This document shows positions 1 to 64,000 of a stretch of DNA of 64,000 nucleotides, in pieces. Numbering within the stretch: position 1 is the first letter of the stretch; every line of letters begins with the position of its first letter. The notes under the pieces were generated by a model. The model was not told the origin of the DNA. It did no database searches and saw nothing but the letters and a program-made list of their open reading frames with translations. The translations under genes and the position numbers were made by a program. Origin of the DNA: Escherichia coli (GTDB lineage Bacteria > Pseudomonadota > Gammaproteobacteria > Enterobacterales > Enterobacteriaceae); NCBI RefSeq assembly GCF_050920415.1, contig NZ_CP169309.1; one strand, given 5' to 3'.

Positions 1-132
1 TATCTTCCGATACGGTTGACGCGTTTTTCACGCCTTTCCCCTGTGTGTCTTTTTTGTTGAGGGGCACCTTTTAACATTTAGTGCCCATCGTCGCAAGACA
101 CAATCCACACGGTTAAACCGGGTATCCTGCTT

Positions 133-3100
133 TTATTTCCGTACCCGATGTCGGTGCAGCCACATCAGCTTATACGCCGCCGGGATAATAAACAGCGACA
201 GCAAAGGTGCGGTGATCATGCCGCCAATCATCGGCGCGGCAATCCGGCTCATCACCTCTGAACCTGCCCCCGTTCCCCACAGAATCGGCAGCAGACCCGC
301 GATAATCACCGCCACAGTCATCGCTTTCGGGCGCACACGCAGCACCGCGCCGTGATATAACGCTTCATCCAGCTTCTGCTCGCTGAATGTTTGCGGATTA
401 TCCAGGGATGGCTCTGCCTCTATGGCGTGACGTAAATACATCAGCATCACCACGCCAAATTCGGCGGCGACTCCCGCGAGGGCGATAAAGCCAGTGCCCG
501 TTGCCACGGAAAGATGAAAGTCCATCCACCACAGTAACCAGATGCCACCCACCAGCGCAAACGGTACGCTGCTGATAATCAGCAACGCTTCGCCCACCCG
601 ACGGAACGCCAGATACAACAGCACGAAGATGATCATCAACGTCATCGGCACCATGAGTTTCAGCTTGTGGTTGGCACGCTCCAGCAACTCGAACTGCCCG
701 GAGAATGCCACGCTGGTACCCGGTTTTAACTGCACTTTTTCAGCTATCGCTTTTTGCAAATCGTGAACTACCGACACCATGTCACGATCGCGGGCATCGA
801 TATAAATCCAGCTTGTCGGGCGCGCATTCTCGGTTTTCAGCATCGACGGTCCGGTAGAGACTTTAACGTCGGCCACATCCGCCAGGGTGATTTGCTGCTT
901 CATCGGCGTCAGGATCGGTAGCTGGCGCAGCGCCTGTGGGCTATCGCGCCAGCTTTGCGGATAACGCAGATTAATTGGATAACGGGCAATCCCTTCCACC
1001 GTTTCACCAACCATCGCCCCGCCCACCGCAGATGTCACAAACAACTGCACATCCGCCACCGTCATACCGTAACGGGCGGCTTTTTCACGGTTGATCTCAA
1101 CGTTGATATAGCGCCCACCTTCCAGACGTTCAGCAAGGGCTGAGGCCACGCCTGGCACCGTTCGCGCCACTTCTTCAATTTGCTCCGCCATCGCGTCGAT
1201 ATCCGCCAGCACAGTGCCGGAAACTTTAATGCCGATAGGGCTTTTAATGCCGGTCGAGAGCATATCGATACGGTTACGGATTGGCGGCACCCACAGATTC
1301 GCCAGCCCCGGCAGACGCACGGTGTTATCCAGTTCCTCAATAATTTTTTCCATGGTCATGCCAGGCCGCCACTGATCCTGTGGCTTAAGCTGGATGGTCG
1401 TTTCTACCATCTCCAGCGGTGCGGAGTCGGTGGCGGTTTCCGCTTTCCCGGTTTTGCCAAACACCCGCGCCACTTCAGGTACGCTCATAATCAGCTTGTC
1501 GGTTTTTTGCAGCATACTCGCCGCCTCCGCTGCGGAAATCCCCGGCAGTGTCGATGGCATATACAACAAGTCGCCTTCATTGATCTGCGGTAAAAATTCT
1601 CCGCCAACTTTATTGAGCGGCCAGAGAACCGTCAGTACCGAAAGCGCCGCCACCAACAGCGTGGTTTTAGGCCAGTGCAGTACTTTCAGCAACAGCGGAT
1701 GATAAACACGAATCAAAAAGCGATTGAGCGGATTACTGCTTTCCGGTGGAATTTTTCCACGGATCCAGTAGCCCATCAGGATGGGGATCACTACGATCGC
1801 CAGCAGCGCCGCGCCCGCCATCGCATACGTTTTGGTGAACGCCAGCGGGCCAAACAGACGCCCTTCCTGCCCTTCCAGAGTGAAGATCGGGATAAACGAC
1901 AGCGTGATAATCAGCAAGCTGATAAACAGCGCCGGCCCCACTTCAACAGATGCATCGGTGATCACCTGCCAGCGCGTTTTATTATCCAGCGTGGCGTCAG
2001 GATGCTGGTGCTGCCACTCTTCCAGCCGTTTATGCGCATTCTCGATCATGACGATAGCGGCATCGACCATCGCCCCGACGGCAATCGCAATACCGCCCAG
2101 CGACATAATATTGGCATTCAGTCCCTGGAAGTGCATGACAATAAAAGCAATACACAACCCCAGCGGCAACGAAATAATCGCCACCAGCGCCGAGCGCACA
2201 TGCCAGAGAAACAGCGCGCAGACAACCGCCACCACAATAAACTCTTCCAGCAACTTGCCGCTGAGGTTGTCGATGGCTCGGTCAATAAGCTGGCTGCGAT
2301 CGTATGTTGTAACTATCTCCACGCCTTCCGGCAGACTGCTTTTCAGCGTTTCCAGTTTGTCCTTCACGGCGGCGATCACTTCACGGGCGTTTTTGCCGGA
2401 GCGCAGGATCACCACCCCGCCCGCCACTTCGCCTTCACCATTGAGTTCGGCAATGCCCCGGCGCATCTCCGGGCCAATCTGGACCTTCGCAACATCACGC
2501 AGATAAACGGGCACGCCATTTTCGCTGGCTTTTAAAACGATGTGATTAAAGTCGTCGAGCGTTTGCAGATAGCCGCTGGCGCGCACCATATATTCCGCTT
2601 CCGCCAGTTCGATCGACGAACCGCCCGCTTCCTGGTTTGAAGCATCCAGCGCATTTTTCACTTCGGCGAGACTGATGCCATACTGCGCCAGGCGCTGAGG
2701 ATCGATAACCACCTGATACTCTTTCACCACACCGCCCACCGACGCCACTTCCGCAACGTCAGGGATGGTTTTCAGCTCATATTTGAGAAACCAGTCCTGC
2801 AATGAACGTAAATCGGCCAGATCGTGCTTACCGCTGCGATCCACCAGCGCGTATTCATAGATCCAGCCAACACCCGTGGCATCTGGCCCCAACTCGGCGC
2901 TGACTCCCGCAGGCAGCTTACCCTGTACCTGGTTGAGGTACTCCAGCACCCGCGAGCGCGCCCAGTACGGATCGGTGCCATCTTCGAAAATGACATATAC
3001 ATAAGAGTCGCCAAACTGCGAGAAACCGCGCACAGTCTTCGCGCCAGGTACTGACAACATGGTGGTGGTTAGCGGATAAGTCACCTGATTTTCAACGATT

Positions 3101-3276
3101 TGCGGAGCCTGACCGGGATAGCTGGTTTTAATAATCACCTGCACATCGGAGAGATCCGGCAGCGCATCCACTGGCGTGTTAATGATAGTCCAGGTGCCCC
3201 AGATACTCAGAAACAACGCGCCCATCAGCACCAGAAAACGGTTCGCCACCGAGCGACGAATAATCCATTCAATCAT
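133..3276 (-). CDS. cusA: RND copper/silver efflux pump inner-membrane transporter CusA
   Basis: 1047-aa ORF; translation matches E. coli CusA along its length ([24 protein letters not shown]...), same length, first gene position of cusCFBA. Confidence 0.97.
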
Positions 3277-3287
3277 TGGTTATTCCC

Positions 3288-4511
3288 TCAATGCGCATGG
3301 GTAGCACTTTCAGAGCGCATCCGCTCCAGTGCGCCAGAAATATTGGCTTCAGAATCAATCAGGAACAGGCCGCTGGAAACCACCTTTTCACCTTCCGCCA
3401 GACCAGAACGTAGCGCGGTGACGCCTTGCGACGCCTGGAAAACAGCAACGCGTTTCGGTACAAAGCGCCCGTCGGCATCAACGGTAATCACCCGCTGTTC
3501 GTTACCAGTATCAATCAGTGCCTGTGACGGAATGAGCAGCATCGGTTCGCTGGCGGTGTTGAGTTGCAACCAGGCGTTCATTCCCGGTTTTAGCGCCTCG
3601 TCGGCGTTGTCGACTTCCAGACGCAGTTGTAGCGTGCGGGTCGCGGCATCCACGCCAGGTAGCAGCGTCCATTTGCGGATGGTGAGTGTTTTATCCGGTC
3701 GTGCCGGAACGGTGAGCGTAAACTGCGAGGCATCTTTCACCAGCCAGGCGATGGACTCCGGGATCGCAGCAGTGACCCACACCGGGTCCATACCCTGAAT
3801 TTTCGCTACCACGTTATCTTTGGCGATATTCATTCCCGCGCGCAGATCAAACGCAGTGATCACGCCATCAATAGGGGCTTTGAGCGTAAAGCGAGTCTGG
3901 ATTTTTTGCGTGGTAATCAGGCGGCGAATATCGGCCTCCGGCATTCCCGCCAGTCTCAGCCGCTCAAGAATGCCTTCAGTCTGGGTCGCCGTCCCGCCGG
4001 TTTCGCGCAGCAGTAAATACTCACTCTGCGCTTCCACCCAGTCGGGAATGGTCAGGTCGAGAAGCGGTGTGCCCTTTTGCACTTTATCGCCCACGGTGAG
4101 CGGATACACCTTGTCGATAAACCCGGCGGCGCGGGCCTGCACAATGGCAAACTGATACTCGTTGTAACTCACATTCGCTGGGAAACTCTGGGCAAAAGTC
4201 AGCGGCCCGCGCGTGACGGTCGCCGTTTTCACCCCCAGATTTTGCGTCTGGGTCGGGTCAATGCGCACACCAGACGCAGAACTCTCTTCATCGGCATATT
4301 TCGGCACCAGATCCATATCCATAAACGGCGATTTACCTGGTTTATCGAACCGCGTATTGGGATACATTGGGTCGTACCAGAATAAGACTTTACGTTCTGC
4401 GGTCGACGTTTTTTCTGCGGGCGGTTCAGCCTTTGCAAACCAGGTAAAACCTGCCGCAGAAATAATACCGCCCGCGATCATGCTGCCGATAATAAGCGCG
4501 ATTTTTTTCAT
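3288..4511 (-). CDS. cusB: Copper/silver efflux membrane fusion protein CusB
   Basis: 407-aa ORF, signal-anchor N-terminus, between cusF and cusA as in the known operon. Confidence 0.95.
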   Translation of the reverse strand: MKKIALIIGSMIAGGIISAAGFTWFAKAEPPAEKTSTAERKVLFWYDPMYPNTRFDKPGKSPFMDMDLVPKYADEESSASGVRIDPTQTQNLGVKTATVTRGPLTFAQSFPANVSYNEYQFAIVQARAAGFIDKVYPLTVGDKVQKGTPLLDLTIPDWVEAQSEYLLLRETGGTATQTEGILERLRLAGMPEADIRRLITTQKIQTRFTLKAPIDGVITAFDLRAGMNIAKDNVVAKIQGMDPVWVTAAIPESIAWLVKDASQFTLTVPARPDKTLTIRKWTLLPGVDAATRTLQLRLEVDNADEALKPGMNAWLQLNTASEPMLLIPSQALIDTGNEQRVITVDADGRFVPKRVAVFQASQGVTALRSGLAEGEKVVSSGLFLIDSEANISGALERMRSESATHAH

Positions 4512-4526
4512 CTCATTAAACCTGGG

Positions 4527-4859
4527 TTACTGGCTGACTTTAATATCCTGTAATAAAGAAAGGTTGCCCTGCTGGACAAAATTAAACGCTACTTTGTCGC
4601 CAGTTTTAATTTCACTCATTTTCGTCTGCGGGGTGATGGTAAAGCGCATGGTCATCTCCGGCCAGTTCACTGCGGCAATCGGATCGTGGTGGATGGTGAT
4701 TTTTTTGCTTTCCAGATCAACACCTTTTACCACACCGGTGGCGCTAATAACCTGTGGTTGTGCTTCGCTCATGGTTTCATGATGATGTTCGTTAGCCTGA
4801 GCATTAAAGCCAATAACAGTAAACAGACTGAACATTGCAACTTGCAGTGCTTTTTTCAT
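4527..4859 (-). CDS. cusF: Periplasmic copper/silver chaperone CusF
   Basis: 110-aa ORF with signal peptide (MKKALQVAMFSLFTVIGFNAQA), His/Met-rich metal-binding region; operon position. Confidence 0.95.
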   Translation of the reverse strand: MKKALQVAMFSLFTVIGFNAQANEHHHETMSEAQPQVISATGVVKGVDLESKKITIHHDPIAAVNWPEMTMRFTITPQTKMSEIKTGDKVAFNFVQQGNLSLLQDIKVSQ

Positions 4860-4882
4860 TTATTCTCTCCTGGAGTTAAAAA

Positions 4883-6265
4883 TTATTGCTGCCAACCGCC
4901 ACCCAGGGCGGTATATAAGGAAACTTCGTTAACCTGACGGGCATAATTCAGGTCGAGTAAAGTTTGTCGGGTTGCAAATAAGGAACGCTCGGCATCCAGC
5001 ACTTCCAGATAACTTACCGCGCCGTGCTGATATAATGCCCGCGCCCGTTGCAAAGTAATTTGCAGCGACGCCAGATAACGCTGCTGGGCGCTGATTTGAT
5101 CGTTCAGGCTTTGACGTAATGCAAGCGCATCTGCCACTTCTTTAAAGGCGTTCTGAATTTTCTGTTCATAATTCACCACCGACTGCTGCTGGCGAATTTC
5201 GGCGATATCCAGATTGGCCTGGTTGCGTCCGGCATTAAAAATGGGGATCTCAATTTTGGGAATAAAATTCCACATCCCGCTGCTGGCGTTAAATAATGAT
5301 GACAGATCGCTGCTGGCGGTTGATATTCCACTGGTCAGGCTTATAGACGGGAAAAATGCCGCACGCGCAGCACCAATATTGGCATTAGCCGCCATTAACG
5401 CGTGTTCAGCTTCCATAATATCCGGGCGCTGCAATAAGATTTGCGACGACAAGCCCGCCGGTAATTTAACGCTTTGCAGGCTGTCGCTGTTTACTGTCTG
5501 CGCTTGCGGCAGCTTGCCGTAGTTTCCCAATAACAGTTGCAATGCATTATTCGCCTGCGCCAGTTCCCCCTGACGTTTAGCGATATCACTGCGGGTACTT
5601 TCTATCACCCCGCGAGCCTGTTCCAGCGCCAGAACATTGCTGCTACCGGTCAACAGTTGTTTTTCAACAAACGCATATGACTGCTGATAATTACGCAGCG
5701 TTTCTTCTGCTATTTGTAATTGCGCATAAGCCAGCTGCTGATTGAAATAGCTTTGCGCGACATTAGAAACCAGCAGAATATGCACCGCACGCTGAGCTTC
5801 CTCAGTGGCTAAATAATTTTGTCGCTCGGCTTCGCTCATGTTCTTTAAGCGACCGAAAAAATCGAGATCAAAGCTGGCGTTAAGGCCAGTCGAGAACTCC
5901 CGCGTCGTGGCTGAATCGCCTTTAAGATTGCCGCTCCAGCTGCCGCTACCCTCGCCATTGAGCTGCGGGTAGCGGTCGGCATCGGTCAGACGATATTGCG
6001 CCCGTGCCTCCTGCACTTTCAGCGTCGCCATGCGCAAATCCCGATTATTCACCAGCGCCTCGCTAATCAGCGTCTTCACCTGATTATCAACAAAAAAGGT
6101 GCGCCAGCCCGCGTTCTGGTAGTTATCTACCGCGTTAACCAGGCCGTTCTGGCTGAGTGAGAACTGCTGCGGCACGGGCATTGCCGGACGCTGATATTCC
6201 GGTGCCAGTGAACAACCGGTTAGCGCAAGGGCCACACAAAATGGCAGAAGTTTACAAGGAGACAT
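4883..6265 (-). CDS. cusC: Outer-membrane efflux channel CusC (TolC family lipoprotein)
   Basis: 460-aa ORF with lipobox (LALTGCSL); first gene of cusCFBA, divergent from cusRS. Confidence 0.93.
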   Translation of the reverse strand: MSPCKLLPFCVALALTGCSLAPEYQRPAMPVPQQFSLSQNGLVNAVDNYQNAGWRTFFVDNQVKTLISEALVNNRDLRMATLKVQEARAQYRLTDADRYPQLNGEGSGSWSGNLKGDSATTREFSTGLNASFDLDFFGRLKNMSEAERQNYLATEEAQRAVHILLVSNVAQSYFNQQLAYAQLQIAEETLRNYQQSYAFVEKQLLTGSSNVLALEQARGVIESTRSDIAKRQGELAQANNALQLLLGNYGKLPQAQTVNSDSLQSVKLPAGLSSQILLQRPDIMEAEHALMAANANIGAARAAFFPSISLTSGISTASSDLSSLFNASSGMWNFIPKIEIPIFNAGRNQANLDIAEIRQQQSVVNYEQKIQNAFKEVADALALRQSLNDQISAQQRYLASLQITLQRARALYQHGAVSYLEVLDAERSLFATRQTLLDLNYARQVNEVSLYTALGGGWQQ

Positions 6266-6334
6266 AGGCTCATAATTTCTGGTGATTTTATGCCGCCAAC
6301 TTTACTCGCCAGGCTCTGATTTTCCGGTGACAGG

Positions 6335-6356
6335 AAAATGACAAAATTGTCATTTT
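6335..6356. promoter_or_regulatory. CusR box: perfect 22-bp palindrome AAAATGACAA-AA-TTGTCATTTT in the cusC/cusR divergent promoter region
   Basis: Perfect inverted repeat read directly in the 156-bp intergenic region between divergent cusC and cusR; matches the known CusR operator. Confidence 0.85.
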
Positions 6357-6421
6357 GCCAATAAGCGATTGCCATCTGATCCCGCTACTCTAGAATTGCC
6401 CGGGCAACATGCGGAGGAAAT

Positions 6422-7105
6422 ATGAAACTGTTGATTGTCGAAGATGAAAAGAAAACCGGCGAATACTTAACCAAAGGGTTAACCGAGGCCGGTTTTGTGG
6501 TTGATTTGGCCGATAACGGGCTGAATGGATACCATCTGGCGATGACAGGTGATTATGACCTGATAATCCTAGATATTATGCTGCCGGACGTGAACGGCTG
6601 GGATATCGTGCGTATGTTGCGTTCCGCCAATAAAGGGATGCCGATTCTGTTGCTTACCGCGCTTGGCACCATTGAACATCGCGTCAAGGGGCTGGAGCTG
6701 GGAGCGGATGACTATCTGGTGAAGCCGTTCGCTTTTGCTGAACTGCTGGCGCGGGTGCGCACTCTACTGCGTCGCGGGGCGGCGGTGATTATCGAAAGTC
6801 AGTTTCAGGTTGCCGATTTAATGGTTGATCTGGTCAGCCGCAAAGTCACCCGCAGCGGCACGCGCATCACTTTGACCAGTAAAGAGTTTACTCTGCTGGA
6901 GTTTTTCCTTCGCCATCAGGGCGAAGTGCTGCCCCGCTCGCTTATCGCCTCGCAGGTGTGGGACATGAATTTCGACAGCGACACTAACGCCATTGATGTG
7001 GCGGTGAAGCGGCTGCGCGGCAAAATCGACAACGACTTTGAGCCGAAGCTGATTCAAACCGTGCGCGGCGTGGGTTACATGCTTGAGGTGCCGGATGGTC
7101 AGTAA
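6422..7105 (+). CDS. cusR: Two-component response regulator CusR (OmpR family)
   Basis: 227-aa ORF; receiver-domain N-terminus ([16 protein letters not shown]), winged-helix C-terminus; precedes and overlaps cusS. Confidence 0.97.
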
Positions 7106-8543
7106 GCCGTTTCAGCGCCCGTTTTCGCTGGCAACCCGCCTGACCTTTTTTATTAGCCTGGCCACCATCGCGGCGTTTTTCGCCTTTGCATGGATCATGA
7201 TCCACTCAGTAAAAGTGCATTTTGCCGAGCAGGATATTAATGATTTAAAAGAGATTAGCGCCACACTTGAACGGGTACTTAATCACCCTGACGAAACGCA
7301 AGCCCGACGCTTAATGACGCTGGAAGATATTGTCAGTGGTTATTCCAATGTGTTGATTTCTCTGGCAGATAGCCACGGTAAAACGGTGTATCACTCCCCC
7401 GGCGCGCCGGATATCCGCGAGTTTGCACGTGATGCCATACCCGATAAAGACGCTCGGGGCGGCGAGGTGTATCTCCTTTCCGGCCCGACAATGATGATGC
7501 CAGGCCACGGTCACGGGCATATGGAACACAGCAACTGGCGGATGATTAACTTGCCGGTTGGCCCGCTGGTGGACGGCAAACCGATTTATACGCTCTACAT
7601 CGCGCTGTCTATTGATTTTCATCTTCATTACATTAATGATTTGATGAATAAACTTATTATGACCGCATCGATCATCAGCATCCTGATCGTCTTTATCGTG
7701 CTGTTGGCGGTACATAAAGGCCACGCGCCAATTCGCAGCGTCAGCCGTCAAATCCAGAACATTACCTCGAAAGATCTCGACGTTCGCCTCGATCCACAGA
7801 CCGTGCCCATTGAACTGGAACAACTGGTGCTGTCGTTCAACCATATGATCGAGCGTATCGAGGATGTCTTTACCCGCCAGTCCAATTTCTGTGCGGATAT
7901 CGCCCACGAAATTCGCACGCCGATTACGAATCTCATAACGCAAACGGAAATCGCCCTCAGCCAGTCGCGCAGCCAGAAGGAGCTGGAAGATGTGCTCTAC
8001 TCTAATCTCGAAGAGCTGACGCGAATGGCGAAAATGGTCAGCGATATGCTGTTTCTCGCTCAGGCCGATAACAACCAGTTAATCCCCGAAAAGAAAATGC
8101 TCAACCTGGCGGATGAAGTTGGTAAAGTGTTCGATTTTTTCGAGGCGTTAGCGGAAGATCGCGGCGTAGCACTACGGTTTGTTGGCGACAAATGTCAGGT
8201 TGCGGGCGATCCGCTGATGCTGCGTCGGGCGCTAAGCAACCTGCTTTCTAACGCCCTGCGTTATACGCCGCCCGGAGAGGCAATTGTAGTGCGCTGTCAA
8301 ACGGTCGATCACCAGGTGCAAGTTACCGTCGAAAACCCCGGTACGCCCATTGCGCCCGAGCACTTACCGCGTTTGTTTGACCGTTTCTACCGCGTTGATC
8401 CTTCCCGCCAGCGAAAAGGTGAAGGTAGCGGTATTGGTCTGGCGATAGTGAAATCAATTGTTGTCGCGCATAAAGGCACGGTTGCGGTAACGTCAGATGC
8501 GCGGGGGACAAGGTTTGTTATCGGGCTACCGGAGAGGGAGTGA
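7095..8543 (+). CDS. cusS: Copper/silver sensor histidine kinase CusS
   Basis: ORF track starts at 7083; the start matching CusS ([10 protein letters not shown]..., 482 aa) is the ATG at 7095, overlapping the cusR stop. H-box [10 protein letters not shown] present. Confidence 0.95.
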
Positions 8544-8758
8544 TTGGTCAGATAATGCAGTGGATGTTAATTGAATTGAGAATTAGCTATTTCGTCACGA
8601 GAAAAAGCGTAAAATCCGTTTCGTGCAGATGGTGAGTTTTATCAGGGTATGGCGGTAGCGCAACTGCCTTCGGATAATATATATAGTGTGAATGTATACC
8701 CCAGATAACTTCACCATCCAAATATATTCTTGAGATTAAAATATCGTATATTAATCGT

Positions 8759-9238
8759 ATGGGTGAAAATCCTGTTAATATTTTAACGAATCATGAGTAC
8801 TATAAAGTGGAAAAAATCATAGAACAGATAAAACCATTTTGGACAAAATATGATTCTTTGTCAGAAAAAGATATGATGTTGTTAGAGTCCAATTTCACGC
8901 ATCGTTTTCCAGAAGATATGAAAGAGTTTTTTCTGTGGTCTAACGGTGGAGCAGGTAAATTTCACAATATTTACATTTCCTTGTGGCCATTAGACGAAAT
9001 CAAGGAATTAAATGATGGTTATTTAATCAATCATTATCTAGGTGAACAGTTCATGGCTTTTGGTTCTGATGGTGGGCCGATATGTTTTTTACTGGATTAT
9101 CGTAATCCAGAACACACCAGAATATCTTCCGTAAATTTTGGTGACCTGGATATAGCTGAAGTAAAACAAATAGCAATTTCATTCGATGTTTTTTTAGAGT
9201 TGGCAGGAAATGGAGAAATTATAAGTAATAATTTATAA
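8759..9238 (+). CDS. Hypothetical protein with SUKH-1 (SMI1/KNR4)-like immunity-protein motifs
   Basis: 159-aa ORF in AT-rich DNA; motifs FPEDMKEFFLWSNGG and AFGSDGGPICFLLD resemble the SMI1/KNR4 family. No convincing Shine-Dalgarno upstream. Confidence 0.45.
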   Translation: MGENPVNILTNHEYYKVEKIIEQIKPFWTKYDSLSEKDMMLLESNFTHRFPEDMKEFFLWSNGGAGKFHNIYISLWPLDEIKELNDGYLINHYLGEQFMAFGSDGGPICFLLDYRNPEHTRISSVNFGDLDIAEVKQIAISFDVFLELAGNGEIISNNL

Positions 9239-9367
9239 TCAAGTAATTTCCCCTCACGCTGGCGATTGTCGTGGAATGCAGCGAAATTAATTTTATGAAT
9301 AATAAAGTATTAGGGCAGGATTAAGACATAAGATACGGATAAAATTCTCATATACAAAGGATTACGA

Positions 9368-9914
9368 ATGGCAACTGCAAGGATAAATGTTTTTTGCACG
9401 AATGAAGAGCTGTCTGATTGGCTCGCTATTATAGCCTCAAAGTATCAATTACATTCGATTTGGTTTGCGCTACAAGATGAATACTCTCAACAACTAAATA
9501 TTTTAACAGAAAAAAATCCCTGTTGTAGCATATCGAATTTATCTTATGCCCAGCATTAAATCTAACAATAGAAAAATAAAGTTTAGTAGCATTGATCGTT
9601 GTTGTGGTTGGATTGAAATAAAACCGGGGCATTTAGTTGAGCATAACGGGGCAAAGATGTTACAACTTACTGAAATTAACACTACTGATTCTGAGAATAA
9701 ATTAATATGTTTATGCAAAGCCATTAACTGGCTTAAACGACAGATTAAAACCAATGAATTTTCCGGTGTAACGGGAAAGAATAAAATTTATGGTGGAGAA
9801 ACTATTCACCCTCATATTTTCTATACGCATCAAGCCAAATCTCTTTTTTATGATAAAGTAATATGGAAACAAGACTTCCTATTCAATTCTGTATATGAGC
9901 CATTTATTTCATAG
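9368..9914 (+). pseudogene. Two overlapping small ORFs (63 aa and 122 aa) in different frames; possibly one frameshifted gene
   Basis: ORFs 9368-9559 and 9546-9914 overlap by 14 nt in different frames within the AT-rich islet; no recognisable domain. Confidence 0.25.
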
Positions 9915-10386
9915 TTTTCAGCAAACAATATTAACCACGATGAATATGACTAAAAAAGAAGCATTAGCATTCCTTGCTCTAAATCACCCTATGCCTAATG
10001 ATTATGACATCACACAGGAACTTATCAATAAATATGACGACGTAAGACTTTATTTTTGTGCAAATCCTGCTGAAGAGGCTATCCCATTATTTTTACAATC
10101 CTTTGGGGAAGGTGATGGCTTAGGAGTATATCAGTTGGTTGAAGATTTTTTGTTTAAATGTGATGAAAATATTGTAGTATCCAATATAGCCAGCATACTG
10201 GAAAATCCTCTGACAATAAAAAGCGTCCGATATTGGTGTACATTATTGGCAATGGCTTTCCCGGATAACATCTTAATTAAAGGATTAAATATTTCTCTAC
10301 ATTCTGATGATGAGGATACTCGAGACATGGCTATGTTAAGTTTAAAGATGATTACAGAGGAATATAAAACATTTGAATTCCAATAA
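9895..10386 (+). CDS. Hypothetical protein in AT-rich islet (163 aa; alternative start at 9940)
   Basis: Open frame, same strand as neighbouring small ORFs, low GC; no recognised domain. Confidence 0.4.
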   Translation: MSHLFHSFQQTILTTMNMTKKEALAFLALNHPMPNDYDITQELINKYDDVRLYFCANPAEEAIPLFLQSFGEGDGLGVYQLVEDFLFKCDENIVVSNIASILENPLTIKSVRYWCTLLAMAFPDNILIKGLNISLHSDDEDTRDMAMLSLKMITEEYKTFEFQ

Positions 10387-10827
10387 TTCCCCCTTGCATA
10401 AAAGATCACCATCATGACAAAAACACAAGCAAAGTTGCTTATTTATAAAGCATTTGTTATTTTAACGTTCTTTATTTCCTGGTTGAATATTAAACTTAAT
10501 TAATCTAAAGAGAAATGAAGTTAGCCTTCCTGTACCCACAGCAACGCCGTCTTTTTGTTCAGCACGGGGAAAATGTTCTCCCCTGCTCACCTCCTCCAGG
10601 CACTTCCACAACATGATGACCTGATCGGTTGCCGCCTATCCTCCTCACTATGACCTTCACCTCCGCGCTTTTGTCTACATTCTACACAATCGGCAACTTT
10701 TATAACCAGTGTAAAAATAACGTGCCGCAATAATCCTACCTATTAATGATAAAAAGCTGTCACAATTCATAAAAAACTTTAATATACGCCACCCTAAACA
10801 TAACCAGCGTTAATGTAAGGTTTTTGT

Positions 10828-13065
10828 GTGGACTGGCTTCTTGATGTTTTTGCAACCTGGCTCTACGGCTTAAAAGTAATCGCGATAACGTTAGCGGTCA
10901 TCATGTTCATCAGCGGGCTGGACGATTTTTTTATTGATGTCGTCTACTGGGTACGCCGCATTAAACGCAAGTTGAGTGTTTATCGCCGCTACCCGCGAAT
11001 GAGTTACCGCGAACTGTATAAACCAGATGAAAAACCGTTAGCGATTATGGTTCCGGCGTGGAATGAAACGGGCGTCATCGGCAATATGGCCGAGCTGGCG
11101 GCGACCACGCTCGACTATGAAAACTATCATATCTTTGTTGGCACCTACCCCAACGACCCAGATACTCAGCGTGATGTTGACGAAGTGTGCGCTCGCTTCC
11201 CAAACGTGCATAAGGTAGTCTGCGCGCGTCCTGGCCCCACCAGTAAAGCCGACTGCCTGAACAATGTGCTGGACGCCATCACCCAGTTTGAGCGTAGCGC
11301 CAATTTCGCTTTTGCTGGTTTTATTCTGCATGACGCCGAAGACGTAATTTCACCGATGGAATTGCGTCTGTTCAACTATCTGGTCGAGCGTAAAGATCTG
11401 ATTCAGATCCCGGTATACCCATTCGAACGCGAATGGACGCACTTCACCAGCATGACTTACATTGATGAGTTTTCAGAACTGCATGGCAAAGATGTTCCGG
11501 TGCGTGAAGCCCTCGCCGGACAAGTGCCCAGCGCAGGCGTCGGCACCTGTTTCAGCCGCCGCGCCGTGACTGCACTGTTAGCTGACGGTGACGGTATCGC
11601 TTTCGACGTGCAGAGTCTGACTGAAGATTACGACATTGGTTTCCGCCTGAAAGAAAAAGGTATGACGGAAATTTTTGTCCGTTTTCCGGTGGTGGACGAA
11701 GCCAAAGAACGCGAGCAGCGTAAATTTTTACAGCACGCGCGGACATCAAACATGATCTGCGTGCGCGAATATTTCCCCGATACCTTTTCAACGGCGGTTC
11801 GGCAAAAGTCTCGCTGGATTATCGGCATTGTTTTCCAGGGCTTTAAAACCCATAAATGGACCTCCAGCCTGACACTCAACTACTTTCTCTGGCGTGACCG
11901 CAAAGGGGCAATCAGTAACTTTGTCAGCTTCCTCGCGATGCTGGTGATGATCCAGCTTTTGCTGTTGCTGGCGTATGAAAGTTTCTGGCCCGATGCCTGG
12001 CATTTCCTTTCTATTTTTAGCGGCAGCGCATGGTTAATGACCCTGCTGTGGCTAAACTTTGGCCTGATGGTTAACCGTATCGTACAGCGGGTGATTTTCG
12101 TCACTGGCTACTATGGCCTGACGCAGGGGCTGTTATCTGTCCTGCGTCTTTTCTGGGGCAACCTGATTAACTTCATGGCCAACTGGCGCGCGTTAAAACA
12201 GGTACTTCAACACGGCGATCCACGTCGTGTCGCGTGGGATAAAACAACGCATGACTTCCCCAGCGTGACTGGCGATACCCGCTCGTTGCGTCCGTTAGGT
12301 CAAATCCTGCTGGAAAATCAGGTCATCACTGAAGAACAACTCGATACAGCACTGCGTAATCGCGTCGAAGGTCTACGCCTGGGCGGTTCAATGCTGATGC
12401 AGGGGCTGATTAGCGCCGAGCAGCTGGCACAGGCGCTAGCAGAGCAAAACGGCGTGGCGTGGGAGTCCATCGATGCCTGGCAGATCCCTTCTTCGCTGAT
12501 TGCCGCGATGCCGGCCTCCGTGGCGCTGCATTATGCGGTGCTACCGCTGCGTCTGGAAAATGATGAGTTAATTGTCGGCAGTGAAGATGGTATTGACCCG
12601 GTTTCGCTGGCAGCCCTGACGCGTAAAGTCGGACGCAAAGTGCGTTACGTCATTGTTCTGCGTGGACAAATTGTCACGGGGTTACGTCACTGGTATGCAC
12701 GCCGACGCGGTCACGATCCGCGGGCAATGTTGTACAATGCGGTTCAGCATCAGTGGCTCACGGAACAGCAGGCCGGTGAAATCTGGCGGCAATATGTGCC
12801 GCATCAGTTCCTGTTCGCCGAAATACTGACCACGCTCGGTCATATTAATCGTTCAGCAATTAACGTGTTGTTATTGCGCCATGAACGCAGTTCTCTGCCG
12901 CTCGGCAAGTTTTTGGTCACCGAAGGCGTTATCAGCCAGGAAACGTTGGATCGCGTCCTGACAATTCAACGCGAATTACAAGTTTCGATGCAATCACTAT
13001 TACTCAAAGCAGGTTTAAACACAGAACAGGTTGCGCAACTGGAGTCCGAAAATGAAGGAGAATAA
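10828..13065 (+). CDS. nfrB: NfrB, inner-membrane family-2 glycosyltransferase (phage N4 adsorption protein B)
   Basis: 745-aa ORF with GTG start; translation matches E. coli NfrB (MDWLLDVFATWLYGLKVIAITLAV...). Confidence 0.95.
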   Translation: MDWLLDVFATWLYGLKVIAITLAVIMFISGLDDFFIDVVYWVRRIKRKLSVYRRYPRMSYRELYKPDEKPLAIMVPAWNETGVIGNMAELAATTLDYENYHIFVGTYPNDPDTQRDVDEVCARFPNVHKVVCARPGPTSKADCLNNVLDAITQFERSANFAFAGFILHDAEDVISPMELRLFNYLVERKDLIQIPVYPFEREWTHFTSMTYIDEFSELHGKDVPVREALAGQVPSAGVGTCFSRRAVTALLADGDGIAFDVQSLTEDYDIGFRLKEKGMTEIFVRFPVVDEAKEREQRKFLQHARTSNMICVREYFPDTFSTAVRQKSRWIIGIVFQGFKTHKWTSSLTLNYFLWRDRKGAISNFVSFLAMLVMIQLLLLLAYESFWPDAWHFLSIFSGSAWLMTLLWLNFGLMVNRIVQRVIFVTGYYGLTQGLLSVLRLFWGNLINFMANWRALKQVLQHGDPRRVAWDKTTHDFPSVTGDTRSLRPLGQILLENQVITEEQLDTALRNRVEGLRLGGSMLMQGLISAEQLAQALAEQNGVAWESIDAWQIPSSLIAAMPASVALHYAVLPLRLENDELIVGSEDGIDPVSLAALTRKVGRKVRYVIVLRGQIVTGLRHWYARRRGHDPRAMLYNAVQHQWLTEQQAGEIWRQYVPHQFLFAEILTTLGHINRSAINVLLLRHERSSLPLGKFLVTEGVISQETLDRVLTIQRELQVSMQSLLLKAGLNTEQVAQLESENEGE

Positions 13066-16024
13066 CCTTAATCGCGTCATCGGATGGTCTGGTTTACTGC
13101 TGACGTCTTTATTGAGTACCAGCGCACTCGCAGACAATATCGGCACCAGCGCAGAAGAGCTGGGGCTGAGCGATTATCGCCATTTTGTTATTTATCCCCG
13201 TCTCGATAAGGCGCTGAAGGCACAGAAAAATAACGACGAAGCAACCGCCATCCGCGAATTTGAATATATACACCAGCAGGTGCCGGATAATATTCCGCTG
13301 ACTTTATACCTTGCGGAAGCCTATCGCCATTTTGGTCATGATGACCGGGCGCGGCTGTTGCTTGAGGATCAACTGAAACGTCACCCAGGAGATGCCCGAC
13401 TTGAGCGCAGTCTGGCGGCTATTCCAGTTGAAGTGAAAAGCGTTACGACTGTTGAAGAACTGCTTGCCCAGCAAAAAGCGTGCGACGCTGCGCCGACCCT
13501 GCGTTGTCGCAGTGAAGTCGGGCAGAATGCCCTGCGGCTGGCACAATTACCTGTCGCCAGAGCGCAACTGAACGATGCGACGTTTGCTGCATCGCCGGAA
13601 GGAAAAACGCTGCGAACCGATCTGCTGCAACGGGCAATCTACCTCAAGCAGTGGTCGCTGGCAGAAACGTTGTTCAGTGAATCACGGCAACAAAATACAT
13701 TAAACGCAGCTGAGCGCCGTCAGTGGTTTGATGTTCTGCTCGCAGGCCAGCTGGATGATCGGATCCTGGCGCTGCAATCAGAGGGGATCTTCACCGATCC
13801 ACAGTCGTACATTACTTACGCGACCGCGCTGGCTTATCGTGGCGAAAAAGCACGCCTTCAGCGTTATCTCGCTGAAAATAAGCCGCTGTTTACCACGGAC
13901 GCACAAGAGAAAAGTTGGCTCTATCTGTTATCTAAATACAGCGCCAACCCCGTTCAGGCGTTGGCGAATTATACGGTACAGTTTGCCGATAACCGCCAGT
14001 ATGTTGTTGGCGCGACGCTACCGGTGCTGTTAAAAGAAGGTCAGTACGACGCAGCGCAAAAACTGCTTGCCACCCTCCCCGCCAATGAAATGCTTGAGGA
14101 GCGTTATACCGTTAGCGTGGCGACTCATAACAAGGCTGAAGCTCTGCGTCTGGCACGATTGCTGTATCAGCAAGAACCGGCAAATCTTACCCGCCTGGAT
14201 CAACTGACCTGGCAACTGATGCAGAACGAGCAGTCACGCGAAGCTGCCGATTTATTGCTGCAACGCTATCCTTTCCAGGGCGATGCGCGTGTCAGCCAGA
14301 CTTTAATGGCGCGACTGGCGTCTCTGCTGGAAAGTCATCCTTACCTGGCAACTCCGGCGAAGGTGGCGATTTTATCGAAACCCTTACCGCTGGCGGAGCA
14401 ACGTCAGTGGCAAAGTCAGTTGCCGGGTATTGCAGATAATTGCCCGGCAATAGTTCGCTTGCTGGGCGATATGTCGCCTTCCTACGATGCCGCCGCCTGG
14501 AACCGTCTGGCAAAGTGTTATCGGGACACGCTACCCGGTGTGGCGTTGTATGCATGGCTTCAGGCCGAACAACGGCAACCGAACGCCTGGCAACATCGTG
14601 CGGTAGCCTATCAGGCGTATCAGGTTGAGGATTACGCCACCGCACTGGCGGCCTGGCAGAAAATCAGTCTTCACGACATGAGCAATGAGGATCTGCTTGC
14701 TGCTGCCAATACCGCCCAGGCGGCAGGAAATGGTGCGGCTCGCGATCGCTGGCTTCAGCAGGCAGAACAACGTGGGCTGGGAAACAATGCCCTCTACTGG
14801 TGGCTGCATGCGCAACGTTACATTCCTGGTCAGCCGGAACTCGCACTGAACGATCTCACGCGCTCAATCAATATTGCGCCTTCTGCCAACGCTTACGTTG
14901 CGCGGGCGACAATTTATCGCCAACGTCATAATGTCCCGGCGGCGGTGAGTGATTTGCGCGCCGCTCTGGAACTGGAACCGAATAATAGCAACACCCAGGC
15001 AGCGCTCGGTTACGCCTTGTGGGATAGCGGTGATATCGCACAGTCGCGGGAAATGCTCGAACAGGCGCATAAAGGGCTACCGGACGATCCGGCACTTATC
15101 CGACAACTGGCCTACGTGAACCAGCGTCTGGATGATATGCCTGCGACGCAGCACTACGCCCGGCTGGTGATTGATGACATTGATAATCAGGCGCTGATAA
15201 CCCCACTGACCCCAGAGCAAAATCAGCAACGCTTCAATTTCCGCCGTCTGCATGAGGAGGTCGGTCGCCGCTGGACGTTCAGTTTCGATTCTTCTATCGG
15301 CTTGCGTTCCGGCGCAATGAGTACCGCTAACAATAATGTCGGCGGCGCAGCGCCAGGGAAAAGCTATCGTAGCTACGGGCAACTGGAAGCCGAGTACCGC
15401 ATCGGACGCAATATGCTGCTGGAAGGCGACCTGCTCTCGGTTTACAGCCGTGTATTTGCCGATACCGGAGAAAACGGGGTGATGATGCCGGTGAAAAATC
15501 CGATGTCCGGCACCGGTCTGCGCTGGAAGCCGCTGCGCGATCAGATCTTTTTCCTCGCCGTCGAACAGCAGTTGCCGCTGAACGGGCAAAATGGCGCATC
15601 CGATACCATGCTGCGCGCCAGCGCCTCATTCTTTAATGGCGGCAAATACAGCGACGAATGGCACCCGAACGGTTCAGGCTGGTTTGCCCAAAACCTGTAC
15701 CTCGATGCGGCGCAATATGTCCGCCAGGATATTCAGGCGTGGACGGCAGATTATCGCTTAAGCTGGCATCAGAAGGTGGCGAACGGACAGACTATTGAGC
15801 CTTACGCTCACGTTCAGGACAACGGTTATCGTGATAAAGGCACTCAGGGCGCGCAGCTTGGCGGTGTCGGGGTCCGCTGGAATATCTGGACCGGCGAGAC
15901 GCACTACGACGCCTGGCCGCACAAAGTCAGTCTCGGCGTCGAATATCAACATACCTTTAAGGCGATTAATCAACGTAACGGAGAGCGCAACAACGCGTTT
16001 CTCACCATTGGAGTGCACTGGTAA
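13052..16024 (+). CDS. nfrA: NfrA, outer-membrane TPR/beta-barrel protein (phage N4 adsorption protein A)
   Basis: Start chosen at MKENNLNRVIGWSGLLL (signal peptide), overlapping the nfrB stop; 990 aa; matches NfrA. Confidence 0.95.
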   Translation: MKENNLNRVIGWSGLLLTSLLSTSALADNIGTSAEELGLSDYRHFVIYPRLDKALKAQKNNDEATAIREFEYIHQQVPDNIPLTLYLAEAYRHFGHDDRARLLLEDQLKRHPGDARLERSLAAIPVEVKSVTTVEELLAQQKACDAAPTLRCRSEVGQNALRLAQLPVARAQLNDATFAASPEGKTLRTDLLQRAIYLKQWSLAETLFSESRQQNTLNAAERRQWFDVLLAGQLDDRILALQSEGIFTDPQSYITYATALAYRGEKARLQRYLAENKPLFTTDAQEKSWLYLLSKYSANPVQALANYTVQFADNRQYVVGATLPVLLKEGQYDAAQKLLATLPANEMLEERYTVSVATHNKAEALRLARLLYQQEPANLTRLDQLTWQLMQNEQSREAADLLLQRYPFQGDARVSQTLMARLASLLESHPYLATPAKVAILSKPLPLAEQRQWQSQLPGIADNCPAIVRLLGDMSPSYDAAAWNRLAKCYRDTLPGVALYAWLQAEQRQPNAWQHRAVAYQAYQVEDYATALAAWQKISLHDMSNEDLLAAANTAQAAGNGAARDRWLQQAEQRGLGNNALYWWLHAQRYIPGQPELALNDLTRSINIAPSANAYVARATIYRQRHNVPAAVSDLRAALELEPNNSNTQAALGYALWDSGDIAQSREMLEQAHKGLPDDPALIRQLAYVNQRLDDMPATQHYARLVIDDIDNQALITPLTPEQNQQRFNFRRLHEEVGRRWTFSFDSSIGLRSGAMSTANNNVGGAAPGKSYRSYGQLEAEYRIGRNMLLEGDLLSVYSRVFADTGENGVMMPVKNPMSGTGLRWKPLRDQIFFLAVEQQLPLNGQNGASDTMLRASASFFNGGKYSDEWHPNGSGWFAQNLYLDAAQYVRQDIQAWTADYRLSWHQKVANGQTIEPYAHVQDNGYRDKGTQGAQLGGVGVRWNIWTGETHYDAWPHKVSLGVEYQHTFKAINQRNGERNNAFLTIGVHW

Positions 16025-16915
16025 ATGCGTAAGTTCATTTTCGTATTGCTGACACTGCTTTTGGTCAGCCCTTTTTCCTTTGCGATGAAAGGTATTATCT
16101 GGCAACCACAAAACCGTGATAGTCAGGTTACCGATACCCAGTGGCAGGGGCTGATGAGTCAGTTACGTTTGCAAGGCTTCGATACCCTGGTTTTGCAATG
16201 GACCCGTTACGGCGATGCATTCACCCAGCCAGAACAGCGCGCATTATTGTTTAAGCGTGCCGCAGCTGCGCAACAGGCTGGCCTGAAGCTGATTGTCGGA
16301 CTGAACGCCGATCCGGAATTTTTTCTGCATCAGAAACAATCATCCGCGGCGCTGGAAAGCTATCTTAATCGCCTGCTGGCAGCCGATCTCCAGCAAGCCA
16401 GATTATGGAGCGCTGCGCCTGGCGTAACGCCGGATGGCTGGTACATCAGCGCGGAAATTGACGACCTGAACTGGCGCAGCGAAGCCGCCCGTCAGCCTTT
16501 GCTAACATGGTTAAACAACGCGCAGCGGTTGATTAGCGATGTTTCGGCAAAACCGGTTTATATCAGTAGTTTTTTCGCCGGAAATATGTCGCCCGATGGC
16601 TATCGCCAACTGCTGGAACACGTTAAAGCAACCGGCGTTAATGTCTGGGTACAGGATGGCAGCGGCGTTGATAAACTCACCGCTGAACAGCGTGAACGTT
16701 ATCTACAGGCCAGCGCCGATTGCCAAAGCTCCGCCCCAGCAAGCGGCATTGTTTATGAACTGTTTGTCGCCGGTAAAGGCAAAACCTTTACAGCGAAACC
16801 GAAACCGGATGCTGAGATCGCCTCGCTGTTAGCGAAACGTTCCTCTTGCGGTAAAGACACGCTCTATTTCTCTCTGCGCTATTTGCCCGTCGCACACGGC
16901 ATTCTCGAGTATTAA
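16025..16915 (+). CDS. ybcH: YbcH, periplasmic protein of the nfr locus
   Basis: 296-aa ORF with signal peptide, ATG immediately after the nfrA stop; position and length as ybcH. Confidence 0.9.
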   Translation: MRKFIFVLLTLLLVSPFSFAMKGIIWQPQNRDSQVTDTQWQGLMSQLRLQGFDTLVLQWTRYGDAFTQPEQRALLFKRAAAAQQAGLKLIVGLNADPEFFLHQKQSSAALESYLNRLLAADLQQARLWSAAPGVTPDGWYISAEIDDLNWRSEAARQPLLTWLNNAQRLISDVSAKPVYISSFFAGNMSPDGYRQLLEHVKATGVNVWVQDGSGVDKLTAEQRERYLQASADCQSSAPASGIVYELFVAGKGKTFTAKPKPDAEIASLLAKRSSCGKDTLYFSLRYLPVAHGILEY

Positions 16916-17097
16916 ATCCCCTCCAGGTAAGTCGGGTACGACCTGACTTACCACTTTCGCTCTCGTCAGAATTCCATCAAGATTAATTGCTAAAAAGCGT
17001 GCTAAAGAAAGAAGATCGTTATCGGCGAACGGGCCGATCACTCATGCAGGAAGCATAGATCCTTTGAGCGGAGTTTCTGATATCTGAGGAGTGCGAA

Positions 17098-17859
17098 ATG
17101 CAATTGAGCAGCAGTGAACCTTGCGTGGTGATCCTGACCGAAAAAGAAGTAGAGGTAAGCGTCAATAACCATGCCACGTTTACCCTTCCGAAAAACTACC
17201 TGGCCGCCTTCGCGTGCAACAATAACGTCATTGAACTCTCAACGTTAAATCACGTATTAATCACCCACATCAACCGTAACATCATCAACGATTATCTGTT
17301 GTTTTTAAATAAGAACTTAACCTGTGTAAAGCCCTGGTCGCGGCTGGCAACCCCGGTTATCGCTTGTCATAGCCGTACACCGGAAGTGTTCCGGCTAGCC
17401 GCCAACCACAGCAAGCAGCAACCCAGCAAACCCTGCGAAGCGGAGTTGACGCGCGCATTGCTTTTTACCGTATTGTCTAACTTTCTTGAGCAATCGCGGT
17501 TTATTGCCCTACTGATGTATATCTTACGCAGCAGCGTCCGCGACAGCGTCTGCCGCATTATTCAAAGCGATATTCAGCATTACTGGAATCTGCGAATTGT
17601 CGCCAGTTCGCTCTGTTTAAGCCCCAGCCTGCTCAAAAAGAAATTAAAAAACGAAAATACCAGCTATAGCCAGATTGTCACAGAGTGTCGTATGCGTTAC
17701 GCCGTACAGATGTTATTGATGGATAACAAAAATATCACTCAGGTAGCGCAATTATGTGGCTATAGCAGCACGTCGTACTTTATCTCTGTTTTTAAGGCGT
17801 TTTACGGCCTGACACCGTTGAATTATCTCGCCAAACAGCGACAAAAAGTGATGTGGTGA
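17098..17859 (+). CDS. envY: AraC-family transcriptional regulator EnvY
   Basis: 253-aa ORF; C-terminal AraC-type HTH (QVAQLCGYSSTSYFISVFKAFYGLTP); matches EnvY. Confidence 0.93.
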   Translation: MQLSSSEPCVVILTEKEVEVSVNNHATFTLPKNYLAAFACNNNVIELSTLNHVLITHINRNIINDYLLFLNKNLTCVKPWSRLATPVIACHSRTPEVFRLAANHSKQQPSKPCEAELTRALLFTVLSNFLEQSRFIALLMYILRSSVRDSVCRIIQSDIQHYWNLRIVASSLCLSPSLLKKKLKNENTSYSQIVTECRMRYAVQMLLMDNKNITQVAQLCGYSSTSYFISVFKAFYGLTPLNYLAKQRQKVMW

Positions 17860-17904
17860 AGGGCAAAGCGGAAACAGATAAGACTGGCATAAATGAAGAA
17901 GAAA

Positions 17905-17949
17905 TGGCGCGCCCTGCAGGATTCGAACCTGCGGCCCACGACTTAGAAG
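17905..17949 (-). other. 45-nt 3' fragment of tRNA-Arg (argU): prophage attachment-site core (distal att)
   Basis: TGGCGCGCCCTGCAGGATTCGAACCTGCGGCCCACGACTTAGAAG is the reverse complement of the argU 3' end (T-arm, acceptor stem, CCA); identity stops after the anticodon-stem region, so it is a fragment, not a gene. Confidence 0.85.
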
Positions 17950-18371
17950 TTCCTAGAACGACATTTTAAGTCAACAAATTACCGCGCCATCTCTGCGCTC
18001 ACACGTCCCACTACCTCAAAACATGTAAAGCCTTGCAAGCCATTGTGAGGCCTTATGTGTCTCAGTTTTGTCCCTCTTTTTTGTACTAAAAAACATAGCA
18101 ATTGAGGATAAACCTCATGCTATTTTCGCTTATATGCCTTTAAAGGCATGGCGTTTAAATAGATAAAAACACCACAAAAGCATAAAAAACCACACAGTAA
18201 AACCGCAACATAAAACAATAACAGATAATTAAACCAAAAACAGATAGCGCATTGTGATAATCATTCAATACTAAACAAAATATAAACAGTGGAGCAATAT
18301 GTGATTGACTCATTAAGTTAGATATAAAAAATACATATTCAATCATTAAAACGATTGAATGGAGAACTTTT

Positions 18372-19325
18372 ATGCGGGCGAAACTTCTGGGAATAGTTCT
18401 GACAACCCCTATTGCGATCAGCTCTTTTGCTTCTACCGAGACTATATCGTTTACTCCTGACAACATAAATGCGGACATTAGTCTTGGAACTCTGAGCGGA
18501 AAAACAAAAGAGCGCGTTTATCTAGCTGAAGAAGGAGGCCGAAAAGTCAGTCAACTCGACTGGAAATTCAATAACGCTGCAATTATTAAAGGTGCAATTA
18601 ATTGGGATTTGATGCCCCAGATATCTATTGGGGCTGCGGGCTGGACTACTCTCGGCAGCCGAGGTGGCAATATGGTCGATCAGGACTGGATGGATTCCAG
18701 TAACCCCGGAACCTGGACAGATGAAAGTAGGCACCCTGATACACAACTCAATTATGCCAACGAATTTGATCTGAATATCAAAGGCTGGCTCCTCAACGAA
18801 CCCAATTACCGCCTGGGACTCATGGCCGGATATCAGGAAAGCCGTTATAGCTTTACAGCCAGAGGTGGTTCCTATATCTACAGTTCTGAGGAGGGATTCA
18901 GAGATGATATCGGCTCCTTCCCGAATGGAGAAAGAGCAATCGGCTACAAACAACGTTTTAAAATGCCCTACATTGGCTTGACTGGAAGTTATCGTTATGA
19001 AGATTTTGAGCTAGGTGGCACATTTAAATACAGCGGCTGGGTGGAAGCATCTGATAACGATGAGCACTATGACCCAGGAAAAAGAATCACTTATCGCAGT
19101 AAAGTCAAAGACCAAAATTACTATTCTGTTGCAGTCAATGCAGGTTATTACGTAACACCTAACGCAAAAGTTTATGTTGAAGGCGCATGGAATCGGGTTA
19201 CGAATAAAAAAGGTAATACTTCACTTTATGATCACAATGATAACACTTCAGACTACAGCAAAAATGGTGCAGGCATAGAAAACTATAACTTCATCACTAC
19301 TGCTGGTCTTAAGTACACCTTTTAA
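18372..19325 (+). CDS. ompT: Outer-membrane protease OmpT (omptin)
   Basis: 317-aa ORF matching OmpT (MRAKLLGIVLTTPIAISSFASTE...); lies between the att fragment and the tail-fibre remnants, i.e. inside the prophage. Confidence 0.96.
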   Translation: MRAKLLGIVLTTPIAISSFASTETISFTPDNINADISLGTLSGKTKERVYLAEEGGRKVSQLDWKFNNAAIIKGAINWDLMPQISIGAAGWTTLGSRGGNMVDQDWMDSSNPGTWTDESRHPDTQLNYANEFDLNIKGWLLNEPNYRLGLMAGYQESRYSFTARGGSYIYSSEEGFRDDIGSFPNGERAIGYKQRFKMPYIGLTGSYRYEDFELGGTFKYSGWVEASDNDEHYDPGKRITYRSKVKDQNYYSVAVNAGYYVTPNAKVYVEGAWNRVTNKKGNTSLYDHNDNTSDYSKNGAGIENYNFITTAGLKYTF

Positions 19326-19344
19326 CGAAGTTAACCAGATTTTC

Positions 19345-19381
19345 TCCCCGGTGGTATTGTATAACCCCGGGGAATTTGTTT
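19345..19381 (+). terminator. Intrinsic terminator after ompT
   Basis: Stem TCCCCGG / CCGGGGA with 16-nt loop followed by ATTTGTTT, 20 nt after the ompT stop. Confidence 0.55.
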
Positions 19382-19511
19382 ACAGTTACAAGTAGGCAAT
19401 ATCCACTAATTTTGTAAGCATTTAACCTATGTCATAACGTGTAATCTCTTACCGCAACACAAGACCTCAATATATTCAAATCTTATCTTTATTCCGATAT
19501 TCAGAGACACA

Positions 19512-20996
19512 ATGCGAAAAATAATCACTCATTTCAAAGTTGTTTTAACGTTACTTCTACCAGTAACCGTATCTGCCCAGCAGATACAGTGGCAATCCTG
19601 TATGGCCAGTCAATTCAACCACTGGTTTGGTGAGGAAAAACCGTCTCCTGACTTACTATGTGGTTATTTGTCTGTTCCATTAAAATATACAGACACAGGC
19701 GGAGATGCTTCTTATGAAAAAAAATCACAAGTCAAACTAGCGTTGACAAAATTGCCGGCAAAAAGCAAGCATAAAGGAAGTATCCTGATAATAAGTGGTG
19801 GTCCCGGGTTACCAGGCATAAATCCTTATATTAACTTTGACTGGCCAGTCACAAATCTTCGTGAGTCATGGGATATTATTGGATTTGATCCTCGAGGCGT
19901 CGGACAGTCCACTCCGACAATAAACTGCCGGCAATCAGATACAGAGACTCAGGAAAACATAACCGAAAAGCAACAAGTATTAAATAAAATTAATGCCTGT
20001 ATCCATAATACCGGAGCCGAAGTCATTCGCCATATCGGCTCTAACGAGGCTGTATACGATATTGATCGTATTAGGCAAGCCTTGGGGGATAAACAACTGA
20101 CAGCCGTGGCGTATTCGTATGGAACTCAAATTGCAGCCTTATATGCAGAACGTTTTCCCTACAACGTAAGATCTATCGTTCTTGATGGAGTCGTCGATAT
20201 CGATGACCTGGAGGACAACTTCACATGGCAACTCAAACAGGCACAGAGTTATCAGGAAACGTTTGATCGCTTTGCATCCTGGTGTGCGCGTACAAAAAGT
20301 TGCCCGCTTTCTTCAGACAGAGATAAGGCAATAACTCAGTTCCATGAGCTATTATCAAAATTACATCACAAACCTTTATTAGACAGTAAGGGAGAAAATA
20401 TATCTTCAGATGAACTCATATCATTAACAACAGACCTTCTGCTATGGCGTTCATCATGGCCAACCCTTGCAACTGCCATACGCCAGTTCTCTCAGGGGAT
20501 TGTCAGTAATGAAATTGAAACTGCGCTCAGTGCTCCGATAGCCTCAGAAGAGTCAAGCGATGCTTCGGGGGTAATCCTCTGTGTAGATCAGGGGGATGAG
20601 CAATTAACACCAGAAGAGCGAAAATCCCGAAAAGACGCTCTTGCGAATGCCTTCCCGGCTATTAACTTTGACAATGGACGTTCCGATTCACCTGATTTTT
20701 GTGAATTATGGCCAATACATAGCGACCTGAACAAAACTCGCCTGAAAAATACTGTTCTGCCCTCTGGTTTACTGTTTGTAGCACACAAATACGACCCAAC
20801 AACGCCCTGGATTAATGCCCGTAAGATGGCAGAGAAATTTTCCAGCCCGTTACTAACAATAAATGGTGATGGGCATACATTAGCTCTCACCGGAGTTAAT
20901 TTATGTGTAGATAAAGCAGTTGTACATTACCTGATCACTCCACAAAAAATAGAAAATATATACTGCCCAGGAAATTCTGAAGCAGAAATACAATAA
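19512..20996 (+). CDS. Secreted alpha/beta-hydrolase, TAP-like / S33 peptidase-like
   Basis: 494-aa ORF with signal peptide, GGPG motif (ISGGPGLPG) and nucleophile elbow AYSYGT; occupies the position where K-12 DLP12 carries appY. Confidence 0.6.
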   Translation: MRKIITHFKVVLTLLLPVTVSAQQIQWQSCMASQFNHWFGEEKPSPDLLCGYLSVPLKYTDTGGDASYEKKSQVKLALTKLPAKSKHKGSILIISGGPGLPGINPYINFDWPVTNLRESWDIIGFDPRGVGQSTPTINCRQSDTETQENITEKQQVLNKINACIHNTGAEVIRHIGSNEAVYDIDRIRQALGDKQLTAVAYSYGTQIAALYAERFPYNVRSIVLDGVVDIDDLEDNFTWQLKQAQSYQETFDRFASWCARTKSCPLSSDRDKAITQFHELLSKLHHKPLLDSKGENISSDELISLTTDLLLWRSSWPTLATAIRQFSQGIVSNEIETALSAPIASEESSDASGVILCVDQGDEQLTPEERKSRKDALANAFPAINFDNGRSDSPDFCELWPIHSDLNKTRLKNTVLPSGLLFVAHKYDPTTPWINARKMAEKFSSPLLTINGDGHTLALTGVNLCVDKAVVHYLITPQKIENIYCPGNSEAEIQ

Positions 20997-21018
20997 TTTC
21001 AAAATATTCCGCTATTTG

Positions 21019-21066
21019 CTCCCAATGCAAAACATATATTGCATTGGGAGCATATTCATATTTTTG
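21019..21066 (+). terminator. Candidate intrinsic terminator after the hydrolase gene
   Basis: Perfect 12-bp stem CTCCCAATGCAA / TTGCATTGGGAG with 8-nt loop, T-run 10 nt downstream. Confidence 0.4.
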
Positions 21067-21179
21067 TTATTATTGTATGAAATCGTCTCATGTACACGGT
21101 CCTTTTTTCGCCGAAAACTGATATTACTTTAATCAAAAGTTGACGTGCCAGATTCGAAGTAAATTTATAAAATATCAAA

Positions 21180-21485
21180 TCAATATACATTTTGCACCTT
21201 CGAGATAGTAATGACTGTTACTGTAACATGAGTTACAAACAGCTTCATACCCAGAGCTACTGATGTATCAACTCGATTCAACAATACCCGATATTTATTC
21301 CATGCCTCCAGCAACGATCTTTCTTCCTCCGTTGCGATTTCCAGATCTACAGCATCCTGCAGTGGCGCAATATACTCACTGAATTCCTGGATGTAGAACT
21401 GTGTGGTGACGGTCTTCCAGCCATTCGGCTCCTGCTGTATCGAAGCATACCAGGCTATTTCAATATCGCTATGCTGCGGCAGCAT
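21180..21485 (-). pseudogene. tfaX: Tail fibre assembly protein remnant (tfaX-like, C-terminal part only)
   Basis: 101-aa ORF whose middle ([38 protein letters not shown]) matches the C-terminus of the intact Tfa at 23996-24571; N-terminus unrelated. Confidence 0.7.
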
Positions 21486-21541
21486 TTAACCCCTTGTAAT
21501 TCATCGCCATAATTGATTTAATTCACAAATAAAACTATAAC

Positions 21542-22210
21542 ATGGTGAAATTAATGAAAAAAAACACAGATGATGGGGCTAAAATTTACACACCACTTAC
21601 CCTAAAGCTTTATGACTGGTGGGTTTTGGGAGTATCAAATCGGCTTGCATGGGGATGTCCTACAAAGGAACACCTTCTTCCACACTTTCTGGAACATTTA
21701 GGTAACAACCATCTGGATATTGGTGTTGGAACTGGGTTTTACCTTACTCACGTACCTGAGAGTAGTCTGATATCTTTAATGGATTTGAACGAAGCTAGCC
21801 TGAACGCGGCATCTACAAGGGCTGGGGAATCAAAAATTAAACATAAAATTAACCATGATGTTTTTGAACCTTATCCCGCGGCGTTACATGGTCAATTTGA
21901 TTCCATTTCCATGTTTTACCTTCTTCACTGCCTGCCTGGAAATATATCTACAAAAAGCTGTGTAATACGCAATGCGGCGCAGGCCTTAACTGACGATGGA
22001 ACTCTATACGGAGCCACAATTCTTGGCGATGGAGTTGTGCACAATAGCTTCGGTCAAAAACTGATGCGCATTTACAATCAGAAAGGCATCTTTTCAAACA
22101 CAAAAGATTCCGAAGAAGGCTTAACACATATACTCTCAGAGCATTTCGAGAATGTTAAAACCAAGGTTCAAGGTACTGTAGTAATGTTTTCCGCTTCAGG
22201 GAAAAAATAG
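21542..22210 (+). CDS. Class I SAM-dependent methyltransferase (ybcY-like)
   Basis: 222-aa ORF with SAM-binding motif I (LDIGVGTGFY); sits between two tfa homologues as ybcY does in DLP12. Confidence 0.6.
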   Translation: MVKLMKKNTDDGAKIYTPLTLKLYDWWVLGVSNRLAWGCPTKEHLLPHFLEHLGNNHLDIGVGTGFYLTHVPESSLISLMDLNEASLNAASTRAGESKIKHKINHDVFEPYPAALHGQFDSISMFYLLHCLPGNISTKSCVIRNAAQALTDDGTLYGATILGDGVVHNSFGQKLMRIYNQKGIFSNTKDSEEGLTHILSEHFENVKTKVQGTVVMFSASGKK

Positions 22211-22575
22211 CATCCAACCGCAGCACGTTCTTGCATAAGGCGTGTCTGCGGTTTTTCAACTATTCAGATACATCACTCCCATCACATTCATTCCTCCGCA
22301 TCATAGGCATATAGGCTATATCACCTTGATATTTTTCTTCTTCAGATAAAAACTGTTATCTATGTATACTTTTAAACCCAATCCGTGTAGAGTCTCTGCA
22401 TAAGATAGTTTGCAGTTGCCACTTCAGCTTGCGCCATAAACCGCCTGATTTTTGCCGCCACCTGTTAGCATTCCTGTATACCTGAAACGACAATGTTTAT
22501 CTACGAACTTTAAGAACACCCAGGATAAAAATTGTCAACTATATCATATATAACACATTACTAATTCGAGGCTAT

Positions 22576-22689
22576 ATGAACAGCATACTGATAATCACTT
22601 CTCTCCTTATCATATTCAGCATTTTTAGTCATGCCCTAATAAAATTAGGGATTGGCATATCCAATAACCCAGACAAAACCGATGTATAA
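22576..22689 (+). CDS. Candidate 37-aa hydrophobic membrane peptide ([37 protein letters not shown])
   Basis: Hand-translated small ORF with GAGG 4 nt upstream of the ATG; single predicted TM helix plus polar tail; AT-rich context. Confidence 0.3.
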
Positions 22690-22724
22690 GTCAACATATC
22701 CTGAATCAGACATACAATATCGCA

Positions 22725-22991
22725 ATGAAAATCAATAATATTTTAAGGAATATCTTCATGAAATCAAAAGACACCCTAAAGTGGTTCCCTGCGCAGCTTC
22801 CTGAAGTAAGAATTATCCTAGGGGATGCTGTAGTGGAAGTAGCAAAACAGGGAAGACCTATCAATACCAGAACATTGCTTGATTACATTGAAGGAAACAT
22901 AAAGAAAAAATCATGGCTGGATAACAAAGAATTATTACAAACAGCGATATCAGTTCTTAAAGACAACCAAAATTTAAATGGTAAAATGTAA
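22725..22991 (+). CDS. Hypothetical 88-aa protein
   Basis: Open frame in AT-rich cargo DNA upstream of the recombinase; no recognised domain. Confidence 0.35.
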   Translation: MKINNILRNIFMKSKDTLKWFPAQLPEVRIILGDAVVEVAKQGRPINTRTLLDYIEGNIKKKSWLDNKELLQTAISVLKDNQNLNGKM

Positions 22992-23307
22992 TATAATAAA
23001 CTTACTTTTTTATCATTTTTCCACTTTAACAACATTTTGCTCCACTTTTCCACGATCAAACAACTTGAAATCTGGTTAAAATAACACGCAACACTATTCT
23101 TCTTCCTTGAGTCCGCCCGGAACTCGAAAAACAAACCGAGTTAAAGCCATTTTTCACAAAATCGATTTTGGGTCTCACCAAAATTACGGGGTTGCATACG
23201 CATTCGTTTATTTTCGAACGTGTACATACAAATATGCACAAAAATAATCAAAATTATTTTCTGAGATGCATTATGATATGAACACCAATTTCGTATAGAG
23301 TCTCACT

Positions 23308-23898
23308 ATGTCTCGAATTTTTGCTTACTGTCGGATATCAACGCTGGATCAGACCATCGAAAATCAACGCCGGGAAATCGAAAGTGCAGGTTTTAAAATC
23401 AAACCTCAGCAAATAATCGAAGAACACATTAGCGGCTCAGCAGCAACCAGTGAGCGTCCTGGTTTTAACCGGTTGCTTGCTCGCCTGAAATGTGGTGATC
23501 AATTGATTGTGACAAAACTGGATCGCCTTGGTTGTAATGCAATGGATATCAGGAAAACAGTGGAACAACTGACCGAAACAGGTATCAGAGTGCATTGCTT
23601 AGCATTGGGGGGCATTGACCTGACCAGTCCAACAGGAAAAATGATGATGCACGTAATTTCAGCAGTCGCTGAATTTGAACGAGACCTTTTACTTGAACGC
23701 ACTCATTCCGGGATAGTAAGAGCCCGCGGCGCAGGGAAACGTTTTGGTCGACCACCTGTGTTAAATGAAGAACAGAAACAGGTGGTATTCGAACGAATTA
23801 AGTCAGGTGTAAGTATAAGTGCCATTGCCCGGGAATTCAAAACCTCGCGGCAAACCATTTTAAGAGCCAAAGCAAAACTTCAGACACCTGACATATAA
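23308..23898 (+). CDS. Small serine recombinase (resolvase/invertase family)
   Basis: 196-aa ORF; N-terminal catalytic motif YCRISTLDQ (Ser nucleophile), resolvase-type core and C-terminal HTH. Confidence 0.85.
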
Positions 23899-23995
23899 AA
23901 AATAATCTCGGTGTGAGATGCTTTACGTCTTCCAAGCCCCCTTCCTTGCCGTAAATGGAAAGATACATCTAATTATAGAATTTATATGTTTTACC

Positions 23996-24571
23996 CTACG
24001 GCAGTGCTGGCCATTCAATATCCTGTGCAGTTGACGTATCAACACGGTTCAGCAACACCCGATACTTTTTCCAGGCTTCCAGCAATGAGGTTTCTTCCTC
24101 CGTTGCGATTTCCAGATCTACAGCATCCTGAAGTGGCGCAATATGCTCACTGGCTACCTGCATCAGGCTGTTTTTTGTTTCTTCCGCCTCTCGGATCCGG
24201 AACAGTTTTTCTGCTTCTGCATCTTTCACCCAGGCTGTGCCGTTCCACTTCTGAAACTCCCCTTCCGGCGATAACCAGGTAACATTTTCCGGTAACGGAC
24301 CGAGTTCAGAAATAAATAACGCGTCCCCTGACGCTACGTCATAAACCGTTTTACCCCGATGGTCTTCAACGAGATGCCACGATGCCTTATCACTGTTGAA
24401 AACAGCCACAAAGCCAGCAGGAATATCTGGTGGTGCAATATCGGTACTGTTTGCTGGCAGACCTGTATGAGGCGGAATATATGCGTCACCTTCACCAATA
24501 AATTCATTAGTTCCGGCCAGCAGATTATAAATTTTTATGGTCCGTGGTTGTTCACTCATTCTGAATGCCAT
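23996..24571 (-). CDS. tfa: Tail fibre assembly protein Tfa
   Basis: 191-aa ORF immediately downstream of stf; lambda Tfa-like. Confidence 0.9.
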
Positions 24572-27537
24572 TATGCAAGCCTCACAATATAGTTAAATGC
24601 GATGTTTTTGACGGTGTTTTCCGCGTTACCAGCAGCGTTAACGGTGATGGTGTGTCCATGTGAACCAATCGCAACGGAGTGCGTATGAGCACCAATACCG
24701 ACAGTATGCGCGTGTGCACCTGCAGATGCTGCTGTGCCGGACAGTGAATGGCTATGATTACCATCTGTACTGGTATTCGCTAACCACCCCGTAGACATAC
24801 CTACTGAGCCTTGTACACCCCAGGTATTTTGACCTGAGCTTGTATAACCATATTGATAAGTATCTTTAAAAACACTGGGGTTAAATCGACGGCCATCTCT
24901 ATGGCTGTGATTACCAGCTGCATTCGTGCTGCCACTTAAACTATGGGTATGCGCACCAGTGTTATTCGTGGATTTAGTGCCGTAATCAAACGACGATGTG
25001 GTTTTCGTCCCCAAATCCGTACTGGATGCGCTGGCGCTGTGGGTATGCGATTTAATGCCGTCCTGTTCCTGAGACAATACGGCCCGACCACTGGCAGGTT
25101 TGCCCTTAATCGTCCAGCCACGCATATCAGGGATCACGCCTGACGGATAAGCGGCTGCAAGTTTCGGGTATGCAGATTTGTCAAAAGTCTGCCCCTGCAT
25201 CAGGGCATAGCCAGACGGAACGGTATCTGATGGCCACGGGATTGGTGCGCCAGGCGGATAAAACTGCTCTGATGGCGTATAGAGTGAATAAACTGTACCG
25301 TCCGTTAACCCTTCCGGCTTATTAGCAGAATATGCTGGTGACGTATGAATCGTCACGCTGGCATTACTGGTATAATCCCATTGAATATTTACACCAGTCG
25401 CATAATTTCCGATTGCAACGTAAATATCGTAAGTATCACCAGATGTATTGACCCAGGCAAAATTTGTAAACCCTGTCGATGTGCGCTGCCATAAAGCACC
25501 AGTAATCCCCTTCGGATTACCATTACCTGCACGTAAAACAAGTTCAGATATACCTGCCTGTTGAGGTGACCCCACGTTAAATCCAGCGCCACCAATCAAC
25601 GTAATTGAAACAACAGAACTCGCCTGTGGCATGGTTACCGTTGCTAATTTGAACCAACCAGCACCACCGCTGAATGACATTGTTGTTGAGTTAAGCGTAC
25701 CAATATCTTTCGGCGTCAGTGTTATATCCGCTGAAAGCGCCTTACCATTCACCTTACGGGCAGAAGGTACCCGACCATTCGCATTGTCATTAGCTGCTTT
25801 CACTGCTTTCGGTGTCGCAGCAAGCGTTTCAGATGTGCTGTTGGTTGCACTACTGAGCTGGACAATTCCTTTTTGTGCTGTCGTAGCGTCCTGTGCGGTG
25901 TATTTCCCGTTAGCCAGGTCATACGCGGCCTTAACGGCTTTTGGCGTTGCCGCCTGTGACTCGGAAGTGCTGTTAGTCGCACTGCTGAGCTGAACTATCC
26001 CTTTCTGTGCTGTCGTTGCATCCTGTGCGGTGTATTTCCCGTTAGCCAGGTCATACGCGGCCTTAACGGCTTTTGGCGTTGCCGCCTGTGACTCGGAAGT
26101 GCTGTTGGTCGCACTGCTGAGCTGTACTATCCCCTTTTTCGTCGTGCTCGCATCCTCAAGCGCCACGGCGGATGCAATATCCTCTGCCCGTTTTGCTGCT
26201 GTCTCGGCGCGCGTTGCCGCGGATTCCGCCGTACTTTTGCTCTGTGCTGCCGCTGCCGCACTGCCAGCAGCCTCTGTCGCCTTCGTGGATGCCGTCGTGG
26301 CGCTGCCCCTCGCTGCTGACGCCTGTCTGGTCGCCTCATCTTTTGAAGCAGACGCAGATGATGCCGATGACGCCGCCGAACTGGCGGACGATGCGGCAGC
26401 CGTTTTTGAGGATTCTGCGCTGGTTTCCGACGCTTTCGCGTTCGTTTCGGATGTCTTCGCTGCGGAAGCAGACCTCGCTGCTGCGCTGGCCTGTTCAGTG
26501 GCTTCGCCAGCCTTCGTTGTGGCTGTTGAAGCGGATGATGCGGCGCTTTCTGCCGATTTTCCGGCGGCGGTGGCACTGACTGCTGCCTCCTCTGCCTTAA
26601 TGGACGCCTCACGGGCCGATGATGCAGCTGCTGTCTCAGAGTCTGCCGCAGCTGAGGCGCTCTGTTCCGCTGCCGTTTCAGAAGACCTGGCATTCGTCTC
26701 GGACGTTTTTGCCGCCTTCACGGAATTTCCTGCCGCCGTTGCCGAGGAGGCTGCACTGCTGGCGCTTGTGGAGGCGTTCGTTTCTGATGATTTTGCCGCC
26801 TCTTTGGAGGCCGCCGCATCTCTGGCTGAAGTGGCGGCTTCTGACGCTTTCGTCGTCGCAGTGGATGCAGAAGTGGCTGCTGATTTTTGTGACGCTGCAG
26901 CATTCGTTTCTGACGTTTTCGCCGCACCGGCACTGGTGGCCGCCGCGCTTTTTGAGGACTCTGCAGCGGCAGCACTTTTTGATGCTTCAGTGGCCTTTGT
27001 TGATGCCGTTCCTGCGCTGGAAGACGCCTCCTGAGCCGAAGTCGCGGCCTGTCCGGCTGACGTGCTGGCTGCACGCGCTGAGCCTGCAGCATCAGTCGCA
27101 TGGGTTGCCGCCTCACGGGCAGATGTGCCGGCATCACTGGCTGACTTCTTCGCGGCTGCCGTGTTCTGTGCCACCGCGGACGCGTTACGCGTCACCTCTT
27201 CCACCATCAGTTCAAAACGGCGCAGAGCCTCCGGACGGGCATCATCCTCCGTCATGGCACCGAGAAAATCATTCAGCGTACCGGGTCGGGAATCTTCATA
27301 CACGGTGATGGTCCCGGCATGTGACGGCGGGAATCCTTCCACCAACAGAATAACGCTGTACTGACCGTACTCAACGTCCATGCTGTAACGCCCGGCTTCA
27401 TCCGGATTTTCTGAGGCCAGCGTGTTCACCACCACCGTGGTGCTGTTACGTTTTGCTTTCAGCTGGATTGTGCAGTTCTGTACCGGTTTTCCTGTGCCGT
27501 CTTTCAGTACACCTGAAATCTTTACTGCCATATTCAC
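24571..27537 (-). CDS. stf: Side tail fibre protein Stf (long form, Ala/Ser/Thr-rich repeats)
   Basis: 988-aa ORF after lom; conserved phage tail-fibre N-terminus ([17 protein letters not shown]...), internal 44-aa tandem repeats, C-terminal receptor-binding region. Confidence 0.9.
25795..26165. repeat. Approx. 132-bp tandem direct repeats (about 3 copies) inside stf
   Basis: Near-identical DNA blocks encode repeated [44 protein letters not shown] units; boundaries approximate. Confidence 0.7.
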
Positions 27538-27595
27538 CCCACAAAAAAGCCCGCCTGAACCGGCGGGCTGTCATAACACTGTGTTACCTGGCTAA

Positions 27596-28195
27596 TCAGA
27601 ACTTATAACCGACACCCACGATGAAACCGTCAGTGCGCCAGTCGCCACTGCCGGAGCCTTCATAAGCAATATCAATGGCCACGGATTCGGTCGGGTTAAA
27701 CTGCACGCCAGCTCCCCACGCCAGAGACGTGTTGCTGTGGCGACCGTCATCACTTCCGGTCAGCACGTCGTGCGTTTTCCCCTTGTTGTCAGTTACGCGG
27801 AGATAATCCCCGGAGAAAGTCGACACACGGCTGTAAGCCACACCCGCCATCGCATACGCGCTGAACCATTCATTCACGCGCACAGACGGCCCCGCCATTA
27901 CGCTGAACCAGCGGTTACGAACGGAATCTTCATGCCAGCGAGTATCGCTGTAATGGGTCAGCTGGCGATTCTTGTCTCCTGCATAGCTGAATGACGTCAC
28001 CAGCCCCAGCGTATCCGTAAACTCATAACGGTATTTCACGTTAATCCCGTTCAGATCATCACTGCCGGGAACGTTGGTCCGGGCATGAAGATACCCCGCG
28101 CTCAGCGTGGACTGATGTTCAGACGCCCATGCAGGCGCACCGGATACGGCCAGACAAATGGCTGCGGACAAAATGGCGGCACAAACTTTACGCAT
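27596..28195 (-). CDS. lom: Lom outer-membrane protein (Ail/Lom family)
   Basis: 199-aa ORF with signal peptide, near-identical to lambda Lom; canonical position after J. Confidence 0.92.
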   Translation of the reverse strand: MRKVCAAILSAAICLAVSGAPAWASEHQSTLSAGYLHARTNVPGSDDLNGINVKYRYEFTDTLGLVTSFSYAGDKNRQLTHYSDTRWHEDSVRNRWFSVMAGPSVRVNEWFSAYAMAGVAYSRVSTFSGDYLRVTDNKGKTHDVLTGSDDGRHSNTSLAWGAGVQFNPTESVAIDIAYEGSGSGDWRTDGFIVGVGYKF

Positions 28196-28265
28196 AATTA
28201 CCTCTCGCTTTTCTGCAATAAAAAAGGCGTCATTCCTGACGCCATTTATTGGGGTTATAAATATT

Positions 28266-31200
28266 TCAACGAATACTGATGCCGGAAGCCGCTTTTTTGG
28301 TCACAATCACCGTACAGTCGGTGATATTGCCTGCCCCCTGATTGCCTTTCTGGAAAATCTTAAACTCCAGAGTGACGCTACCACCACCACTAGGCATATC
28401 AATAACTGCACTGTAACTACCGGGAATGGCCCCTTTAGTTTCTCTGGATGCGATTAATACGCCGTTTTTGCGAACTTCAAAACCATAACCCGTGTATCGC
28501 GTGCCTCCTGGGTTATTTCCGCTCCCCGGATCGTCATACGCTATACCGTTAAAAATAATGGGCGGAATAATAATCTGGCGGTCAAAGTTATGATCATCGC
28601 TGATGGTGACTGTAACCGTACCGTTTGGTGTTTCCGTGTTACCCCACGTACCGACTTTTTTCGGGAAGGCTTTTGATACAGCTTTAACGAAATCCCCTCT
28701 GACCTGGGTCGCCTCCAGCATGCCCTTAATCGTACAGTTTTCATTTACCGTGACATTGTTGAGCGTTCCTGAGTTCGCATTCACACTACCACTGATATCC
28801 GCATTTTTAGCGGTCAGCTTTCCGTCTGATGTCAGGGAAAATACCGGAGGACTGCCACCGCTGGTAATGGTGGGGGCTGTCAGGCGCTTCAGGAACACGT
28901 CGTTCATGAATATCTGGTTGCCCTGCGCCACAAACATCGGCGTTTCATTCCCGTTTGCCGGGTCAATAAACGCGATACGATTGGCGGCAACCAGAAACTG
29001 GCTCAGCTTGCCTTCCTCCGTGTCCTCCATGCTGAGGCCAATACCCGCGACATAATGTTTGCCGTCTTTGGTCTGCTCAATTTTGACGCCCCACATAGCA
29101 TTCCATTTATCGTTAGCGTCCTTCCACTCTTTCGAAAACTCATCCAGTCTGCTGGCGTTATCCTCCGTCAGGTCGACTTTTTCCAGCAGCTCTTTACCGA
29201 GATGGGATTCGGTTATCTTGCCTTTGAAAAAATCCAGGTAACCTTCCGCATCATCGCTCGCCCGACCGACGGCCTCCACGAATGCCGATTTGCCAACGGT
29301 GTTCACACTGCGGATATAAAAGTAATAATCATGGCCCGGTTTGATATTGATACTGGCGGCTATCCAGTACAGCCCCGTGCCAAGGTAGCGGGCTGTGGTT
29401 TCAACCTGCCTGATATCGGTAATCCGCGTTTCCGAGAACCAGAACTCAAACTGTACCGTCGGATCATAAACCGCAAGATGCGGCGTGGCGGTTATCTGAA
29501 AATAGCCCGGCGTCAGCTCAATCCGCGACGGCGCTGCCGGGGCGGCAATCCGGAACGATACCGACGCCGGATCGCCCTGCTGTCCCCGGGCATTTACCGC
29601 TCGGACCGTCAGCGTGTAACGCCCCAGCGTCAGTTGCCTGAAGCGGTAAGTGGTTTCCGTCGTCCGGGCCGTGCTGACCAGCCGCTCACTGCCGTCATCG
29701 GCGGCCACGGTCAGGCGAAGCATAAAGCTCACGCCCTTCACCACCTTCGGCGTATCCCAGCGCGCCAGCACCTGGTATTCCCCGCTGTCTGCGGTGACTT
29801 CGGCGGTCAGGTGCTGCACCGCTGGCGGCGTGACACCATTCACCGTGCCGCTCTGGTCGCCGTCAAAGTGCGCCCCGTTATCCACGATGGCTTCTTTTTC
29901 CGGTACATGCTGCACGGCGGTGATGGCATACGTGCCGTCGTCGTTCTCACGGATACTCACGCAGCGGAACAGGCGCTGGCGCAGCGTCGGCAGCTTCAGC
30001 CCCCACACGCTGTATTCAGCAACGCCGTCAGGAACACGGCTCACTTTCACCTTCACGCCGTCGGTGACGGACTGAACCTCCACGCTGACCGGATTGCCAC
30101 TTCCGTCAACCAGGCTTATCAGCGTGGTACCGGAGGATGGCAGCGTGATTTCACGGTCGAGCGTCAGCGTCCGGGTCTGGCTGTTTACCGCCAGCACGCG
30201 ACCACCGGTGCTGATACCGGCATAGTCATCATCGCAGATTTCAATGACATCGCCCGGTACATGGCGAAGCCCTTCAGCACCCACGCTGAAGTCCACGGTC
30301 TGCGTTTCCAGCAGTTCCGTTTTAATCAGCCACAGCCCGGCGCGGTGCGCCTGCCCCCGGCTGGTACAGCCAAAGGCATCCATCTTCGTGACGTTACGAC
30401 CGTAACGGGCAATGGCCTGCGCATCTTCAACAAGCTCTGTCGCCGTCTCCCAGCCGTTATCCGGGTCAATCCAGTTCACCTCAACGGCATTATGGCGGTC
30501 CTTCAGGGCGCTGAAACTGTAGCGGAACGGCGCGCCATCATCCGGCATCACCACATTACTGCGGTTATAGGTCCACACCTTATCTGATGGTCGGTCCTGC
30601 ACGAACGTCAGCGTCTGCCCGTTCCATACCGGCATACAGCGCATCGCCGAGCAGAAATCACTGAGCACATCCCACGCCTTACGCTGCGTGGTCAGGTAGG
30701 CATTACAGGTGATGCGCGGCTCCGTGCCGCCAAAACCGTCCGGCACTGACTGGTCGCAGTACTGGCCGATGACATACAGCGCCCATTTATCCACATCCGC
30801 CGCACCAAGACGTTTCCCCATGCCGTAGCGCGGATGGGTCAGCATATCCCACAGACACCAGGCCATGTTGTTGCTGTATGCCGGTTTAAACGTTCCGTCC
30901 CAGATACCGCTGTATTGCCGCGTCTGCGGGTTATAGTTCGACGGCACCTGCAGAATGCGCCCGCGCAGATGATAATTACGGCTCACCTGCTGGCTGCCGA
31001 ACTGCTCCGAATCCACCTGCACGCCGACCAGTGCCGTGTTCGGGTAGCCCTGTTTCACATCGATGATTTCGGTGTATGACGACCAGAGCGTTTTGTTCTG
31101 CAGCTGGTCTGTGGTGCTGTCCGGCGTCATCCTGCGCATCCGGATATTAAACGGGCGCGGCGGCAGGCTACCCACCACCACCGAGGCCAGATACTGCGAG

Positions 31201-31679
31201 GTGGTTTTGCCCTTAATGGTGATGTCTTTTTCCGTCACCCAGCCACCGTTACGTTGTATCTGAACCAGCAGACGGACTTCCGACGGATTCCTGTCACCCT
31301 TTGAGGTGGTTTCCACCAGTGCCTGTACACCGAAGGTAAAGCGCAGACGGTCGATGTTTGCAGACGTAATGGTGCGGGTGATCGGCGTGTCATATTTCAC
31401 TTCCGTACCCAGCACCGTCTCGGAGCCGGAGGATTCAAACCCCTCCGGCGGTGTCTGCTCCTGCTCACCGGCACGGAACACCACCGTGACACCGGAGATG
31501 TTGGTATTCCCCTCAGTGTCCAGCACCGGCGTACTGTTCAGCAGCACGCTTTTTAATCCATCCACCGGACCTTCAACCGGCCCTTCGCTGATGGCATCGA
31601 TCACACTCAGCAACTGCGTGGACTTCAGGTTGTCCTTCGCTTCGCGCGGGGTATGCCCCTTACTGCTTCCTTTACCCAT
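28266..31679 (-). CDS. J: Tail tip host-specificity protein J
   Basis: 1137-aa ORF matching lambda J ([26 protein letters not shown]...). Confidence 0.95.
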
Positions 31680-31739
31680 TCCTCACGCTCCATAAATGAC
31701 AAAACCGCCCGCAGGCGGTTTCACATAAAACATTTTGCA

Positions 31740-32411
31740 TCAGCGACCAATCACCACAACCTGACCACCGTCCCCTTCGTCTGCCGTGCTGATCTCCTGA
31801 GAAACCACGCGTGACCCCACGCGCATTTCCCCGTACAGAACAGGCAGAACATTGCCCTGGGCAACCATGTTATCCAGTGAGGAGAAATAGGTGTTCTGCT
31901 TACCGTTATCCGTTGTCTGTGTACGGGGAGTTCTGGCTTTCGGTGCCAGCATCTGCGCCACACCACCGAGCACCATACTGGCACCGAGAGAAAACAGGAT
32001 GCCGGTCATACCACCGGCCCCAATGGCTGCCCCCCATGCTGCAAGGGTGGCTCCGGCGGTAAAGAATGATCCGGCAATGGCGGCAGCCCCCAGGACAATC
32101 TGGAATACGCCACCTGACTTGGCCCCGGCGACTCTGGGAACAATATGAATCACAGCGCCATCAGGCAGAGTCTCATGTAACTGCGCCGTTAACCCGGACG
32201 TGCTGACGTCCCGCCCGGCAATCCGTACCTGATACCAGCCGTCGCTCAGTTTCTGACGAAACGCCGGGAGCTGTGTGGCCAGTGCCCGGATGGCTTCAGC
32301 CCCCGTTTTCACACGAAGGTCGATGCGGCGACCAAATCGTTGTAAATCCCCGTAAAGGCAGATGCGCGCCATGCCCGGTGACGCCAGAGGGAGTGTGTGC
32401 GTCGCTGCCAT
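31740..32411 (-). CDS. I: Tail assembly protein I
   Basis: 223-aa ORF, lambda gpI length, overlaps K as in lambda. Confidence 0.9.
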   Translation of the reverse strand: MAATHTLPLASPGMARICLYGDLQRFGRRIDLRVKTGAEAIRALATQLPAFRQKLSDGWYQVRIAGRDVSTSGLTAQLHETLPDGAVIHIVPRVAGAKSGGVFQIVLGAAAIAGSFFTAGATLAAWGAAIGAGGMTGILFSLGASMVLGGVAQMLAPKARTPRTQTTDNGKQNTYFSSLDNMVAQGNVLPVLYGEMRVGSRVVSQEISTADEGDGGQVVVIGR

Positions 32412-33052
32412 TTGTCGGTGTACCTCTCTCGTTTGCTCAGTTGTTCAGGAATATGGTGCAGCAGCTCGCCGTCGCCGCAGTAAATTGCGGCGTGATTCGG
32501 CACCGATGAACCAAAACAGCACAGCAGCACATCGCCCGGCTGTGCCGCTGACAACGGCACCTGATACAGCCCCGTCGCCTCCAGATTATCCAGATAGAGA
32601 TTCTGGCCGTTACGCCACCAGTCATCCTCACGATGAAAGTCCGGCATCTCAATCCCCGCCAGATGATAAGCATCCCGGAACAGTGTGTAACAGTCCGTCA
32701 CACCGTGCTCAAAGCGCCGCCCGGTGAGATGCGGCACACAGCGGAACTTATGAATCGTCCCCCGGCAGACCAGCCACCACGGCAAATCACTCTGCACCTG
32801 CAGCCGCCGGTCGGCCTCACTCAGCCAGGGCAGACCACCGGGGTGGCTGTGGACCAGCGCCACAATCTCACCCTGCATTTCTGCCTGCAGCCAGTCTTCC
32901 GGCGACATACGGAAATACGCCTCCGGCTCACCGGAGATATTCACGCAGGGGAAATATCTTTCCCCCTCCGGCGTGCTTACCACGAAGCCGCACGACTCCG
33001 CTGGCGCACATCGCCGGGCGTGCGCCAGAATCGCTGATTCTGTCTGTGTCAT
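32309..33052 (-). CDS. K: Tail assembly protein K (NlpC/P60-like)
   Basis: ORF directly after L in lambda order; Cys/His peptidase-like motifs. Confidence 0.88.
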   Translation of the reverse strand: MTQTESAILAHARRCAPAESCGFVVSTPEGERYFPCVNISGEPEAYFRMSPEDWLQAEMQGEIVALVHSHPGGLPWLSEADRRLQVQSDLPWWLVCRGTIHKFRCVPHLTGRRFEHGVTDCYTLFRDAYHLAGIEMPDFHREDDWWRNGQNLYLDNLEATGLYQVPLSAAQPGDVLLCCFGSSVPNHAAIYCGDGELLHHIPEQLSKRERYTDKWQRRTHSLWRHRAWRASAFTGIYNDLVAASTFV

Positions 33053-33057
33053 GGGAT

Positions 33058-33756
33058 TTACTGCGAAAGTTTGTTAATGGAAAGGAAGCCGCCAAAGTTG
33101 CCGACGTTATTGCGGAACTTACAACCGCTCAGGCATTTGCTGCATTTATCCTTCGTGATATCGGACGTTGGCTGGTCATATTCATCCGCGACAGCCGGAC
33201 CGCTATAACCGCACTCGTCACCGCGATAGGTCCAGGTGCAGGTGTTGGCCAGCATGATACGTCCCGGAAAAACAGCGCCATCCGTTTCCGTCGGCGTGGA
33301 CAGTACAAAGGAGGCACTCACCGCGCTCAGTTCGCTGCACTGCTCAATGCGCCAGCGGCTGATCACCTCCTGCTCCGGATCGGCATAACTGTTTCCGTTG
33401 ACGAAGTTCACCGCATCCAGAAAACGGGCGTAAACCTTACGCCGGACCACCGTTCCGCCGACCAGACTCTGCATATCTTCCGCCATCCCGGTGACCATAC
33501 CGTACAGGTTAGAAACCGTCAGCGTGGGGCGCGTACTGGTGCCTTTGCCATTCAGTTCAAAACCGCTCCCCTGAATGGGATACGGCTGATACTGTCGCCC
33601 CTGCCAGGTGACCGGCTCACCTTTTTCGTTCTGCTCATTACAGAAAAAATAACGTTCTCCACCGACCTCTGTCAGGTCGATTTCCCAGAGCACCACGCTG
33701 GCCGACTGCTCCGCACGGGTGCATTCATTCAGTGTTTCCTGCCGGATATCCTGCAT
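33058..33756 (-). CDS. L: Minor tail protein L
   Basis: 232-aa ORF, lambda gpL length and order. Confidence 0.9.
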   Translation of the reverse strand: MQDIRQETLNECTRAEQSASVVLWEIDLTEVGGERYFFCNEQNEKGEPVTWQGRQYQPYPIQGSGFELNGKGTSTRPTLTVSNLYGMVTGMAEDMQSLVGGTVVRRKVYARFLDAVNFVNGNSYADPEQEVISRWRIEQCSELSAVSASFVLSTPTETDGAVFPGRIMLANTCTWTYRGDECGYSGPAVADEYDQPTSDITKDKCSKCLSGCKFRNNVGNFGGFLSINKLSQ

Positions 33757-34085
33757 CAGTTCACCACCTGTTCAAACTCTGCGCTGAACTCAACACGCAG
33801 CATACTGACCCGCGACGACCATTTTGCGCAGGTCACCTTTATCTGCCGCCACTCATAAGGCGGCGTCCACAGAAAGGATTTCCAGCCCCCGTGCTCTTCC
33901 AGAAACGACTCCAGTACCGTGGCCTCCTCACGGGGGACAGAAAGCGTCACGCTGTACGTTTTCAGGTTGGCATTCAGCCCGGCAGGCGCTCGCTGAGAAT
34001 AGCCATCACCAAAGCGCACCTTTCTTACAGAAGGGACCGAAGCCACATCCATACCGGGTTTCACTTTCCAGCGGAAGGTCTTCAT
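33756..34085 (-). CDS. M: Minor tail protein M
   Basis: 109-aa ORF, lambda gpM length and order. Confidence 0.9.
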   Translation of the reverse strand: MKTFRWKVKPGMDVASVPSVRKVRFGDGYSQRAPAGLNANLKTYSVTLSVPREEATVLESFLEEHGGWKSFLWTPPYEWRQIKVTCAKWSSRVSMLRVEFSAEFEQVVN

Positions 34086-36643
34086 CGTCCACCTCCGGAG
34101 AACAGGCCACCATCACGCATCTGTGTCTGAATTTCATCACGGGCACCCTTGCGGGCCATGTCATACACCGCCTTCAGAGCAGCCGGACCTATCTGCCCGT
34201 TCGTGCCGTCGTTGTTAATCACCACATGGTTATTCTGCTCAAACGTCCCGGACGCCTGCGACCGGCTGTCTGCCATGCTGCCCGGTGTACCGACATAACC
34301 GCCGGTGGCATAGCCGCGCATCAGCCGGTAAAGATTCCCCACGCCAATCCGGCTGGTTGCCTCCTTCGTGAAGACAAACTCACCACGGTGAACAATCCCC
34401 GCTGGCTCATATTTGCCGCCGGTTCCCGTAAATCCTCCGGTTGCAAAATGGAATTTCGCCGCAGCGGCCTGAATGGCTGTACCGCCTGACGCGGATGCGC
34501 CGCCACCAACAGCCCCGCCAATGGCGCTGCCGATACTCCCGACAATCCCCACCATTGCCTGCTTAAGCAGAATTTCTGTCATCATGGACAGCACGGAACG
34601 GGTGAAGCTGCGCCAGTTCTGCTCACTGCCGGTCAGCATCGCTGCCATATTCTGTGCAATACCATCAAAGGTCTGCGTGGCTGCACTTTTTACCTGCGAC
34701 ATACTGTCCGTGGCGCTCTCTTCCCACTCACTCCAGCCGGACTTCAGGCCTGCCATCCAGCTCCCGCGAAGCTGGTCTTCAGCCGCCCAGGTCTTTTTCT
34801 GCTCTGACATGACGTTATTCAGCGCCAGCGGATTATCGCCATACTGTTCCTTCAGGCGCTGTTCCGTGGCTTCCCGTTCTGCCGGCCGGTCAGTCAGCCC
34901 CCGGCTTTTCGCATCAATGGCGGCCCGTTTTGCCCGTTGCTGCTGTGCGAATTTATCCGCCTGCTGCGCCAGCGCGTTCAGGCGCTCCTGATACGTAACC
35001 TTGTCGCCAAGTGCAGCCAGCTGGCGTTTGTACTCCAGCGTCTCATCTTTATGCGCCAGCAGGGATTTCTCCTGTGCGGACAGCTGGCGACGTTGTGCCG
35101 CCTCCTCCAGTACCGCGAACTGACTTTCTGCCTTCCACAAATCCCGGCGCTGCTGGCTGATTTTCTCATTTGCTCCGGCATGCTTCTCCAGCGTCCGGAG
35201 TTCTGCCTGAAGCGTCAGCAGGGCAGCATGAGCACTGTCTTCCTGACGATCGCCCGCAGACACCTTCACGCCGGACTGTTTCGGCTTTTTCAGCGTCGCT
35301 TCATAATCCTTTTTCGCCGCCGCCATCAGCGTGTTGTAATCCGCCTGCAGGATTTTCCCGTCTTTCAGTGCCTTGTTCAGTTCTTCCTGACGGGCGGTAT
35401 ATTTCTCCAGCGGCGTCTGCAGCCGTTCGTAAGCCTTCTGCGCCTCTTCGGTATATTTCAGCCGTGACGCTTCGGTATCGCTCTGCTGCTGCGCATTTTT
35501 GTCCTGTTGAGTCTGCTGCTCAGCCTTCTTTCGGGCGGCTTCAAGCGCAAGACGGGCCTTTTCACGATCATCCCAGTAACGCGCCCGCGCTTCATCGTTA
35601 ACAAAATAATCATCCTTGCGCAGATTCCAGATGTCGTCTGCTTTCTTAAACGCAGCCTCTGCCTTAATCAGCATCTCCTGCGCGGTATCAGGACGACCAA
35701 TATCCAGCACCGCATCCCACATGGATTTGAAGGCCCGCGCAGTCCTGTCTGCCCAGGTCTCCAGCGTGCCCATGTTCTCTTTCAGGCGGCGGGTCTGGTC
35801 ATCAAACCCTTTCGTTGCGGCCTCGTTCGCCGCCTGCAATGCCCCGGCTTCATCGCCGGAACGCTGCAACTGAGCAACATACGCAATCTGCTCCGCCGTC
35901 ACGTTATGGAACTGGCGTGCCATCGCCGTCAGCCCCGACGTCGGGTCTGTGGTCAGCTTCCCGAAGGCTTCAGCGACCTTGTCCACCTCCACGCCGGATG
36001 CAGAGGAGAAACGCGCCACACTCTGGCTGATGGACGCAATCTGAGCCTCACCGCTTACCCCCGCCTTAACCAGTGCGCTGAGTGACTCGCTGGTCTGGTT
36101 AAACGTCAGCCCTGCCGCCTGCCCGGCTCTGGACAGGACCAGCATGCGATCTGCCGTCAGACCCGACTGATTGCCGGAAAGGACCAGCGTTTTGTTGAAA
36201 TCGGACAGGGTTGAGTTGCCCTGATACCAGGCATACGCCAGCGCACCGGTCGCCACCGCCAGCGAGGTGGCCCCCACCATCGGCAGGGTGATCGCACCGG
36301 CAAGCCCCCTGAACATGGGGATCATCCCGCCGAAGGAGTCCTTCACCTGCCCCCCCTGTTGCAGCAGGATCAGCCACGGACTTTGCCCGCCTGCAAGCTG
36401 CGTGGCCACGTCGGTGAACTGTGCAGGCAGCATACGCATGGCGGCTTTATACTGCCCGACGGAAATCCCCGCTTTCTGTGCAGCCAGCGCCTGTCGGCTC
36501 AGCGACTGTTCAACGACTGCCGCTGTTTTTTTCGCATCACTTTCCGTACCGGAAAAATGACGCCTGACTCTGGCCATCTGCTCGTCAAATCTGGCCGCAT
36601 CCAGACTTAAATCAACGACCAGATCGCCTACCGGTTCAGCCAT
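34082..36643 (-). CDS. H: Tail tape measure protein H
   Basis: 853-aa ORF (lambda gpH length), coiled-coil rich, Gly-rich C-terminal region. Confidence 0.93.
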   Translation of the reverse strand: MAEPVGDLVVDLSLDAARFDEQMARVRRHFSGTESDAKKTAAVVEQSLSRQALAAQKAGISVGQYKAAMRMLPAQFTDVATQLAGGQSPWLILLQQGGQVKDSFGGMIPMFRGLAGAITLPMVGATSLAVATGALAYAWYQGNSTLSDFNKTLVLSGNQSGLTADRMLVLSRAGQAAGLTFNQTSESLSALVKAGVSGEAQIASISQSVARFSSASGVEVDKVAEAFGKLTTDPTSGLTAMARQFHNVTAEQIAYVAQLQRSGDEAGALQAANEAATKGFDDQTRRLKENMGTLETWADRTARAFKSMWDAVLDIGRPDTAQEMLIKAEAAFKKADDIWNLRKDDYFVNDEARARYWDDREKARLALEAARKKAEQQTQQDKNAQQQSDTEASRLKYTEEAQKAYERLQTPLEKYTARQEELNKALKDGKILQADYNTLMAAAKKDYEATLKKPKQSGVKVSAGDRQEDSAHAALLTLQAELRTLEKHAGANEKISQQRRDLWKAESQFAVLEEAAQRRQLSAQEKSLLAHKDETLEYKRQLAALGDKVTYQERLNALAQQADKFAQQQRAKRAAIDAKSRGLTDRPAEREATEQRLKEQYGDNPLALNNVMSEQKKTWAAEDQLRGSWMAGLKSGWSEWEESATDSMSQVKSAATQTFDGIAQNMAAMLTGSEQNWRSFTRSVLSMMTEILLKQAMVGIVGSIGSAIGGAVGGGASASGGTAIQAAAAKFHFATGGFTGTGGKYEPAGIVHRGEFVFTKEATSRIGVGNLYRLMRGYATGGYVGTPGSMADSRSQASGTFEQNNHVVINNDGTNGQIGPAALKAVYDMARKGARDEIQTQMRDGGLFSGGGR

Positions 36644-36685
36644 ACCGGACTCCTCCTGCGATCCCTTCTGATACTGTCATCAGCA

Positions 36686-37066
36686 TTACGTCATCTCCGT
36701 CATGTCCGCCACATCCGGGGAAGCGGGGATAACTTCATTCCCGTCCGGGCCAAAGCGGACACCTCCGGCAAGCCCTGCCGCTTTCTGCATCAGCACATCA
36801 TCTTCAGGCTCTTCGTCAGCCTCGCGCCGGTTCAGCAGACTGAAATCCAGCGGATGCATATCCGGATCGCTGAAAAACAGGCTGAGCACGGTGTACGTCA
36901 GCCCGGAAAAGTGCATATCCAGCAGAACATCATGAAAATAATGGGTACTGTAAAAGCGGTGCCAGTCGGCATACTCCGTGGATGACATCCCGGCAAGCAT
37001 GGCACGCCAGTCAGGTCGCCCCATCTCACGCGCCAGTTTCAGGGCAAAACTCAGCTCACCGTCGAA
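36686..37066 (-). CDS. T: Tail assembly chaperone T frame (normally made only as a G-T fusion by -1 frameshift)
   Basis: Open frame matching lambda T (FDGELSFALKLAREMGRPDWRAMLAG...), no independent start; frame relationship to G is abnormal here (see findings). Confidence 0.7.
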   Translation of the reverse strand, partial: FDGELSFALKLAREMGRPDWRAMLAGMSSTEYADWHRFYSTHYFHDVLLDMHFSGLTYTVLSLFFSDPDMHPLDFSLLNRREADEEPEDDVLMQKAAGLAGGVRFGPDGNEVIPASPDVADMTEMT

Positions 37067-37472
37067 CACTTTCCCGCAGAAACAGGCTCTGCGGGCCCGG
37101 CGTCCTCTGTCTGTTCAGGGCATTATTCACCACAAACTCATACATACCAGACAGCCGGTACACCACGTTTTCAGCATGAGAAATTGCCTCCGTGGGCCAG
37201 GTGGTAAGCACTTCCTGCTCAATCTGTTTAACGGCTTCATTCATGGACGGCAGCTTTGTCTTCTGCGGATGGTTATGCCACAGGGACATCGCCACCAGAA
37301 ACGCGCCGGTTCTGATGGCGTCTTCCACAGTAAACTTCCGGTTGCTGTCTGACTCCGCCTGTTCTGCCTGCCGTTTCATCAGGGCGAGATGCTCAATGCG
37401 CTGCAGGGCTGACAGTTCAGAAAGCGTGACGGTCACACCGTTATGTTCAAATGATTCGGTTTTCAGGAACAT
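37056..37472 (-). CDS. G: Tail assembly chaperone G (C-terminus altered by a 1-nt deletion)
   Basis: 138-aa ORF matching lambda G up to ...EFVVNNA, then a divergent 21-aa tail ending in a different frame; slippery GGGAAAG is present but out of phase. Confidence 0.85.
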   Translation of the reverse strand: MFLKTESFEHNGVTVTLSELSALQRIEHLALMKRQAEQAESDSNRKFTVEDAIRTGAFLVAMSLWHNHPQKTKLPSMNEAVKQIEQEVLTTWPTEAISHAENVVYRLSGMYEFVVNNALNRQRTPGPQSLFLRESVRR

Positions 37473-37487
37473 CGCTGACTCTCCGGA

Positions 37488-37739
37488 TTAACTGTCGGTG
37501 ACAGTGATTTCTGCAACCGCAGCAAGTTCACCATTACCGGATAAAACCGGAATGTTGACCTTACCTGCAGCAACGCCTTTCACGGTGATGGTCATACCAC
37601 TGACCGACACGGTGGCTTTTGTTTTATCCGCTGACACCGCACGGAAGCTCTTGTCAGTTGCGCCCTCCGGCTGGAATGCCACGGTCAGCGTGGTGCTCTG
37701 CCCTTTCACCACCGAGGAGCTGGCAGGCGTCACGGTCAT
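37488..37739 (-). pseudogene. V: Major tail protein V, C-terminal Ig-like domain fragment (out of frame with the N-terminal part)
   Basis: 83-aa ORF matching lambda V C-terminus ([24 protein letters not shown]...). Confidence 0.75.
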
Positions 37740-37753
37740 ACCGGTTGCCGCTG

Positions 37754-38227
37754 TTACCGTGCTGCGATTTCTGCCATTGACGGACGGCCCACATTGGTGA
37801 CCTTCACCGTACGGGTGATCACTTCCTTCGCCGTCACCGCCTTACCGATACTGCTGACCCAGCCACGGAACACATCGACCGTGCCGTTCGGGAAGCGGAT
37901 TTTATAGGCACGGGTATCACCTTCATTAAACCACGCCAGCAGCGCCTGCTGCCCCTGCTCTCCGGGCATCCACGCCAGCGTGAAGCTGGTATCTCCGGCG
38001 GATTTCTGCCCCTGCCCGGTCGCGGTCCAGTCCGCATCTTCATCATCGAGATAACTGTCGTCATAGGACTCAGCGGTCAGTTCGCCGGGCGTCAGGTCTT
38101 TAACTTTAGCCAGACGCGACCAGTCAACGTCTGAAAGCGGGTTCGCATAAGGGTCGCCGCTCCCGTTATAAACCCACAGGGTGGTCCCGGCACCTTTCAC
38201 CGGTATTGCTGGATTTGGTACAGGCAT
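37754..38227 (-). CDS. V: Major tail protein V, N-terminal tube domain (truncated by frameshift)
   Basis: Matches lambda V from MPVPNP... to ...GRPSMAE, then leaves frame and stops after 4 codons. Confidence 0.85.
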
Positions 38228-38234
38228 ATCGTCC

Positions 38235-38630
38235 TCACATTTCATAGGTAATGACATAAGTCAGATCGGCAGAACTCCACAGGCCCGCATCATCGTCGCG
38301 CCGGTAGTCATAGCCACTGGCCACCATACTGGTGATCAAATCTGACAGTGCCGGGATATCGCTCATCACCGGATAAATCCGGGACTCCATCCACGCATCC
38401 AGCTCTGAATCCGGCACCTGAGCAGGCAGGAAAACTTCGATATGCAGTTCCGCCTGCCAGGTATCGCTGTCCAGCTCTTCGCCCGTGTATTCAGCGCCGG
38501 TGAGATAAACGGCAACTGCCGGAAAATCCGCCTCATCAAAAACAGCGGGGCGACCATCAAAAAACGTCGCCCCGGTGTCATGCTTCTCCAGTGCATCCAG
38601 TACGGCTGCACGGAGTTCAGTATGTTTCAT
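38235..38630 (-). CDS. U: Tail terminator protein U
   Basis: 131-aa ORF matching lambda gpU ([26 protein letters not shown]...). Confidence 0.95.
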
Positions 38631-39205
38631 CGCTTTATTACCATCCTCAGTTGATGCTGCAGCGCATAGCCCAGCTCTTTCGGAAGACGCTCACGCCGTA
38701 TCCGCTCAATATTCTGTTTAAACGCCGTGGTCAGCGGCACCGCCATCGGGATTTTCACCACATCAATGGGGTAACGGTTTTTCCCGGCCACACGCTGCAT
38801 GACATGCCAGCGGCCATTTTTCAGTTGCTGAATAAACGCGCCGGGAATACGACGGTTTCCCACCACAAGCACGCTGCCGCCACCTTTCAGGGCTGAACGC
38901 TGCCCCTTTTTACGACGCCTGCGTCGGGACAGGACAATCCGCGCGTTACCCAGCTTTATTACGGGCAAATCCCCCCGGTTAACCTTGATTCTGGCCTGCG
39001 GATTTTTGACCGTGGCCCTTTTCAGCCTGGCCCTTTCCTTTACCAGTTTCCGGCGTACCTTTGTCTCACGGGCAACCTGTGACGCCGACTGCGATATCGC
39101 GGATGAAGCAACGCGGTTAATGGCCATTGCGGCAGCACCGGGCACCGCCGTTCTGCTGATACGGCTGAGGTTTTCAACGGCCTGCTCAAGACCTTTTATG
39201 GCCAT
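38627..39205 (-). CDS. Z: Tail completion protein Z
   Basis: 192-aa ORF matching lambda gpZ. Confidence 0.95.
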   Translation of the reverse strand: MAIKGLEQAVENLSRISRTAVPGAAAMAINRVASSAISQSASQVARETKVRRKLVKERARLKRATVKNPQARIKVNRGDLPVIKLGNARIVLSRRRRRKKGQRSALKGGGSVLVVGNRRIPGAFIQQLKNGRWHVMQRVAGKNRYPIDVVKIPMAVPLTTAFKQNIERIRRERLPKELGYALQHQLRMVIKR

Positions 39206-39216
39206 ACATCCCCCTT

Positions 39217-39570
39217 TCAGCGGCGACGGTTAACGGCAGGCGGTACGCCCCGCCCAAGCCAGAGATGACAGCTTCCGCCATCATCCGGCGAAATCCGGTC
39301 TATCCAGAAGTTTTCCTCACCGATGGTCAGCGTGTCGCCGCGCCGCAGCTGCCGCACATCATCAGTCCGGACAAACATGGACGGGCTGGAGCCTTCAACG
39401 CGCACGCCCGGTCCGGCATAGCTGATATTTTCAGGGTCATCAAAAACACCACGTATCACAGCACCGGACTGCTCACCGGATGTCATGGTGGCTGACGTTC
39501 CCATGTACCCGCGTATCGTTTCATCGGCGCGGGCAATGGCAGCATCGAACAGGTTATCGAAATCAGCCAC
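39217..39570 (-). CDS. FII: Head-tail connector protein FII
   Basis: 117-aa ORF matching lambda gpFII (MADFDNLFDAAIARADETIRGYMG...). Confidence 0.95.
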   Translation of the reverse strand: MADFDNLFDAAIARADETIRGYMGTSATMTSGEQSGAVIRGVFDDPENISYAGPGVRVEGSSPSMFVRTDDVRQLRRGDTLTIGEENFWIDRISPDDGGSCHLWLGRGVPPAVNRRR

Positions 39571-39581
39571 AGCGCCTCCCG

Positions 39582-39977
39582 TTATTGCATTCTGGCCAGG
39601 CCGCGCTCTGTCATTTCGGCTGCCACACCGGCAGAGACACGGAACGCCGTTCCCGGCAGCACAAATGCCACAGGTTCATCCCGCGTGGCGTGAAGTGCAT
39701 CAGTATGCAGCGTCACCAGTGCCACAACCGTGACCAGATCAGCCGTATCAGTCACGGTATCCGGCTGCGCTGATACCACCTCATTTTCATGTCCGGTCAG
39801 CGCATTTTCCGGGCTGACAGATGTGTCCTGACCGGCAGCGTCATCCGTGTCATCAAGCTCCTCTTCCAGCTCTGCCACACGGAGCGCCAGTTCTTCTTTC
39901 GTCCCCGTCAGGCTGACATCACGGTTCAGTTGTTCACCCAGCGAGCGGAGACGGGCAATCAGTTCATCTTTCGTCAT
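39582..39977 (-). CDS. FI: DNA packaging protein FI
   Basis: Start chosen at MTKDELIARLRSLGEQLNRD as in lambda gpFI; ORF track gives a longer frame from 40016. Confidence 0.9.
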   Translation of the reverse strand: MTKDELIARLRSLGEQLNRDVSLTGTKEELALRVAELEEELDDTDDAAGQDTSVSPENALTGHENEVVSAQPDTVTDTADLVTVVALVTLHTDALHATRDEPVAFVLPGTAFRVSAGVAAEMTERGLARMQ

Positions 39978-40018
39978 GGACTCCTCCACAGAGAGAAAAT
40001 GGCCCCGAAGGGCCATGA

Positions 40019-41044
40019 TTACGCCAGTTGTACGGACACGAACTCATCAGGGTCAGCCAGCAGCATCAGCGGTGCTGACTGAATCATGGTGAACTCACGC
40101 GCCGGATCGCCGGTGGTCACCCAGTTTTTCGGGTAACGGGCAGAGGCGTTAATGCCTTCGCGCTGTGCGTCCGCATCCTGAATGCAGCCATAGGTGCGCA
40201 GACCGCGTGCCTGAGTGTTACCCAGCACCATCGTGTTGTCCGGCAGGAAGTTCTTTTTGACGCCGTTTTCCACGTACTGTCCGGAATACACGACGATGGC
40301 CACATCGCCATACATCCCCTTATAGGACACCGCTTTGCCCAGGTCTTTCACCGCTGTCTCCAGCTCGGAATTAGAGCCACGACGGGTATCCAGCTTCTCC
40401 CTGACGGCTTTGAAGGAACGGAACAGCGCCCAGCCTTTCGGATCGAACACGATGATATTCACCACACCGCTGGCGTTCAGCGCGTAGGCTTCGATATCGT
40501 CGGTCGGGTCATACGTGGACTTGTCACGCTTGCTCCACTCCGTGCCGCCGGACTGCGTGATGTTATTCTCCTCACTGCGGCCCATATCCACCTCAACCGG
40601 ATCGAAGGCTTCACCGGTCATGGTGTATTTGCCCTTAAGCACGGCAGAAACTGCCTGCATCTCTTCGACCTGAGCAATGGCCAGCTCTTCGTCACGCATG
40701 TTCTGCATGATGATGCGACGGCGGCGGTAAGCCGGGTCCGCCAGATTCTGCGGATCTTCATCCGGCAGGCGACGCAGGGTCATCTGCGGATTCACTTCAT
40801 GCTTCGGCTTGACATATCCCGGCGTAAATTCAGAGGTGGAGCCGCCACGGGAACGGATAACCTCACCGGAAACAATCGGCGAAACGTACAGCGCCATGTT
40901 TACCAGTCCCGGAATTTGTGAGAGATAGACTTTCTCCGTGGTGAAGGGATAGCTCTCACGGAAAAAGAGACGCAGAAACAGCGGATCAAACTTAAATTTC
41001 TGCTCATTTGCCGCCAGCAGTTGGGCGGTTGTGTACATCGACAT
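40019..41044 (-). CDS. E: Major capsid protein E
   Basis: 341-aa ORF matching lambda gpE (MSMYTTAQLLAANEQKFKFDPLFLRLFF...). Confidence 0.97.
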   Translation of the reverse strand: MSMYTTAQLLAANEQKFKFDPLFLRLFFRESYPFTTEKVYLSQIPGLVNMALYVSPIVSGEVIRSRGGSTSEFTPGYVKPKHEVNPQMTLRRLPDEDPQNLADPAYRRRRIIMQNMRDEELAIAQVEEMQAVSAVLKGKYTMTGEAFDPVEVDMGRSEENNITQSGGTEWSKRDKSTYDPTDDIEAYALNASGVVNIIVFDPKGWALFRSFKAVREKLDTRRGSNSELETAVKDLGKAVSYKGMYGDVAIVVYSGQYVENGVKKNFLPDNTMVLGNTQARGLRTYGCIQDADAQREGINASARYPKNWVTTGDPAREFTMIQSAPLMLLADPDEFVSVQLA

Positions 41045-41100
41045 AAAAAAATCCCGTAAAAAAAAGCCGCACAGGCGGCCTTTAGTGATGAAGGGTAAAG

Positions 41101-41433
41101 TTAAACGATGCTGATTGCCGTTCCGGCAAACGCGGTCCGTTTTTTCGTCTCGTCGCTGGCAGCCTCCGGCCAGAGCACATCCTCATAACGGAACGTGCCG
41201 GACTTGTAGAACGTCAGCGTGGTGCTGGTCTGGTCAGCAGCAACCGCAAGAATGCCAACGGCAGCACCGTCGGTGGTGCCATCCCACGCAACCAGCTTAC
41301 GGCTGGAGGTGTCCAGCATCAGCGGGGTCATTGCAGGCGCTTTCGCACTCAATCCGCCGGGCGCGGTTGCGGTATGAGCCGGGTCACTGTTGCCCAGCGG
41401 CTGGTAATGGGTAAAGGTTTCTTTGCTCGTCAT
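41101..41433 (-). CDS. D: Capsid decoration protein D
   Basis: Matches lambda gpD from [12 protein letters not shown]...; 110 aa. Confidence 0.95.
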
Positions 41434-41442
41434 AAACATCCC

Positions 41443-42742
41443 TTACACTGGTGTGTTCAGCAAATCGTTAACGGCATCAGATGCCGGGTTACCTGCAGCC
41501 AGCGGTGCCGGTGCCCCCTGCATCAGACGATCCAGCGCAGTGTCACTGCGCGCCTGTGCACTCTGTGGTGCTGCGGCCAGAATGCGGCGGGCCGTTTCCA
41601 CGGTCATACCGGGGGTTTCTGCCAGCACGCGTGCCTGTTCTTCGCGTCCGTGAGCCTCCTCACAGTTGAGGATCCCCATAATGCGACTGTTTTCTGCCGC
41701 AACCGCTGCGGTGATCTGCGCGTTCACGTCCGGCTGCGCCGCGCTGGCGTTTTCGCCCTCCGTCGCTGGCACCACGTCAGTAACGTCAGCCTGCGAAGCA
41801 GTGGCTGAAACAGTTGTTGATTGAGTCTCTTTGGTCATTCGCCCTCCTGAGAGACGGGATTTACGTGCATCCAGTGCATCACGCATGACGGTGATCGCAT
41901 CGGTGCTGTTAACAAGTTCATCAGCCAGTCCGGCATCAATGGCCTCCTGACCGCTGTACACTGCAGCCTCGGTATCCAGCACAGCCTGCACGGACAGGCC
42001 GGTATATGCCGACACCTTCTGCGCAAACATCTGGCGGGTTGCGTCCATCCGGGACTGCAGTGTCTCCCGGACGTCATCCGGAAGATGGCTGTAGGGGTTG
42101 CCATCCACCTTATGGCTGCCGCTGTAAATCAGCGTGATTTCCACACCCTGTTTCTCCAGCGCAGCACCGTAATTACTGTGAGCCATCATGACGCCGATGG
42201 AGCCTGTCCGGGCGGTCTGCGTGACCAGACGCCGGGAGGCGGCACTGGCAAGCAGCTGACCTGCACTGCAGTTCATGTCGTTGGCCAGCGCCCATACCGG
42301 TTTTATGTCACGCACACGGGCGATGATGTCAGCGCAGTCAAATGCCCCCGCCACCATCCCGCCGGGCGTGTCCATATCGAGCAGAATGCCGTCCACCATC
42401 GGATCGCTGGCAGCCTGTTGCAGACGGGCGATAATGCCGTTGTAACCGGTCATCCCCGAATACGGCTGCAGCGCCCGCGTCCGGCTGACCAGCGTGCCGG
42501 AAACCGGCAGCACGGCGATGCCGTTCATGACCTGATAACTGCGGGCCTGTCGTGGTCCGTCATCATCACCGGATAACGCCAGCGTCGCGGGTGTCTCCGG
42601 GGCAGTCAGGCTGTCACCGGACACCGCATCTGTCAGGCGGCTGATCCCAAGCTGGCCTGCAAGCGCACAAAAGAAAACCCGCGCATAGGCGGGTTCAAGC
42701 ATCAGCGGCTCATTAAAGGCCATACTGGCAATATGCGGGAGA

Positions 42743-42762
<20 letters not shown>
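41443..42762 (-). CDS. C: Capsid assembly protease C (with nested scaffold Nu3 frame)
   Basis: Matches lambda gpC; start taken at the GTG corresponding to lambda MTAELRNLPHIASMAFNEP (439 aa), overlapping the end of B. Confidence 0.92.
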
Positions 42763-46443
<3,681 letters not shown>

Positions 46444-46469
<26 letters not shown>

Positions 46470-46989
46470 TCAGCAACCCCGGTATCAGTTCATCCAGCGC
46501 GGCTGCTTTGTTCATGGCTTTGATGATATCCCGTTTCAGGAAATCAACATGTCGGTTTTCCAGTTCCGGAAAACGCCGCTGCACCGACAGGGGGATCCCG
46601 TCGAGAATACTGGCAATTTCACCTGCGATCCGCGACAGCACGAAAGTACAGAATGCGGTTTCCACCACTTCAGCGGAGTCTCTGGCATTTTTCAGCTCCT
46701 GTGCGTCGGCCTGCGCACGCGTAAGTCGATGGCGTTCGTACTCAATAGTCCCTGGCTGGAGATCTGTCTCGCTGGCCTGCCGCAGTTCTTCAACTTCCCG
46801 GCGCAGCTTTTCGTTCTCAATTTCAGCATCCCTTTCGGCATACCATTTTATGACGGCGGCAGAATCATAAAGCACCTCATTACCCTTGCCACCGCCTCGC
46901 AGAACGGGCATTCCCTGCTCCTGCCAGTTCTGAATGGTACGGATACTCGCACCGAAAATATCAGCCAGCTGCTTTTTGTTGACTTCCAT
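46444..46989 (-). CDS. Nu1: Terminase small subunit Nu1
   Basis: 181-aa ORF essentially identical to lambda Nu1 (MEVNKKQLADIFGASIRTIQNWQEQGMPVLRGGGKGNEVLYD...). Confidence 0.97.
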
Positions 46990-47166
46990 TGTTCATTCCA
47001 CGGACAAAAACAGAGAAAGGAAACGACAGAGGCCAAAAAGCTCGCTTTCAGCACCTGTCGTTTCCTTTCTTTTCAGAGGGTATTTTAAATAAAAACATTA
47101 AGTTATGACGAAGAAGAACGGAAACGCCTTAAACCGGAAAATTTTCATAAATAGCGAAACCCCGCG

Positions 47167-47178
47167 AGGTCGCCGCCC
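47167..47178. other. cos site cohesive-end sequence (cosN; GGGCGGCGACCT on the minus strand)
   Basis: Plus-strand AGGTCGCCGCCC is the reverse complement of the lambda 12-nt cohesive end; flanking sequence matches both lambda genome ends. Confidence 0.8.
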
Positions 47179-47377
47179 CGTAACCTGTCGGATCGCCGGA
47201 AAGGACCCGCAAAATGATAATAATTATCATCTACATGTCACAACGTGCATCTACGCCATCAAACCACGTCAAATAATCAATTATGACGCAGGTATCGTAT
47301 TAATTGATCCGCATCAACTTAACGTAAAAACAACTTCAGACAATACAAATCAGCGACACTGAATACGGGGCAACCTC

Positions 47378-47572
47378 ATGTCAACGAAGAACAGAACCCG
47401 CAGAACAACAACCCGCAACATCCGCTTTCCTAACCAAATGATTGAACAAATTAACATCGCTCTTGATCAAAAAGGGTCCGGGAATTTCTCAGCCTGGGTC
47501 ATTGAAGCCTGCCGTCGGAGGCTAACGTCAGAAAAGAGAGCATATACATCAATTAAAAGTGATGAAGAATGA
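47378..47572 (+). CDS. Small ribbon-helix-helix-like protein (ylcI-like)
   Basis: 64-aa ORF; IRFPNQMIEQINIALDQKGSGNFSAWVIEACRRRL resembles an Arc/MetJ/CopG RHH fold; same position as an unnamed lambda right-end ORF. Confidence 0.55.
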   Translation: MSTKNRTRRTTTRNIRFPNQMIEQINIALDQKGSGNFSAWVIEACRRRLTSEKRAYTSIKSDEE

Positions 47573-47736
47573 ACATCCCGCGTTCTTCCCTCCGAACAGG
47601 ACGATATTGTAAATTCACTTAATTACGAGGGCATTGCAGTAATTGAGTTGCAGTTTTACCACTTTCCTGACAGTGACAGACTGCGTGTTGGCTCTGTCAC
47701 AGGTTAAGTAGTTTGAATGATTAGCAGTTATGGTGA

Positions 47737-47943
47737 TCAGTCAACCACCAGGGAATAATCCTTCATATTATTATCGTGCTTCACCAACGCTGCCTCAATT
47801 GCCCTGAATGCTTCCAGAGACACCTTATGTTCTATACATGCAATTACAACATCAGGGTAACTCATAGAAATGGTGCTATTAAGCATATTTTTTACACGAA
47901 TCAGATCCACGGAGGGATCATCAGCAGATTGTTCTTTATTCAT
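47737..47943 (-). CDS. Small hypothetical protein (ybcW-like, 68 aa)
   Basis: 68-aa ORF at lambda right end; same size and position as DLP12 ybcW. Confidence 0.5.
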
Positions 47944-48228
47944 TTTGTCGCTCCATGCGCTTGCTCTTCATCTAGCGGTTAAAATATTACTTCAAATCTT
48001 TCTGTATGAAGATTTGAGCACGTTGGCCTTACATACATCTGTCGGTTGTATTTCCCTCCAGAATGCCAGCAGGACCGCACTTTGTTACACAACCAATACT
48101 ATTAATTGAAAACATTCCTAATATTTGACATAAATCATCAACAAAACACAAAGAGGTCAGACCAGATTGAAACGATAAAAACGATAATGCAAACTACGCG
48201 CCCTCGTATCACATGGAAGGTTTTACCA

Positions 48229-48639
48229 ATGGCTCAGGTTGCCATTTTTAAAGAAATATTCGATCAAGTGCGAAAAGATTTAAACTGTGAATTGTTTTAT
48301 TCTGAACTAAAACGTCACAATGTCTCACATTATATTTACTATCTAGCCACAGATAATATTCACATTGTGTTAGAAAACGATAACACTGTGTTAATAAAAG
48401 GACTTAAAAAGGTTGTAAATGTTAAATTCTCAAGAAATACGCATCTTATAGAAACGTCCTTTGATAGGTTGAAATCAAGAGAAATCACATTTCAGCAATA
48501 CAGGGAAAATCTTGCTAAAGCAGGAGTTTTCCGATGGGTTACAAATATCCACGAACATAAAAGATATTACTATACCTTTGATAATTCATTACTATTTACT
48601 GAGAGCATTCAGAACACTACACAAATCTTTCCACGCTAA
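48229..48639 (+). CDS. DUF1398-like protein (ybcV-like)
   Basis: Start chosen at the ATG with GGAAGG 10 nt upstream (136 aa); the ORF-track frame opens earlier at a TTG. Same position as DLP12 ybcV. Confidence 0.55.
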
Positions 48640-48929
48640 ATCATAACGTCCGGTTTCTTCCGTGTCAGCACCGGGGCGTTGGCATAATGCAATACGTGTA
48701 CGCGCTAAACCCTGTGTGCATCGTTTTTAATTATTCCCGGACACTCCCGCAGAGAAGTTCCCCGTCAGGGCTGTGGACATAGTTAATCCGGGAATACAAT
48801 GACGATTCATCGCACCTGACATACATTAATAAATATTAACAATATGAAATTTCAACTCATTGTTTAGGGTTTGTTTAATTTTCTACACATACGATTCTGC
48901 GAACTTCAAAAAGCATCGGGAATAACACC

Positions 48930-49223
48930 ATGAAAAAAATGCTACTCGCTACTGCGCTGGCCCTGCTTATTACAGGATGTGCTCAACAGACGTTTACTGT
49001 TCAAAACAAACAGACAGCAGTAGCACCAAAGGAAACCATCACCCATCATTTCTTCGTTTCTGGAATTGGGCAGAAGAAAACTGTCGATGCAGCCAAAATT
49101 TGTGGCGGCGCAGAAAATGTTGTTAAAACAGAAACCCAGCAAACATTCGTAAATGGATTGCTCGGTTTTATTACTTTAGGCATTTATACTCCGCTGGAAG
49201 CGCGTGTGTATTGCTCAAAATAA
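48930..49223 (+). CDS. bor: Bor lipoprotein (serum-resistance, lysogenic conversion)
   Basis: 97-aa ORF near-identical to lambda Bor (MKKMLLATALALLITGCAQQTFTVQNK...), lipobox LITGC; opposite to late genes as in lambda. Confidence 0.95.
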   Translation: MKKMLLATALALLITGCAQQTFTVQNKQTAVAPKETITHHFFVSGIGQKKTVDAAKICGGAENVVKTETQQTFVNGLLGFITLGIYTPLEARVYCSK

Positions 49224-49254
49224 TTGCATGAGTTGCCCATCGATATGGTCAGCT

Positions 49255-49716
49255 CTATCTGCACTGCTCATTAATATACTTCTGGGTTCCTTCCAGTTGT
49301 TTTTGCATAGTGATCAGCCTCTCTCTGAGGGTGAAATAATCCCGTTCAGCGGTGTCTGCCAGTCGGGGGGAGGCTGCATTATCCACGCCGGAGGCGGTGG
49401 TGGCTTCACGCACTGACTGACAGACTGCTTTGATGTGCAACCGACGACGACCAGCGGCAACATCATCACGCAGAGCATCATTTTCAGCTTTCGCATCAGC
49501 TAACTCCTTCGTGTATTTTGCATCGAGCGCAGCAACATCACGCTGACGCATCTGCATGTCAGTAATTGCCGCGTTCGCCAGCTTCAGTTCTCTGGCATTT
49601 TTGTCGCGCTGGGCTTTGTAGGTAATGGCGTTATCACGGTAATGATTAACAGCCCATGACAGGCAGACGATGATGCAGATAACCAGAGCGGAGATAATCG
49701 CGGTTACTCTGTTCAT
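49255..49716 (-). CDS. Rz: Spanin inner-membrane subunit Rz
   Basis: Matches lambda Rz from [28 protein letters not shown]...; 153 aa. Confidence 0.93.
49314..49496 (-). CDS. Rz1: Spanin outer-membrane lipoprotein Rz1 (embedded in Rz, +1 frame)
   Basis: 60-aa ORF matching lambda Rz1 ([59 protein letters not shown]). Confidence 0.9.
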
Positions 49717-50210
49717 TGCTGACCCCACAAACAGATTTCACGCTCAATCTCACGACGAGTCATGAGACCTTTCCATTGCTTACCGCCAGCATATGTCCAG
49801 CGACGTAGCTGATCACATGCGCCTTTGATATCGCCCTGGTTTATTTTGCGAAGAAGCGTCGATGTTCTGAAATTGCCAGCACCCACGTTGTAAACGAATG
49901 AGTAAAGAGCGCCGCGCATTGTTTCCGGTATATCGACTTTGATGTACGGGTTAATTTGTCTGGCGACCGTGGCAAGGTCTTTATTCAGGAGGGCTTTGCA
50001 TTCTGCTTTGGTATACGTTTTACCGAGCATGATGTCTTTTCCTGTATGCCCGTGACATACAGTCCATACACCAACAATATCTTTGTATGGTATGTAGCTG
50101 ACACCTTCCAGACCATCGTTACCACTTGGGCCAGTGATTAACACTGATGCTATAGCAATTGCTCCGCCACCAATAGCAGCAGCAACGGCTTTTCGTAATG
50201 ATGGAGGCAT
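49713..50210 (-). CDS. R: SAR endolysin (phage 21 R-type lysozyme)
   Basis: 165-aa ORF with N-terminal signal-anchor-release segment ([20 protein letters not shown]) and lysozyme core; rrrD / R21-like. Confidence 0.92.
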
Positions 50211-50425
50211 TATTCACCTCTCGCAGCCTTGCGCTTATCTTCTTTAATCTTGAAATAAAGGTTTGTCAGGTACGTCAGCAGGCCAAATACCAGGCTACCC
50301 AGCACACCTATTGCTGCCCACTGTGAGGGCGTGACTTTATCGAGCAGCTGTAAAAACCAGTAACCGGCACTACCTGCTGAGGTGCCATAGGCGACACCCG
50401 TTGTTAACTTATCCATGGATTTCAT
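50210..50425 (-). CDS. S: Class II holin / pinholin (phage 21 S-type)
   Basis: 71-aa ORF with two TM segments and dual-start N-terminus; essD / S21-like. Confidence 0.9.
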
Positions 50426-50998
50426 AACCCCACCTCGCAGACAAAGCGGGTGTAAATTGAGGGAATACTACGAAACGTAACAGACTCGGAGTCAGTGAAT
50501 AACTCAGGTATTGGGTTATCAGCTAATATCGAGACTCAAAAAATGGAAAAACCCGCTCGACGGCGGGTTTAAGCTGTGTGACGAAGTAACCACTCTTAAC
50601 AGCATAACCAATTTTTTACGTACGTAAACCACTAAATGATATTTGCGAGAATGCTACCGAGTATTGAAAACACCACTACAAATACATAAGCAAATCTCAA
50701 CAAATAACCAACAAATAATTTCCAGTGTTATTTTTAGCCGATTTAAATTGAACCTTCAAATTATAGAGCACTTATAAATAACAGCCGTTAATATAAATTG
50801 GCTAATAGATTTATTTTTATTCAGCCAAGAGCTATAAATAGGATTCGATAGAAAAAAGTTCAGATAAAAATAGAGATCTACTTCACAAATCAAACGAGAA
50901 ACCAAAACTTACATCTTGAAATAATCACATTGATTAGATGAATATTTATCGCGCAGTGACATCATTTTTTAATAATAGTTCAAAAAAAAGGGCTCACG

Positions 50999-52096
50999 AT
51001 GAAAAAATTAACAGTGGCAATTTCTGCTGTAGCTGCATCAGTACTGATGGCGATGTCTGCTCAGGCAGCTGAAATTTATAATAAAGACAGTAACAAGCTG
51101 GATCTGTACGGGAAAGTTAATGCTAAGCACTACTTCTCCTCTAATGATGCAGATGATGGTGATACTACTTATGCCCGTCTTGGCTTCAAAGGTGAAACCC
51201 AAATCAACGATCAGCTGACTGGTTTCGGTCAGTGGGAATATGAATTCAAAGGCAACCGCGCTGAATCTCAAGGTTCCTCCAAAGACAAAACCCGTCTTGC
51301 ATTTGCAGGCCTGAAATTCGGTGACTACGGCTCAATCGATTACGGCCGTAACTACGGTGTAGCATACGACATCGGTGCGTGGACTGACGTTCTGCCAGAA
51401 TTCGGTGGCGATACCTGGACCCAAACAGATGTGTTCATGACTGGTCGTACCACTGGTGTTGCAACCTATCGTAACAACGACTTCTTTGGTCTGGTTGATG
51501 GTCTGAACTTTGCTGCTCAGTACCAAGGCAAAAACGATCGTAGCGATTTCGATAACTACACTGAAGGTAACGGTGATGGCTTCGGTTTCTCTGCTACCTA
51601 TGAATACGAAGGATTCGGTATCGGTGCAACTTATGCGAAATCTGATCGTACCGACACTCAAGTTAATGCAGGGAAAGTTCTTCCTGAAGTATTTGCTTCC
51701 GGTAAAAATGCAGAAGTTTGGGCCGCAGGTCTGAAATATGACGCTAACAACATTTACCTGGCCACTACCTATTCTGAAACCCAGAATATGACTGTATTTG
51801 CTGATCACTTCGTTGCTAATAAAGCTCAAAACTTCGAAGCTGTTGCACAATATCAGTTCGATTTCGGTCTGCGTCCGTCCGTTGCTTACCTGCAATCTAA
51901 AGGTAAGGATCTTGGAGTATGGGGCGATCAGGACTTAGTCAAATATGTTGATGTAGGTGCAACCTATTACTTCAACAAAAATATGTCTACTTTCGTTGAT
52001 TACAAAATCAACCTGCTTGACAAAAATGACTTCACTAAAGCACTCGGTGTAAGCACTGATGACATCGTTGCTGTAGGTCTGGTTTACCAGTTCTAA
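50999..52096 (+). CDS. nmpC: Prophage-encoded general porin NmpC (OmpC/OmpF family)
   Basis: 365-aa ORF with signal peptide, porin beta-barrel signature and C-terminal Phe (VGLVYQF); between Q and the holin as in DLP12. Confidence 0.92.
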
Positions 52097-52234
52097 TCTG
52101 ATTACGAAAAAGATATGTTGCGGGAGGCTTTGCCTCCCCAACATATAAGTGGCTCCCTCAAGCCACTTCCTTTAGGAGCACAACCTTGCTTCTAACTATA
52201 TAAACCTTCTGTTATATATTACCCTTTATTTTTG

Positions 52235-52258
52235 GGGGCGTTGCAACGCCCCATTTTT
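52235..52258 (+). terminator. Intrinsic terminator downstream of nmpC
   Basis: Perfect palindrome GGGGCGTTGCAACGCCCC followed by ATTTTT. Confidence 0.6.
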
Positions 52259-52285
52259 AATAACTTTTAGTAAACAACTGGCATA

Positions 52286-52669
52286 TTAATTAGAGTTATT
52301 AACAACGATATCCATCTCTAACCGGATATCTAATGCCATTAACATCCCTTCAATTATACCCTCAGCCTTCTGTAACCTTTTCCCGATATAACCATCAGAG
52401 CAGCAATGCTTACCTGCCAGTGACATGAATGTCATACCGACTACATAATAATCTACTAATAAATCGTGCAAATCGCTGTTGTTCTTTTTCAGACGGGCCA
52501 TGCACCCGCAAATGATCATCGCGTCATCGTCACAACATTGCGGGCGAGATTTTACTTTTGAAGTAATTAATCCCTTAAAACCGGCGGCAATGGACGACCA
52601 GGTCACATCTTCATGATTATTAGCCGCCCACGCTCCCCAACGCTCAAGAACCATCTGAATATCACGCAT
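52286..52669 (-). CDS. Q: Late-gene antiterminator Q (quuD / phage 82 type)
   Basis: Matches DLP12 QuuD from [26 protein letters not shown]...; 127 aa (ORF-track frame starts 5 codons earlier). Confidence 0.9.
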
Positions 52670-52754
52670 CAACTTACTCCACAAAAATCAGACCAGAACG
52701 CCAATTACAAGCAAAAATCAACAAAATAGTATTAGTTGATTGTTATCTCTGACT

Positions 52755-52895
52755 TCATACTCCTGCTCCTGTCAGGGTTTTGGCGTAATTCTTCAGTATC
52801 CGGTAATCGGTCAAAACAGAACCAGGAAAACGATATAAGCGCAGGCGCACCCAGCGGCGGCGAAGACGCTCTGCCATATAAGACTCAAACATCAT
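52755..52895 (-). CDS. ylcG: Small protein YlcG (46 aa)
   Basis: Hand-translated: [49 protein letters not shown] overlaps the rusA stop (ATGA). Confidence 0.75.
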
Positions 52896-53254
52896 TCATT
52901 CCCCATTTCGGTGATGGTCAGTTCCAGCCTCCCACCTTTGGTAACAGGCATCTTCACAACGCGGTAATCAACGACCTGAGCATCATCCAGCCAGAAACCT
53001 GCTTTGGTGAGTGCGTCAAAAGCGGCCTTTTGCAGATTATCCAGGTCACGGCGACGGCGATCCGGCATGTGGCACTCAATACGGATTTTCACTGGCATAG
53101 CCAGGCCGATATCCAGCATTGCGTTTTTAATGATTCGGGTGACGTTATCGCGGTATGCCTGCCCTTCTGCGCTGATGTGTGTGCGCCCGCGATTATGGCG
53201 GTAATAGCGGTTATTGCTCGGAGGCCAGGGTAGTGTGATGTGGTAAGTATTCAC
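52892..53254 (-). CDS. rusA: Holliday junction resolvase RusA
   Basis: Matches RusA from the GTG start (.[25 protein letters not shown]...); 120 aa. Confidence 0.9.
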
Positions 53255-53541
53255 GCCTTGATTACCCCCTCTTTCAGCCAGATAACCTGCGTTCTCGCCA
53301 TACCTTCCAGCGCGCATTCTTTTGCGTACTCAGCATCGACAAAATGCGTGCGGCGGTCGATTTCGTCGTGACAGGCAGAACAGGCAATGGTGGCAATAAG
53401 GTCTGGCGGTTTAATACCGGTGCCGCACAATCCAGCCAGCCGGATATGTGCCAGTACAGACGTTTCAGGGTTGCCATTACATACGCCAGTGATTCTTACC
53501 TGGCATTCCCGACCACGCGCTGCTTTTCTCAAATCAGCCAT
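53251..53541 (-). CDS. ybcO: YbcO (DUF1364, putative nuclease)
   Basis: Matches YbcO from [17 protein letters not shown]...; 96 aa; Cys-rich. Confidence 0.85.
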
Positions 53542-53704
53542 GATTCCTCCTTGCTGCCAGTCGCAACCATTTTTTATCAACCAGGCTAGCGGTATATCCG
53601 AGCAGTGTTGGTATTTCGGATGGCTTCAGCTCAGGCTTACGCTTACGACGATTTGGTACTCTGTAGATGTGTCCGTTCATGACACGAATAAGCGGTGTAG
53701 CCAT
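53534..53704 (-). CDS. ninE: NinE
   Basis: Hand-translated 56-aa [59 protein letters not shown]; overlaps ybcN stop and ybcO start. Confidence 0.85.
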   Translation of the reverse strand: MATPLIRVMNGHIYRVPNRRKRKPELKPSEIPTLLGYTASLVDKKWLRLAARRNHG

Positions 53705-54159
53705 TACGCCTCCTGCTTGTCGCGCAGCAGCTGGAACTCGCAGCTCTGCGGAATAGTCAGGTGGCAGCCAATATTCATCGCCCAGGCTTCAACCTTACAC
53801 AGGAAGACATACATCTCTCCGGTATCAAGATCGGAAGTATGGCGTAACGACTGGATAGTAGTGATTTCGCCGGTTACGACATCAACCAGGTCCTTGGTTT
53901 CATAACCGAGGTATGTGTGTTTGAGAGCATCTTTTACCCAAGCTGGAGTGGCGAACGTTTTACCCCTGCTGATGAGGTATTCACTGATTTCGCTGTACCA
54001 CATGTGGCTGAGTGCATTCTGGGAAAGACTGCGTTTCTCACGCCACGGTTTAAGCACCATGCGAAAGCATTTGCCTTCCTCCAGATAAGGCTGGATCTGC
54101 TGGCCGATAGCGGTGAAGTTACCACGATGCAATTTGATGCCGTCTTGTGGGAGGTTCAC
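53704..54159 (-). CDS. ybcN: YbcN (NinB-position protein)
   Basis: 151-aa ORF with GTG start, matching DLP12 YbcN length and position. Confidence 0.85.
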
Positions 54160-54189
54160 GCTTCACCTCCGCAGAGGTCAAACGCTGGA

Positions 54190-54277
54190 TGCAAAAAATC
54201 GCAGGTGCATCTCTGCATCTGTGAAGGGAGAAGAGAGTTTGGATTGTATGTGCGCATAAACGTCCCCGTTTAGCGCA
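54190..54277. repeat. 88-bp direct repeat, copy 1 (upstream of ybcN)
   Basis: About 93% identical to 56124-56211; contains hairpin GCGCATAAACG-TCCCC-GTTTAGCGC. Confidence 0.85.
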
Positions 54278-54353
54278 GAAGTCACCGGAGTTGTTCAAGC
54301 TCCAATGGCATGATTATGGCTGGTTGATTATTGGAAATCAAATGTGCTGAAAA

Positions 54354-54863
54354 TTAGTCTGCCAAGTCTTCCTCAGTCGCAACTGGGTAATTCCAAATAT
54401 CAAAAAAAGCTATAGCCTCCTGCCATTTGCTCCATAAGTTATCAAGTACTTGTGTAGGTTCCGTACTTTTAAAAACAGAATCAGCCGCATCACCGTTATG
54501 AACTTCCTCGTACAGTTCCATTATTAGCAGATTAACAAAGTACTGTTTCAACATTAATGCCTGATTACCTTCTTTCTGCTGGCTATCCTGCTTGATGAGC
54601 TCCATCGCCCGTACTAGGCACCTGATGATATCCGCTGCATCATTAACGCTCCATTCAGATCCGCGCTTATCTTTAGCTGATGAATTGGCTCTCTCAGCGC
54701 AAGCCTTTAAAGACTCATAAAGGTAAACTCTATTTTGTAGCTGCAGCGCTTTTTTTGACGTGCACCAACTTGCAAGCGCCGACCCCGCTGCGGCTAATGT
54801 GCCAAACGCAGAAATGCCTGCTGCTATTGCACTTAAGTCGGCACTGTCAAAGTTCCACATCAT
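54354..54863 (-). CDS. Hypothetical 169-aa protein with hydrophobic N-terminal segment
   Basis: Low-GC ORF; N-terminal hydrophobic stretch LSAIAAGISAFGTLAAAGSALASW; no recognised domain. Confidence 0.5.
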   Translation of the reverse strand: MMWNFDSADLSAIAAGISAFGTLAAAGSALASWCTSKKALQLQNRVYLYESLKACAERANSSAKDKRGSEWSVNDAADIIRCLVRAMELIKQDSQQKEGNQALMLKQYFVNLLIMELYEEVHNGDAADSVFKSTEPTQVLDNLWSKWQEAIAFFDIWNYPVATEEDLAD

Positions 54864-55098
54864 CGTTACACCTTATATAAACACCCCTCAGTAATATCCA
54901 ATAAGGTATGTGAACAATCAATATAATTTATATCCGTATCGGCACATAGCGATTTTAATGCTACTGATAATGGTATCTTTTAGATTATATCGTCCAGTTC
55001 CAGTACCCGTATTTTATGAAATGGACTCGCACATTACCAAAAAAAATGCCAGCACTTCCGTCATCGCAGAATGCTGGCAGTATTTCTAACTAGTGACT

Positions 55099-55707
55099 TT
55101 ATTGCAACAGATTCTGACGGAAATATGGTAACACACGACTCCACTTATCATCCTGCCACGGTTGGAATTTTACATGCGCCGTTTCTCTGGCAAGGATTTC
55201 TCGCGCCCTGTTGAGTATCCGAGGATATTCTTGTTCGATTGAAGTGAATCTACCTGCTTCGCGATGCTCTGCGACCTGAAGAAGGGGCGTAACGTTCTGG
55301 CAGGCGGTTAACATCGTATCACTTGCTCGCCATAACCAGGCGAGTGTGCAAAGTTCGTTATCAGTGAATTGTTTTGTGATTGGGGATTGTTGAACTTCTC
55401 GATCGAGAATATCCAGAACCCAGCGGCGGAATTCTTTGGCCACAGGAGTACGAGCAAACATGGCGATCAAATGGGCTCCGCGAAGGCTAAATACTCGAGA
55501 CTCCTGCATTCCACGAGGGGTGGTCACTTTGACCACCCTTGTCATCATATCTGTGAATTCATCTGAGTGCCGAGAGTAAATGCGCTGAACTGCTTTATCG
55601 TCCGCATATTCCAGTGCTAAACCAACTTCAGTGGCAGTAAGCCAAATTCTGTTATTGTGGCAAATCGGGGTAAACGTCGTTTTGTGGAATGCTAATTGAG
55701 TAGTCAT
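55099..55707 (-). CDS. Bro-N domain phage antirepressor-like protein
   Basis: 202-aa ORF; N-terminal region (HNNRIWLTATEVGLALEY...RVFSLRGAHLIAM) resembles Bro-N. Confidence 0.7.
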   Translation of the reverse strand: MTTQLAFHKTTFTPICHNNRIWLTATEVGLALEYADDKAVQRIYSRHSDEFTDMMTRVVKVTTPRGMQESRVFSLRGAHLIAMFARTPVAKEFRRWVLDILDREVQQSPITKQFTDNELCTLAWLWRASDTMLTACQNVTPLLQVAEHREAGRFTSIEQEYPRILNRAREILARETAHVKFQPWQDDKWSRVLPYFRQNLLQ

Positions 55708-56123
55708 AGTATCACCTCATCAGGTTAACCATCACCACCAACGACGCCAATCGACTGGTGGTGAACTGTGTAAGGTTGGCGTAACCGGCTACTCAAACCC
55801 GGCGCTTCCGAAGAAGCCCTCACACAGCCCACCATAATTTGGGCATAGCCGTGCTTAGCGCACAAAAAAACCGCTTAACGCGGTATGCGTTGAGTAGTAT
55901 CCCGGGACGCCAATCCCGTGTGCCGATTTTGCGGCAACGCACAGAATATAGCGCCGGATAAATCATGTCGTCAACCCCAGTAAATGGACACCATGATGAT
56001 CACAGCCATAGCTGCTACAACAGTTACAACTACCTCAGGCCAAAACATAACGATTTCCATATCACCTTTAGCCGCCAGACGAATAGAGACTCCCAATTCT
56101 GGCTGTCGAAGTAAAACACCGAA

Positions 56124-56211
56124 TGTAAAAAATCGTAGGTGCATTTCTGCATCTGTGAATGGAGATGAGAGTTTGGATTGTGTGTGCGCATAAACGTCCC
56201 CGTTTAGCGCA
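56124..56211. repeat. 88-bp direct repeat, copy 2 (upstream of the Bro-N module)
   Basis: Near-identical to 54190-54277 with 6 mismatches. Confidence 0.85.
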
Positions 56212-56519
56212 ACCCCACCACCGGGTGTTCAGGCCGACAGTAACTATATTATTCCCTACTGATTTTTGAAAATCAAAGGTCTTTATACGTCACACGAGAG
56301 CAAATATTTCCGAAGAAGAAACCTTTCGCCTTGAAAGGATAAAGAGTTCATTTCATAAATTGAAATATTCAATAAGAATATTGCAAAAAATGAAATTATT
56401 TACTAGCGAGTCTATCTAACTGATAATTATGAAGATTGTAAGCGGTAGCAATCACCCGCATACACATTGAACAGGATTTAATACAAAACGTCTTAAATTG
56501 TCCGTAAGGAATAGCACGA

Positions 56520-58022
56520 ATGACTCAAACTCCTCTATTACTTGCAATCATATTTTTATTGGTTGTTCTTGTTCTTTATATAGCTGCAATCAAACGCATC
56601 AAAAAAATACAATTAGAATTAAGTGATAGCAATCAAAAAAATGAAGAATACAAATCTCGCTTTGCAGATTATTTTAATGTAGAAGAAGAATGTAAGAAGC
56701 TTATTGAGAAAACAGAGCAAGAATGCTCCATAATAAAAGAAGAATCCCTAAAAGTAAAAGAAAATGCCAATAATGAACTAACAAACACCATTGAAAAAAT
56801 GGATGGTATCAATAAACAAATCCAAGAGCTAAGAAGAACTTATAAAGAGAAGAAAGAAATATATGATAAACTAGTAAGGCAAATTTCTATTTATTCAGAA
56901 GATGTTGAGCTAGCCGAACTAGGATTTTACGAACCTCATTTTAATTTTGAAGATTCAGAGCAATTTAAAAACAAAATAAAATCCATCAGGGATGAACAGA
57001 AATTAATGCTGCGGGATAAAACCCACTCTGGCGCAGTATATTGTACAACCCAATGGACTGTTGAAGGCTCTCGAGCAGAGGGTAAAAAAATGACAGACAG
57101 AAATATCAGGCTAACTACTAGAGCATTTAATAATGAATGTGATGCTGCAATTAGCAATTGCACGTGGAAAAACATCACTAAAATGGAAGAACGCATCACA
57201 AAGGCATTTGAGGCCATAAATAAACTAAACGAGCAAAATCACATATATATAAACACTAAATACCTCAATAAAAAACTTGAGGAATTGTGGCTTACCCATG
57301 AATATCGTGAGCAAAAACAGAAAGAAAAAGAAGAACAGGCAGAAATAAGGGCACAAATGAGAGAGGAGGAGCGTGCACAACGAGAAATAGAAAAGGCCAT
57401 GCAAGACGCAGAGGCAGAAGAGCGCCGTTATAAAAAAGCAATTGAAGCTGCAAGAAAGGAAATGGAAAAAGTTACTGGTGACATGAAGCAGCGCCTCGAA
57501 AATCGCATTGCCGAACTAGAACAGAGTTTGTCGCAGGCTGAATCAAAGCATCAAAGAGCATTATCCATGGCACAACAAACCAAACAAGGTCATGTTTATA
57601 TTATTTCGAACATAGGTTCTTTTGGGGAGAATGTTTATAAAATAGGCATGACACGACGTCTTGATCCGCAAGACCGTGTAAATGAGCTCGGTGATGCATC
57701 TGTTCCTTTTATTTTTGATGTACATGCCATGATTTATTCGGAGGACGCTCCATCATTAGAAAAAAAACTACATGATGTCTTCGATAAAAAGAGAGTCAAT
57801 CTTGTAAATCGTAGAAAAGAGTTTTTCTATGTTACTCTGGATGAGATCAAAGAAGCTGTTAAAAAACACTCTGATTCAGAAATTGAATTTATTGAGACAG
57901 CAGTCGCAAAAGACTTTAATGAGTCATTGGCTATTCGTAATCATGAAAATAAAAAAAGTGACAACAGCAACTCATCAATTATACCTGAGCGAAAAACCCC
58001 AGAGTTTGCAGATGCAATTTAA
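56520..58022 (+). CDS. Membrane-anchored coiled-coil protein with C-terminal T5orf172 (GIY-YIG-like) domain; DUF4041-like architecture
   Basis: 500-aa ORF, AAGGA 8 nt before the ATG; N-terminal TM helix (LLLAIIFLLVVLVLYIAAI), long K/E/Q-rich coiled-coil, C-terminal block VYIISNIGSFGENVYKIGMTRRLDPQDRVNELGDASVPF...LEKKLHDVFDKKRVN. Opposite strand to all neighbours. Confidence 0.7.
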   Translation: MTQTPLLLAIIFLLVVLVLYIAAIKRIKKIQLELSDSNQKNEEYKSRFADYFNVEEECKKLIEKTEQECSIIKEESLKVKENANNELTNTIEKMDGINKQIQELRRTYKEKKEIYDKLVRQISIYSEDVELAELGFYEPHFNFEDSEQFKNKIKSIRDEQKLMLRDKTHSGAVYCTTQWTVEGSRAEGKKMTDRNIRLTTRAFNNECDAAISNCTWKNITKMEERITKAFEAINKLNEQNHIYINTKYLNKKLEELWLTHEYREQKQKEKEEQAEIRAQMREEERAQREIEKAMQDAEAEERRYKKAIEAARKEMEKVTGDMKQRLENRIAELEQSLSQAESKHQRALSMAQQTKQGHVYIISNIGSFGENVYKIGMTRRLDPQDRVNELGDASVPFIFDVHAMIYSEDAPSLEKKLHDVFDKKRVNLVNRRKEFFYVTLDEIKEAVKKHSDSEIEFIETAVAKDFNESLAIRNHENKKSDNSNSSIIPERKTPEFADAI

Positions 58023-58270
58023 TTAATTTGTAGTAGCAATAAAGCAGGCATCGTTGAGAATATTTTGTCAGCGATGCTTACTTCTCTAACAAAAACGGTG
58101 ATTACCAACGAACTAACGGACTTCAGGTAATCATAAGACAAATGGAACGACTCTCCGGTGATTAGATCCCTGCAATAACAGTAATTTTCTACTAACTGAA
58201 AAATCTTTAACTGCCGCTCCTATTTCTAAGCTGACTGCTAGATTACATGGTGTGTTACCGATGAAAACCG

Positions 58271-58573
58271 TCACAGCAAGTTTAAGTTCATATCTCCATA
58301 CACTGCCAACACTCGTTTCATCGCGGCACTCTGGCGACACTCCTTGAAAATCAGATTCGTGCTCACCTTTCCTTCCCGTTCTTCCCTGGTAGCGAACCGG
58401 TAATACACCGTTCGCCAGACCTTACCATCAACGACCAAGATTCCTGCCCGTGCCATTTTAGCCGCAGCCTGATTTATACTGGTTACTGTTGCGCCTGTTA
58501 CCGCAGCAACGTCCTGCGCACAGAAGCTCTTATGCGTCCCCAGGTAATGAATAATTGCCTCTTTGCCCGTCAT
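58271..58573 (-). CDS. ren: Ren
   Basis: 100-aa ORF matching lambda Ren (MTGKEAIIHYLGTH.SFCA.DVAA.TGATVTSINQAAAKMARAG...). Confidence 0.9.
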   Translation of the reverse strand: MTGKEAIIHYLGTHKSFCAQDVAAVTGATVTSINQAAAKMARAGILVVDGKVWRTVYYRFATREEREGKVSTNLIFKECRQSAAMKRVLAVYGDMNLNLL

Positions 58574-59271
58574 ACAGTTGCTCCTTTCAGTCCGAACTTC
58601 GCTTTGATTTCTGCGATCTTCGCCAGAGCCTGTGCACGATTTAGAGGTCTACCGCCCATGACAGGAAGTTGTTTTACTGGTTCAGGTATCGCCTCACCAC
58701 GGTTAATTCGCGCGGTCATACAAGTCAGTTCATCGGCAGCCTTGCGCCGTAATTCCGCATCAGTAAGCGCATTGGCCCGCATGTTCTGATACAGGTTGGT
58801 AACCAGCCAGTAGTGCGCGTTTGATTTCCACGGATAAGACTCTGCATCTGGATACAGGCCACGTTTCCGGCAATACTCGTAAACCATATCAACCAGCTCG
58901 CTGGCGTTTGGCAGCCCGGCGGTAACGGATGCTTCTTCCCGGCACCAGGCAACAAACTGCCCGGGTGATGGCAGGAATGGTCGATTCTGCCGACGGGCTA
59001 CGCGCATTCCTGCGTCAACCTGTTCCATCGTGGTGATCCCGTTTTCCCGGAAAGCCAGAACCCACTGGCGGCGGATTTCGTTCAGTTCGTTCTGGTCCCG
59101 GTTAGCCAGGCTCGCCGGGAAAGTTGCCAGTAACTGGCTGAACACACCATTGATGATCTGCGCTACCTGTTGTACCTGCGGCTTTTCGTCGTACTGTTCC
59201 GGCATGTTGTTGGCGATCCGGCGCATCTGCTCACGGTCAAAGTTAACCATCTGTGCGGCGATGTTTTTCAT
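58570..59271 (-). CDS. P: Replication protein P (helicase loader)
   Basis: 233-aa ORF near-identical to lambda P (MKNIAAQMVNFDREQMRRIANNMPEQYDEKPQVQQ...). Confidence 0.96.
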   Translation of the reverse strand: MKNIAAQMVNFDREQMRRIANNMPEQYDEKPQVQQVAQIINGVFSQLLATFPASLANRDQNELNEIRRQWVLAFRENGITTMEQVDAGMRVARRQNRPFLPSPGQFVAWCREEASVTAGLPNASELVDMVYEYCRKRGLYPDAESYPWKSNAHYWLVTNLYQNMRANALTDAELRRKAADELTCMTARINRGEAIPEPVKQLPVMGGRPLNRAQALAKIAEIKAKFGLKGATV

Positions 59272-60197
59272 AAATCCACCCCGTAAATCCAGTCAGTGTT
59301 TGTCAGGTCGAGTTTTGATTTTCCGGCTATCACGCCAGCCTGTTGCTTGTTACGGTTGATTTCGAGTTGGGTCCACTTGTCGCGGAGTTTGGCCGGACTT
59401 AGCACGTTACCGGACCAGAAGTTGTCCTGGCATGCCCAGCGGAACAGCACGCACATGTCGCGGTGGTTACGGCCGTCACGTTCACGCATCAGGCGGATAT
59501 CGTTAGCCCACCCTGCAAAATTCGGTTTTCTGGCTGATGGCGCGATGGTCTTCACCATGTCAAACATCCACTCTGCGGCGGTCAGGTCTTCTGCTGTCCC
59601 CCACCTGCTGCCGCTCTGAATTGCAGCATCTGGTTTCTCCACAGGAAGATCGTTTTCTGGTTGGTCAGAGGATTCGCCAGAATTCTCGGACGAAAAAGGT
59701 TTTATATTGTCTTTTGTTAGTTTGTCTTTTGTGTTTACCTGATTCGGGTAAGTGCCTTTACCTGATTTGGGTAAACTTTTCTTACCTGATTCAGGTAAAT
59801 TTACCTCTTTCAGGTAAACTTTATTTTTCTTACCTGATTCGGGTAATGTTGACCATTCACTGACCACATTATTAATGCCGATATTCCGCCCGCTCTGAAT
59901 AAAAATCCCACGCTTTACCAGAACACTTTTTGCAGCAGAACACTTGTGCGGCAATATCCCGGTCAACTCGGAAAGTTGCTCGTTGCTCACCCAATCCAGT
60001 TTTTTATTAAAGCCATATGTTTTGCGCATGACAGCCAGGAAGACCAGAAGCTGGTGCTGTGTTAATCCGGCCAGCATCACAGCTTCCAGCAACTCATTTG
60101 CAATGCGCGTATAACCATCATCGAGATCTGCCACGCGCGGCTCCTTTTGTGCCGCATCCGGCACTGGAAAATTGAATATCTCAGCAGTGTTTGCCAT
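59268..60197 (-). CDS. O: Replication initiator O (different iteron specificity from lambda)
   Basis: Start chosen at MANTAEIFNF (GGAGG 5 nt upstream); N-terminal domain lambda O-like (VADLDDGY...LRKTYG.NK), C-terminus P-interacting; iterons inside. Confidence 0.9.
   Translation of the reverse strand: MANTAEIFNFPVPDAAQKEPRVADLDDGYTRIANELLEAVMLAGLTQHQLLVFLAVMRKTYGFNKKLDWVSNEQLSELTGILPHKCSAAKSVLVKRGIFIQSGRNIGINNVVSEWSTLPESGKKNKVYLKEVNLPESGKKSLPKSGKGTYPNQVNTKDKLTKDNIKPFSSENSGESSDQPENDLPVEKPDAAIQSGSRWGTAEDLTAAEWMFDMVKTIAPSARKPNFAGWANDIRLMRERDGRNHRDMCVLFRWACQDNFWSGNVLSPAKLRDKWTQLEINRNKQQAGVIAGKSKLDLTNTDWIYGVDL
59736..59846. repeat. Replication origin iterons: 4 copies of TACCTGATTCGGGTAA spaced 23-24 bp, plus one degenerate copy
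   Basis: Copies at 59736, 59759, 59783 and 59831 with a degenerate copy near 59802; each has internal dyad symmetry; AT-rich block follows; inside the O gene as in ori-lambda. Confidence 0.85.
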
Positions 60198-60283
60198 AAT
60201 TCCTCCCGCAATGAGTGTGTTACGATTTGCACCTGAAAGTCGGTTCTGTTCCCGCAGACCGACTTTCGCCATTTCTGAACCTG

Positions 60284-60823
60284 TCATATTGCCCCCAGCA
60301 TGGTGGTCACCATCGCCATTAATGGACCAGCCAGATCCGGGTCCACACGAAACATCGACACAATACCTTCACTCATTTCCTTCAGTTTCTGGTGGCGTGG
60401 TGCGTTGAGAATGACAGCCTGTTTTGCCTCACTGAGTTCCTTTTCCATTTCAGCCAACCGAGTCATGAAGCTATCCTGCTCAACCAGGTAACCGCGATAT
60501 TCCAGCGGTAGTACCGCCAGAATTGCCGGGGTCAGTTCACGCACGTTATTTCGGTATTTTTCAGAATCGAATTTGTTATCGAGGAAGCGGAACAGCTTCT
60601 GGCGTGCACGGCTGACATCATCAGGGAAATCGATGGTGCCGTCGCCCTGCTCCCGATACTCATTCACAATGAGTGCGGCAACGACATCCTGATTATCTAC
60701 AGCCGACCAGGCGCGGACGGCATCACGGATTTTTTCGTGGCCTGGAGCTTGTTTTGTTTGAGAACGATTTATCACCGCAGTCGGAATAAATCCGCTAGTC
60801 TGTTGGTATGTAAGTGGTTGCAT
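60284..60823 (-). CDS. YdaT-like protein in the cII position
   Basis: 179-aa ORF downstream of cro-like gene; segment LTPAILAVLPLEYRGYL resembles the Rac YdaT motif IPAILAILPRELR (recalled from memory). Confidence 0.5.
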   Translation of the reverse strand: MQPLTYQQTSGFIPTAVINRSQTKQAPGHEKIRDAVRAWSAVDNQDVVAALIVNEYREQGDGTIDFPDDVSRARQKLFRFLDNKFDSEKYRNNVRELTPAILAVLPLEYRGYLVEQDSFMTRLAEMEKELSEAKQAVILNAPRHQKLKEMSEGIVSMFRVDPDLAGPLMAMVTTMLGAI

Positions 60824-60892
60824 AATTGACTCCTTTAGTTTGAATTGACTGTTAAGTTGATTGCTTATTGTTAAAGAGCGTGAAATGGAAAT

Positions 60893-61123
60893 TTAAGCTG
60901 CGTTCTTTTCGGTGTGTGGAAACAACTTCGGAAGATCCGGGCGAATCTGGTATGCCTTCACAACTCCACCAGTAGCCGTAACAATGCTGCCGACATGTTC
61001 AGGGGATACCTTTGCTTTGTTGTGAAGCCACTTATAGACGGCCTGCTGTGAAACTTCGCAGGCATCGCCTAGTTTCTTTTGTGAACCAACGATATTGATC
61101 GCTGTTTTGATTGCTGGGTTCAT
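60893..61123 (-). CDS. cro: Cro-like HTH repressor (YdaS-like)
   Basis: 76-aa ORF divergent from the repressor gene; HTH (GSQKKLGDACEVSQQAVYKW). Confidence 0.8.
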   Translation of the reverse strand: MNPAIKTAINIVGSQKKLGDACEVSQQAVYKWLHNKAKVSPEHVGSIVTATGGVVKAYQIRPDLPKLFPHTEKNAA

Positions 61124-61161
61124 AACAACCTCCGTGGTTAATCCGAATCAAGATTAAAACT

Positions 61162-61186
61162 ATGGTTGTTTTTAGTCAACAACCAT
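61162..61186. promoter_or_regulatory. Candidate right operator: inverted repeat ATGGTTGTT-N7-AACAACCAT between cro-like and repressor genes
   Basis: Perfect 9-bp inverted repeat in the 104-bp divergent intergenic region; a further GGTTGT half-site at about 61210. Confidence 0.6.
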
Positions 61187-61227
61187 TTTCGTTTGATGAA
61201 ATAAAACCTTGGTTGTACATTTGATCT

Positions 61228-61917
61228 ATGAAAACAACACTCTCAGAAAGACTTAAAGAAGCCAGATTAGCGCGAGGCCTTACACAAAAGGCGCTTGGGG
61301 ATTTGGTCGGGGTTAGCCAAGCTGCTATTCAGAAAATCGAAACAGGGAAAGCTAACCAAACAACTAAAATCGTGGAGATCGCGAACGCTTTGGGTGTGCG
61401 CGCAGAATGGTTATCTTCTGGCGTTGGAAATATGTCAGACAGTACAGTGCAACCAATACAATCAACTGTCAGCCATTCCAAATACTTCAAAATTGACGTT
61501 CTTGATATAGAAGTCAGTGCCGGGCCAGGTGTAATCAACCGTGAGTTTGTAGAAGTTCTACGCTCGGTTGAGTACTCGTTTGACGATGCTCGTCACATGT
61601 TCGATGGCAGGAAGGCGGAAAATATCCGCATCATTAACGTGCGAGGTGACAGCATGTCAGGGACGATCGAACCAGGTGACCTGCTGTTCGTTGATATCAC
61701 TGTTAAATCTTTCGACGGTGATGGCATCTATGCGTTTCTGTACGACGACACTGCCCATGTAAAACGTCTTCAAATGATGAAGGATAAGCTGCTGGTTATC
61801 TCTGATAACAAGAGCTACTCGCCGTGGGACCCGATCGAGAAAGACGAGATGAACCGGGTGTTCATATTCGGTAAGGTCATTGGAAGCATGCCGCAGACGT
61901 ACAGGAAGCATGGTTAA
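61228..61917 (+). CDS. cI: Prophage repressor, LexA/CI-like with S24 peptidase domain
   Basis: 229-aa ORF; N-terminal HTH (LTQKALGDLVGVSQAAIQKIETGK), C-terminal autocleavage domain (GDSM Ser, VKR Lys); not lambda immunity. Confidence 0.9.
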   Translation: MKTTLSERLKEARLARGLTQKALGDLVGVSQAAIQKIETGKANQTTKIVEIANALGVRAEWLSSGVGNMSDSTVQPIQSTVSHSKYFKIDVLDIEVSAGPGVINREFVEVLRSVEYSFDDARHMFDGRKAENIRIINVRGDSMSGTIEPGDLLFVDITVKSFDGDGIYAFLYDDTAHVKRLQMMKDKLLVISDNKSYSPWDPIEKDEMNRVFIFGKVIGSMPQTYRKHG

Positions 61918-62146
61918 TTTATCTACGACTTAAGGGAGCGAAGGTTAAGGTTTATACCACTCGGATTAGATATTGCACTAAATTCTCTATAAGAACGCCA
62001 AATCTGTTTGCATATTTCAGTAAATATTCTCGTTGTTAGCTGAGATTTGTTGCTACTGTCAGCAAAATGTCCCCCTATCTCGTAGCGGTTTTTATTTCGA
62101 ATCATTATGTTAAGATGTTTCTGATTATAATGAATGGAAACATAAA

Positions 62147-62527
62147 ATGAGAAAAATCCTAATCGCTGCCATGATGGCATCTGTATTGGCTGGGTGTGCT
62201 TCTTCAGGCAACCAGCAACTCAAAAATGAAACTGAAATTAGTGTCCAGTCTAAACTTCAGGAAGGTAAAACAACCAAGAATGAGGTTAAATCTTACTTTG
62301 GTTCTCCTGATGCTGTTTCATATACTGACAGTGGAAACGAGATCTGGAAGTACGCCTTTGCAAAAGTAAAAGTTAATGGCACCACTTTTATTCCATTCTA
62401 TGGATTATTCCATAATGGAACGAACGGTACGAAAAAAGAACTTACTATTCTTTTTAACGATGACACGATTAAGAAATACACAATGTCAGAAACCCAAATA
62501 AACTCGAAATCAGGTTGGGCTGACTGA
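62147..62527 (+). CDS. Outer-membrane lipoprotein, BamE/SmpA-OmlA-like, in the rex position
   Basis: 126-aa ORF with lipobox (VLAGCASS); KNEVKSYFGSPDAVSYTDSGNEIWKYAF...LTILFNDDTIKKYT resembles the BamE fold family. Confidence 0.6.
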   Translation: MRKILIAAMMASVLAGCASSGNQQLKNETEISVQSKLQEGKTTKNEVKSYFGSPDAVSYTDSGNEIWKYAFAKVKVNGTTFIPFYGLFHNGTNGTKKELTILFNDDTIKKYTMSETQINSKSGWAD

Positions 62528-62534
62528 TAATCAT

Positions 62535-62562
62535 ACCCGGCAACCGCGCCGGGTTTTCTTTT
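62535..62562 (+). terminator. Intrinsic terminator after the repressor-lipoprotein unit
   Basis: Stem CCCGGC / GCCGGG with 6-nt loop followed by TTTTCTTTT, 8 nt after the lipoprotein stop. Confidence 0.65.
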
Positions 62563-62687
62563 CCTCCCCCTCATAACTCATACCGTCCAAAAAACCACCA
62601 CACCTCACTTCAGTTATCGCTATGCGATGCAAGTCACAAAATAAATCCATCCTAAATACAACCAGTTATATTTAAAACAACCGACAA

Positions 62688-62717
62688 AACAACTTTTGTT
62701 GTTGACGATAAAACAAC
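62688..62717. promoter_or_regulatory. Candidate left operator: AACAAC-TTTT-GTTGTT-N8-AACAAC
   Basis: Same GTTGTT/AACAAC half-sites as the right operator, on the other side of the repressor gene. Confidence 0.4.
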
Positions 62718-62923
62718 TATAGTTTTAAATAAATTCATCGCAACGACACAACGATACGGTAACCACCTGTTTCACCGTGGCGATGACCGCTTAGATCCGC
62801 AGTTTGAATTTCAGCAGGCTTCGGGGAGTGCGAGGGGTGAAACGGACGCGTGAACGTCGGTGTGACCAGCTGAAATCAACACAACACTTTATACCTCAGT
62901 CGCTTCAACGAGGCGGCTTAGTT

Positions 62924-63214
62924 ATGACAACCGGCGGCCATCCACCGCCTGAATACGCGCAGAAGTCTCTATATGTTCAGCAGCCCAGCTTACGGGCAGG
63001 AGTTTTTATGGTTCATCAACATTACGGAACGCAGACCGTTAATCGCGGTGCGGTCATGCCAGGAATGCTGGTCAAACACAAAGATGGTACCTGGACTGCA
63101 TCAGCTAATTTACGCGGACGGCTTTATCTGCATCGCGGCATCGAGCGCACTTATACCCGTGATTTGCTCGTGGAAGTTTTTCTCGACGGACGCGGTAACG
63201 GCCTCAATCACTAA
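62924..63214 (+). CDS. Hypothetical early-left-operon protein (97 aa from ATG; frame open upstream to 62804)
   Basis: ATG at 62924 with GAGG upstream; upstream in-frame extension encodes an Arg-rich stretch (RGVKRTRERR) but has only TTG/GTG starts. Confidence 0.3.
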
Positions 63215-63289
63215 TCCCCTTTCCTGTTTTCCTAATCAGCCTGGCATTTCGCGGGCGATATTTTCACAGCCATTTTCAGGAGTTCAGCC

Positions 63290-63586
63290 ATGAACGCTTA
63301 TTACATTCAGGATCGTCTTGAGGCTCAGAGCTGGGCGCGTCACTACCAGCAGATCGCCCGTGAAGAGAAAGAGGCAGAACTGGCAGACGACATGGAAAAA
63401 GGCCTGCCCCAGCACCTGTTTGAATCGCTATGCATCGATCATTTGCAACGCCACGGGGCCAGCAAAAAAGCCATTACCCGTGCGTTTGATGACGATGTTG
63501 AGTTTCAGGAGCGCATGGCAGAACACATCCGGTACATGGTTGAAACCATTGCTCACCACCAGGTTGATATTGATTCAGAGGTATAA
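63290..63586 (+). CDS. gam: Gam (RecBCD inhibitor), short form GamS
   Basis: 98-aa ORF matching lambda GamS ([44 protein letters not shown]...). Confidence 0.95.
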
Positions 63587-63591
63587 AACGG

Positions 63592-64000
63592 ATGAGTACA
63601 GCACTCGCAACGCTGGCAGGGAAGCTGGCTGAACGTGTCGGCATGGATTCTGTCGACCCACAGGAACTGATCACCACTCTTCGCCAGACGGCATTTAAAG
63701 GTGATGCCAGCGATGCGCAGTTCATCGCATTGTTGATCGTCGCCAACCAGTACGGCCTTAATCCGTGGACGAAAGAAATTTACGCCTTCCCTGATAAGCA
63801 GAACGGCATCGTTCCGGTGGTGGGCGTTGATGGCTGGTCCCGCATCATCAATGAAAACCAGCAGTTTGATGGTATGGACTTTGAGCAGGACAATGAATCC
63901 TGCACATGCCGGATTTACCGCAAGGACCGCAATCATCCGATCTGCGTTACCGAGTGGATGGATGAATGCCGCCGCGAACCATTCAAAACCCGCGAAGGCA
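63592..64000 (+). CDS. bet: Bet (Red-beta single-strand annealing protein), 5' partial, runs off window
   Basis: Hand-translated MSTALATLAGKLAERVGMDSVDPQELITTLRQTAFKGDASDAQFIALLIVANQYGLNPWTKEIYAFPDKQNG... matches lambda Bet; not in ORF track because no stop lies within the window. Confidence 0.95.
   Translation, partial: MSTALATLAGKLAERVGMDSVDPQELITTLRQTAFKGDASDAQFIALLIVANQYGLNPWTKEIYAFPDKQNGIVPVVGVDGWSRIINENQQFDGMDFEQDNESCTCRIYRKDRNHPICVTEWMDECRREPFKTREG

Follow-up and report, generated by a model that had tools for sequence, protein, structure and literature searches.

The major tail protein of phage lambda, gpV, is a protein of 246 residues in which a tail-tube domain (gpVN, residues 1-156) is followed by a Big_2 Ig-like domain (gpVC, residues 157-246). 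In a lambdoid prophage of Escherichia coli, the same two domains are found in two different reading frames. Does this split reflect the decay of a prophage, a natural tube-only tail protein, a site of recoding, or simply a base that is missing from the deposited sequence? Here, we argue that the split V probably stems from an error left in the consensus of the deposited assembly, rather than being a feature of the organism.

The window, i.e. the whole stretch of 64,000 nucleotides that was analysed, is a part of the E. coli chromosome with cusCFBA/RS, nfrBA, ybcH, envY and ompT. From about 22.3 kb to the window end it holds a full-length lambdoid prophage in the DLP12 position, whose head and tail genes are on the minus strand. 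The break in V is inside the tail module, which runs in the order Z-U-V-G-T-H, and V is located between U and G/T/H, the position that is characteristic of lambda gpV-type proteins. We mapped the 48 annotated prophage genes of HN68 onto the window and found 45 of them intact, with the right length and without internal stop codons; the only broken genes are T, G and V. Across these 48 mapped genes, the prophage shows neither IS insertions nor nonsense codons, and no deletions of larger size.

The split V gene and its companions in G and T

The V gene starts with the ATG at 38227-38225, which is preceded by GAGGA. From this true start, the N-terminal ORF (37754-38227, minus strand) encodes 157 residues, which comprise a full tail-tube domain corresponding to lambda V residues 1-153 (...VGRPSMAE), followed by four out-of-frame codons (IAAR) and a TAA stop. 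The linker and the Big_2 domain are encoded in the -1 frame (37488-37841, minus strand), which is open from 37841 and has its first ATG at 37739. The 83-aa ORF that begins there (37488-37739) aligns with lambda V residues 164-246, and the lengths of the parts add up to that of lambda V: 153 residues, 10 residues of missing linker and 83 residues make 246. In the first part, the Pfam domain Phage_TTP_12 is complete (residues 18-152, model positions 1-135 of 135, E = 5e-71), and Big_2 is detected in the second frame (E = 1.6e-19). Being in the -1 frame and past the stop codon, Big_2 is not on the tube-domain polypeptide, and the two domains are joined only after one base is restored.

The break is at codon 154, and its cause is the loss of one base. 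In the DNA alignment, the coding strand reads GAAGATCGC in lambda and in four related prophages, and GAAATCGC in the window. The missing base belongs at 37768-37769 (plus strand GCGAT[C]TTCTG; coding strand GAA[G]ATCGC, with the lost base in brackets) and is the G of a GATC Dam site. When the base is re-inserted, an uninterrupted V of 246 residues is obtained, which is identical to WP_001360639.1, the V of MFDS1022581. This restoration is a direct sequence comparison in which chance is not a factor. Judged by its sequence, the gene is an ordinary lambda-type V: it is 96% identical to lambda gpV over both parts, with the same domain pair and the same U-V-G-T-H order, and it differs from lambda gpV in that the two domains are in different frames, with one base missing at codon 154.

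An earlier note on this DNA had described two minus-strand ORFs at 37754-38257 and 37488-37739, placed a 1-nt frameshift between the tube and the Ig-like domains, and pointed out that the two parts together with a 10-aa linker sum to 246 residues. The observation is confirmed in each of these respects, the frameshift by both DNA alignment and one-base restoration. The interval flagged for the break, 37735-37765, does cover the stop codon and the downstream ATG, but the deletion itself lies 3 nt outside it.

Could the two frames be used together in translation? In phage SPP1, gp17.1* is a form of the major tail protein to which an FN3 domain is added by frameshift (PMC8718954), and the window resembles gp17.1/gp17.1* in having tube and Ig-type domains in two overlapping frames. 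A -1 ribosomal frameshift would add the Ig-like domain to some of the V molecules, or translation would re-initiate at ATG 37739. The -1 frame is indeed open for about 33 codons ahead of the V stop, and ATG 37739 sits 14 nt past that stop. However, the overlap (codons 125-157) has neither an X XXY YYZ heptamer nor a homopolymer run, the longest run being AAA, and ATG 37739 has no Shine-Dalgarno sequence. Of 2210 homologous places, not one has the two-frame layout, and the relatives are all single-frame. Moreover, no recoding signal explains why G and T have the same type of lesion. Unlike SPP1 gp17.1*, the window has no slip site and no conserved arrangement, and a -1 shift would be needed, so that we do not count its V as a member of that class. 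Programmed -1 frameshifting and transcriptional slippage were both rejected, as there is no slippery heptamer, no homopolymer and no conservation, and we regard recoding at this locus as extremely improbable.

Single bases are missing from the G and T genes as well. In G, the plus-strand run GGGG at 37117-37120 has become GGG, which turns CCCC into CCC on the coding strand, at a point upstream of the slip site. The resulting ORF, G* (37056-37472, minus strand, 138 aa), is native up to ...VVNNA, continues with 22 foreign residues and is without the native C-terminus. The GGGAAAG slippery heptamer of G/GT (37069-37075, minus strand) is out of phase and is read as CGG GAA AGT, and the T frame is +1 relative to G*; a -1 slip therefore cannot make the GT fusion. 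In T, CC is reduced to C at 36694-36695 of the plus strand. The ORF T* (36686-37069, minus strand) is truncated at ...ADMTEMT, with the last 19 native residues gone and two foreign ones (MT) instead. A G/T lesion had been mentioned before in the earlier note and does exist, but the separate third lesion, in T, had been missed.

What would such a tail module be able to make? Small-V mutants of lambda, in which gpV is without its C-terminal domain, were reportedly described by Katsura in 1981, and the gpVN constructs of lambda end nearly where the 157-aa product of the window would. It had been claimed that the C-terminal domain of V is dispensable for tail formation in lambda. The literature agrees: according to the statement in PMC8718954 that cites Pell 2010, tails still form when gpV is without the C-domain, with an activity that is about 100-fold lower. 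The further suggestion, that a truncated V could still work here, is moot if the sequence is true, because the native C-terminus of G is lost and no GT is possible. The gpVN mutants had working G, GT and T, whereas in the prophage of the window all three are also disrupted. Lambda requires both gpG and gpGT (PMC3296357), and the prophage, if its sequence is true, cannot assemble tails because G and GT are broken.

Absence and clustering of the deletions

We searched 60-mers spanning each of the three deletions against 5426 complete E. coli genomes. The deletion was found at 0 of 2210 homologous places for V, 0 of 1346 for G and 0 of 4182 for T, and all of these places carry the extra base. A 27-mer across the V deletion had no match in GTDB species representatives, IMG/VR or JGI metagenome contigs, this wider scan covering the V deletion only. 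A comparison with closely related prophages, which the earlier note had proposed as a check, gave the same answer: the three bases are present in all 16 aligned loci (15 prophage loci and lambda), and V is single-frame in each. At the protein level, the J, portal, terminase, capsid, Z, U, CusA and NfrB products of the window have exact matches among about 15 billion proteins; an exact copy of its H protein is not recorded. The broken products (the N-terminal part of V and T*, each with two possible starts, the Ig-like ORF and G*) matched exactly to none of these proteins, which is a weak result, since NCBI pseudogenes get no protein record.

All three deletions fall within 1075 bp, in three adjacent genes. 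Compared with the prophage of MFDS1022581, the tract 35172-38335 (3164 nt) is free of substitutions, and the three deletions are the sole differences. Four more independent loci have no substitutions against the window across 35733-38335. The rest of the compared sequence is clean. Illumina sibling draft contigs align to window 18266-35298 (17.0 kb) with 0 indels and 3 mismatches, to 18266-32638 (14.4 kb) with 0 indels and 0 mismatches, and to 39476-54344 (14.9 kb) with 0 indels and 29 mismatches. Within genes, no other isolated one-base indel was found across the roughly 53 kb that could be aligned to HN68, Yu5 or RM10466. A mutator background was rejected as well, since comparison with sibling contigs over more than 46 kb brought up no further indels.

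How surprising is this clustering? By our own rough estimate, the chance that three random events all fall in a 4.4-kb tract of 53.5 kb is (4.4/53.5)^3, or about 6e-4. In mutation-accumulation data of E. coli, indels make up about 10% of spontaneous mutations, and given this share the chance of three indels and no substitution is about 1e-3.

These numbers bear on the gradual decay of a defective prophage, in which independent neutral frameshifts would have accumulated and V would be truncated but possibly still polymerising. That V, G and T are all broken is in line with decay, as is the presence of annotated frameshifted prophage genes in related genomes. On the other hand, all the other mapped genes are intact, only three adjacent genes are affected, and by one kind of lesion, the one-base deletion. 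The lesions are packed into a small part of a prophage region of more than 40 kb, and three indels with no substitution in 3.16 kb would be improbable, as estimated above. No relative among the 5426 complete genomes carries any of the lesions. We consider gradual decay very unlikely, and the description of the locus as a decaying prophage in the earlier note holds up poorly on the same grounds: the lesions are clustered, consist of indels only with no substitutions, leave the 45 other genes intact and are unshared. Taken as a whole, its interpretation is partly supported.

A putative repeat as the probable setting of consensus errors

The nearest sibling with two informative contigs is the Illumina assembly GCA_035787075.1. 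Its contigs end at window positions 35298 and 39476, and both ends are exactly 127 nt beyond a polymorphic site (35171 and 39603, respectively) at which the window departs from several other prophage alleles. Such spacing points to a de Bruijn collapse at k = 127, with a second copy that is identical between the two sites. From the contig ends, 35172-39602 (4.4 kb) appears to be an exact two-copy repeat in GCA_035787075.1, and this putative repeat contains all three deletions. Draft contigs with the exact J and portal proteins of the window break before V, and the identical V allele occurs twice per genome in AP025751.1 and CP057186.1. The median number of V-region copies per carrying E. coli genome is 2. 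As the deletions are at least 1.5 kb from either repeat boundary, they would be beyond the reach of uniquely placed short reads.

The ancestry of this part of the prophage is mosaic. The window is nearly identical to RM10466 at 18.2-36.1 kb and at 37.8-39.1 kb, and the prophage is RM10466-type except for a patch of 1.7 kb (36146-37820) that has 24 substitutions against RM10466 and is identical to the Qin-site prophages of MFDS1022581 and JCKP02. This MFDS-type patch holds all three deletions, and gene conversion between resident prophages may be its origin. RM10466, D5, IBS28 and LT2-3 match 22300-35298 with a reported identity of 100.0%, but they carry a different V-G-T allele and are without an MFDS-type V copy. 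For this reason, they are no proxy for resequencing.

All three deletions share a patch of distinct ancestry, so a single event linked to recombination could account for their clustering. The deletions would then be real and would have arisen in a recent, strain-specific burst of -1 frameshifts, for which error-prone repair synthesis, as the patch was introduced by gene conversion, is a candidate route. In E. coli, break repair that depends on Pol IV leaves -1 deletions in short runs close to the breaks, and two of the three deletions here are in G:C runs. However, such mosaic patches are common among these prophages and the patch need not be recent; it is also without substitutions compared with the donor-type allele. 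In addition, there is no similar footprint at these sites in the other genomes among the 5426 examined, and a consensus error covers the same facts without a rare event. We therefore think that a burst of this kind is unlikely, and that its more specific form, single-event deletions by error-prone synthesis in gene conversion between two resident lambdoid prophages, is quite unlikely. If a burst did take place, the prophage would encode a tube-only V of 157 aa, G would be aberrant, T truncated and GT absent, and no tails would be made unless a second resident (sister) prophage supplied the proteins. The locus would then be a natural footprint of recombination-associated frameshift mutagenesis.

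A residual consensus error would account for the split V as follows. The source assembly is presumably long-read based, and a stretch of about 3-4 kb of the tail module probably has a second identical copy elsewhere in the source genome, as suggested by the sibling assembly. Short reads would not be uniquely placeable there, so that indel errors of the long reads would outlive polishing; the single-base deletions in V, G and T are probably three such leftovers. In the cell, V would be a normal 246-aa protein with tube and Ig-like domains, and the products G, GT and T would likewise be normal.

The pattern in the window supports this explanation: there are deletions only, at about one per kb, within a tract that appears to be repeated in the sibling, and the unique flanks are error-free. 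Indels alone, at this density and in a presumed repeat that short reads cannot polish, fit consensus errors better than prophage decay. Residual errors of long reads are mostly indels, give rise to frameshifts and, in repeats, often survive polishing (10.1101/2021.10.14.464465). Two of the deletions shorten runs, of four G and of two C, and the third removes the G of a GATC Dam site; there are just three such sites, and their fit to long-read errors is suggestive. Base modification at GATC is known to reduce the accuracy of nanopore sequencing (PMC11610603). The locus resembles the repeat errors addressed by Polypolish (Wick and Holt) in that indel-only frameshifts occur in what is probably a multi-copy tract longer than the short-read insert, with clean unique flanks; it departs from typical repeat-polishing errors in that one of the three deletions, that in V, is outside a homopolymer.

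That the V deletion is not in a homopolymer is a counterpoint to consensus error. Moreover, frameshifted prophage genes are common in nature. If the source assembly were Illumina-only and the tract were present in a single copy, errors of the indel type would be very improbable, which would make the deletions real. Real deletions would represent ordinary inactivating mutation in an ordinary tail-defective prophage.

We would like to point out that, until reads confirm them, the broken frames of V, G and T should be taken neither for prophage decay nor for a natural tube-only tail protein or a new recoding site. The relevance of the locus is mainly one of data quality. Lone one-base indels that are unique, are accompanied by no substitutions and lie where sibling short-read assemblies break are a warning sign of unpolished consensus error.

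Other features of the prophage and its flank

Several other features of the prophage were observed. A porin gene (50999-52096, plus strand, 365 aa), apparently intact, is located between Q and the lysis genes, and may be compared with nmpC in DLP12. In the early region, a gene encoding a 500-aa DUF4041 protein (56520-58022, plus strand) lies between a P22AR-like gene and ren, on the opposite strand; it may be a moron or defence-type cargo.

At the other end of the prophage, a gene of the resolvase/invertase recombinase family (23308-23898, plus strand) lies beside the genes for the tail fibre and its assembly. Within the fibre gene there is an internal direct repeat of about 170 nt, of which the two copies (25835-26004 and 25967-26137) are 93% identical. 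The region as a whole (23308-27537) could include an invertible or variable fibre segment.

In some related prophages, the head-gene region is split between D and E by an element of about 11 kb (observed at 13708-21602 in locus L009 and at 6404-14298 in locus L012). The cargo of this element comprises an integrase, AlpA, a D5-type primase, an SSB, and capsid and decoration genes of its own. It looks like a capsid-encoding satellite that is integrated inside the prophage.

Outside the prophage, the cusA-cusS region (window 1-8776) shares only about 96% identity with Yu5, which among the complete E. coli genomes gave the best overall match to window 1-24000, whereas identity to Yu5 reaches about 99% in the adjacent nfrB-ompT region. 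This difference suggests that the cus allele is divergent or recombined.

Follow-up and report, generated by a model that had tools for sequence, protein, structure and literature searches.

A predicted Q-dependent late promoter on the lysis side of the porin gene nmpC in a DLP12/PA-2-type phage locus of Escherichia coli

We examined a stretch of 64,000 nucleotides of Escherichia coli DNA (contig NZ_CP169309.1, referred to here as the window) in which a porin gene separates the late-gene antiterminator gene Q from the lysis genes, and asked where the late promoter that Q acts on is located. Along the minus strand the order is Q (52669-52286), the plus-strand porin gene nmpC/lc (50999-52096), holin S, endolysin R and Rz. 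This order and these strands agree with the first-pass annotation, which had placed nmpC in the opposite orientation between Q and the lysis cassette; its premise that a late promoter lies between Q and S was also right. It had described the intergenic region as AT-rich, and the GC content is indeed 0.27-0.32 over 50600-51050 versus 0.43-0.52 in the flanking genes. For pR' it had proposed two sites, either in 50426-50998 or in 52097-52285, the latter with late transcripts reading antisense through nmpC. The porin-between-Q-and-lysis layout itself is the well-known DLP12/PA-2 arrangement. The three genetic units that frame the question are the following:

52286..52669, minus strand: late-gene antiterminator Q, QuuD type, 127 aa, Q21/Q933W family (PF06530, E 4e-53, full-length match)
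50999..52096, plus strand: intact porin nmpC/lc, 365 aa (Porin_1, E 1e-156)
49255..50425, minus strand: lysis cassette, the first late genes (Phage_holin_2_1, Phage_lysozyme, Phage_lysis)

A PF06530 antiterminator is thus present upstream of the late genes and on the same strand, which is one criterion for a Q21/Q933W-family cassette. The start of Q was taken as the ATG at 52669, as in homologues, and its stop lies at 52286. The conserved Q core ends with LEMD (residue 120, window position 52310), and the last 7 codons (52309-52289) are junction-specific: Q tails after LEMD vary among six relatives according to the adjoining DNA, and DNA homology with phages that carry other cargo also ends at 52310. 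Over residues 1-120 the window Q and the Stx-phage Q share 80% identity, the divergence being confined to the tail, and it matches the solved Q21 (chains 6jnx/6p18) distantly (E 7.6e-07, residues 8-87). On the lysis side, the holin gene is of the phage-21 type, with dual starts at 50425 and 50416 and its end at 50210 on the minus strand. It is followed by the endolysin/lysozyme gene (50210-49713, minus strand) and by Rz (49728-49255) with an embedded Rz1; the counterparts of these genes are labelled antiholin/holin class II, SAR endolysin and spanins in the 434B record. A bor homologue (48930-49223, plus strand) lies within the late operon.

Sequence comparison points strongly to a late-control cassette of the Q21/Q933W family that has been split in two by the porin gene: the Q target very probably lies about 1.7 kb past Q, at 50628-50538, between the porin upstream region and the holin gene. 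Of the two sites proposed before, the first is supported, and narrowed from 50426-50998 to 50628-50538 by homology to the PR' of Stx phages. The porin gene is divergent from this predicted late promoter and convergent with Q. The predicted elements, in the order of late transcription, are:

50601..50628, minus strand: predicted PR', with -35 TTTACG (50628-50623), a 16-nt spacer and -10 TATGCT (50606-50601), from alignment to Stx-phage PR'
50586..50598, minus strand: invariant start region TAAGAGTGGTTAC, with the predicted start near A 50594 (range 50598-50594), from identity among relatives and StxS mapping
50538..50570, minus strand: predicted tR', a hairpin AAACCCGC-CGTCGA-GCGGGTTT (50570-50549) followed by TTCCATTTTTT, from the terminator scan

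A generic promoter scan (16-18 nt spacers) made no call in either intergenic region, the predicted PR' included, which fits 8 of 12 consensus positions. Such a scan was unable to discriminate, and homology was therefore used to locate PR'. With the 240 bp before S as query, a sensitive search matched 360 phage records, mostly of Shiga-toxin phages, over 83 bp directly 3' of their Q. Window positions 50629-50547 are 77-78% identical to this post-Q DNA, in which the counterpart of the predicted promoter reads TTTACG-16-TATCAT. In Ss-VASD and phi345 the matched stretch is labelled 'putative late promoter PR'' and terminator. For the phage group of the window, no promoter annotation was found among the records examined, the curated 434B record included.

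The Stx-phage promoter has been mapped. In strain Sakai, dRNA-seq and Term-seq gave a distance of 258 nt from the PR' start to the 3' end at tR' (PMC7547250). Late and stx expression in Stx phages rely on Q at PR' (PMC7547250, PMC6266700). Counted back 258 nt from any position in the tR' T run, the 5' end of the StxS RNA falls among the first 5 bases of the TAAGAGTGGTTAC block (the shared TAAGAG). We placed the Sakai start from this length of 258 nt; the published coordinate, 1,266,203, disagrees with NC_002695.2. The Stx-phage counterpart of the window hairpin differs from the terminator mapped by Term-seq: the mapped terminator is the second hairpin, at +258, whereas the window has the first hairpin only.

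By homology with the Stx phages, the predicted start at A 50594 lies 169 nt before the holin ATG. The start region TAAGAGTGGTTAC follows the -10 by two bases, is unique in the window and is identical in Stx, cdtI, SfIV, PhiR55_1, PA-2 and 434B phages. It probably holds a sigma-dependent pause element, with the nearly invariant TAAGAG(T) overlapping the predicted start. The candidate Q-binding element is the palindrome TTTACGTACGTAAA (50628-50615), which has one copy in the 64-kb window. We also considered a direct repeat, TGGTTA(T/C), around the -10 as a Q21-like Q site and rejected it, since it is not conserved in Stx phages. The predicted tR' has a stem of about -12 to -14 kcal/mol and carries its T-rich tail (TTCCATTTTT) on the minus strand, that is, the phage late strand. 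It lies 113 nt before the holin ATG and is the sole terminator-like site from PR' to the holin gene; in structure it matches the intrinsic terminator that would be expected between PR' and the first late gene. From these elements we infer promoter activity, Q binding, pausing and termination in the window phage. The minus-strand terminator-like hairpin at 50570-50549 and the promoter homologue just upstream had been missed in the first-pass annotation.

The position of the cassette relative to Q was surveyed in 240 loci around three Q variants, together with phage records. The scan with the first Q query gave only 100%-identical Q genes, and two other Q queries were added; the survey loci are highly redundant (77 are porin loci and 38 carry one lipoprotein-like cargo). 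A conserved block was found downstream of Q in 202/251 loci. Stx phages and 10 SfIV-type loci have the cassette adjoining Q; elsewhere it lies 0.5-2.6 kb off, beyond cargo. In the window it begins 1,658 nt past the Q stop codon (52286 to 50628), and the Q-to-block distance was 1.67-1.69 kb in 73 of the 75 loci with an identical Q and enough downstream sequence. The locus does not have the lambda-style layout, in which no more than about 100 nt separate the promoter from the end of Q, and the Q-adjacent position implied before has to be given up.

We found that the spacer motif, and with it the upstream half of the promoter, follows the Q subtype. The motif TTTACnnnCGTAAA was paired with the window/Stx Q subtype in 124/127 loci and GCGGTCCGC with the SfIV/cdtI subtype (about 50% identical Q) in 74/75 loci, and no cross-pairings of spacer motif and Q subtype were present among the surveyed loci. 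Of 21 'no block' loci with at least 2.5 kb after Q, 20 keep the right motif, 0.7-2.0 kb downstream of Q; these have a correctly spaced TAnnnT hexamer, and only the start region has diverged. In 82 of 84 unique cassettes, 2 nt separate the TAnnnT hexamer from the TAAGAG that follows it. A hairpin with a T run stands at the matching position in most cassettes, with several unrelated stem sequences; this conservation was judged qualitatively, as the automatic detector was too strict and overlooked obvious hairpins. That the motif tracks the Q subtype is the pattern that would be expected if promoter, Q-binding element, pause region and terminator co-evolve with Q, despite the intervening cargo.

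Another promoter in the AT-rich region could also serve the lysis genes, and one such promoter has been reported for the DLP12 lysis cassette:

50950..50981, minus strand: sigma-E-type promoter GAACTA-N16-TCACT reported for the DLP12 lysis cassette, start near G 50950, placed by primer mapping and outside the Q cassette

The DLP12 primers Pdlp12Fw and Pdlp12Rv (supplement of PMC7918800) are reported to span -121 to +650 of the Rueggeberg 2015 start site. In the window these primers map to 51071 and about 50301, and the start site of the DLP12 construct maps to about 50950, beside GAACTA-N16-TCACT; the regulators named in reviews are RpoE, Hha and Q. On an alternative reading, the lysis genes would be expressed mainly from such a promoter and the PR'-like block would be a relic or a mere terminator. 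We consider this unlikely. The block 50545-50645 is 98-100% conserved across 67 unique porin-phage sequences, as a relic would not be, nor would a relic retain a Q-subtype-specific motif over about 200 loci. RNAs from 50950 would still run into the hairpin at 50570-50549, Q-family loading requires a sigma-70 paused complex (PMC9388147), and plaque-forming phages require strong Q-dependent late expression. The sigma-E promoter and PR' can coexist, and the reading fails only in making the former the main late promoter. A second, host-controlled promoter probably also feeds the lysis genes: the DLP12 sigma-E start lies about 525 nt upstream of essD, so that PR' would not be the sole promoter feeding them.

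The second site proposed for pR'/qut, directly after Q in 52097-52285, has fared worse, and it is very unlikely that Q-modified polymerase starts there and crosses the porin and its upstream region antisense to reach S. A pR' next to Q would be lambda-like, and in Stx phages PR' overlaps the last Q codons; the window even offers a precedent for antisense reading of cargo, namely bor inside the late operon. However, the scan called no minus-strand promoter in this segment. A weak minus-strand match (TTGCAA-19 nt-TAATAT, then TATAGT) was rejected, since its 19-nt spacer is beyond the accepted 16-18 nt and its TTGCAA simply forms the porin terminator's loop. The subtype motif and TAAGAGTGGTTAC are both absent from 52097-52285, and the complete cassette is found downstream of the porin instead. 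The segment is also confined to porin-bearing phages (36/36 phage records) and is missing from phages whose Q is 84-85% identical and whose cargo differs. Finally, its structure and its terminator are plus-strand features:

52097..52262, plus strand: porin 3'UTR / IpeX RNA region, with four internal hairpins and the porin intrinsic terminator (fold, terminator scan, phage distribution)

The hairpins that had been noticed at 52110-52260, with their palindrome, are real. Plus-strand RNA of 52097-52262 folds into five stems (-62.4 kcal/mol, z = -8.65, 0/200 shuffles as stable), and the minus-strand RNA of the porin-Q spacer folds more weakly (z = -4.97). Only on the plus strand does ATTTTTAATA come after the palindrome GGGGCGTTGCAACGCCCC (52235-52252), and because of this T run the scan calls an intrinsic terminator on that strand. 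According to published descriptions, IpeX is a 167-nt DLP12 RNA that is made within the porin transcript and represses OmpC and OmpF (PMC12197685, PMC5069750). The window has a structured RNA between the nmpC/lc stop codon and the Rho-independent terminator, in the position and on the strand of IpeX, and this region is 97.4% identical to the DLP12-derived segment of 434B. A permissive Rfam scan of 48500-53500 gave only a chance Trp_leader match on the terminator (E 0.95); Rfam has no family for IpeX or StxS. The hairpins of 52097-52285 belong to the porin transcript, as its 3'UTR (IpeX) and terminator, and the Q-porin spacer is part of the porin module.

Hardly credible, in our view, is a locus with no dedicated PR', where N-antiterminated early transcription would continue via Q and antisense nmpC into S: the Q-nmpC interval does lack a convincing minus-strand terminator (the terminator scan gave only a weak call there, 52330-52307, with 3 GC pairs), but the phage retains an intact Q and a complete cognate cassette, and late and stx expression of the homologous Stx phages is Q-dependent at PR' (PMC7547250, PMC6266700).

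With the late promoter predicted on the lysis side, the porin can be considered as cargo in its own right. Compared with phages that carry other cargo, the boundaries of the porin module lie at 52310 and about 50629. The K-12 nmpC gene has its own sigma-70 promoter at most 199 bp upstream of the ATG, with a start site determined by 5'RACE (PMC11677980). Having its own promoter (in the K-12 copy) and its own plus-strand terminator (52235-52252), the porin is a moron.

The orientation of cargo between Q and PR' was counted for ORFs of at least 100 aa in the 185 loci where the gap measures 400 nt or more. Cargo ORFs were antisense only in 173 of the 185 loci, sense only in 9 and mixed in 3. These locus counts are swollen by near-identical loci and the cluster count is the fairer figure: cargo protein clusters were antisense in 24 out of 33 (IS elements and one false match left out). 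Among the cargo were the porin, a lipoprotein-like protein of 148 aa and DUF6731, together with candidate defence genes for a KAP NTPase (PADLOC PDC-S20, E 6e-176), an OLD-like ATPase (HEC-04), a TIR protein (TIR-TM), an NYN protein and an SDH protease. The porin is thus one of the genes that fill a recurrent cargo slot on the upstream side of PR'. It is a real possibility, which we put forward tentatively, that Q933W-type phages have a dedicated slot that runs from the LEMD end of the Q core to PR', holding near-always antisense cargo outside the early and late units (porins, lipoprotein-like proteins, candidate defence genes), and that the subtype palindromes TTTACGnnCGTAAA and GCGGTCCGC are the Q-binding elements of the family.

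The closest known relatives share most of these features. The DLP12 prophage of K-12 (qsr', cryptic; quuD - nmpC - essD - rrrD - rzpD) has the same genes in the same order and orientation, with IpeX in the same nmpC 3'UTR, and RefSeq labels the window arrangement quuD / porin / essD / rrrD. In K-12, IS5 breaks nmpC after codon 346, whereas the window porin is intact. The Q-to-lysis region of 434B is the DLP12 segment with IS5 in nmpC; 434B is viable, and the segment therefore drives a viable phage. The 2.6 kb R-to-Q segment of the window is 100% identical to PhiR26_1 (listed host E. coli K-12 MG1655) and 98.5% identical to 434B. The arrangement was found in 36 phage records and in 2,391/5,426 complete E. 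coli genomes (about 44%). The PA-2 lc locus (J02580) is 97.7% identical from the porin through the intergenic region into the beginning of the lysis genes, and includes TAAGAGTGGTTAC; its 1986 record labels the conserved start region a CRP-like binding site rather than a late promoter. The PA-2 terminator stem has a one-base change (GAGCTGG vs GAGCGGG).

More distant systems differ in the placement of the cargo or in the Q site. Stx phages (H-19B, 933W and Sakai Sp5/Sp15, the source of StxS) correspond to the window in Q family, -35 and spacer motif, -10 position, 13-bp start region and first hairpin. Their cargo (tRNAs, stx) lies downstream of PR', in sense and inside the late operon, whereas the window cargo is upstream of the promoter and antisense. 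The phage 21 Q21-QBE-SDPE system (structures 6P18, 6JNX) belongs to the same family, PF06530, and works by the same scheme of a promoter with a Q site, a pause and a terminator, with only distant similarity. In the Q21 system, two protomers sit on a tandem direct repeat (PMC9388147), whereas the candidate Q site of the window reads as a palindrome. Lambda bor is, like the window porin, an envelope gene expressed in the lysogen and antisense to late transcription; late transcripts cross bor, which is downstream of PR', whereas the window porin lies upstream of PR' and would not be crossed.

If the cassette is split as proposed, Q would be produced from early rightward transcription, here on the minus strand. 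In the lysogen PR' would fire and RNA polymerase would halt at the hairpin and T run about 50 nt on (50570-50538); PR' transcripts would end there, so that the lysis and structural genes would be off. Meanwhile the porin would be transcribed from its own promoter on the opposite strand, convergent with the silent Q, and its transcript would stop at its own terminator just before Q, the structured 3'UTR being the IpeX RNA. On induction, Q would bind the spacer palindrome and join the polymerase paused just past the start, following the Q21 nozzle model, and the Q-loaded polymerase would read past the terminator into S, R and Rz and then the remainder of the late operon. Since PR' would be on the lysis side of the porin, late PR' transcripts need not cross nmpC, and the gene could be crossed solely by read-through of early transcription past Q. 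Late transcripts would cross bor downstream, as in lambda.

This arrangement would explain how the porin and IpeX can be expressed in the lysogen without interference from a constitutively firing late promoter, and it gives the DLP12/PA-2 porin locus a precise position for its predicted late promoter, Q site and terminator. The survey also yields two candidate Q-binding sequences for the Q family that controls Shiga toxin expression. If the more general proposal is true, palindromic Q sites would imply a DNA recognition unlike that of the direct repeat of Q21, and a cargo slot between Q and PR' with defence candidates could aid prophage annotation and the discovery of defence genes.

The gap between the core of Q, the late-gene antiterminator, and the predicted late promoter PR', preceding the TAAGAGTGGTTAC block that marks the near-invariant start region, is a recurrent cargo slot. 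The slot was delimited as the DNA from Q to the TAAGAGTGGTTAC block in loci L010-L013 and L094-L253 of the surveyed phages and prophages. ORFs in the gap were exclusively antisense in 173 out of 185 loci (a raw count inflated by near-identical loci), and 24 of the 33 cargo protein clusters were antisense, IS elements excluded. Matches to defence candidates among the cargoes were PDC-S20 KAP NTPase, HEC-04 OLD-like ATPase and TIR-TM, while NYN and SDH-protease were further proteins encoded in the gap.

In the window, this slot holds the nmpC/lc porin gene. Across 67 unique porin-phage sequences, this gene contained sharply variable patches with an identity of 0.66-0.80, and the regulatory DNA flanking it was 98-100% conserved. 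The patches probably correspond to surface loops under diversifying selection. The following features were located in and beside the gene:

51545-51695, variable porin patch
51795-51945, variable porin patch
52020-52070, variable porin patch
50950-50981, minus strand, sigma-E-like motif GAACTA-N16-TCACT

The sigma-E-like motif overlaps the nmpC promoter region in divergent orientation, at the start site implied by the published numbering (-121 to +650) of a promoter construct from DLP12, the K-12 prophage with the same porin locus.

Phages of the ev087 type (L005/L013, site 2360-2400 of L013; 13 similar loci), whose Q is 85% identical, carry after Q an antisense blc lipocalin gene and a sense ybgA-like gene, together with a separate sense-strand terminator directly after Q. 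Their cassette retains the TATGAT -10 and the upstream TTTACAATCGTAAA motif, a candidate Q-binding element, but its start region diverges (atc TATAGT ...). In one prophage, L089 (IMGVR_UViG_2627853732_000001), an insertion located ~2.4 kb after Q and reaching to ~19 nt before the -10 end replaces the -35 and the palindrome half of the cassette; both the -10 and the start-region block are intact, and the late promoter is probably naturally disabled.

Two start-region positions covaried among 48 unique variants (window 50574-50594, minus strand, and homologues): GGT[C]AC was combined with G[A]CAC in 18/18 cases, and GGT[T]AC with G[C/T]CAC in 23/27. This joint change suggests that GTGGTnAC-N3-GnCAC is a dyad or forms a small hairpin; in the PA-2 1986 record, the same spot is annotated as a CRP-like site. 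A strong-looking hairpin with a T run follows at +27 to +50 of PR' and is conserved in Shiga-toxin (Stx) phages:

50549-50570, first hairpin after PR' (~1260-1285 in the Stx phages L003/L004/L007)

Term-seq, however, mapped the terminator of Stx phages to position +258, in a second hairpin. The alternatives are that the first hairpin leaks or that RNAs of ~50 nt were missed by detection.

Two further reading frames lie antisense within the late operon, between the Rz and terminase genes:

48930-49223, plus strand, bor
48106-48639, plus strand, 177-aa ORF

Therefore, the phage of the window also has cargo here that late transcripts must cross.

Follow-up and report, generated by a model that had tools for sequence, protein, structure and literature searches.

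Two copies of a nin-operon promoter-leader bracket an isrK/C4/antirepressor cassette in an Escherichia coli prophage

Repeat pair and genes of the locus

Within the window, the whole stretch of 64,000 nt of Escherichia coli DNA that was analysed, a repeat search reported one family of direct repeats, made up of two 104 nt copies at 54174..54277 (copy 1) and 56108..56211 (copy 2) with a spacing of 1934 nt. The copies are 89% identical and differ at 11 positions, and perfect identity between them is limited to 29 nt. The genes of the locus lie on the minus strand, as do all features described below unless otherwise stated. The initial annotation had delimited 88 nt repeats (54190-54277 and 56124-56211) with six differences and a hairpin in each; a recount of these cores gave exactly six differences, and the hairpin, referred to here as hairpin 2, was found in both copies (GCGC-TAAACG-GGGA-CGTTTA-T-GCGC on the transcribed minus strand). 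Weaker homology continues beyond the 104 nt core for ~65 nt more upstream on the minus strand, to 54341 and 56276, and spans a second hairpin and a promoter-like -35/-10 pair.

The 21 nt core of the repeat, CACAGATGCAGARATRCACCT, occurs twice in the window against 0.01 occurrences expected from shuffles, and copy 1 matches copy 2 by BLAST with an E value of ~1e-35, which together rule out a chance repeat. Target-site duplications of transposons and IS elements are 2-14 bp in length, and the element between them has terminal inverted repeats and encodes a transposase. Such an origin was also ruled out, the repeat being 104-170 nt long and 89% identical, with no transposase between the copies. 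Neither copy gave an Rfam match at gathering or at permissive thresholds (E<=5).

Copy 1 immediately precedes ybcN, at the ren/nin junction, and copy 2 precedes the insert, as the initial annotation had placed them. Copy 1 heads the nin-Q operon, of which ybcN (53704..54159) is the first gene; the ybcN product was assigned to the NinB/Orf family by a PHROG match (phrog_72); YbcN is described as an Orf-family protein (PMC4118853). The complete leader at copy 1 (54156..54341) is ~185 nt long from the -35 hexamer to the stop codon of a mini-ORF. It begins with a -35 TTGATT (54336-54341) located inside a palindrome (54324-54341) and a -10 CATAAT (54313-54318), followed by hairpin 1 (54281-54309, loop CTTGAACAA), hairpin 2 (54251-54277), hairpin 3 with a U-run (54188-54219) and hairpin 4 (54157-54185), whose pairing covers the Shine-Dalgarno (SD) sequence and start codon of ybcN. 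The mini-ORF is the annotated mini-gene ylcH/orf33 (54156-54257, 33 aa), which copy 1 overlaps, and its stop overlaps the ybcN start (GTGA). The distance from the core to the ybcN start is 64 nt, a spacing found in 115 of 131 copies of the element. All leader features that were tested for were thus found at copy 1, namely a NinB/Orf gene downstream, the promoter hexamers, hairpins 1 and 2, the mini-ORF overlap and hairpin 4. The copy 1 leader RNA folds better than its shuffles (z -3.25), and the corresponding value for the HK639 leader RNA is -4.84.

Copy 2 is a paralogue of the same leader that retains only the 5' part and has partly decayed (56108..56276). It contains a -35 TTGATT (56271-56276), a -10 AATAAT (56248-56253) at a 17 bp spacer, hairpin 1 (56215-56244, loop CCTGAACAC), a hairpin 2 identical to that of copy 1 (56185-56211) and a hairpin 3 weakened by two G-to-A changes (56122-56153). 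The 5' part of the mini-ORF is joined to an unrelated continuation, giving an ORF of 53 aa (56030-56191) in place of one of 31-33 aa with a stop overlapping the next start, and hairpin 4 is lacking, as is any coupling to a start codon downstream. The 53 aa length of its ORF and the missing hairpin 4 make copy 2 a partial member of the leader type. Its RNA, in which hairpins 3 and 4 are lost, folds no better than shuffles (z -1.14), and it is followed by a 57 aa ORF and isrK rather than by a NinB/Orf gene. In one lineage of copy 2 the AUG of the mini-ORF has been lost (ATA in phage IdasGreatGrand).

The insert had been described as a two-gene module. It proved to be larger, adding an isrK RNA, a C4 antisense RNA and the putative 57 aa ORF (55971..56144, phrog_4612), whose C-terminal 29 aa make up a hydrophobic peptide that has an SD and an ATG of its own. 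Directly upstream of isrK is a promoter-like TTGACG-18-TATATT (55945..55974), the best promoter match in the region (10/12), whose position matches that of PisrK in Gifsy-1 (PMC4825925). The isrK RNA (55864..55936; RF01394, 58.7 bits, threshold 50) overlaps a sub-threshold c4-a1b1 match (RF03163), and a terminator-like hairpin follows at 55870-55884. The C4 RNA (55754..55839; RF01695) scored 74.8 bits (threshold 45). Both RNAs are therefore above the gathering score and lie upstream of ant on the same strand, the arrangement of an immI-like module. The 202 aa antirepressor Ant (55099..55707) matches the PHROG anti-repressor Ant families and is publicly annotated as a P22AR C-terminal domain protein; the label Bro-N is that of the initial annotation. 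That an RNA controls translation of ant, and that the protein acts as an antirepressor, is known only from experiments with Gifsy-1 and P1 (PMC4825925). The remaining gene, for a 169 aa protein with no assigned function (54354..54863, phrog_1779), occupies a variable cargo slot between ant and copy 1.

Distribution and anatomy of the leader

The leader element was found in 2,755 of 5,426 complete E. coli genomes, including the DLP12 prophage of K-12, as well as in phage 82, and in all of these ybcN is directly downstream. A tally of the downstream genes was made over 131 element copies, mostly from IMG/VR contigs: YbcN-type genes follow in 70, lambda-NinB-type genes in 45, isrK-ant in five and Q-like genes in two, with the YbcN- and lambda-NinB-type genes at a fixed offset from the element. 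It had been put forward that a common element found at unrelated loci would speak against a junction of modules; the element is indeed common, being present in half of E. coli genomes, but it is confined to one specific kind of locus. The repeat consists of two copies of a promoter and leader, conserved as a unit, that in lambda-like phages normally stands at the head of the late-early (nin) genes.

Anatomy statistics were taken from 123 unique element copies collected with the core motif as the search key; because of that key, neither the invariance of the core nor the absence of compensatory changes from hairpin 3 is informative. TTGATT is present as the -35 in 95 of the 123 copies, CATAAT as the -10 in 83 and the 17 bp spacer in 110. 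A mini-ORF of 31-33 aa is found in 115, and its stop overlaps the next start in 118 (ATGA or GTGA). Regulatory codons do not occur as a run in the mini-ORF, which has only a conserved Cys-Thr-Cys. Hairpin 1 varies in its stem, keeps its loop (CCUGAACAA/C) and forms in 116 copies that represent 58 distinct sequences; compensatory changes were seen at 9 of its 11 pairs, and 90.7% of cells pair against 32-46% in slid controls. Hairpin 2 forms in all 123 copies (13 distinct sequences) and has the loop GGGA in 120, with the Shine-Dalgarno sequence in that loop and the AUG of the mini-ORF in the 3' arm. RNAalifold run on a plain MAFFT alignment of 111 copies misaligned five classes of hairpin 2 stem, and this folding was replaced by per-sequence folds together with a hand-written structure for hairpins 1 and 3. 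The covariation of hairpin 1 fits an RNA hairpin better than a DNA site, while a role at the DNA level may coexist.

No BLAST-detectable copy of the element was found in lambda, and between ren and ninB no terminator is annotated in the lambda record. In a full-text search for ylcH and ybcN the leader did not come up; the one finding was YbcN described as a protein of the Orf family. Two sets of described RNAs were considered as leader transcripts and rejected. The prophage sRNAs of Tree et al. 2014 are located elsewhere, after PR', and of STnc2080 and STnc1380 in Gifsy-1, one adjoins a tRNA-Arg gene and the other is ~30 kb away.

Single-copy relatives and the recombination joint

Searching for prophages with one copy and no insert, as had been suggested, yielded 46 genomes in which the flank upstream of copy 2, a single chimeric element and ybcN are found in one piece. 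This flank carries a PD-Lambda-1/DUF4041 defence gene on the plus strand (56520..58022), which stays joined to the copy-2 5' half in the single-copy relatives. Three relatives (L128-L130), standing for the 46 genomes, were read in detail. Their element is copy-2-like at the 5' side and copy-1-like at the 3' side, and the switch falls within the 29 nt identical stretch. Blocks of similarity between relatives end at 56108 and begin at 54277, or in other relatives at 54342-54345, so that the breakpoints coincide with the conserved sequence. The proposal of a module junction is thus borne out: since the similarity blocks of relatives break exactly at the repeat, the repeat is a junction used by homologous recombination. 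The element is a recombination joint, and the cassette swap is ordinary phage mosaicism.

The full arrangement was seen in 111 of the 5,426 genomes. Four versions of the cassette share the same leader bracket and differ in the cargo after ant; across them the 3' halves of copy 2 have common derived substitutions, while the 5' halves differ. The isrK/C4/ant genes also occur with the element absent, in more than 200 Stx-type phages, and relatives of the cassette with no flanking repeats exist in truncated forms too. Such relatives had been named as grounds for rejecting the junction; because they exist, the repeat is not an intrinsic end of the cassette, while its status as a module junction stands. 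Cargo found in the ren-nin slot comprises emrE-ybcK-ybcL-ybcM, PD-Lambda-1, an HD-domain protein, an alpha/beta hydrolase, a HEPN protein and the ant cassette.

The repeats had also been expected to allow precise loss of the cassette. A synthetic junction query gave no exact deletion derivative of the prophage in the 5,426 genomes (best match 98.7%), and precise loss should be rare because only 29 nt are perfectly identical between the copies. The ybcN side of the single-copy relatives is ~94-97% identical to the prophage; for this reason, and as no junction exceeded 98.7%, these relatives are not deletion derivatives.

Relation to known systems

Hairpin 1 and the lambda nut boxB, a hairpin with a closed pentaloop near boxA, both have a free stem and a conserved purine-rich loop, which here contains CUGAA.A. 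Unlike boxB, hairpin 1 has a 9 nt loop and no boxA; it would form the very start of a transcript of its own, and its conservation extends over phages expected to differ in their N proteins. We regard the likeness to boxB as a lead and not as membership. Control by a leader ORF is exemplified by the pyrBI-type attenuator, and the leader likewise has a hairpin and U-run inside an ORF, differing in the absence of a run of regulatory codons. Lambdoid phages exchange modules at conserved sequences and have moron insertion sites, concepts reportedly due to Susskind and Botstein, Hendrix, and Juhala et al. 2000 and also cited in PMC4104026. The present locus resembles such mosaic junctions and morons in that blocks break at a short conserved sequence and the ren-nin cargo is variable; here, however, the junction occurs twice in one genome, and both occupied and empty alleles are available in public genomes.

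The orf33/ylcH region upstream of orf151 (ybcN) in phage 82 and K-12 DLP12 (GenBank X92588) is the same sequence, 94-97% identical. In this record, which covers the phage 82 rus region, a putative -35/-10 pair, an RBS and orf33 are already indicated, and the inverted repeat of hairpin 1 was annotated in 1996 as a 'possible regulator-binding site'. X92588 has a single leader copy, whereas the prophage described here has a second, partial one before the inserted cassette. New with respect to that record are the covariation, the statistics on mini-ORF coupling and the role as a recombination joint.

The insert resembles isrK-orf45-anrP of Gifsy-1 (Hershko-Shalev et al. 2016, PMC4825925) in its isrK, its C4/STnc1160-like RNA and its AnrP-like antirepressor. 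In Gifsy-1 the cassette lies after Q and lacks a leader bracket, whereas here it lies before the nin genes and is bracketed. The head of the Gifsy-1 nin-Q (antQ) operon has the same layout as the leader, with TTGACT-17-CATAAT, a hairpin with the loop CCUGAACAA and an SD/AUG hairpin. It lacks the ylcH mini-ORF, however, and its SD/AUG hairpin is that of the first gene. The position of the leader-like promoter fits a transcription start 1,600 nt upstream of antQ that PMC4825925 takes from earlier work. The Gifsy-1 homologue gave no Rfam match at E<=0.1. The leader also parallels the orf45-anrP coupling (PMC4825925) in having a short ORF, a start locked in a hairpin and a stop over the next, masked start. 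P1/P7 immI (c4, icd, ant) shares with the insert a C4-family RNA upstream of an antirepressor gene and a1/b1-like targets; it differs in that the context here is lambdoid and no icd homologue was identified, and the likeness concerns the insert and not the repeat.

Proposed function and origin of the arrangement

We propose, with a probability of roughly 0.7, that the leader is a unit heading the nin-Q operon that is exchanged as a homology arm between lambdoid phages, and that the cassette became bracketed by this exchange. A sigma-70-type promoter (TTGATT-17-CATAAT) within a TTGAT..ATCAA palindrome would start the leader transcript, and promoter activity in E. coli, the 5' end of the RNA and translation of the mini-ORF are predicted from the conserved features. 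Hairpin 1, at the 5' end, would probably stabilise the transcript or bind some factor. Hairpin 4 would mask the ribosome-binding site of the first nin gene, and the leader would thereby make synthesis of NinB/Orf depend on translation of the mini-ORF; transcription past hairpin 3 may depend on it also. Because the leader is common to many otherwise different phages, it serves as a homology arm for swapping the DNA on either side. Most parsimoniously, a DUF4041-leader-ybcN prophage would have recombined with a donor carrying leader'-cassette-leader-ybcN, with the crossover inside the perfectly conserved 29 nt of the hairpin 2 stretch and the donor already bearing the cassette. This direction of exchange is the one we infer; gain as against loss of the cassette is beyond proof from extant sequences.

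A regulatory element in front of both units, which the initial annotation had raised, holds for copy 1 and only partly for copy 2. The stronger form of that idea, compatible with the exchange of the leader as a homology arm, is that copy 2 has been kept as an active promoter-leader and places the cassette under nin-Q-type control. We consider this tentatively possible. Copy 2 is present in all four cassette versions and retains the -35 and -10 at a 17 bp spacer, a hairpin 1 with compensatory and wobble pairs and an intact hairpin 2, and its type of 5' half precedes ybcN in the single-copy relatives; in Gifsy-1, moreover, AnrP raises antQ-operon RNA (PMC4825925). Against it, isrK has a strong promoter-like site of its own, PisrK alone drives isrK-orf45-anrP in Gifsy-1 (PMC4825925) and the Stx-type phages carry the cassette genes without the element. 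The upstream parts of copy 2 also vary by cassette lineage, with the TTGATT palindrome missing in IdasGreatGrand, and the losses of hairpins 3 and 4, of coupling and, in one lineage, of the AUG likewise speak against an active leader. A further reading, that the element is an autonomous, portable control unit and an RNA family not described so far, we regard as doubtful: an operator-like palindrome promoter, a boxB-like loop (CCUGAACAA) read by a factor and a leader-ORF attenuator would give nin-Q expression independent of pR and N, and the second copy would wire antirepressor and Q into a co-regulated induction loop.

If the repeat were instead a passive duplication scar, the kind of origin that the initial annotation had favoured, made once by two illegitimate joins of misaligned genomes and serving only for an occasional precise deletion, an arbitrary join would be predicted. 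Copy 2 does end ~50 nt past the core, inside the mini-ORF, and single-copy alleles exist. The contig IMGVR_UViG_2744054973_000003 also has unrelated cargo after a leader copy and a truncated 5' end of ybcN, with a complete second leader copy elsewhere. This origin is nevertheless rather unlikely, with copies that have diverged by 11% and a count of zero exact deletion products against 111 genomes with the full arrangement. Copy 2 has other relatives in its 5' half than in its 3' half, which points to later homologous exchanges inside the element and not to a single static scar. Conservation through protein function, with the repeats as two paralogous YlcH genes, would agree with the annotation of orf33/ylcH by PGAP and in the phage 82 record, with the prevalence of the 31-33 aa ORF and with a frame that is kept from start codon to core over three leader types despite indels. 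However, five of the six differences in the 88 nt core change an amino acid (by inspection), the 123 sequences encode 85 distinct peptides, and the peptide has no PHROG family match. The ORF of copy 2 ends in a longer C-terminus of different sequence and in one lineage has no start codon, and the start codon and SD always lie within the covarying hairpin, which argues for a regulatory mini-ORF. We consider a protein-level explanation very improbable. A tR2-type terminator in front of each unit would suit the position after ren, where the initial annotation had placed lambda tR2; a scan did flag a terminator-like site in copy 1, TGCAGAGATGCACCTGCG followed by ATTTTTT. Such a role was not upheld for hairpin 2, the hairpin named in the initial annotation, which encloses the SD (loop GGGA) and AUG of ylcH and is followed by ACAUACAAUCC with no U-run. 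The flagged site is hairpin 3, with a stem of only 5 bp; in the best fold its U-run is base-paired to A residues upstream, in many relatives the run is interrupted (UUUUCU), and no terminator was flagged in copy 2. We consider a tR2-type terminator before each unit highly unlikely, which leaves the weak hairpin 3 of copy 1 as a candidate.

Under the favoured reading, exchange of the leader as a homology arm, the locus offers a clear case from nature of cargo exchange between lambdoid phages, with both alleles, a 29 nt crossover window and four cargo variants. The conserved structured leader, which Salmonella Gifsy phages share with about half of E. coli genomes, belongs to no Rfam family and heads an operon whose last gene encodes the late-gene antiterminator Q. 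Activity of its promoter in lysogens, if it occurs, would bear on the silencing and switching of cryptic prophage genes such as rusA and quuD. These predictions are directly testable: the host recorded for the sequenced phage PhiR26_1 is E. coli K-12 MG1655, and where the two sequences were compared (both repeats with their flanks and the isrK/C4 region) this phage matches the window without a difference.

Layout of the locus and content of the insert

Genes around the repeat lie on the minus strand, except for one 500-aa gene between them on the plus strand. O, P and ren (58271-60287, -) come first in transcription order, followed by the 500-aa DUF4041 gene, identified by PADLOC as the anti-phage defence gene PD-Lambda-1 (56520-58022, +; E=1.9e-198), and by repeat copy 2 (56211 to 56108, -). 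The insert then contains a 57-aa ORF (55971-56144, -; phrog_4612) between copy 2 and isrK, isrK itself (55936 to 55864, -; Rfam RF01394, 58.7 bits), a C4 antisense RNA (55839 to 55754, -; RF01695, 74.8 bits), the antirepressor gene ant (55707 to 55099, -) and a 169-aa gene whose function is not known (54863 to 54354, -). Repeat copy 1 (54277 to 54174, -) is followed 3' by ybcN, ninE, ybcO, rusA, ylcG and quuD in this order, all on the minus strand. The region matches a DLP12-type prophage of E. coli strain 118UI, and phage PhiR26_1 is identical to it over the stretches compared. Distant from this locus, Rfam places an IS009 RNA at 24030-24228 (-; RF02111, 226.7 bits).

A repeat search recovered the repeat of the initial annotation as a pair of 104-nt sequences with 89% identity and a spacing of 1934. 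The 88-nt cores (54190-54277 and 56124-56211) do differ at 6 positions, as originally stated, and the 104-nt versions at 11. The longest perfect identity between the copies is their first 29 nt, corresponding to hairpin 2, and the window contains two occurrences of a 21-nt core motif, versus 0.01 expected by chance. The bracketed "two-gene module" was incomplete as described: the antirepressor and 169-aa genes are there, together with isrK, the C4 RNA and the 57-aa ORF. Because Rfam gives isrK and a C4 antisense RNA upstream of an antirepressor, the insert is, judging by its sequence, an immI-like isrK-C4-ant unit of the Gifsy-1 isrK-orf45-anrP type plus a gene of no known function. It is thus of the same kind as the isrK-anrP module, studied in Gifsy-1 (PMC4825925), and the P1 immI module. 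A c4-a1b1 match below the Rfam threshold overlies isrK.

Coding status of the 57-aa ORF is doubtful, since amino-acid-altering codon changes (15-16) far exceed silent ones (4). The final 29 residues (MEIVMFWPEVVVTVVAAMAVIIMVSIYWG) make up a hydrophobic peptide that has its own SD and is retained as such in phage IdasGreatGrand; the O157-type copy (L132) has an early stop.

Identity of the repeated element

Of 5,426 complete E. coli genomes, 2,755 carry the 104-nt sequence, K-12 among them and mostly with one copy each; the element is also present in phages 82, HK639 and HK225 and in Enterobacter and Klebsiella phages. Scanning IMG/VR with the core motif gave 120 stretches. In K-12, strain 118UI and phage 82 an annotated 33-aa ORF (ylcH/orf33) overlaps the element directly 5' of ybcN/orf151. 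A putative -35/-10 pair, an inverted repeat and an RBS had already been annotated at the element in the phage 82 record of 1996, whose orf33 region is of the same kind as the leader part here. Among 131 copies (all loci then in the comparison), the next gene was YbcN-type in 70, lambda-NinB-type in 45, isrK-ant in 5 and Q-like in 2. YbcN itself belongs to the NinB/Orf family according to both a PHROG match and the literature (PMC4118853). Because the element precedes YbcN- and NinB-type genes at a fixed offset (61 or 64 nt), copy 1 is the leader that canonically heads the nin genes.

Structure of the leader

Anatomy was counted over 123 unique element copies. Conservation has a sharp onset at a -35-like hexamer and runs through to the nin gene start. 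The -35 is TTGATT in 95 copies and the -10 is CATAAT in 83, with a 17-bp spacer in 110. Overlapping the -35 in 115 of the 123 leaders is a palindrome, TTGAT-N8-ATCAA (54324-54341 and 56260-56276, -), that could be an operator for a regulator; it is absent from the Gifsy-1 homologue.

Hairpin 1 (copy 1, 54281-54309; copy 2, 56215-56244; -) forms in 116/123 copies from 58 different sequences, with a conserved 9-nt loop (CCUGAACAA/C) reading CCUGAACAA or CCUGAACAC. Compensatory double changes were seen in the alignment at 9 of its 11 pairs, and 90.7% of cells were paired versus 32-46% with the partner slid. For hairpins 1 and 3 tested together the covariation score was 0.226, versus at most 0.06 in slid controls. 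The loop contains CUGAA.A and so recalls the loop of lambda boxB, though there is no boxA nearby. Hairpin 2, the one noted initially, forms in all 123 copies (13 sequences in five stem classes, with a GGGA loop in 120), its loop being the SD sequence and its 3' arm holding the AUG or GUG of a mini-ORF. This ORF has 31-33 aa in 115/123 copies, with the stop codon overlapping the following start (ATGA or GTGA) in 118/123. Folding of the copy 1 and HK639 leaders (z-scores -3.25 and -4.84) predicts two more hairpins: hairpin 3 within the mini-ORF, with a U-run at its end, and hairpin 4, masking the SD and start codon of ybcN/ninB. No Rfam family matched the element.

In Gifsy-1 (L138 36575-36675, -), TTGACT-17-CATAAT, a hairpin ACUGG-CCUGAACAA-CCAGU and an SD/AUG hairpin follow one another 5' of the first gene of the nin-Q (antQ) operon. 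The same 101 nt are identical in Gifsy-2, and Salmonella phages SEN34 and SPN3UB have partial matches adjoining ninB. From the Gifsy-1 -10 box the predicted start falls about 1,606 nt upstream of antQ; an earlier study, as cited in PMC4825925, mapped it 1,600 nt upstream. This layout and start position lend good but indirect support, by analogy, to the conserved hexamers being a promoter with hairpin 1 at the RNA 5' end. Expression of the Gifsy-1 antirepressor AnrP raises antQ operon RNA (PMC4825925).

Alongside the anatomy, conservation, covariation, breakpoints and alleles observed directly, we propose that the leader would comprise a promoter and a structured 5' RNA. Hairpin 2 would limit initiation at the mini-ORF, and ribosomes ending the mini-ORF would open hairpin 4 for the ybcN/ninB start, a form of translational coupling; ribosomes over hairpin 3 may also block termination at its U-run. 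The sequence comparisons give new quantitative evidence that the leader is a structured RNA unit with covariation, shared by phages from E. coli to Salmonella, and the leader RNA is the part of the locus most deserving experimental study.

Copy 2 has leader-family homology from the -35 hexamer (56276) to about 50 nt past the core, within the mini-ORF. It keeps a promoter-like pair (TTGATT-17-AATAAT), a hairpin 1 with wobble or compensated pairs, and the same hairpin 2 as copy 1. Hairpin 3 is weakened by two G-to-A changes, hairpin 4 and the coupling are missing, and the mini-ORF continues for 53 aa into unrelated sequence; its start codon is ATA in IdasGreatGrand, and 5 of the 6 mismatches between the 88-nt cores alter an amino acid. 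Together with an RNA fold no better than that of shuffled sequences (z -1.14), these features identify copy 2 as a partial, partly decayed leader copy.

Empty and occupied alleles

A synthetic no-cassette query (copy-2 upstream flank, one element, ybcN) gave one-piece matches in 46 genomes, the best at 98.7% identity, so that single-copy relatives without the insert, looked for at the suggestion of the initial annotation, do exist. Three that were inspected (L128-L130) carry ren or another gene, DUF4041, one element and ybcN. Their element equals copy 2 on its 5' side and is copy-1-like on its 3' side, switching within the 29-nt stretch identical in both copies. Similarity to the window ends at 56108 and resumes at 54277; with IdasGreatGrand it spans 56211 to 55117 and resumes at 54345, and with K-12 it begins at 54342. 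Both copies, in the full arrangement, occur in 111 genomes. The same bracket holds other cargo after ant: a 119-aa gene in IdasGreatGrand, HEPN and a hypothetical gene in an O157-type prophage (spacing 2322), and an 83-aa gene in L079 and L048 (spacing 1482). Copy-2 3' halves have derived substitutions in common and 5' halves differ, as exchange inside the element predicts. This double occurrence with both empty and occupied alleles visible is new.

Precise loss of the cassette by recombination between the copies, as first envisaged, should be rare, given the RecA minimal-homology threshold and the 29 nt of perfect identity shared. No junction above 98.7% identity was found among the genomes searched with the no-cassette query, and the ybcN side of single-copy genomes is only about 94-97% identical to the window, so none of them is a recent deletion product of this prophage. 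The repeat had also been viewed as a junction created when the cassette was acquired, a view limited by cassette relatives lacking it: over 200 phage records, chiefly of Stx-converting phages, contain isrK/C4-like regions of 60-80% identity, and the element is in only 27, and in Stx2 phage 1717 the isrK/C4/ant module lies between ninE and roi without such a repeat. Because these modules occur without it, the repeat is part of the nin leader, not of the cassette. The cassette would have entered this background from a donor already arranged as partial leader, cassette and leader, through homologous recombination within hairpin 2. Illegitimate joins probably gave rise to the first duplication. 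IMG/VR contig 2744054973_000003 has other cargo behind a leader and a truncated ybcN 5' end.

On that contig (L062 1755-4134, and L063), genes for 378-aa and 189-aa proteins follow a leader copy and the first ~32 ybcN codons, and a complete leader-ybcN copy lies elsewhere, suggesting a further insertion linked to duplication at this site. Cargo clearly has a hot spot in the ren-nin slot, which holds emrE-ybcK-ybcL-ybcM in K-12, PD-Lambda-1 in the window, and an HD-domain gene, an alpha/beta hydrolase or HEPN elsewhere; slot and joint are of the same kind as phage moron slots and mosaic junctions. Forms truncated from the ybcK side have one copy left, with copy 2, isrK, C4 and half of ant gone. 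In several E. coli prophages (L133-L135 2488-2811) ybcK, a recombinase gene, lies directly against an antirepressor gene truncated at its 5' end, and copy 2, isrK and C4 were removed in the event that brought ybcK to this position.

What the first reader, a model, noticed from the sequence alone, without database searches (positions are those of the whole stretch)
54354..55707. Low-GC 169-aa protein with hydrophobic N-terminus paired with a Bro-N antirepressor: possible second accessory or defence module
The 169-aa ORF has no domain I recognise, a hydrophobic N-terminal segment and AT-rich codon usage, and lies directly downstream of a Bro-N-type gene inside the repeat-bracketed insert. Bro-N/KilA-N modules often carry variable effector genes next to them.
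Basis: inference. Interest (0 to 1): 0.5.

Follow-up and report, generated by a model that had tools for sequence, protein, structure and literature searches.

The report
Prophage cargo slot: orphan membrane protein
A small, membrane-anchored protein of unknown function sits in a swappable cargo slot of a lambda-like E. coli prophage, just after an RNA-controlled antirepressor gene; sibling prophages carry proven anti-phage genes (BstA, HepS) at this exact spot, so it is a reasonable but untested phage-exclusion candidate, not a two-gene system with the antirepressor.

Summary
A 169-aa ORF (54354-54863, minus strand) has no known domain, a hydrophobic N-terminus and moderately low GC. It lies 235 nt downstream of a Bro-N/P22_AR_C gene (55099-55707), inside a unit bracketed by a 104-nt direct repeat.

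The two genes are separate units.
- **Antirepressor operon.** The Bro gene has its own leader with isrK and C4 antisense RNAs, a promoter-like site and a strong terminator. This is the Gifsy-1 isrK-anrP / P1 c4-ant layout.
- **Cargo cassette.** The 169-aa gene sits in a cassette of about 750 bp whose homology breakpoints fall at the ORF stop and the Bro stop. Sibling E. coli prophages carry BstA, a HepS homologue, a HEPN pair or other genes at the same breakpoints. SNIPE (PD-lambda-1) lies just upstream in this window.
- **The family.** It is small (34 clusters at 50% identity among 1.84 billion proteins) and confined to temperate phages and integrative elements. It is under purifying selection and always has a probable N-out/C-in membrane anchor, an all-helical cytoplasmic domain and usually an acidic DEDLxD C-terminus. 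No fold or profile match was found.
- **The pairing.** Every copy of 79% identity or less lacks a Bro neighbour, so the pairing is one recent cassette lineage.

Best reading: a stand-alone membrane-tethered accessory protein, probably superinfection exclusion or defence. This rests on position only and is untested.

The parts
54354..54863 (-). 169-aa (probably 168-aa) ORF of family phrog_1779 (RefSeq WP_000990010.1). Predicted N-out/C-in single-pass inner-membrane protein with an all-helical cytoplasmic domain and an acidic C-terminal tail (TEEDLAD).
54346..55095 (-). Exchangeable cargo cassette of about 750 bp at 42% GC: the ORF plus its 235-nt AT-rich upstream spacer. Homology to prophages with other cargo stops at 54342-54354 on the ninB side and resumes at 55067-55117 on the Bro side.
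   Evidence: Blastn breakpoints against L003-L007 and L019-L023; composition
55039..55079 (-). Intrinsic terminator just after the Bro stop codon: a hairpin of about 13 bp followed by U8. It separates the antirepressor operon from the 169-aa gene.
   Evidence: RNA fold -22.3 kcal/mol, z = -3.05; sequence
55011..55040 (-). Weak promoter-like site (TTGGTA-18-TAAAAT, 9 of 12) upstream of the 169-aa ORF. This is a consensus match only, and no equivalent was found upstream of distant family members.
   Evidence: negative scans
55099..55707 (-). Bro-N + P22_AR_C protein of 202 aa (WP_000211451.1): an antirepressor-type gene, AnrP/Ant-like.
   Evidence: Pfam; PHROG anti-repressor families; RefSeq name
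55754..55839 (-). C4-type antisense RNA in the leader of the Bro gene.
   Evidence: Rfam RF01695, 74.8 bits against a gathering score of 45, full model; conserved upstream of full-length Bro in L003, L004 and L019
55864..55951 (-). isrK sRNA (55864-55936, with its own terminator at 55870-55884) overlapping the a1/b1 target sites of C4 (55899-55951).
   Evidence: Rfam RF01394, 58.7 bits against 50; RF03163, 39.6 bits, E 1.8e-8, below its gathering score; terminator scan
55945..55974 (-). Best promoter-like site in the region (TTGACG-18-TATATT, 10 of 12). It ends 9 nt before the 5' end of isrK and is the probable promoter of the isrK-C4-antirepressor operon.
   Evidence: together with the isrK coordinates (inference)
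54174..54277 (.). Direct repeat copy 1: the ninB leader. It contains the 5' part of a 33-codon ORF (54156-54257, minus strand) whose stop overlaps the ninB GTG start, plus a terminator-like hairpin at 54200-54217.
   Evidence: annotated as a 102-nt hypothetical gene in RefSeq and as orf33 in phage 82
56108..56211 (.). Direct repeat copy 2 (89% identical), at the upstream edge of the unit made of antirepressor operon plus cargo. Prophages lacking the unit, such as K-12 DLP12, join the two flanks within about 156 nt.

Best explanation
The finding contains two independent units.

(A) A self-contained antirepressor operon: promoter, isrK sRNA, C4-type antisense RNA, Bro-N/P22_AR_C gene, terminator. 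This is the layout described for Gifsy-1 isrK-orf45-anrP and P1 c4-icd-ant, in which the leader RNAs control translation of the antirepressor.

(B) Immediately downstream, a cassette of about 750 bp in a cargo slot bounded by the antirepressor stop and the ninB leader. It encodes a stand-alone accessory protein. The protein has a short acidic N-tail outside the cell, one Ala/Gly/Ser-rich transmembrane helix, a rigidly connected all-helical cytoplasmic domain without catalytic-type conserved residues, and a conserved acidic C-terminus (DEDLxD).

Most likely mechanism (inferred, not shown): the protein is tethered to the cytoplasmic face of the inner membrane and works by protein-protein binding. 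There it interferes with a superinfecting phage, either by blocking entry or early events (superinfection exclusion) or by sensing them (defence). It does this independently of the Bro protein.

What is shown: the gene is real and under purifying selection, the cassette is exchangeable, its slot-mates are validated defence genes, and Bro is not a conserved partner. The membrane topology is predicted from sequence only. The anti-phage function is inferred from position only.
For: Unit A:
- Rfam C4 at 74.8 bits and isrK at 58.7 bits, both above their gathering scores.
- A promoter-like site ends 9 nt before isrK.
- A terminator follows the Bro stop codon.
- The same RNAs lie upstream of full-length Bro in L003, L004 and L019, whatever the cargo.
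- The Gifsy-1 operon is described in PMC4825925.

Unit B, cassette:
- Homology breakpoints fall at 54342-54354 and 55067-55117.
- Alternative cargos at the same breakpoints are BstA (L005, L022), a HepS homologue (L019, L020), a HEPN/PDC-M28A protein plus a 133-aa protein, and a 118-aa unknown protein. An alpha/beta hydrolase also lies between the repeat flanks in prophages without the Bro gene, and some sites are empty.
- Frequencies in 5426 E. coli genomes are comparable: 180 (169-aa gene), 121 (BstA) and 190 (HEPN pair).
- SNIPE is adjacent.

Stand-alone status:
- 36 of 37 copies of 96% identity or more lie after a P22_AR_C gene, in four different upstream configurations. In 14 of them only the P22_AR_C part remains, next to ybcK.
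- 0 of 8 copies of 79% identity or less have such a neighbour.
- Distant members sit before ninB, in the leftward early (PL) operon, or in another integrative element, never beside Bro.

Protein:
- The hydrophobic segment and charge asymmetry are present in all 30 members.
- One member is fused to an N-terminal extension with about three extra hydrophobic segments.
- The AF2 model has pLDDT 82: helix 7-63 followed by a helical bundle.
- dN/dS is about 0.1.
Against: There is no experimental or homology evidence for any function.
- No match in PADLOC, Pfam, NCBIfam or PDB.
- Hydrophobicity of this allele's N-terminal segment is borderline (1.59), and topology is predicted only.
- No convincing promoter of its own: one 9/12 site here and none upstream of distant members.
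- In every context the gene is co-directional with the early operon, and in PL-operon members it is tightly packed. That fits an early lytic gene as well as a lysogen-expressed one.
- 'Guilt by position' is weak evidence. The same slot also holds genes with no defence link (a DNA polymerase III theta homologue, an alpha/beta hydrolase).
Confidence: 0.45

Rival explanations
1. Early lytic-phase accessory factor. The protein is made from the N-antiterminated early transcript and manipulates a host inner-membrane component or neutralises a membrane-associated host defence (counter-defence or host takeover). It does not protect the lysogen.
For: The gene is co-directional with the early operon in every independent context examined. 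Members in the PL operon are separated from neighbours by only 50-115 nt, with no promoter-like sites. No consistent promoter was found upstream of nin-region members. Family members recur near early-left accessory genes such as DNA polymerase III theta homologues.
Against: Slot-mates at identical breakpoints are lysogen-protecting defence genes. A strong terminator precedes the gene. The ORF stays intact where the adjacent Bro gene is reduced to its P22_AR_C part next to ybcK, and in one case (L021) where ninB is also cut.
Confidence: 0.25
2. One reading: the Bro-N/P22_AR_C protein and the 169-aa protein form a two-gene module, with the regulator or sensor paired with a variable effector.
For: In E. 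coli nearly all copies lie right after a P22_AR_C-containing gene (36 of 37), and 111 genomes carry the complete unit. Different 'effectors' follow the same antirepressor gene.
Against: A terminator lies between the genes. The Bro gene has its own RNA-controlled operon. The Bro-N half is missing in 14 of 37 close copies while the 169-aa ORF stays intact. No Bro/P22_AR_C neighbour is seen in any copy of 79% identity or less, or in more distant members. The slot-mates BstA and HepS act alone according to PMC8585504 and PMC13043305.
Confidence: 0.07
3. A lysogenic-conversion or fitness gene unrelated to phages (for example envelope stress or membrane physiology), or a selfish passenger with no benefit to host or phage.
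For: There is no functional evidence at all. The family is small and narrowly distributed: 14 clusters at 90% identity and 34 at 50% identity. Close alleles differ by 14 non-synonymous against 4 synonymous changes, which is near-neutral. Another gene nearby in the same prophage, the porin, is of the conversion kind.
Against: Long-term purifying selection (dN/dS about 0.1). The anchor, several motifs and the C-terminal tail are conserved down to 22-25% identity. The family is found only in phage and integrative-element accessory slots.
Confidence: 0.15

Closest known systems
P22 SieA (superinfection exclusion protein)
   Same: A small prophage-encoded inner-membrane protein (162-164 aa against 168-169 aa) that acts alone to block DNA injection, has a conserved cytoplasmic motif, and is encoded close to the mnt gene of the immI antirepressor region (PMC10883804).
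   Different: SieA has three predicted transmembrane helices and the motif FxRYPxEAxxFNK. This protein has one hydrophobic segment and no such motif, and the PHROG search returned only phrog_1779, an unnamed family. SieA is a functional analogy only, not a relative.
SNIPE / PD-lambda-1 (membrane-bound nuclease, encoded 1.7 kb upstream in this window)
   Same: Encoded in the same prophage region. It has the same predicted topology: an N-terminal anchor with the functional part in the cytoplasm (PMC13190303).
   Different: SNIPE is 500 aa with DUF4041 and a GIY-YIG nuclease domain, and is encoded on the opposite strand. The 169-aa protein has no nuclease or other known domain and no conserved catalytic-type residues.
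BstA and HepS (single-protein prophage abortive-infection systems)
   Same: They occupy exactly the same cassette slot, with the same breakpoints, in sibling E. coli prophages. They are single-gene systems that work without partners.
   Different: BstA (KilA-N-like domain) and HepS (HEPN domain) are not described as membrane-anchored. There is no sequence, profile or fold similarity: PADLOC is negative, hhalign against the HepS homologue gives probability 0.1%, and no Rx4-6H motif is conserved in the family.
Gifsy-1 isrK-orf45-anrP operon and P1 immI c4-icd-ant (applies to the Bro gene only)
   Same: isrK and C4 RNAs lie in the leader of an antirepressor-type gene, with a promoter just upstream of isrK and an isrK terminator allowing read-through (PMC4825925).
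   Different: No isrJ follows the gene (no Rfam hit at E<=1). A 46-codon ORF overlaps C4 but is out of frame in L004, so an orf45 equivalent is doubtful. Similarity to AnrP itself was not tested. The operon lies between ren and ninB rather than next to antQ.
DUF4760 (a label carried by a few AlphaFold DB relatives)
   Same: Foldseek finds Citrobacter and Pantoea relatives (22-38% identity) that UniProt labels 'DUF4760 domain-containing protein'.
   Different: None of 30 family members, the query included, matches any Pfam family at E<=0.001. DUF4760 has no known function in any case (one incidental mention in the paper library).

Membership tests
Bro-N / P22_AR_C antirepressor-type proteins (gene 55099-55707) | N-terminal Bro-N domain | tested here: met
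   Pfam PF02498, E 7.6e-10, residues 17-100
Bro-N / P22_AR_C antirepressor-type proteins (gene 55099-55707) | P22 antirepressor C-terminal domain | tested here: met
   Pfam PF10548, E 6.2e-17, residues 110-180; PHROG anti-repressor families
Bro-N / P22_AR_C antirepressor-type proteins (gene 55099-55707) | Binds and inactivates a prophage repressor | not testable with these tools
   Needs binding and induction assays
immI-type operon (P1 c4-ant / Gifsy-1 isrK-anrP) | C4-type antisense RNA and isrK RNA in the leader of the antirepressor gene | tested here: met
   Rfam C4 at 74.8 bits (gathering score 45) and isrK at 58.7 bits (gathering score 50); conserved in L003, L004 and L019
immI-type operon (P1 c4-ant / Gifsy-1 isrK-anrP) | Small upstream ORF (icd / orf45) translationally coupled to the antirepressor | tested here: inconclusive
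   A 46-codon ORF (55725-55865) exists, but its frame is broken in L004 and L006
immI-type operon (P1 c4-ant / Gifsy-1 isrK-anrP) | isrJ sRNA downstream of the antirepressor (Gifsy-1) | tested here: not met
   No isrJ match at E<=1 in 52000-59000
Two-gene Bro + effector system | The two genes stay together across divergent homologues | tested here: not met
   0 of 8 copies of 79% identity or less have a Bro/P22_AR_C neighbour; none in more distant contexts
Two-gene Bro + effector system | Co-transcription as one operon | tested here: inconclusive
   A strong intrinsic terminator (z = -3.05) lies between the genes. Read-through under N antitermination cannot be excluded.
Moron (autonomously expressed prophage insert) | Own promoter and terminator; base composition unlike the neighbours | tested here: inconclusive
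   Composition differs (42% against 50% GC) and an upstream terminator is present. The promoter is only a 9/12 consensus match and is absent in relatives.
Known anti-phage defence families (PADLOC 2.0, including BstA and PD-lambda-1) | Profile match of the 169-aa protein | tested here: not met
   0 families at E<=0.01
HEPN nucleases (HepS and the like) | Conserved Rx4-6H motif and HEPN fold | tested here: not met
   No conserved His or Arg pair in alignment A2; hhalign against the HepS homologue gives probability 0.1%; no HEPN protein stood out among the generic helical fold matches
P22 SieA family | Three transmembrane helices and the cytoplasmic motif FxRYPxEAxxFNK | tested here: not met
   One hydrophobic segment only; motif absent from the alignment; features taken from PMC10883804
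Single-pass inner-membrane protein, N-out/C-in | One hydrophobic helix of about 20 residues with positive charges on the C-terminal side, conserved across the family | tested here: met
   Kyte-Doolittle 1.5-2.5 in 30 of 30 members. The N-flank has no Lys/Arg in 26 of 30 members and the C-flank has 2-6. AF2 predicts a continuous helix 7-63. This is prediction only; localisation is not testable here.
Pfam DUF4760 | Match to the Pfam profile | tested here: not met
   No member of A2 matches it

The most novel reading that the evidence does not exclude
The phrog_1779 family is a previously unrecognised single-protein, membrane-anchored anti-phage (superinfection-exclusion or abortive) system. Its cytoplasmic helical domain and conserved acidic C-terminus (DEDLxD) would engage an incoming phage's ejection or tape-measure machinery, or a host inner-membrane entry factor. 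In addition, the 3' end of immI-type antirepressor operons in E. coli lambdoid prophages would serve as a fixed docking point where single-gene defence cassettes (BstA, HepS, a HEPN pair, this gene) are exchanged.
Probability: 0.3. Interest if true: 0.6.

Novelty: new member of a known kind. Interest (0 to 1): 0.4.

Why it matters
If the 169-aa protein excludes phages, it adds a new, very small, non-enzymatic-looking family to the set of single-gene prophage defences. It would also give a second membrane-tethered system in the same prophage as SNIPE, which is useful for asking how entry-stage defences are layered.

Independently of that, the comparison defines a precise cassette slot (antirepressor stop to ninB leader). 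It carries validated defence genes in hundreds of E. coli genomes: BstA in 121, a HEPN pair in 190, plus HepS homologues. This slot is a practical place to mine for further unknown systems, such as the 118-aa and 133-aa proteins seen here.

It also corrects the annotation of the 'Rha/Bro' gene, which is an isrK/C4-controlled antirepressor operon.

Tried and rejected
**Domain and family searches for the 169-aa protein**
- Pfam on the single sequence and on 30 members, NCBIfam and PADLOC: nothing.
- PHROGs: only phrog_1779, an unnamed family of unknown function.
- PDB by profile: nothing at E<=1.

**Structure**
- Two AF2 models (pLDDT 70.7, then 82.1 with the deeper alignment).
- Foldseek against AFDB50 found only the protein's own family. 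Foldseek against BFVD found nothing at E<=0.001.

**Relatedness to other cargos**
- Profile comparison with the 210-aa (HepS-like) and 118-aa slot-mates found no relationship.
- The 138-aa HEPN, 133-aa, 118-aa and Bro proteins have no PDB sequence relatives.

**Literature**
- The RefSeq accessions WP_000990010, WP_000211451 and WP_042815059 appear in no held paper, nor, with WP_032311209 added, in the DefensePredictor supplements.
- Brenes & Laub 2025 (Cell Host Microbe) is not in the library. From memory it may be the source of the PhiR phages. I therefore could not check whether this gene was already tested.
- DUF4760 has a single incidental mention.

**Expression signals**
- Promoter scans upstream of four distant family members found nothing consistent, so I do not claim an own promoter.

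**Other**
- The search for related loci with the wide alignment A2 failed for lack of a conserved stretch; A1 worked.
- I considered that the N-terminal segment is a cleavable signal peptide and rejected it. There is no positive n-region, the -1 position is not conserved as a small residue, and Lys/Arg follow directly.
- I considered the 46-codon ORF as an orf45 equivalent. It is not conserved in frame.
Full report
**1. What is there**

The window region 49.7-60.3 kb is the early-right (nin) region of a lambdoid prophage, read on the minus strand. In order it contains:
- O, P and ren;
- a 500-aa gene on the opposite strand;
- the Bro-type gene (55099-55707);
- the 169-aa ORF (54354-54863);
- ninB/ybcN, ninE, ybcO, rusA, ylcG and Q;
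- a porin gene on the plus strand;
- S, R and Rz.

The 2.2 kb around the finding is 100% identical to Escherichia phage PhiR26_1 (PV340555.1), a complete phage genome whose host is recorded as MG1655.

All elements of the observation check out. The low GC is modest: 44.5% for the ORF and 36.6% for its upstream spacer, against 50.1% for the window.

**2. The Bro gene is a self-contained, RNA-controlled antirepressor operon**

Rfam finds two RNAs on the coding strand in the 250 nt upstream of the Bro start. A C4 antisense RNA lies at 55754-55839 (74.8 bits, gathering score 45). An isrK sRNA lies at 55864-55936 (58.7 bits, gathering score 50) and overlaps a match to the a1/b1 targets of C4.

The best promoter-like site in the region (TTGACG-18-TATATT, 10 of 12) ends 9 nt before the 5' end of isrK, and the isrK terminator is at 55870-55884. 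Directly after the Bro stop codon there is a hairpin plus U8 (-22.3 kcal/mol, z = -3.05).

This is the layout described for Gifsy-1 isrK-orf45-anrP. There the isrK promoter drives an antirepressor-like gene whose translation depends on the short IsrK RNA (PMC4825925). From my own knowledge it also matches the P1 immI c4-icd-ant region.

The same two RNAs precede the full-length Bro gene in three other prophages with different downstream cargo. Other prophages at this position have an Arc-family gene just upstream of the P22_AR_C gene and a second, divergent one instead (L020). PhiR5_1 (L002) has a comparable layout, but its small upstream genes are unannotated. This resembles the P22 arc/mnt arrangement.

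A 46-codon ORF overlaps C4 but is out of frame in L004, so I do not call it an orf45 equivalent.

**3. The 169-aa gene sits in an exchangeable cassette**

I compared the window by blastn with nine related prophage regions. Homology coming from the ninB side stops at 54342-54354, which is the ORF stop codon. It resumes at 55067-55117, which is the Bro stop and terminator. The swapped unit is therefore about 750 bp: the ORF plus its 235-nt spacer.

At the same breakpoints other E. coli prophages carry:
- a full-length BstA (PADLOC 3.6e-121; L005, L022);
- a 66-aa gene, a DNA polymerase III theta homologue (frameshifted in L019) and a 210-aa protein that is a HepS homologue (PDB 9oij, E 6.9e-62, full length) in L019, and the same HepS homologue behind a 58-aa gene in L020;
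- a HEPN protein (PDC-M28A, E 1.8e-7) plus a 133-aa protein (L004, L006);
- a 118-aa unknown protein (L003, L023).

Elsewhere between the same repeat flanks, prophages without the Bro gene carry an alpha/beta hydrolase or nothing at all, as in K-12 DLP12.

BstA and HepS are experimentally validated single-protein abortive-infection systems (PMC8585504; PMC13043305). [quoted passage not shown]

The opposite-strand 500-aa gene in this window is PD-lambda-1 (PADLOC 1.9e-198), now characterised as SNIPE, a membrane-bound nuclease that cuts injected phage DNA (PMC13190303).

Frequencies among 5426 complete E. coli genomes:

| Element | Genomes |
|---|---|
| 169-aa cassette | 180 |
| BstA cassette | 121 |
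| HEPN-pair cassette | 190 |
| Bro/P22_AR_C-like gene | 838 |
| Repeat flanks | 2885 |

**4. The pairing with Bro is not conserved**

Of 45 IMG/VR loci with the gene, 37 carry a copy of 96% identity or more:
- 12 lie after the full Bro gene, with SNIPE upstream;
- 8 lie after the full Bro gene, with no SNIPE in the fetched flank;
- 14 lie after a lone P22_AR_C remnant next to the ybcK recombinase gene, with no Bro-N part;
- 2 lie after a P22_AR_C gene with a different Bro-N half (49% identity);
- 1 is a fragment without such a neighbour.

All 8 copies of 79% identity or less lack any Bro/P22_AR_C neighbour.

More distant members (63-22% identity) sit in three kinds of place:
- directly upstream of ninB or its DUF1367 counterpart, after DUF551-type or unknown genes (L008-L011, L060-L065, L069), or elsewhere in the nin region after a Dam-type methylase (L016);
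- in the leftward early (PL) operon, near the integrase or excisionase-type gene where the locus includes one (L014, L015, L071-L073);
- in another integrative element, next to a reverse transcriptase plus SLATT pair (L013).

The gene behaves as a stand-alone accessory gene. In E. coli the antirepressor's 3' end is simply the conserved flank of the slot.

**5. The protein**

The family is small: 14 clusters at 90% identity among 5.8 billion proteins and 34 representatives at 50% identity among 1.84 billion. Full-length members are about 153-182 aa, apart from one 288-aa fusion.

Features conserved down to 22-25% identity:
- a short acidic N-tail;
- an Ala/Gly/Ser-rich hydrophobic segment with an invariant Ser at its end;
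- basic residues right after that segment;
- the motifs A(E/D)RAN, W..(D/Q).ANI, YF..L, PD and W....FF;
- a C-terminal (T/D)DEDLxD in about 70% of members.

No His, Asp or Glu constellation typical of an enzyme is conserved.

The hydrophobic segment scores 1.5-2.5 (Kyte-Doolittle, 19 residues) in all 30 members. The charge bias predicts N-out/C-in topology. One member is fused to an N-terminal extension with about three further hydrophobic segments, which fits that orientation. AF2 with the 30-sequence alignment gives pLDDT 82: one continuous helix over residues 7-63, then a helical bundle.

No profile, sequence or fold search links the protein to anything characterised.

dN/dS is about 0.10-0.16 between divergent members. 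Among near-identical E. coli alleles there are 14 non-synonymous and 4 synonymous differences, which is roughly neutral and based on small numbers.

**6. Interpretation**

Shown:
- a real, selected, probably membrane-anchored protein;
- an exchangeable cassette;
- validated defence genes as its positional alternatives and as its neighbour;
- no conserved partnership with Bro.

Inferred:
- The protein acts at the cytoplasmic face of the inner membrane by binding rather than catalysis.
- Its target is a superinfecting phage, by exclusion or defence.

The main rival is an early lytic host-takeover or counter-defence role. Two things favour it: the gene's invariable co-orientation with the early operons, and the lack of a convincing promoter of its own. 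I put defence/exclusion at about 0.45, the early-lytic role at about 0.25, a phage-unrelated or neutral role at about 0.15, and a genuine Bro-effector pair at about 0.07.

**7. Novelty and score**

The antirepressor operon is a known type. The slot is a known kind of prophage accessory or defence hotspot. The 169-aa family is uncharacterised and would be a new member of the class of small prophage membrane proteins that act on incoming phages.

I could not check whether it was already tested, because the paper I believe describes the PhiR phages is not in the library. The finding is worth a simple phage-challenge experiment but is not surprising in kind. Interest: 0.4.

Noticed in passing
window 56520-58022 (+): The 500-aa gene on the opposite strand is PD-lambda-1 (PADLOC E 1.9e-198), now characterised as SNIPE, a membrane-bound GIY-YIG nuclease that cleaves phage DNA during injection. 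It is very AT-rich (35% GC, GC3 28%). Of the 20 IMG/VR copies of the cassette that lie after the full Bro gene, 12 also have SNIPE upstream.
   Followed up: partly
window 55754-55951 (-): C4 antisense RNA, isrK sRNA and the a1/b1 target sites form the leader of the Bro gene. GenBank annotates the Bro gene as 'Rha protein' and RefSeq as 'P22AR C-terminal domain-containing protein'; neither annotates the RNAs.
   Followed up: yes
L019 1224-1856 (-), L020 1533-2165 (-): E. coli prophages carry a full-length homologue of the Gifsy-1 abortive-infection nuclease HepS (PDB 9oij, E 6.9e-62) in the same slot. RefSeq annotates it only as 'hypothetical protein', and PADLOC 2.0 does not detect it.
   Followed up: partly
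L013 4756-5004; L071 4467-4709; L073 4028-4270; L019 1853-2102: A DNA polymerase III theta (HolE/Hot-like, PF06440) gene lies within one to three genes upstream of three distant members of the 169-aa family. In L013 its stop overlaps the family member's start. A theta gene also accompanies HepS in the E. coli slot. It is unclear whether this is synteny or a functional link.
   Followed up: no
window 55971-56144 (-): A small ORF ends in a very hydrophobic 29-residue peptide (MEIVMFWPEVVVTVVAAMAVIIMVSIYWG) between repeat copy 2 and the isrK promoter. It is conserved in L019 and L003 but interrupted by a stop in L004 and L006. It could be a small membrane peptide or toxin, or not coding at all.
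   Followed up: partly
window 54156-54257 (-) and 56030-56191 (-): The 104-nt repeat is the leader of ninB. It carries a 33-codon ORF whose TGA stop overlaps the ninB GTG start (likely translational coupling) and a terminator-like hairpin (54200-54217). Copy 2 carries the 5' part of the same ORF fused to other sequence. The leader is conserved upstream of ninB in other prophages (L008).
   Followed up: partly
window 50999-52096 (+): A 365-aa OmpC/OmpD/NmpC-type porin gene lies on the opposite strand between Q and the holin gene. It is preceded by a 29% GC spacer, a classic lysogenic-conversion insert.
   Followed up: no
L004 2708-3109 and 3088-3504 (-); L023 1665-2021 (-): Other uncharacterised cargos occupy the same slot: a HEPN protein (PDC-M28A-like) with an overlapping 133-aa partner, found in 190 E. 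coli genomes, and a 118-aa protein. Neither has a PDB or PADLOC assignment beyond the weak HEPN hit.
   Followed up: partly
window 54354-54863, close alleles in L002, L007, L021, L034-L056: Near-identical alleles differ by 14 distinct non-synonymous and only 4 synonymous changes (for example C34Y, L89I, S145N/G, A162V). Several alleles have ATA at codon 1, which points to the second ATG as the start.
   Followed up: partly
L013 1031-2931 (-); L063 1599-3929 (+): Distant family members lie beside a reverse transcriptase plus SLATT_5 gene pair (L013) and beside three unknown proteins of 213-282 aa (L063). Their roles are unknown.
   Followed up: no

What the first reader, a model, noticed from the sequence alone, without database searches (positions are those of the whole stretch)
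56212..58270. Opposite-strand AT-rich moron at the ren/nin junction: membrane-anchored coiled-coil protein with T5orf172 (GIY-YIG-like) C-terminus, candidate phage-exclusion or abortive-infection gene
Every early-right gene from cro to Q is on the minus strand except this 500-aa gene, which is on the plus strand with its own AT-rich upstream region and a good SD, and is far more AT-rich than the flanking lambda-like DNA. It combines one N-terminal TM helix, about 300 aa of coiled-coil, and a C-terminal block matching the T5orf172/MUG113 GIY-YIG-like nuclease family. A membrane-tethered putative nuclease expressed independently of the phage operon at a known moron site is the profile of a prophage-borne defence or superinfection-exclusion determinant. 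I cannot place this architecture in any named defence system from memory.
Basis: partly seen in the sequence, partly recalled or inferred. Interest (0 to 1): 0.85.

Follow-up and report, generated by a model that had tools for sequence, protein, structure and literature searches.

The report
SNIPE (PD-λ-1) phage-defence nuclease gene
This is a real prophage-borne anti-phage gene, but it is a base-for-base copy of the already named and characterised defence system PD-λ-1/SNIPE, a membrane-anchored nuclease that cuts incoming phage DNA during injection, so it is a correct call and not a discovery.

Summary
Window 56520-58022 (+) encodes a 500-aa protein at 35% GC in ~50% GC lambdoid DNA, and it is the only plus-strand gene between cro and Q. 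It has an N-terminal TM helix, a DUF4041 domain and a T5orf172/GIY-YIG C-terminus.

It is not unnamed. It matches PADLOC PD-Lambda-1 full-length (E=1.9e-198). Both published PD-λ-1 cloning primers match the window exactly and give the same 1,847-bp amplicon as the ECOR26 clone. All nine residues named in the mechanistic paper sit at the same positions. Window 56000-58400 is 2401/2401 identical to Escherichia phage PhiR26_1 (PV340555.1), where the gene is annotated "PD-lambda-1".

PD-λ-1 was found by Vassallo et al. 2022 and renamed SNIPE by Saxton et al. (Nature 2026). It is a constitutive inner-membrane GIY-YIG nuclease that associates with ManYZ and the phage tape measure and cleaves phage DNA during injection. 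It gives direct defence, not abortive infection.

Minor additions: the ren/ninB junction is a cargo hotspot, and the carrier prophage's own tape measure is 99% λ gpH.

Novelty: already known. Interest is low.

The parts
56212..58304 (.). AT-rich SNIPE cassette: the segment absent from sibling phages, bounded by the ylcH-like repeat on the left and a breakpoint inside the 3' end of ren on the right
   Evidence: GC trough. Left breakpoint at 56211/56212 from the alignment with K-12 ylcH and repeat copy 1. Right breakpoint near 58304 from the alignment of ren 3' ends of PhiR34_1, PhiR68_2, PhiR30_1 and K-12.
56238..58084 (+). Segment matching the experimentally validated PD-lambda-1 clone (ECOR26 QOXL01000020 48998-50844)
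   Evidence: Primers PD-lambda-1-R and -F (Table S8) match exactly and uniquely at 56238-56261 (+) and 58067-58084 (-). The amplicon is 1,847 bp with 282/62-nt offsets around the ORF, identical to the published coordinates. Window 56000-58400 is 2401/2401 identical to PhiR26_1.
56238..56519 (+). Upstream region that must contain the native promoter. The only candidate found is TTTACT-17-GATAAT at 56399-56427.
   Evidence: The published clone carries only these 282 nt upstream, in the promoterless vector pCV1, and confers defence 'under its native promoter'. The -35/-10 match is 9/12 only, and the number of such sites in the region is not above shuffles. The exact promoter is therefore inferred, not shown.
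56506..56510 (+). Shine-Dalgarno AAGGA, 9 nt before the ATG
   Evidence: Read directly from the sequence.
56520..58022 (+). SNIPE / PD-lambda-1 coding sequence, 500 aa plus stop
   Evidence: ORF list. PADLOC PD-Lambda-1 E=1.9e-198, covering 1-485 of 491. phrog_1847 E=7e-196. 100% identical to PhiR26_1 XSB42081.1, annotated 'PD-lambda-1'. RefSeq WP_000195116.1.
56529..56591 (+). Single N-terminal transmembrane helix (about aa 4-24)
   Evidence: Hydropathy maximum 3.37. Helical in the model. Published PhoA-LacZalpha topology: N-terminus periplasmic, remainder cytoplasmic.
56592..56915 (+). N-terminal long helix (about aa 25-132), poorly conserved 'adapter' region
   Evidence: AF2 helix 4-132. 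No conservation in alignments A2 and A3. The paper assigns ManYZ association to the N-terminal region.
56955..57254 (+). Globular DUF4041-containing domain (about aa 146-245)
   Evidence: AF2 pLDDT 84-94 with mixed alpha/beta. Pfam DUF4041 at 198-252. Published role: DNA binding and tape-measure contact.
57255..57584 (+). Long helical linker (about aa 246-355)
   Evidence: AF2 helices 246-315 and 321-355. The gain-of-defence mutations L253H, W257R, E264K, K305N, I308V and T319A map here, and the wild-type residues match.
57588..57869 (+). GIY-YIG (T5orf172/MUG113) nuclease domain (aa 357-450). The catalytic Glu414 codon GAA is at 57759-57761.
58046..58079 (+). Stable hairpin 24 nt after the stop codon, the probable terminator of the gene
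   Evidence: RNA fold -24.6 kcal/mol, z=-4.19, 0/200 shuffles as stable. It lies inside the cloned fragment. Terminator function is inferred.

Best explanation
[quoted passage not shown] It is carried as an independently transcribed, horizontally acquired cassette at the ren/ninB junction of an apparently intact lambdoid prophage. That prophage occupies the chromosomal locus where K-12 carries cryptic DLP12.

The following is shown by published experiments on a clone that matches this DNA. The protein is made constitutively from its own promoter. [quoted passage not shown] Anchoring keeps the nuclease away from the chromosome, because the TM-less protein cuts host DNA and is toxic. The protein sits next to the mannose permease ManYZ, which lambda uses for DNA entry. 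During infection it also contacts the phage tape measure protein. The DUF4041 domain binds DNA and the tape measure, and the GIY-YIG domain (catalytic E414) cleaves the phage genome while it is being injected. The cell survives, so this is direct defence. Phage DNA already inside the cell, such as an induced prophage, is not attacked.

The following is inferred here. In this lysogen the gene serves as a superinfection-exclusion-type moron. It protects the lysogen and its prophage against heteroimmune lambda-like siphoviruses without interfering with the prophage's own induction.
For: Family: PADLOC PD-Lambda-1 full-length, E=1.9e-198 and 7e-195. Pfam DUF4041 + T5orf172/MUG113 at the coordinates published for PD-lambda-1, 198-252/357-449/373-449 here against 197-252/357-448/373-449.

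Identity with the tested clone: both cloning primers match exactly, with the same amplicon length and offsets. Nine of nine residues named in the SNIPE paper are at identical numbering, chance about 3e-11. 2401/2401 nt identical to phage PhiR26_1, whose gene is annotated PD-lambda-1.

Mechanism: Saxton et al., bioRxiv 10.1101/2025.11.03.685801 and Nature 2026 PMC13190303. Discovery: Vassallo et al. 2022, PMC9519451.

Context: cassette at a variable junction. Homologues in other temperate phages lie in lysogeny or moron positions. Homologues validated in S. thermophilus.
Against: Nothing contradicts the assignment. The limits are as follows.

1. I could not retrieve the ECOR26 contig itself. 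Internal identity to the clone is therefore inferred from the primers, the fragment length, the nine residues, and PhiR26_1. The ECOR26 origin of PhiR26_1 is itself inferred from its name.

2. Expression and defence have not been demonstrated in this native prophage context. The lambda-red deletion primers visible in Vassallo Table S8 are for PD-T4-2 and PD-T4-9, not PD-lambda-1.

3. The promoter position is not established. The consensus scan is not above chance.

4. How the membrane-bound nuclease is kept inactive towards the host chromosome remains unresolved in the literature.
Confidence: 0.95

Rival explanations
1. Abortive-infection toxin: the nuclease is unleashed on host DNA after infection and kills the cell.
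For: A TM-less version is highly toxic and cuts host DNA. Many prophage morons are Abi systems, and 12 of the 21 systems in Vassallo et al. were Abi-like.
Against: The SNIPE paper calls PD-lambda-1 a direct defence system. Infected cells survive, labelled phage DNA is degraded during injection, and full-length SNIPE causes no toxicity even when DNA is tethered to the membrane.
Confidence: 0.02
2. A selfish T5orf172-type homing endonuclease gene that has inserted at a recombination boundary, with no benefit to the lysogen.
For: T5orf172 genes in phages are often homing endonucleases found at boundaries of genetic exchange (title and abstract of PMC10448857). The cassette's right breakpoint lies inside a conserved gene, ren.
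Against: The protein has a TM anchor and long helices in place of a sequence-specific DNA-binding module. The whole 500-aa architecture matches the defence family profile. The defence phenotype and its dependence on TM, DUF4041 and E414 are published. The sibling ren genes are intact, without a recognisable empty target site.
Confidence: 0.02
3. The gene is intact but silent or irrelevant in this lysogen, for example repressed because it is AT-rich foreign DNA or by antisense transcription, so that it is only a latent defence.
For: Native-context activity was not tested in the papers read. The gene is convergent with the pR operon, which must read through it in antisense to reach the nin genes and Q. 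It is 35% GC.
Against: With only 282 nt of native upstream DNA in a promoterless low-copy vector, it is expressed constitutively and protects strongly. In a repressed lysogen pR is off, so antisense interference should be minimal. The exact sequence is kept intact on more than 1,000 public contigs and in 130 of 5,426 complete E. coli genomes.
Confidence: 0.08
4. A phage replication, partition or recombination accessory, as some database annotations suggest ('chromosome segregation ATPase', 'replication', 'ParA').
For: Such names occur on homologues in GenBank records. The gene lies next to the replication genes O, P and ren.
Against: There is no ATPase or partition domain in Pfam, NCBIfam or PHROGs; the only weak hits come from coiled-coil composition. 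Sibling phages with the same O, P and ren genes lack the gene. SNIPE does not change lambda burst after induction.
Confidence: 0.01

Closest known systems
SNIPE / PD-lambda-1 (E. coli ECOR26; Vassallo et al. 2022; Saxton et al., Nature 2026)
   Same: Everything tested: gene length, primer sites, domain coordinates, nine named residues, full-length PADLOC profile, and 100% DNA identity to the copy annotated PD-lambda-1 in phage PhiR26_1.
   Different: No difference in the gene was found. The surrounding prophage is a close relative of PhiR26_1, not an identical copy: 99.5% over window 39-64 kb, and 97.5% over 75% of window 14-39 kb.
HK97 gp15 and other membrane-located superinfection-exclusion morons of siphoviruses
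   Same: Prophage-encoded inner-membrane proteins that block the genome-entry step in a tape-measure-dependent way, as cited in the SNIPE discussion.
   Different: gp15 is not reported there to have a nuclease domain; it blocks injection by an unknown mechanism. SNIPE destroys the DNA with a GIY-YIG nuclease. I did not test sequence similarity.
Zorya and Kiwa (membrane-associated defence systems)
   Same: They act at the membrane at or near the injection site and target phage DNA.
   Different: They are multi-protein systems thought to sense envelope perturbation. They use other nuclease or DNA-binding modules and have no DUF4041 or T5orf172. SNIPE is a single protein positioned through ManYZ and the tape measure.
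PD-T4-3 and other cytoplasmic GIY-YIG defence nucleases (Eco29kI-like)
T5orf172/MUG113 homing-type endonucleases of phages, and SLX1
   Different: They lack the membrane anchor, the long helices and DUF4041, and their biological roles differ (homing; Holliday-junction processing).
PADLOC candidate PDC-S57
   Same: Its profiles match the nuclease domain, residues 351-476, at E=1.7e-18 and 9.4e-11.
   Different: The match covers the nuclease domain only (profiles of 212-245 positions), so this is a different architecture.

Membership tests
SNIPE / PD-lambda-1 | Full-length similarity to the family profile | tested here: met
   PADLOC PDLC03976 E=1.9e-198, protein 1-485 on profile 1-485/491. PDLC03977 E=7e-195.
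SNIPE / PD-lambda-1 | N-terminal membrane anchor (single TM, N-out) | tested here: met
   One hydrophobic segment, residues ~4-24, KD mean up to 3.37, helical in the model. Topology itself was not testable here; it is published for the matching clone.
SNIPE / PD-lambda-1 | Central DUF4041 domain | tested here: met
   PF13250 at 198-252, E=1.2e-19, within a confident globular domain at 146-245.
SNIPE / PD-lambda-1 | C-terminal GIY-YIG nuclease with catalytic Glu (E414) | tested here: met
SNIPE / PD-lambda-1 | Identity with the experimentally tested allele | tested here: met
   Exact primer matches, same 1,847-bp amplicon and offsets. 9/9 named residues. 2401/2401 nt identical to the PhiR26_1 copy annotated PD-lambda-1. 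The ECOR26 contig itself was not available.
SNIPE / PD-lambda-1 | Protects against lambda and other siphoviruses; cleaves DNA during injection; associates with ManYZ and the tape measure | not testable with these tools
   Published for the matching clone. Not shown in the native lysogen.
GIY-YIG nuclease superfamily | Three-stranded sheet flanked by helices, with GIY...YIG-like motifs and conserved Arg, Glu and Asn | tested here: met
Abortive-infection systems | Infected cell dies or arrests; protection lost at high MOI | not testable with these tools
   The literature describes PD-lambda-1 as direct defence, so I do not file it here.
Homing endonuclease genes (T5orf172 type) | Free-standing nuclease with a sequence-specific DNA-binding module, inserted next to or within its target gene, and no membrane anchor | tested here: not met
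   A TM anchor is present. No DNA-binding domains beyond DUF4041 were found in Pfam. The architecture is the defence family's. Insertion at a breakpoint inside ren is the only shared trait.
Lambdoid 'moron' (independently transcribed cargo in a prophage) | Own promoter and terminator, deviant composition, presence/absence polymorphism between otherwise collinear phages | tested here: met
   Composition. Opposite strand. Absent from PhiR30_1, PhiR34_1, PhiR68_2 and K-12 DLP12, which carry other cargo at the same junction. Terminator-like hairpin. The promoter is only localised to 282 nt through the published clone.

The most novel reading that the evidence does not exclude
In nature SNIPE may be mainly a weapon of lambdoid phages against their own kin. 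The carrier prophage has a tape measure 99% identical to lambda gpH, with A304 intact, which is the injection apparatus SNIPE targets best. The lysogen would therefore exclude heteroimmune siblings that share the tail module. The gene's convergent orientation would let N-antiterminated pR transcription silence it during induction. Neither point is discussed in the text of the papers I could read.
Probability: 0.3. Interest if true: 0.3.

Novelty: already known. Interest (0 to 1): 0.1.

Why it matters
As a discovery it does not matter. The gene, its name, its phenotype and its mechanism are published (Nat Microbiol 2022; Nature 2026), and a phage genome in GenBank carrying a 100%-identical copy already annotates it as PD-lambda-1.

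It does matter as a calibration point. A tool-less reading of raw sequence correctly recognised a membrane-tethered GIY-YIG defence nuclease at a moron site.

Most public annotations still call this protein only 'DUF4041 domain-containing protein', and some homologues are mislabelled 'chromosome segregation ATPase' or 'ParA'. Transferring the SNIPE name is a useful annotation fix.

The window also shows the gene in its natural setting, which the mechanistic papers I read do not describe in their text. It sits in a cargo hotspot at the ren/ninB junction of an apparently intact prophage at the DLP12 locus, and that prophage's own tape measure is lambda-like.

Tried and rejected

2. A sequence search of the PDB found no relative: best E=0.078, on low-complexity helix.

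3. NCBIfam gave only sub-threshold coiled-coil hits, i.e. no curated family.

4. The promoter consensus scan found 12 sites against 7.9±2.9 expected. That is not evidence, so the candidate at 56399-56427 remains a guess.

5. The minus-strand terminator-like site at 56338-56322 does not fold better than shuffles, z=-0.38. I rejected it as a tR2-like terminator.

6. PADLOC hits for the neighbouring genes (ant-like, 169-aa hypothetical, ren): none. There is no sign of a multi-gene system.

7. The weak LmuB hit (E=0.032) comes from coiled-coil composition and I disregarded it.

8. A cluster look-up did not return the accession RCP76574.1. The link to ECOR26 therefore had to be made through primers and coordinates.

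9. Python access to locus L003 failed because the file was not synced. I did the comparison with DNA alignment instead.

10. Brenes & Laub 2025 (Cell Host Microbe), the source of the PhiR phages, is not in the held library.

Full report
OBSERVATION

The protein has a single strongly hydrophobic N-terminal segment. Pfam finds DUF4041 at 198-252, T5orf172 at 357-449 and MUG113 at 373-449. An AlphaFold2 model (7-sequence alignment, mean pLDDT 71.5) gives helix 4-132, a confident globular alpha/beta domain at about 146-245 that contains DUF4041, helix 246-355, and an alpha/beta domain at 357-450.

WHAT IT IS

The PADLOC library returns a full-length match to PD-Lambda-1 (E=1.9e-198, residues 1-485 on profile positions 1-485 of 491). 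PHROGs returns phrog_1847, of unknown function. PD-lambda-1 is one of the 21 systems recovered by functional selection from E. coli isolates by Vassallo et al. 2022 (PMC9519451).

The supplementary tables of that paper give:
- the source: ECOR26, contig QOXL01000020, protein RCP76574.1, ORF 49060-50562, cloned fragment 48998-50844;
- the HHpred domain coordinates: DUF4041 197-252, T5orf172 357-448, MUG113 373-449;
- the cloning primers.

The genomic parts of both primers occur exactly once each in the window, at 56238-56261 (+) and 58067-58084 (-). They define an 1,847-bp amplicon with 282 nt before the ATG and 62 nt after the stop, exactly the published geometry. All nine residues that the mechanistic paper names by number (E414, N250, L253, W257, E264, K305, I308, T319, E223) are found at those positions, with chance about 3e-11.

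GenBank PV340555.1, Escherichia phage PhiR26_1 (48.2 kb, propagated on MG1655), encodes a 100% identical protein annotated 'PD-lambda-1'. Window 56000-58400 is identical to it at 2401 of 2401 positions. I infer from the name that PhiR26_1 is the ECOR26 prophage. I could not fetch the ECOR26 contig itself.

HOW IT WORKS

This section rests on published work on the matching clone, not on tests done here. Saxton et al. (bioRxiv 10.1101/2025.11.03.685801; Nature 2026, PMC13190303) renamed PD-lambda-1 SNIPE. They showed the following:
- Topology: N-terminus periplasmic, one TM helix, and DUF4041 plus the GIY-YIG domain in the cytoplasm.
- E414A and deletion of DUF4041 both abolish defence.
- The TM-less protein localises to the nucleoid, makes double-strand breaks and is toxic, and E414A relieves this.
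- SNIPE expressed from its native promoter is uniformly membrane-localised, independent of infection.
- Adsorption is unaffected, but labelled lambda DNA is degraded during injection.
- An induced lambda prophage replicates and yields normal titres.
- Defence against lambda depends strongly on ManYZ. SNIPE is proximity-labelled with ManYZ before infection and with the tape measure during infection.
- Most BASEL siphoviruses are weakly targeted independently of ManYZ.
- Mutations in DUF4041 and the following helix raise defence against Bas14-18, in a manner dependent on the tape measure sequence.

It is therefore a direct-defence nuclease that separates self from non-self by location. It is not an abortive-infection system. 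A homologue also protects S. thermophilus.

INDEPENDENT CHECKS DONE HERE

I aligned seven homologues from temperate phages: Klebsiella, Salmonella (ES18 gp19), Clostridioides (CDMH1), Lactobacillus (PLE3), Streptococcus (EJ-1 ORF3) and Corynebacterium (Poushou). They share 33-53% identity with the window protein. The invariant residues are G357, V359, Y360, K374-I375-G376, T378-R379-R380, E414, H418, N427, N430, R432 and E434. The N-terminal 130 residues are unalignable. This matches the paper's description of a conserved nuclease and a variable 'adapter'.

CONTEXT

The window holds chromosomal DNA (the cusA/cusS/nfrA/nfrB side) up to about 17.9 kb. From there an apparently complete lambdoid prophage runs off the right end. 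It is 99.5% identical to PhiR26_1 over 39-64 kb and 97.5% identical over 75% of 14-39 kb. It occupies the same chromosomal locus as K-12's cryptic DLP12 and shares its nin/Q/lysis genes.

The ren/ninB junction is a cargo hotspot:
- PhiR30_1 carries an acyltransferase and a lipoprotein there.
- PhiR34_1, PhiR68_2 and K-12 DLP12 carry emrE, ybcK, ybcL and ybcM.
- This phage and PhiR26_1 carry SNIPE plus an isrK/C4-ant block.

The SNIPE cassette runs from 56212, where homology to the ylcH upstream region resumes, to about 58304, inside the last ~11 codons of ren. A stable hairpin 24 nt after the stop codon (58046-58079; z=-4.2) is a plausible terminator. The promoter is localised only to 56238-56519, by the published clone in a promoterless vector. 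The consensus scan is not informative.

The segment is present at >=80% coverage in 130 of 5,426 complete E. coli genomes. The exact protein occurs on more than 1,000 public contigs, named only 'DUF4041 domain-containing protein'. In Gram-positive temperate phages the homologues lie between the repressor and integrase genes. In ES18 the homologue is a 'possible moron' next to the tape measure gene. Both placements are consistent with expression in lysogens.

WHAT THIS WINDOW ADDS

The prophage's own tape measure (34082-36643, minus strand) is 847/853 identical to lambda gpH and keeps A304. It thus belongs to the ManYZ-dependent tape measure clade that SNIPE hits hardest. The natural role is therefore probably exclusion of heteroimmune kin. 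This is an inference, and the text of the papers I could read does not discuss it. The gene is also convergent with the pR operon, which must traverse it in antisense to reach nin and Q. Whether this down-regulates SNIPE on induction is untested.

VERDICT

The novelty class is 'already known'. The finding's value is as an annotation transfer and as a check that the first-stage reading was sound.

Noticed in passing
window 55754-55839 (-) and 55864-55936 (-): Rfam gathering-threshold hits to C4 antisense RNA (RF01695, 74.8 bits) and isrK Hfq-binding RNA (RF01394, 58.7 bits). They lie directly upstream of an anti-repressor-like gene at 55099-55707 (-) (phrog_245/5060 'Ant'; annotated Rha / P22AR C-terminal). 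From memory this resembles a P1 immI or Gifsy-1 isrK-type regulatory module. It is embedded in the same cargo region as SNIPE.
   Followed up: partly
window 54174-54277 and 56108-56211: A 104-nt direct repeat at 89% identity. It corresponds to the upstream region and 5' part of the small ylcH gene of K-12 DLP12. The two copies bracket the 1.9-kb isrK/C4-ant-169aa block, and copy 2 abuts the SNIPE cassette. This suggests stepwise cargo insertion by recombination at this sequence. Copy 2 starts a 53-aa ORF (56030-56191, -) that has no PHROG family.
   Followed up: partly
window 34082-36643 (-): The prophage's tape measure protein is 847/853 identical to lambda gpH and retains A304. The phage that carries SNIPE therefore has the same injection protein that SNIPE recognises.
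   Followed up: partly
window ~58271-58304 (3' end of ren, - strand): The last ~11 codons of ren differ from those of sibling phages, because the cassette breakpoint lies inside ren. Ren here ends ...AVYGDMNLNLL. Whether the altered C-terminus affects Ren function is unknown.
   Followed up: no
ren/ninB junction in L002 (K-12 DLP12), L004 (PhiR30_1), L005 (PhiR68_2), L006 (PhiR34_1): Otherwise collinear phages carry three different cargo sets at this junction: emrE-ybcK-ybcL-ybcM; acyltransferase + outer-membrane lipoprotein; SNIPE + isrK/C4-ant. The PhiR30_1 and emrE-type cargos were not examined for defence functions.
   Followed up: partly
window 54354-54863 (-): A 169-aa protein of unknown function (phrog_1779, E=1e-101) with no PADLOC match, lying between the ant-like gene and ylcH/ninB.
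   Followed up: no
window 1-~17900: The chromosomal flank (cusA, cusS, nfrA, nfrB) matches the best complete E. coli genomes at only 97.1% over 97% of 22 kb, in 3 joined pieces spanning ~28-31 kb of those records. The prophage part is 99.5-100% identical to E. coli phage DNA. UniRef lists the protein under unclassified Escherichia (9ESCH). The host may be a divergent Escherichia lineage.
   Followed up: no
L008 (Salmonella phage ES18) 2659-4188: The SNIPE homologue gp19 of ES18, annotated 'possible moron', lies two genes upstream of the phage's tape measure gene, with its own putative terminator. That is a striking position for a protein whose E. coli relative contacts tape measure proteins.
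   Followed up: no
public annotations of homologues: Homologues are variously annotated 'chromosome segregation ATPase', 'ParA', 'AAA-ATPase', 'helicase', 'putative regulatory protein' and 'replication'. Nothing in the domain searches on the window protein (Pfam, NCBIfam, PHROGs) supports any of these names.
   Followed up: partly
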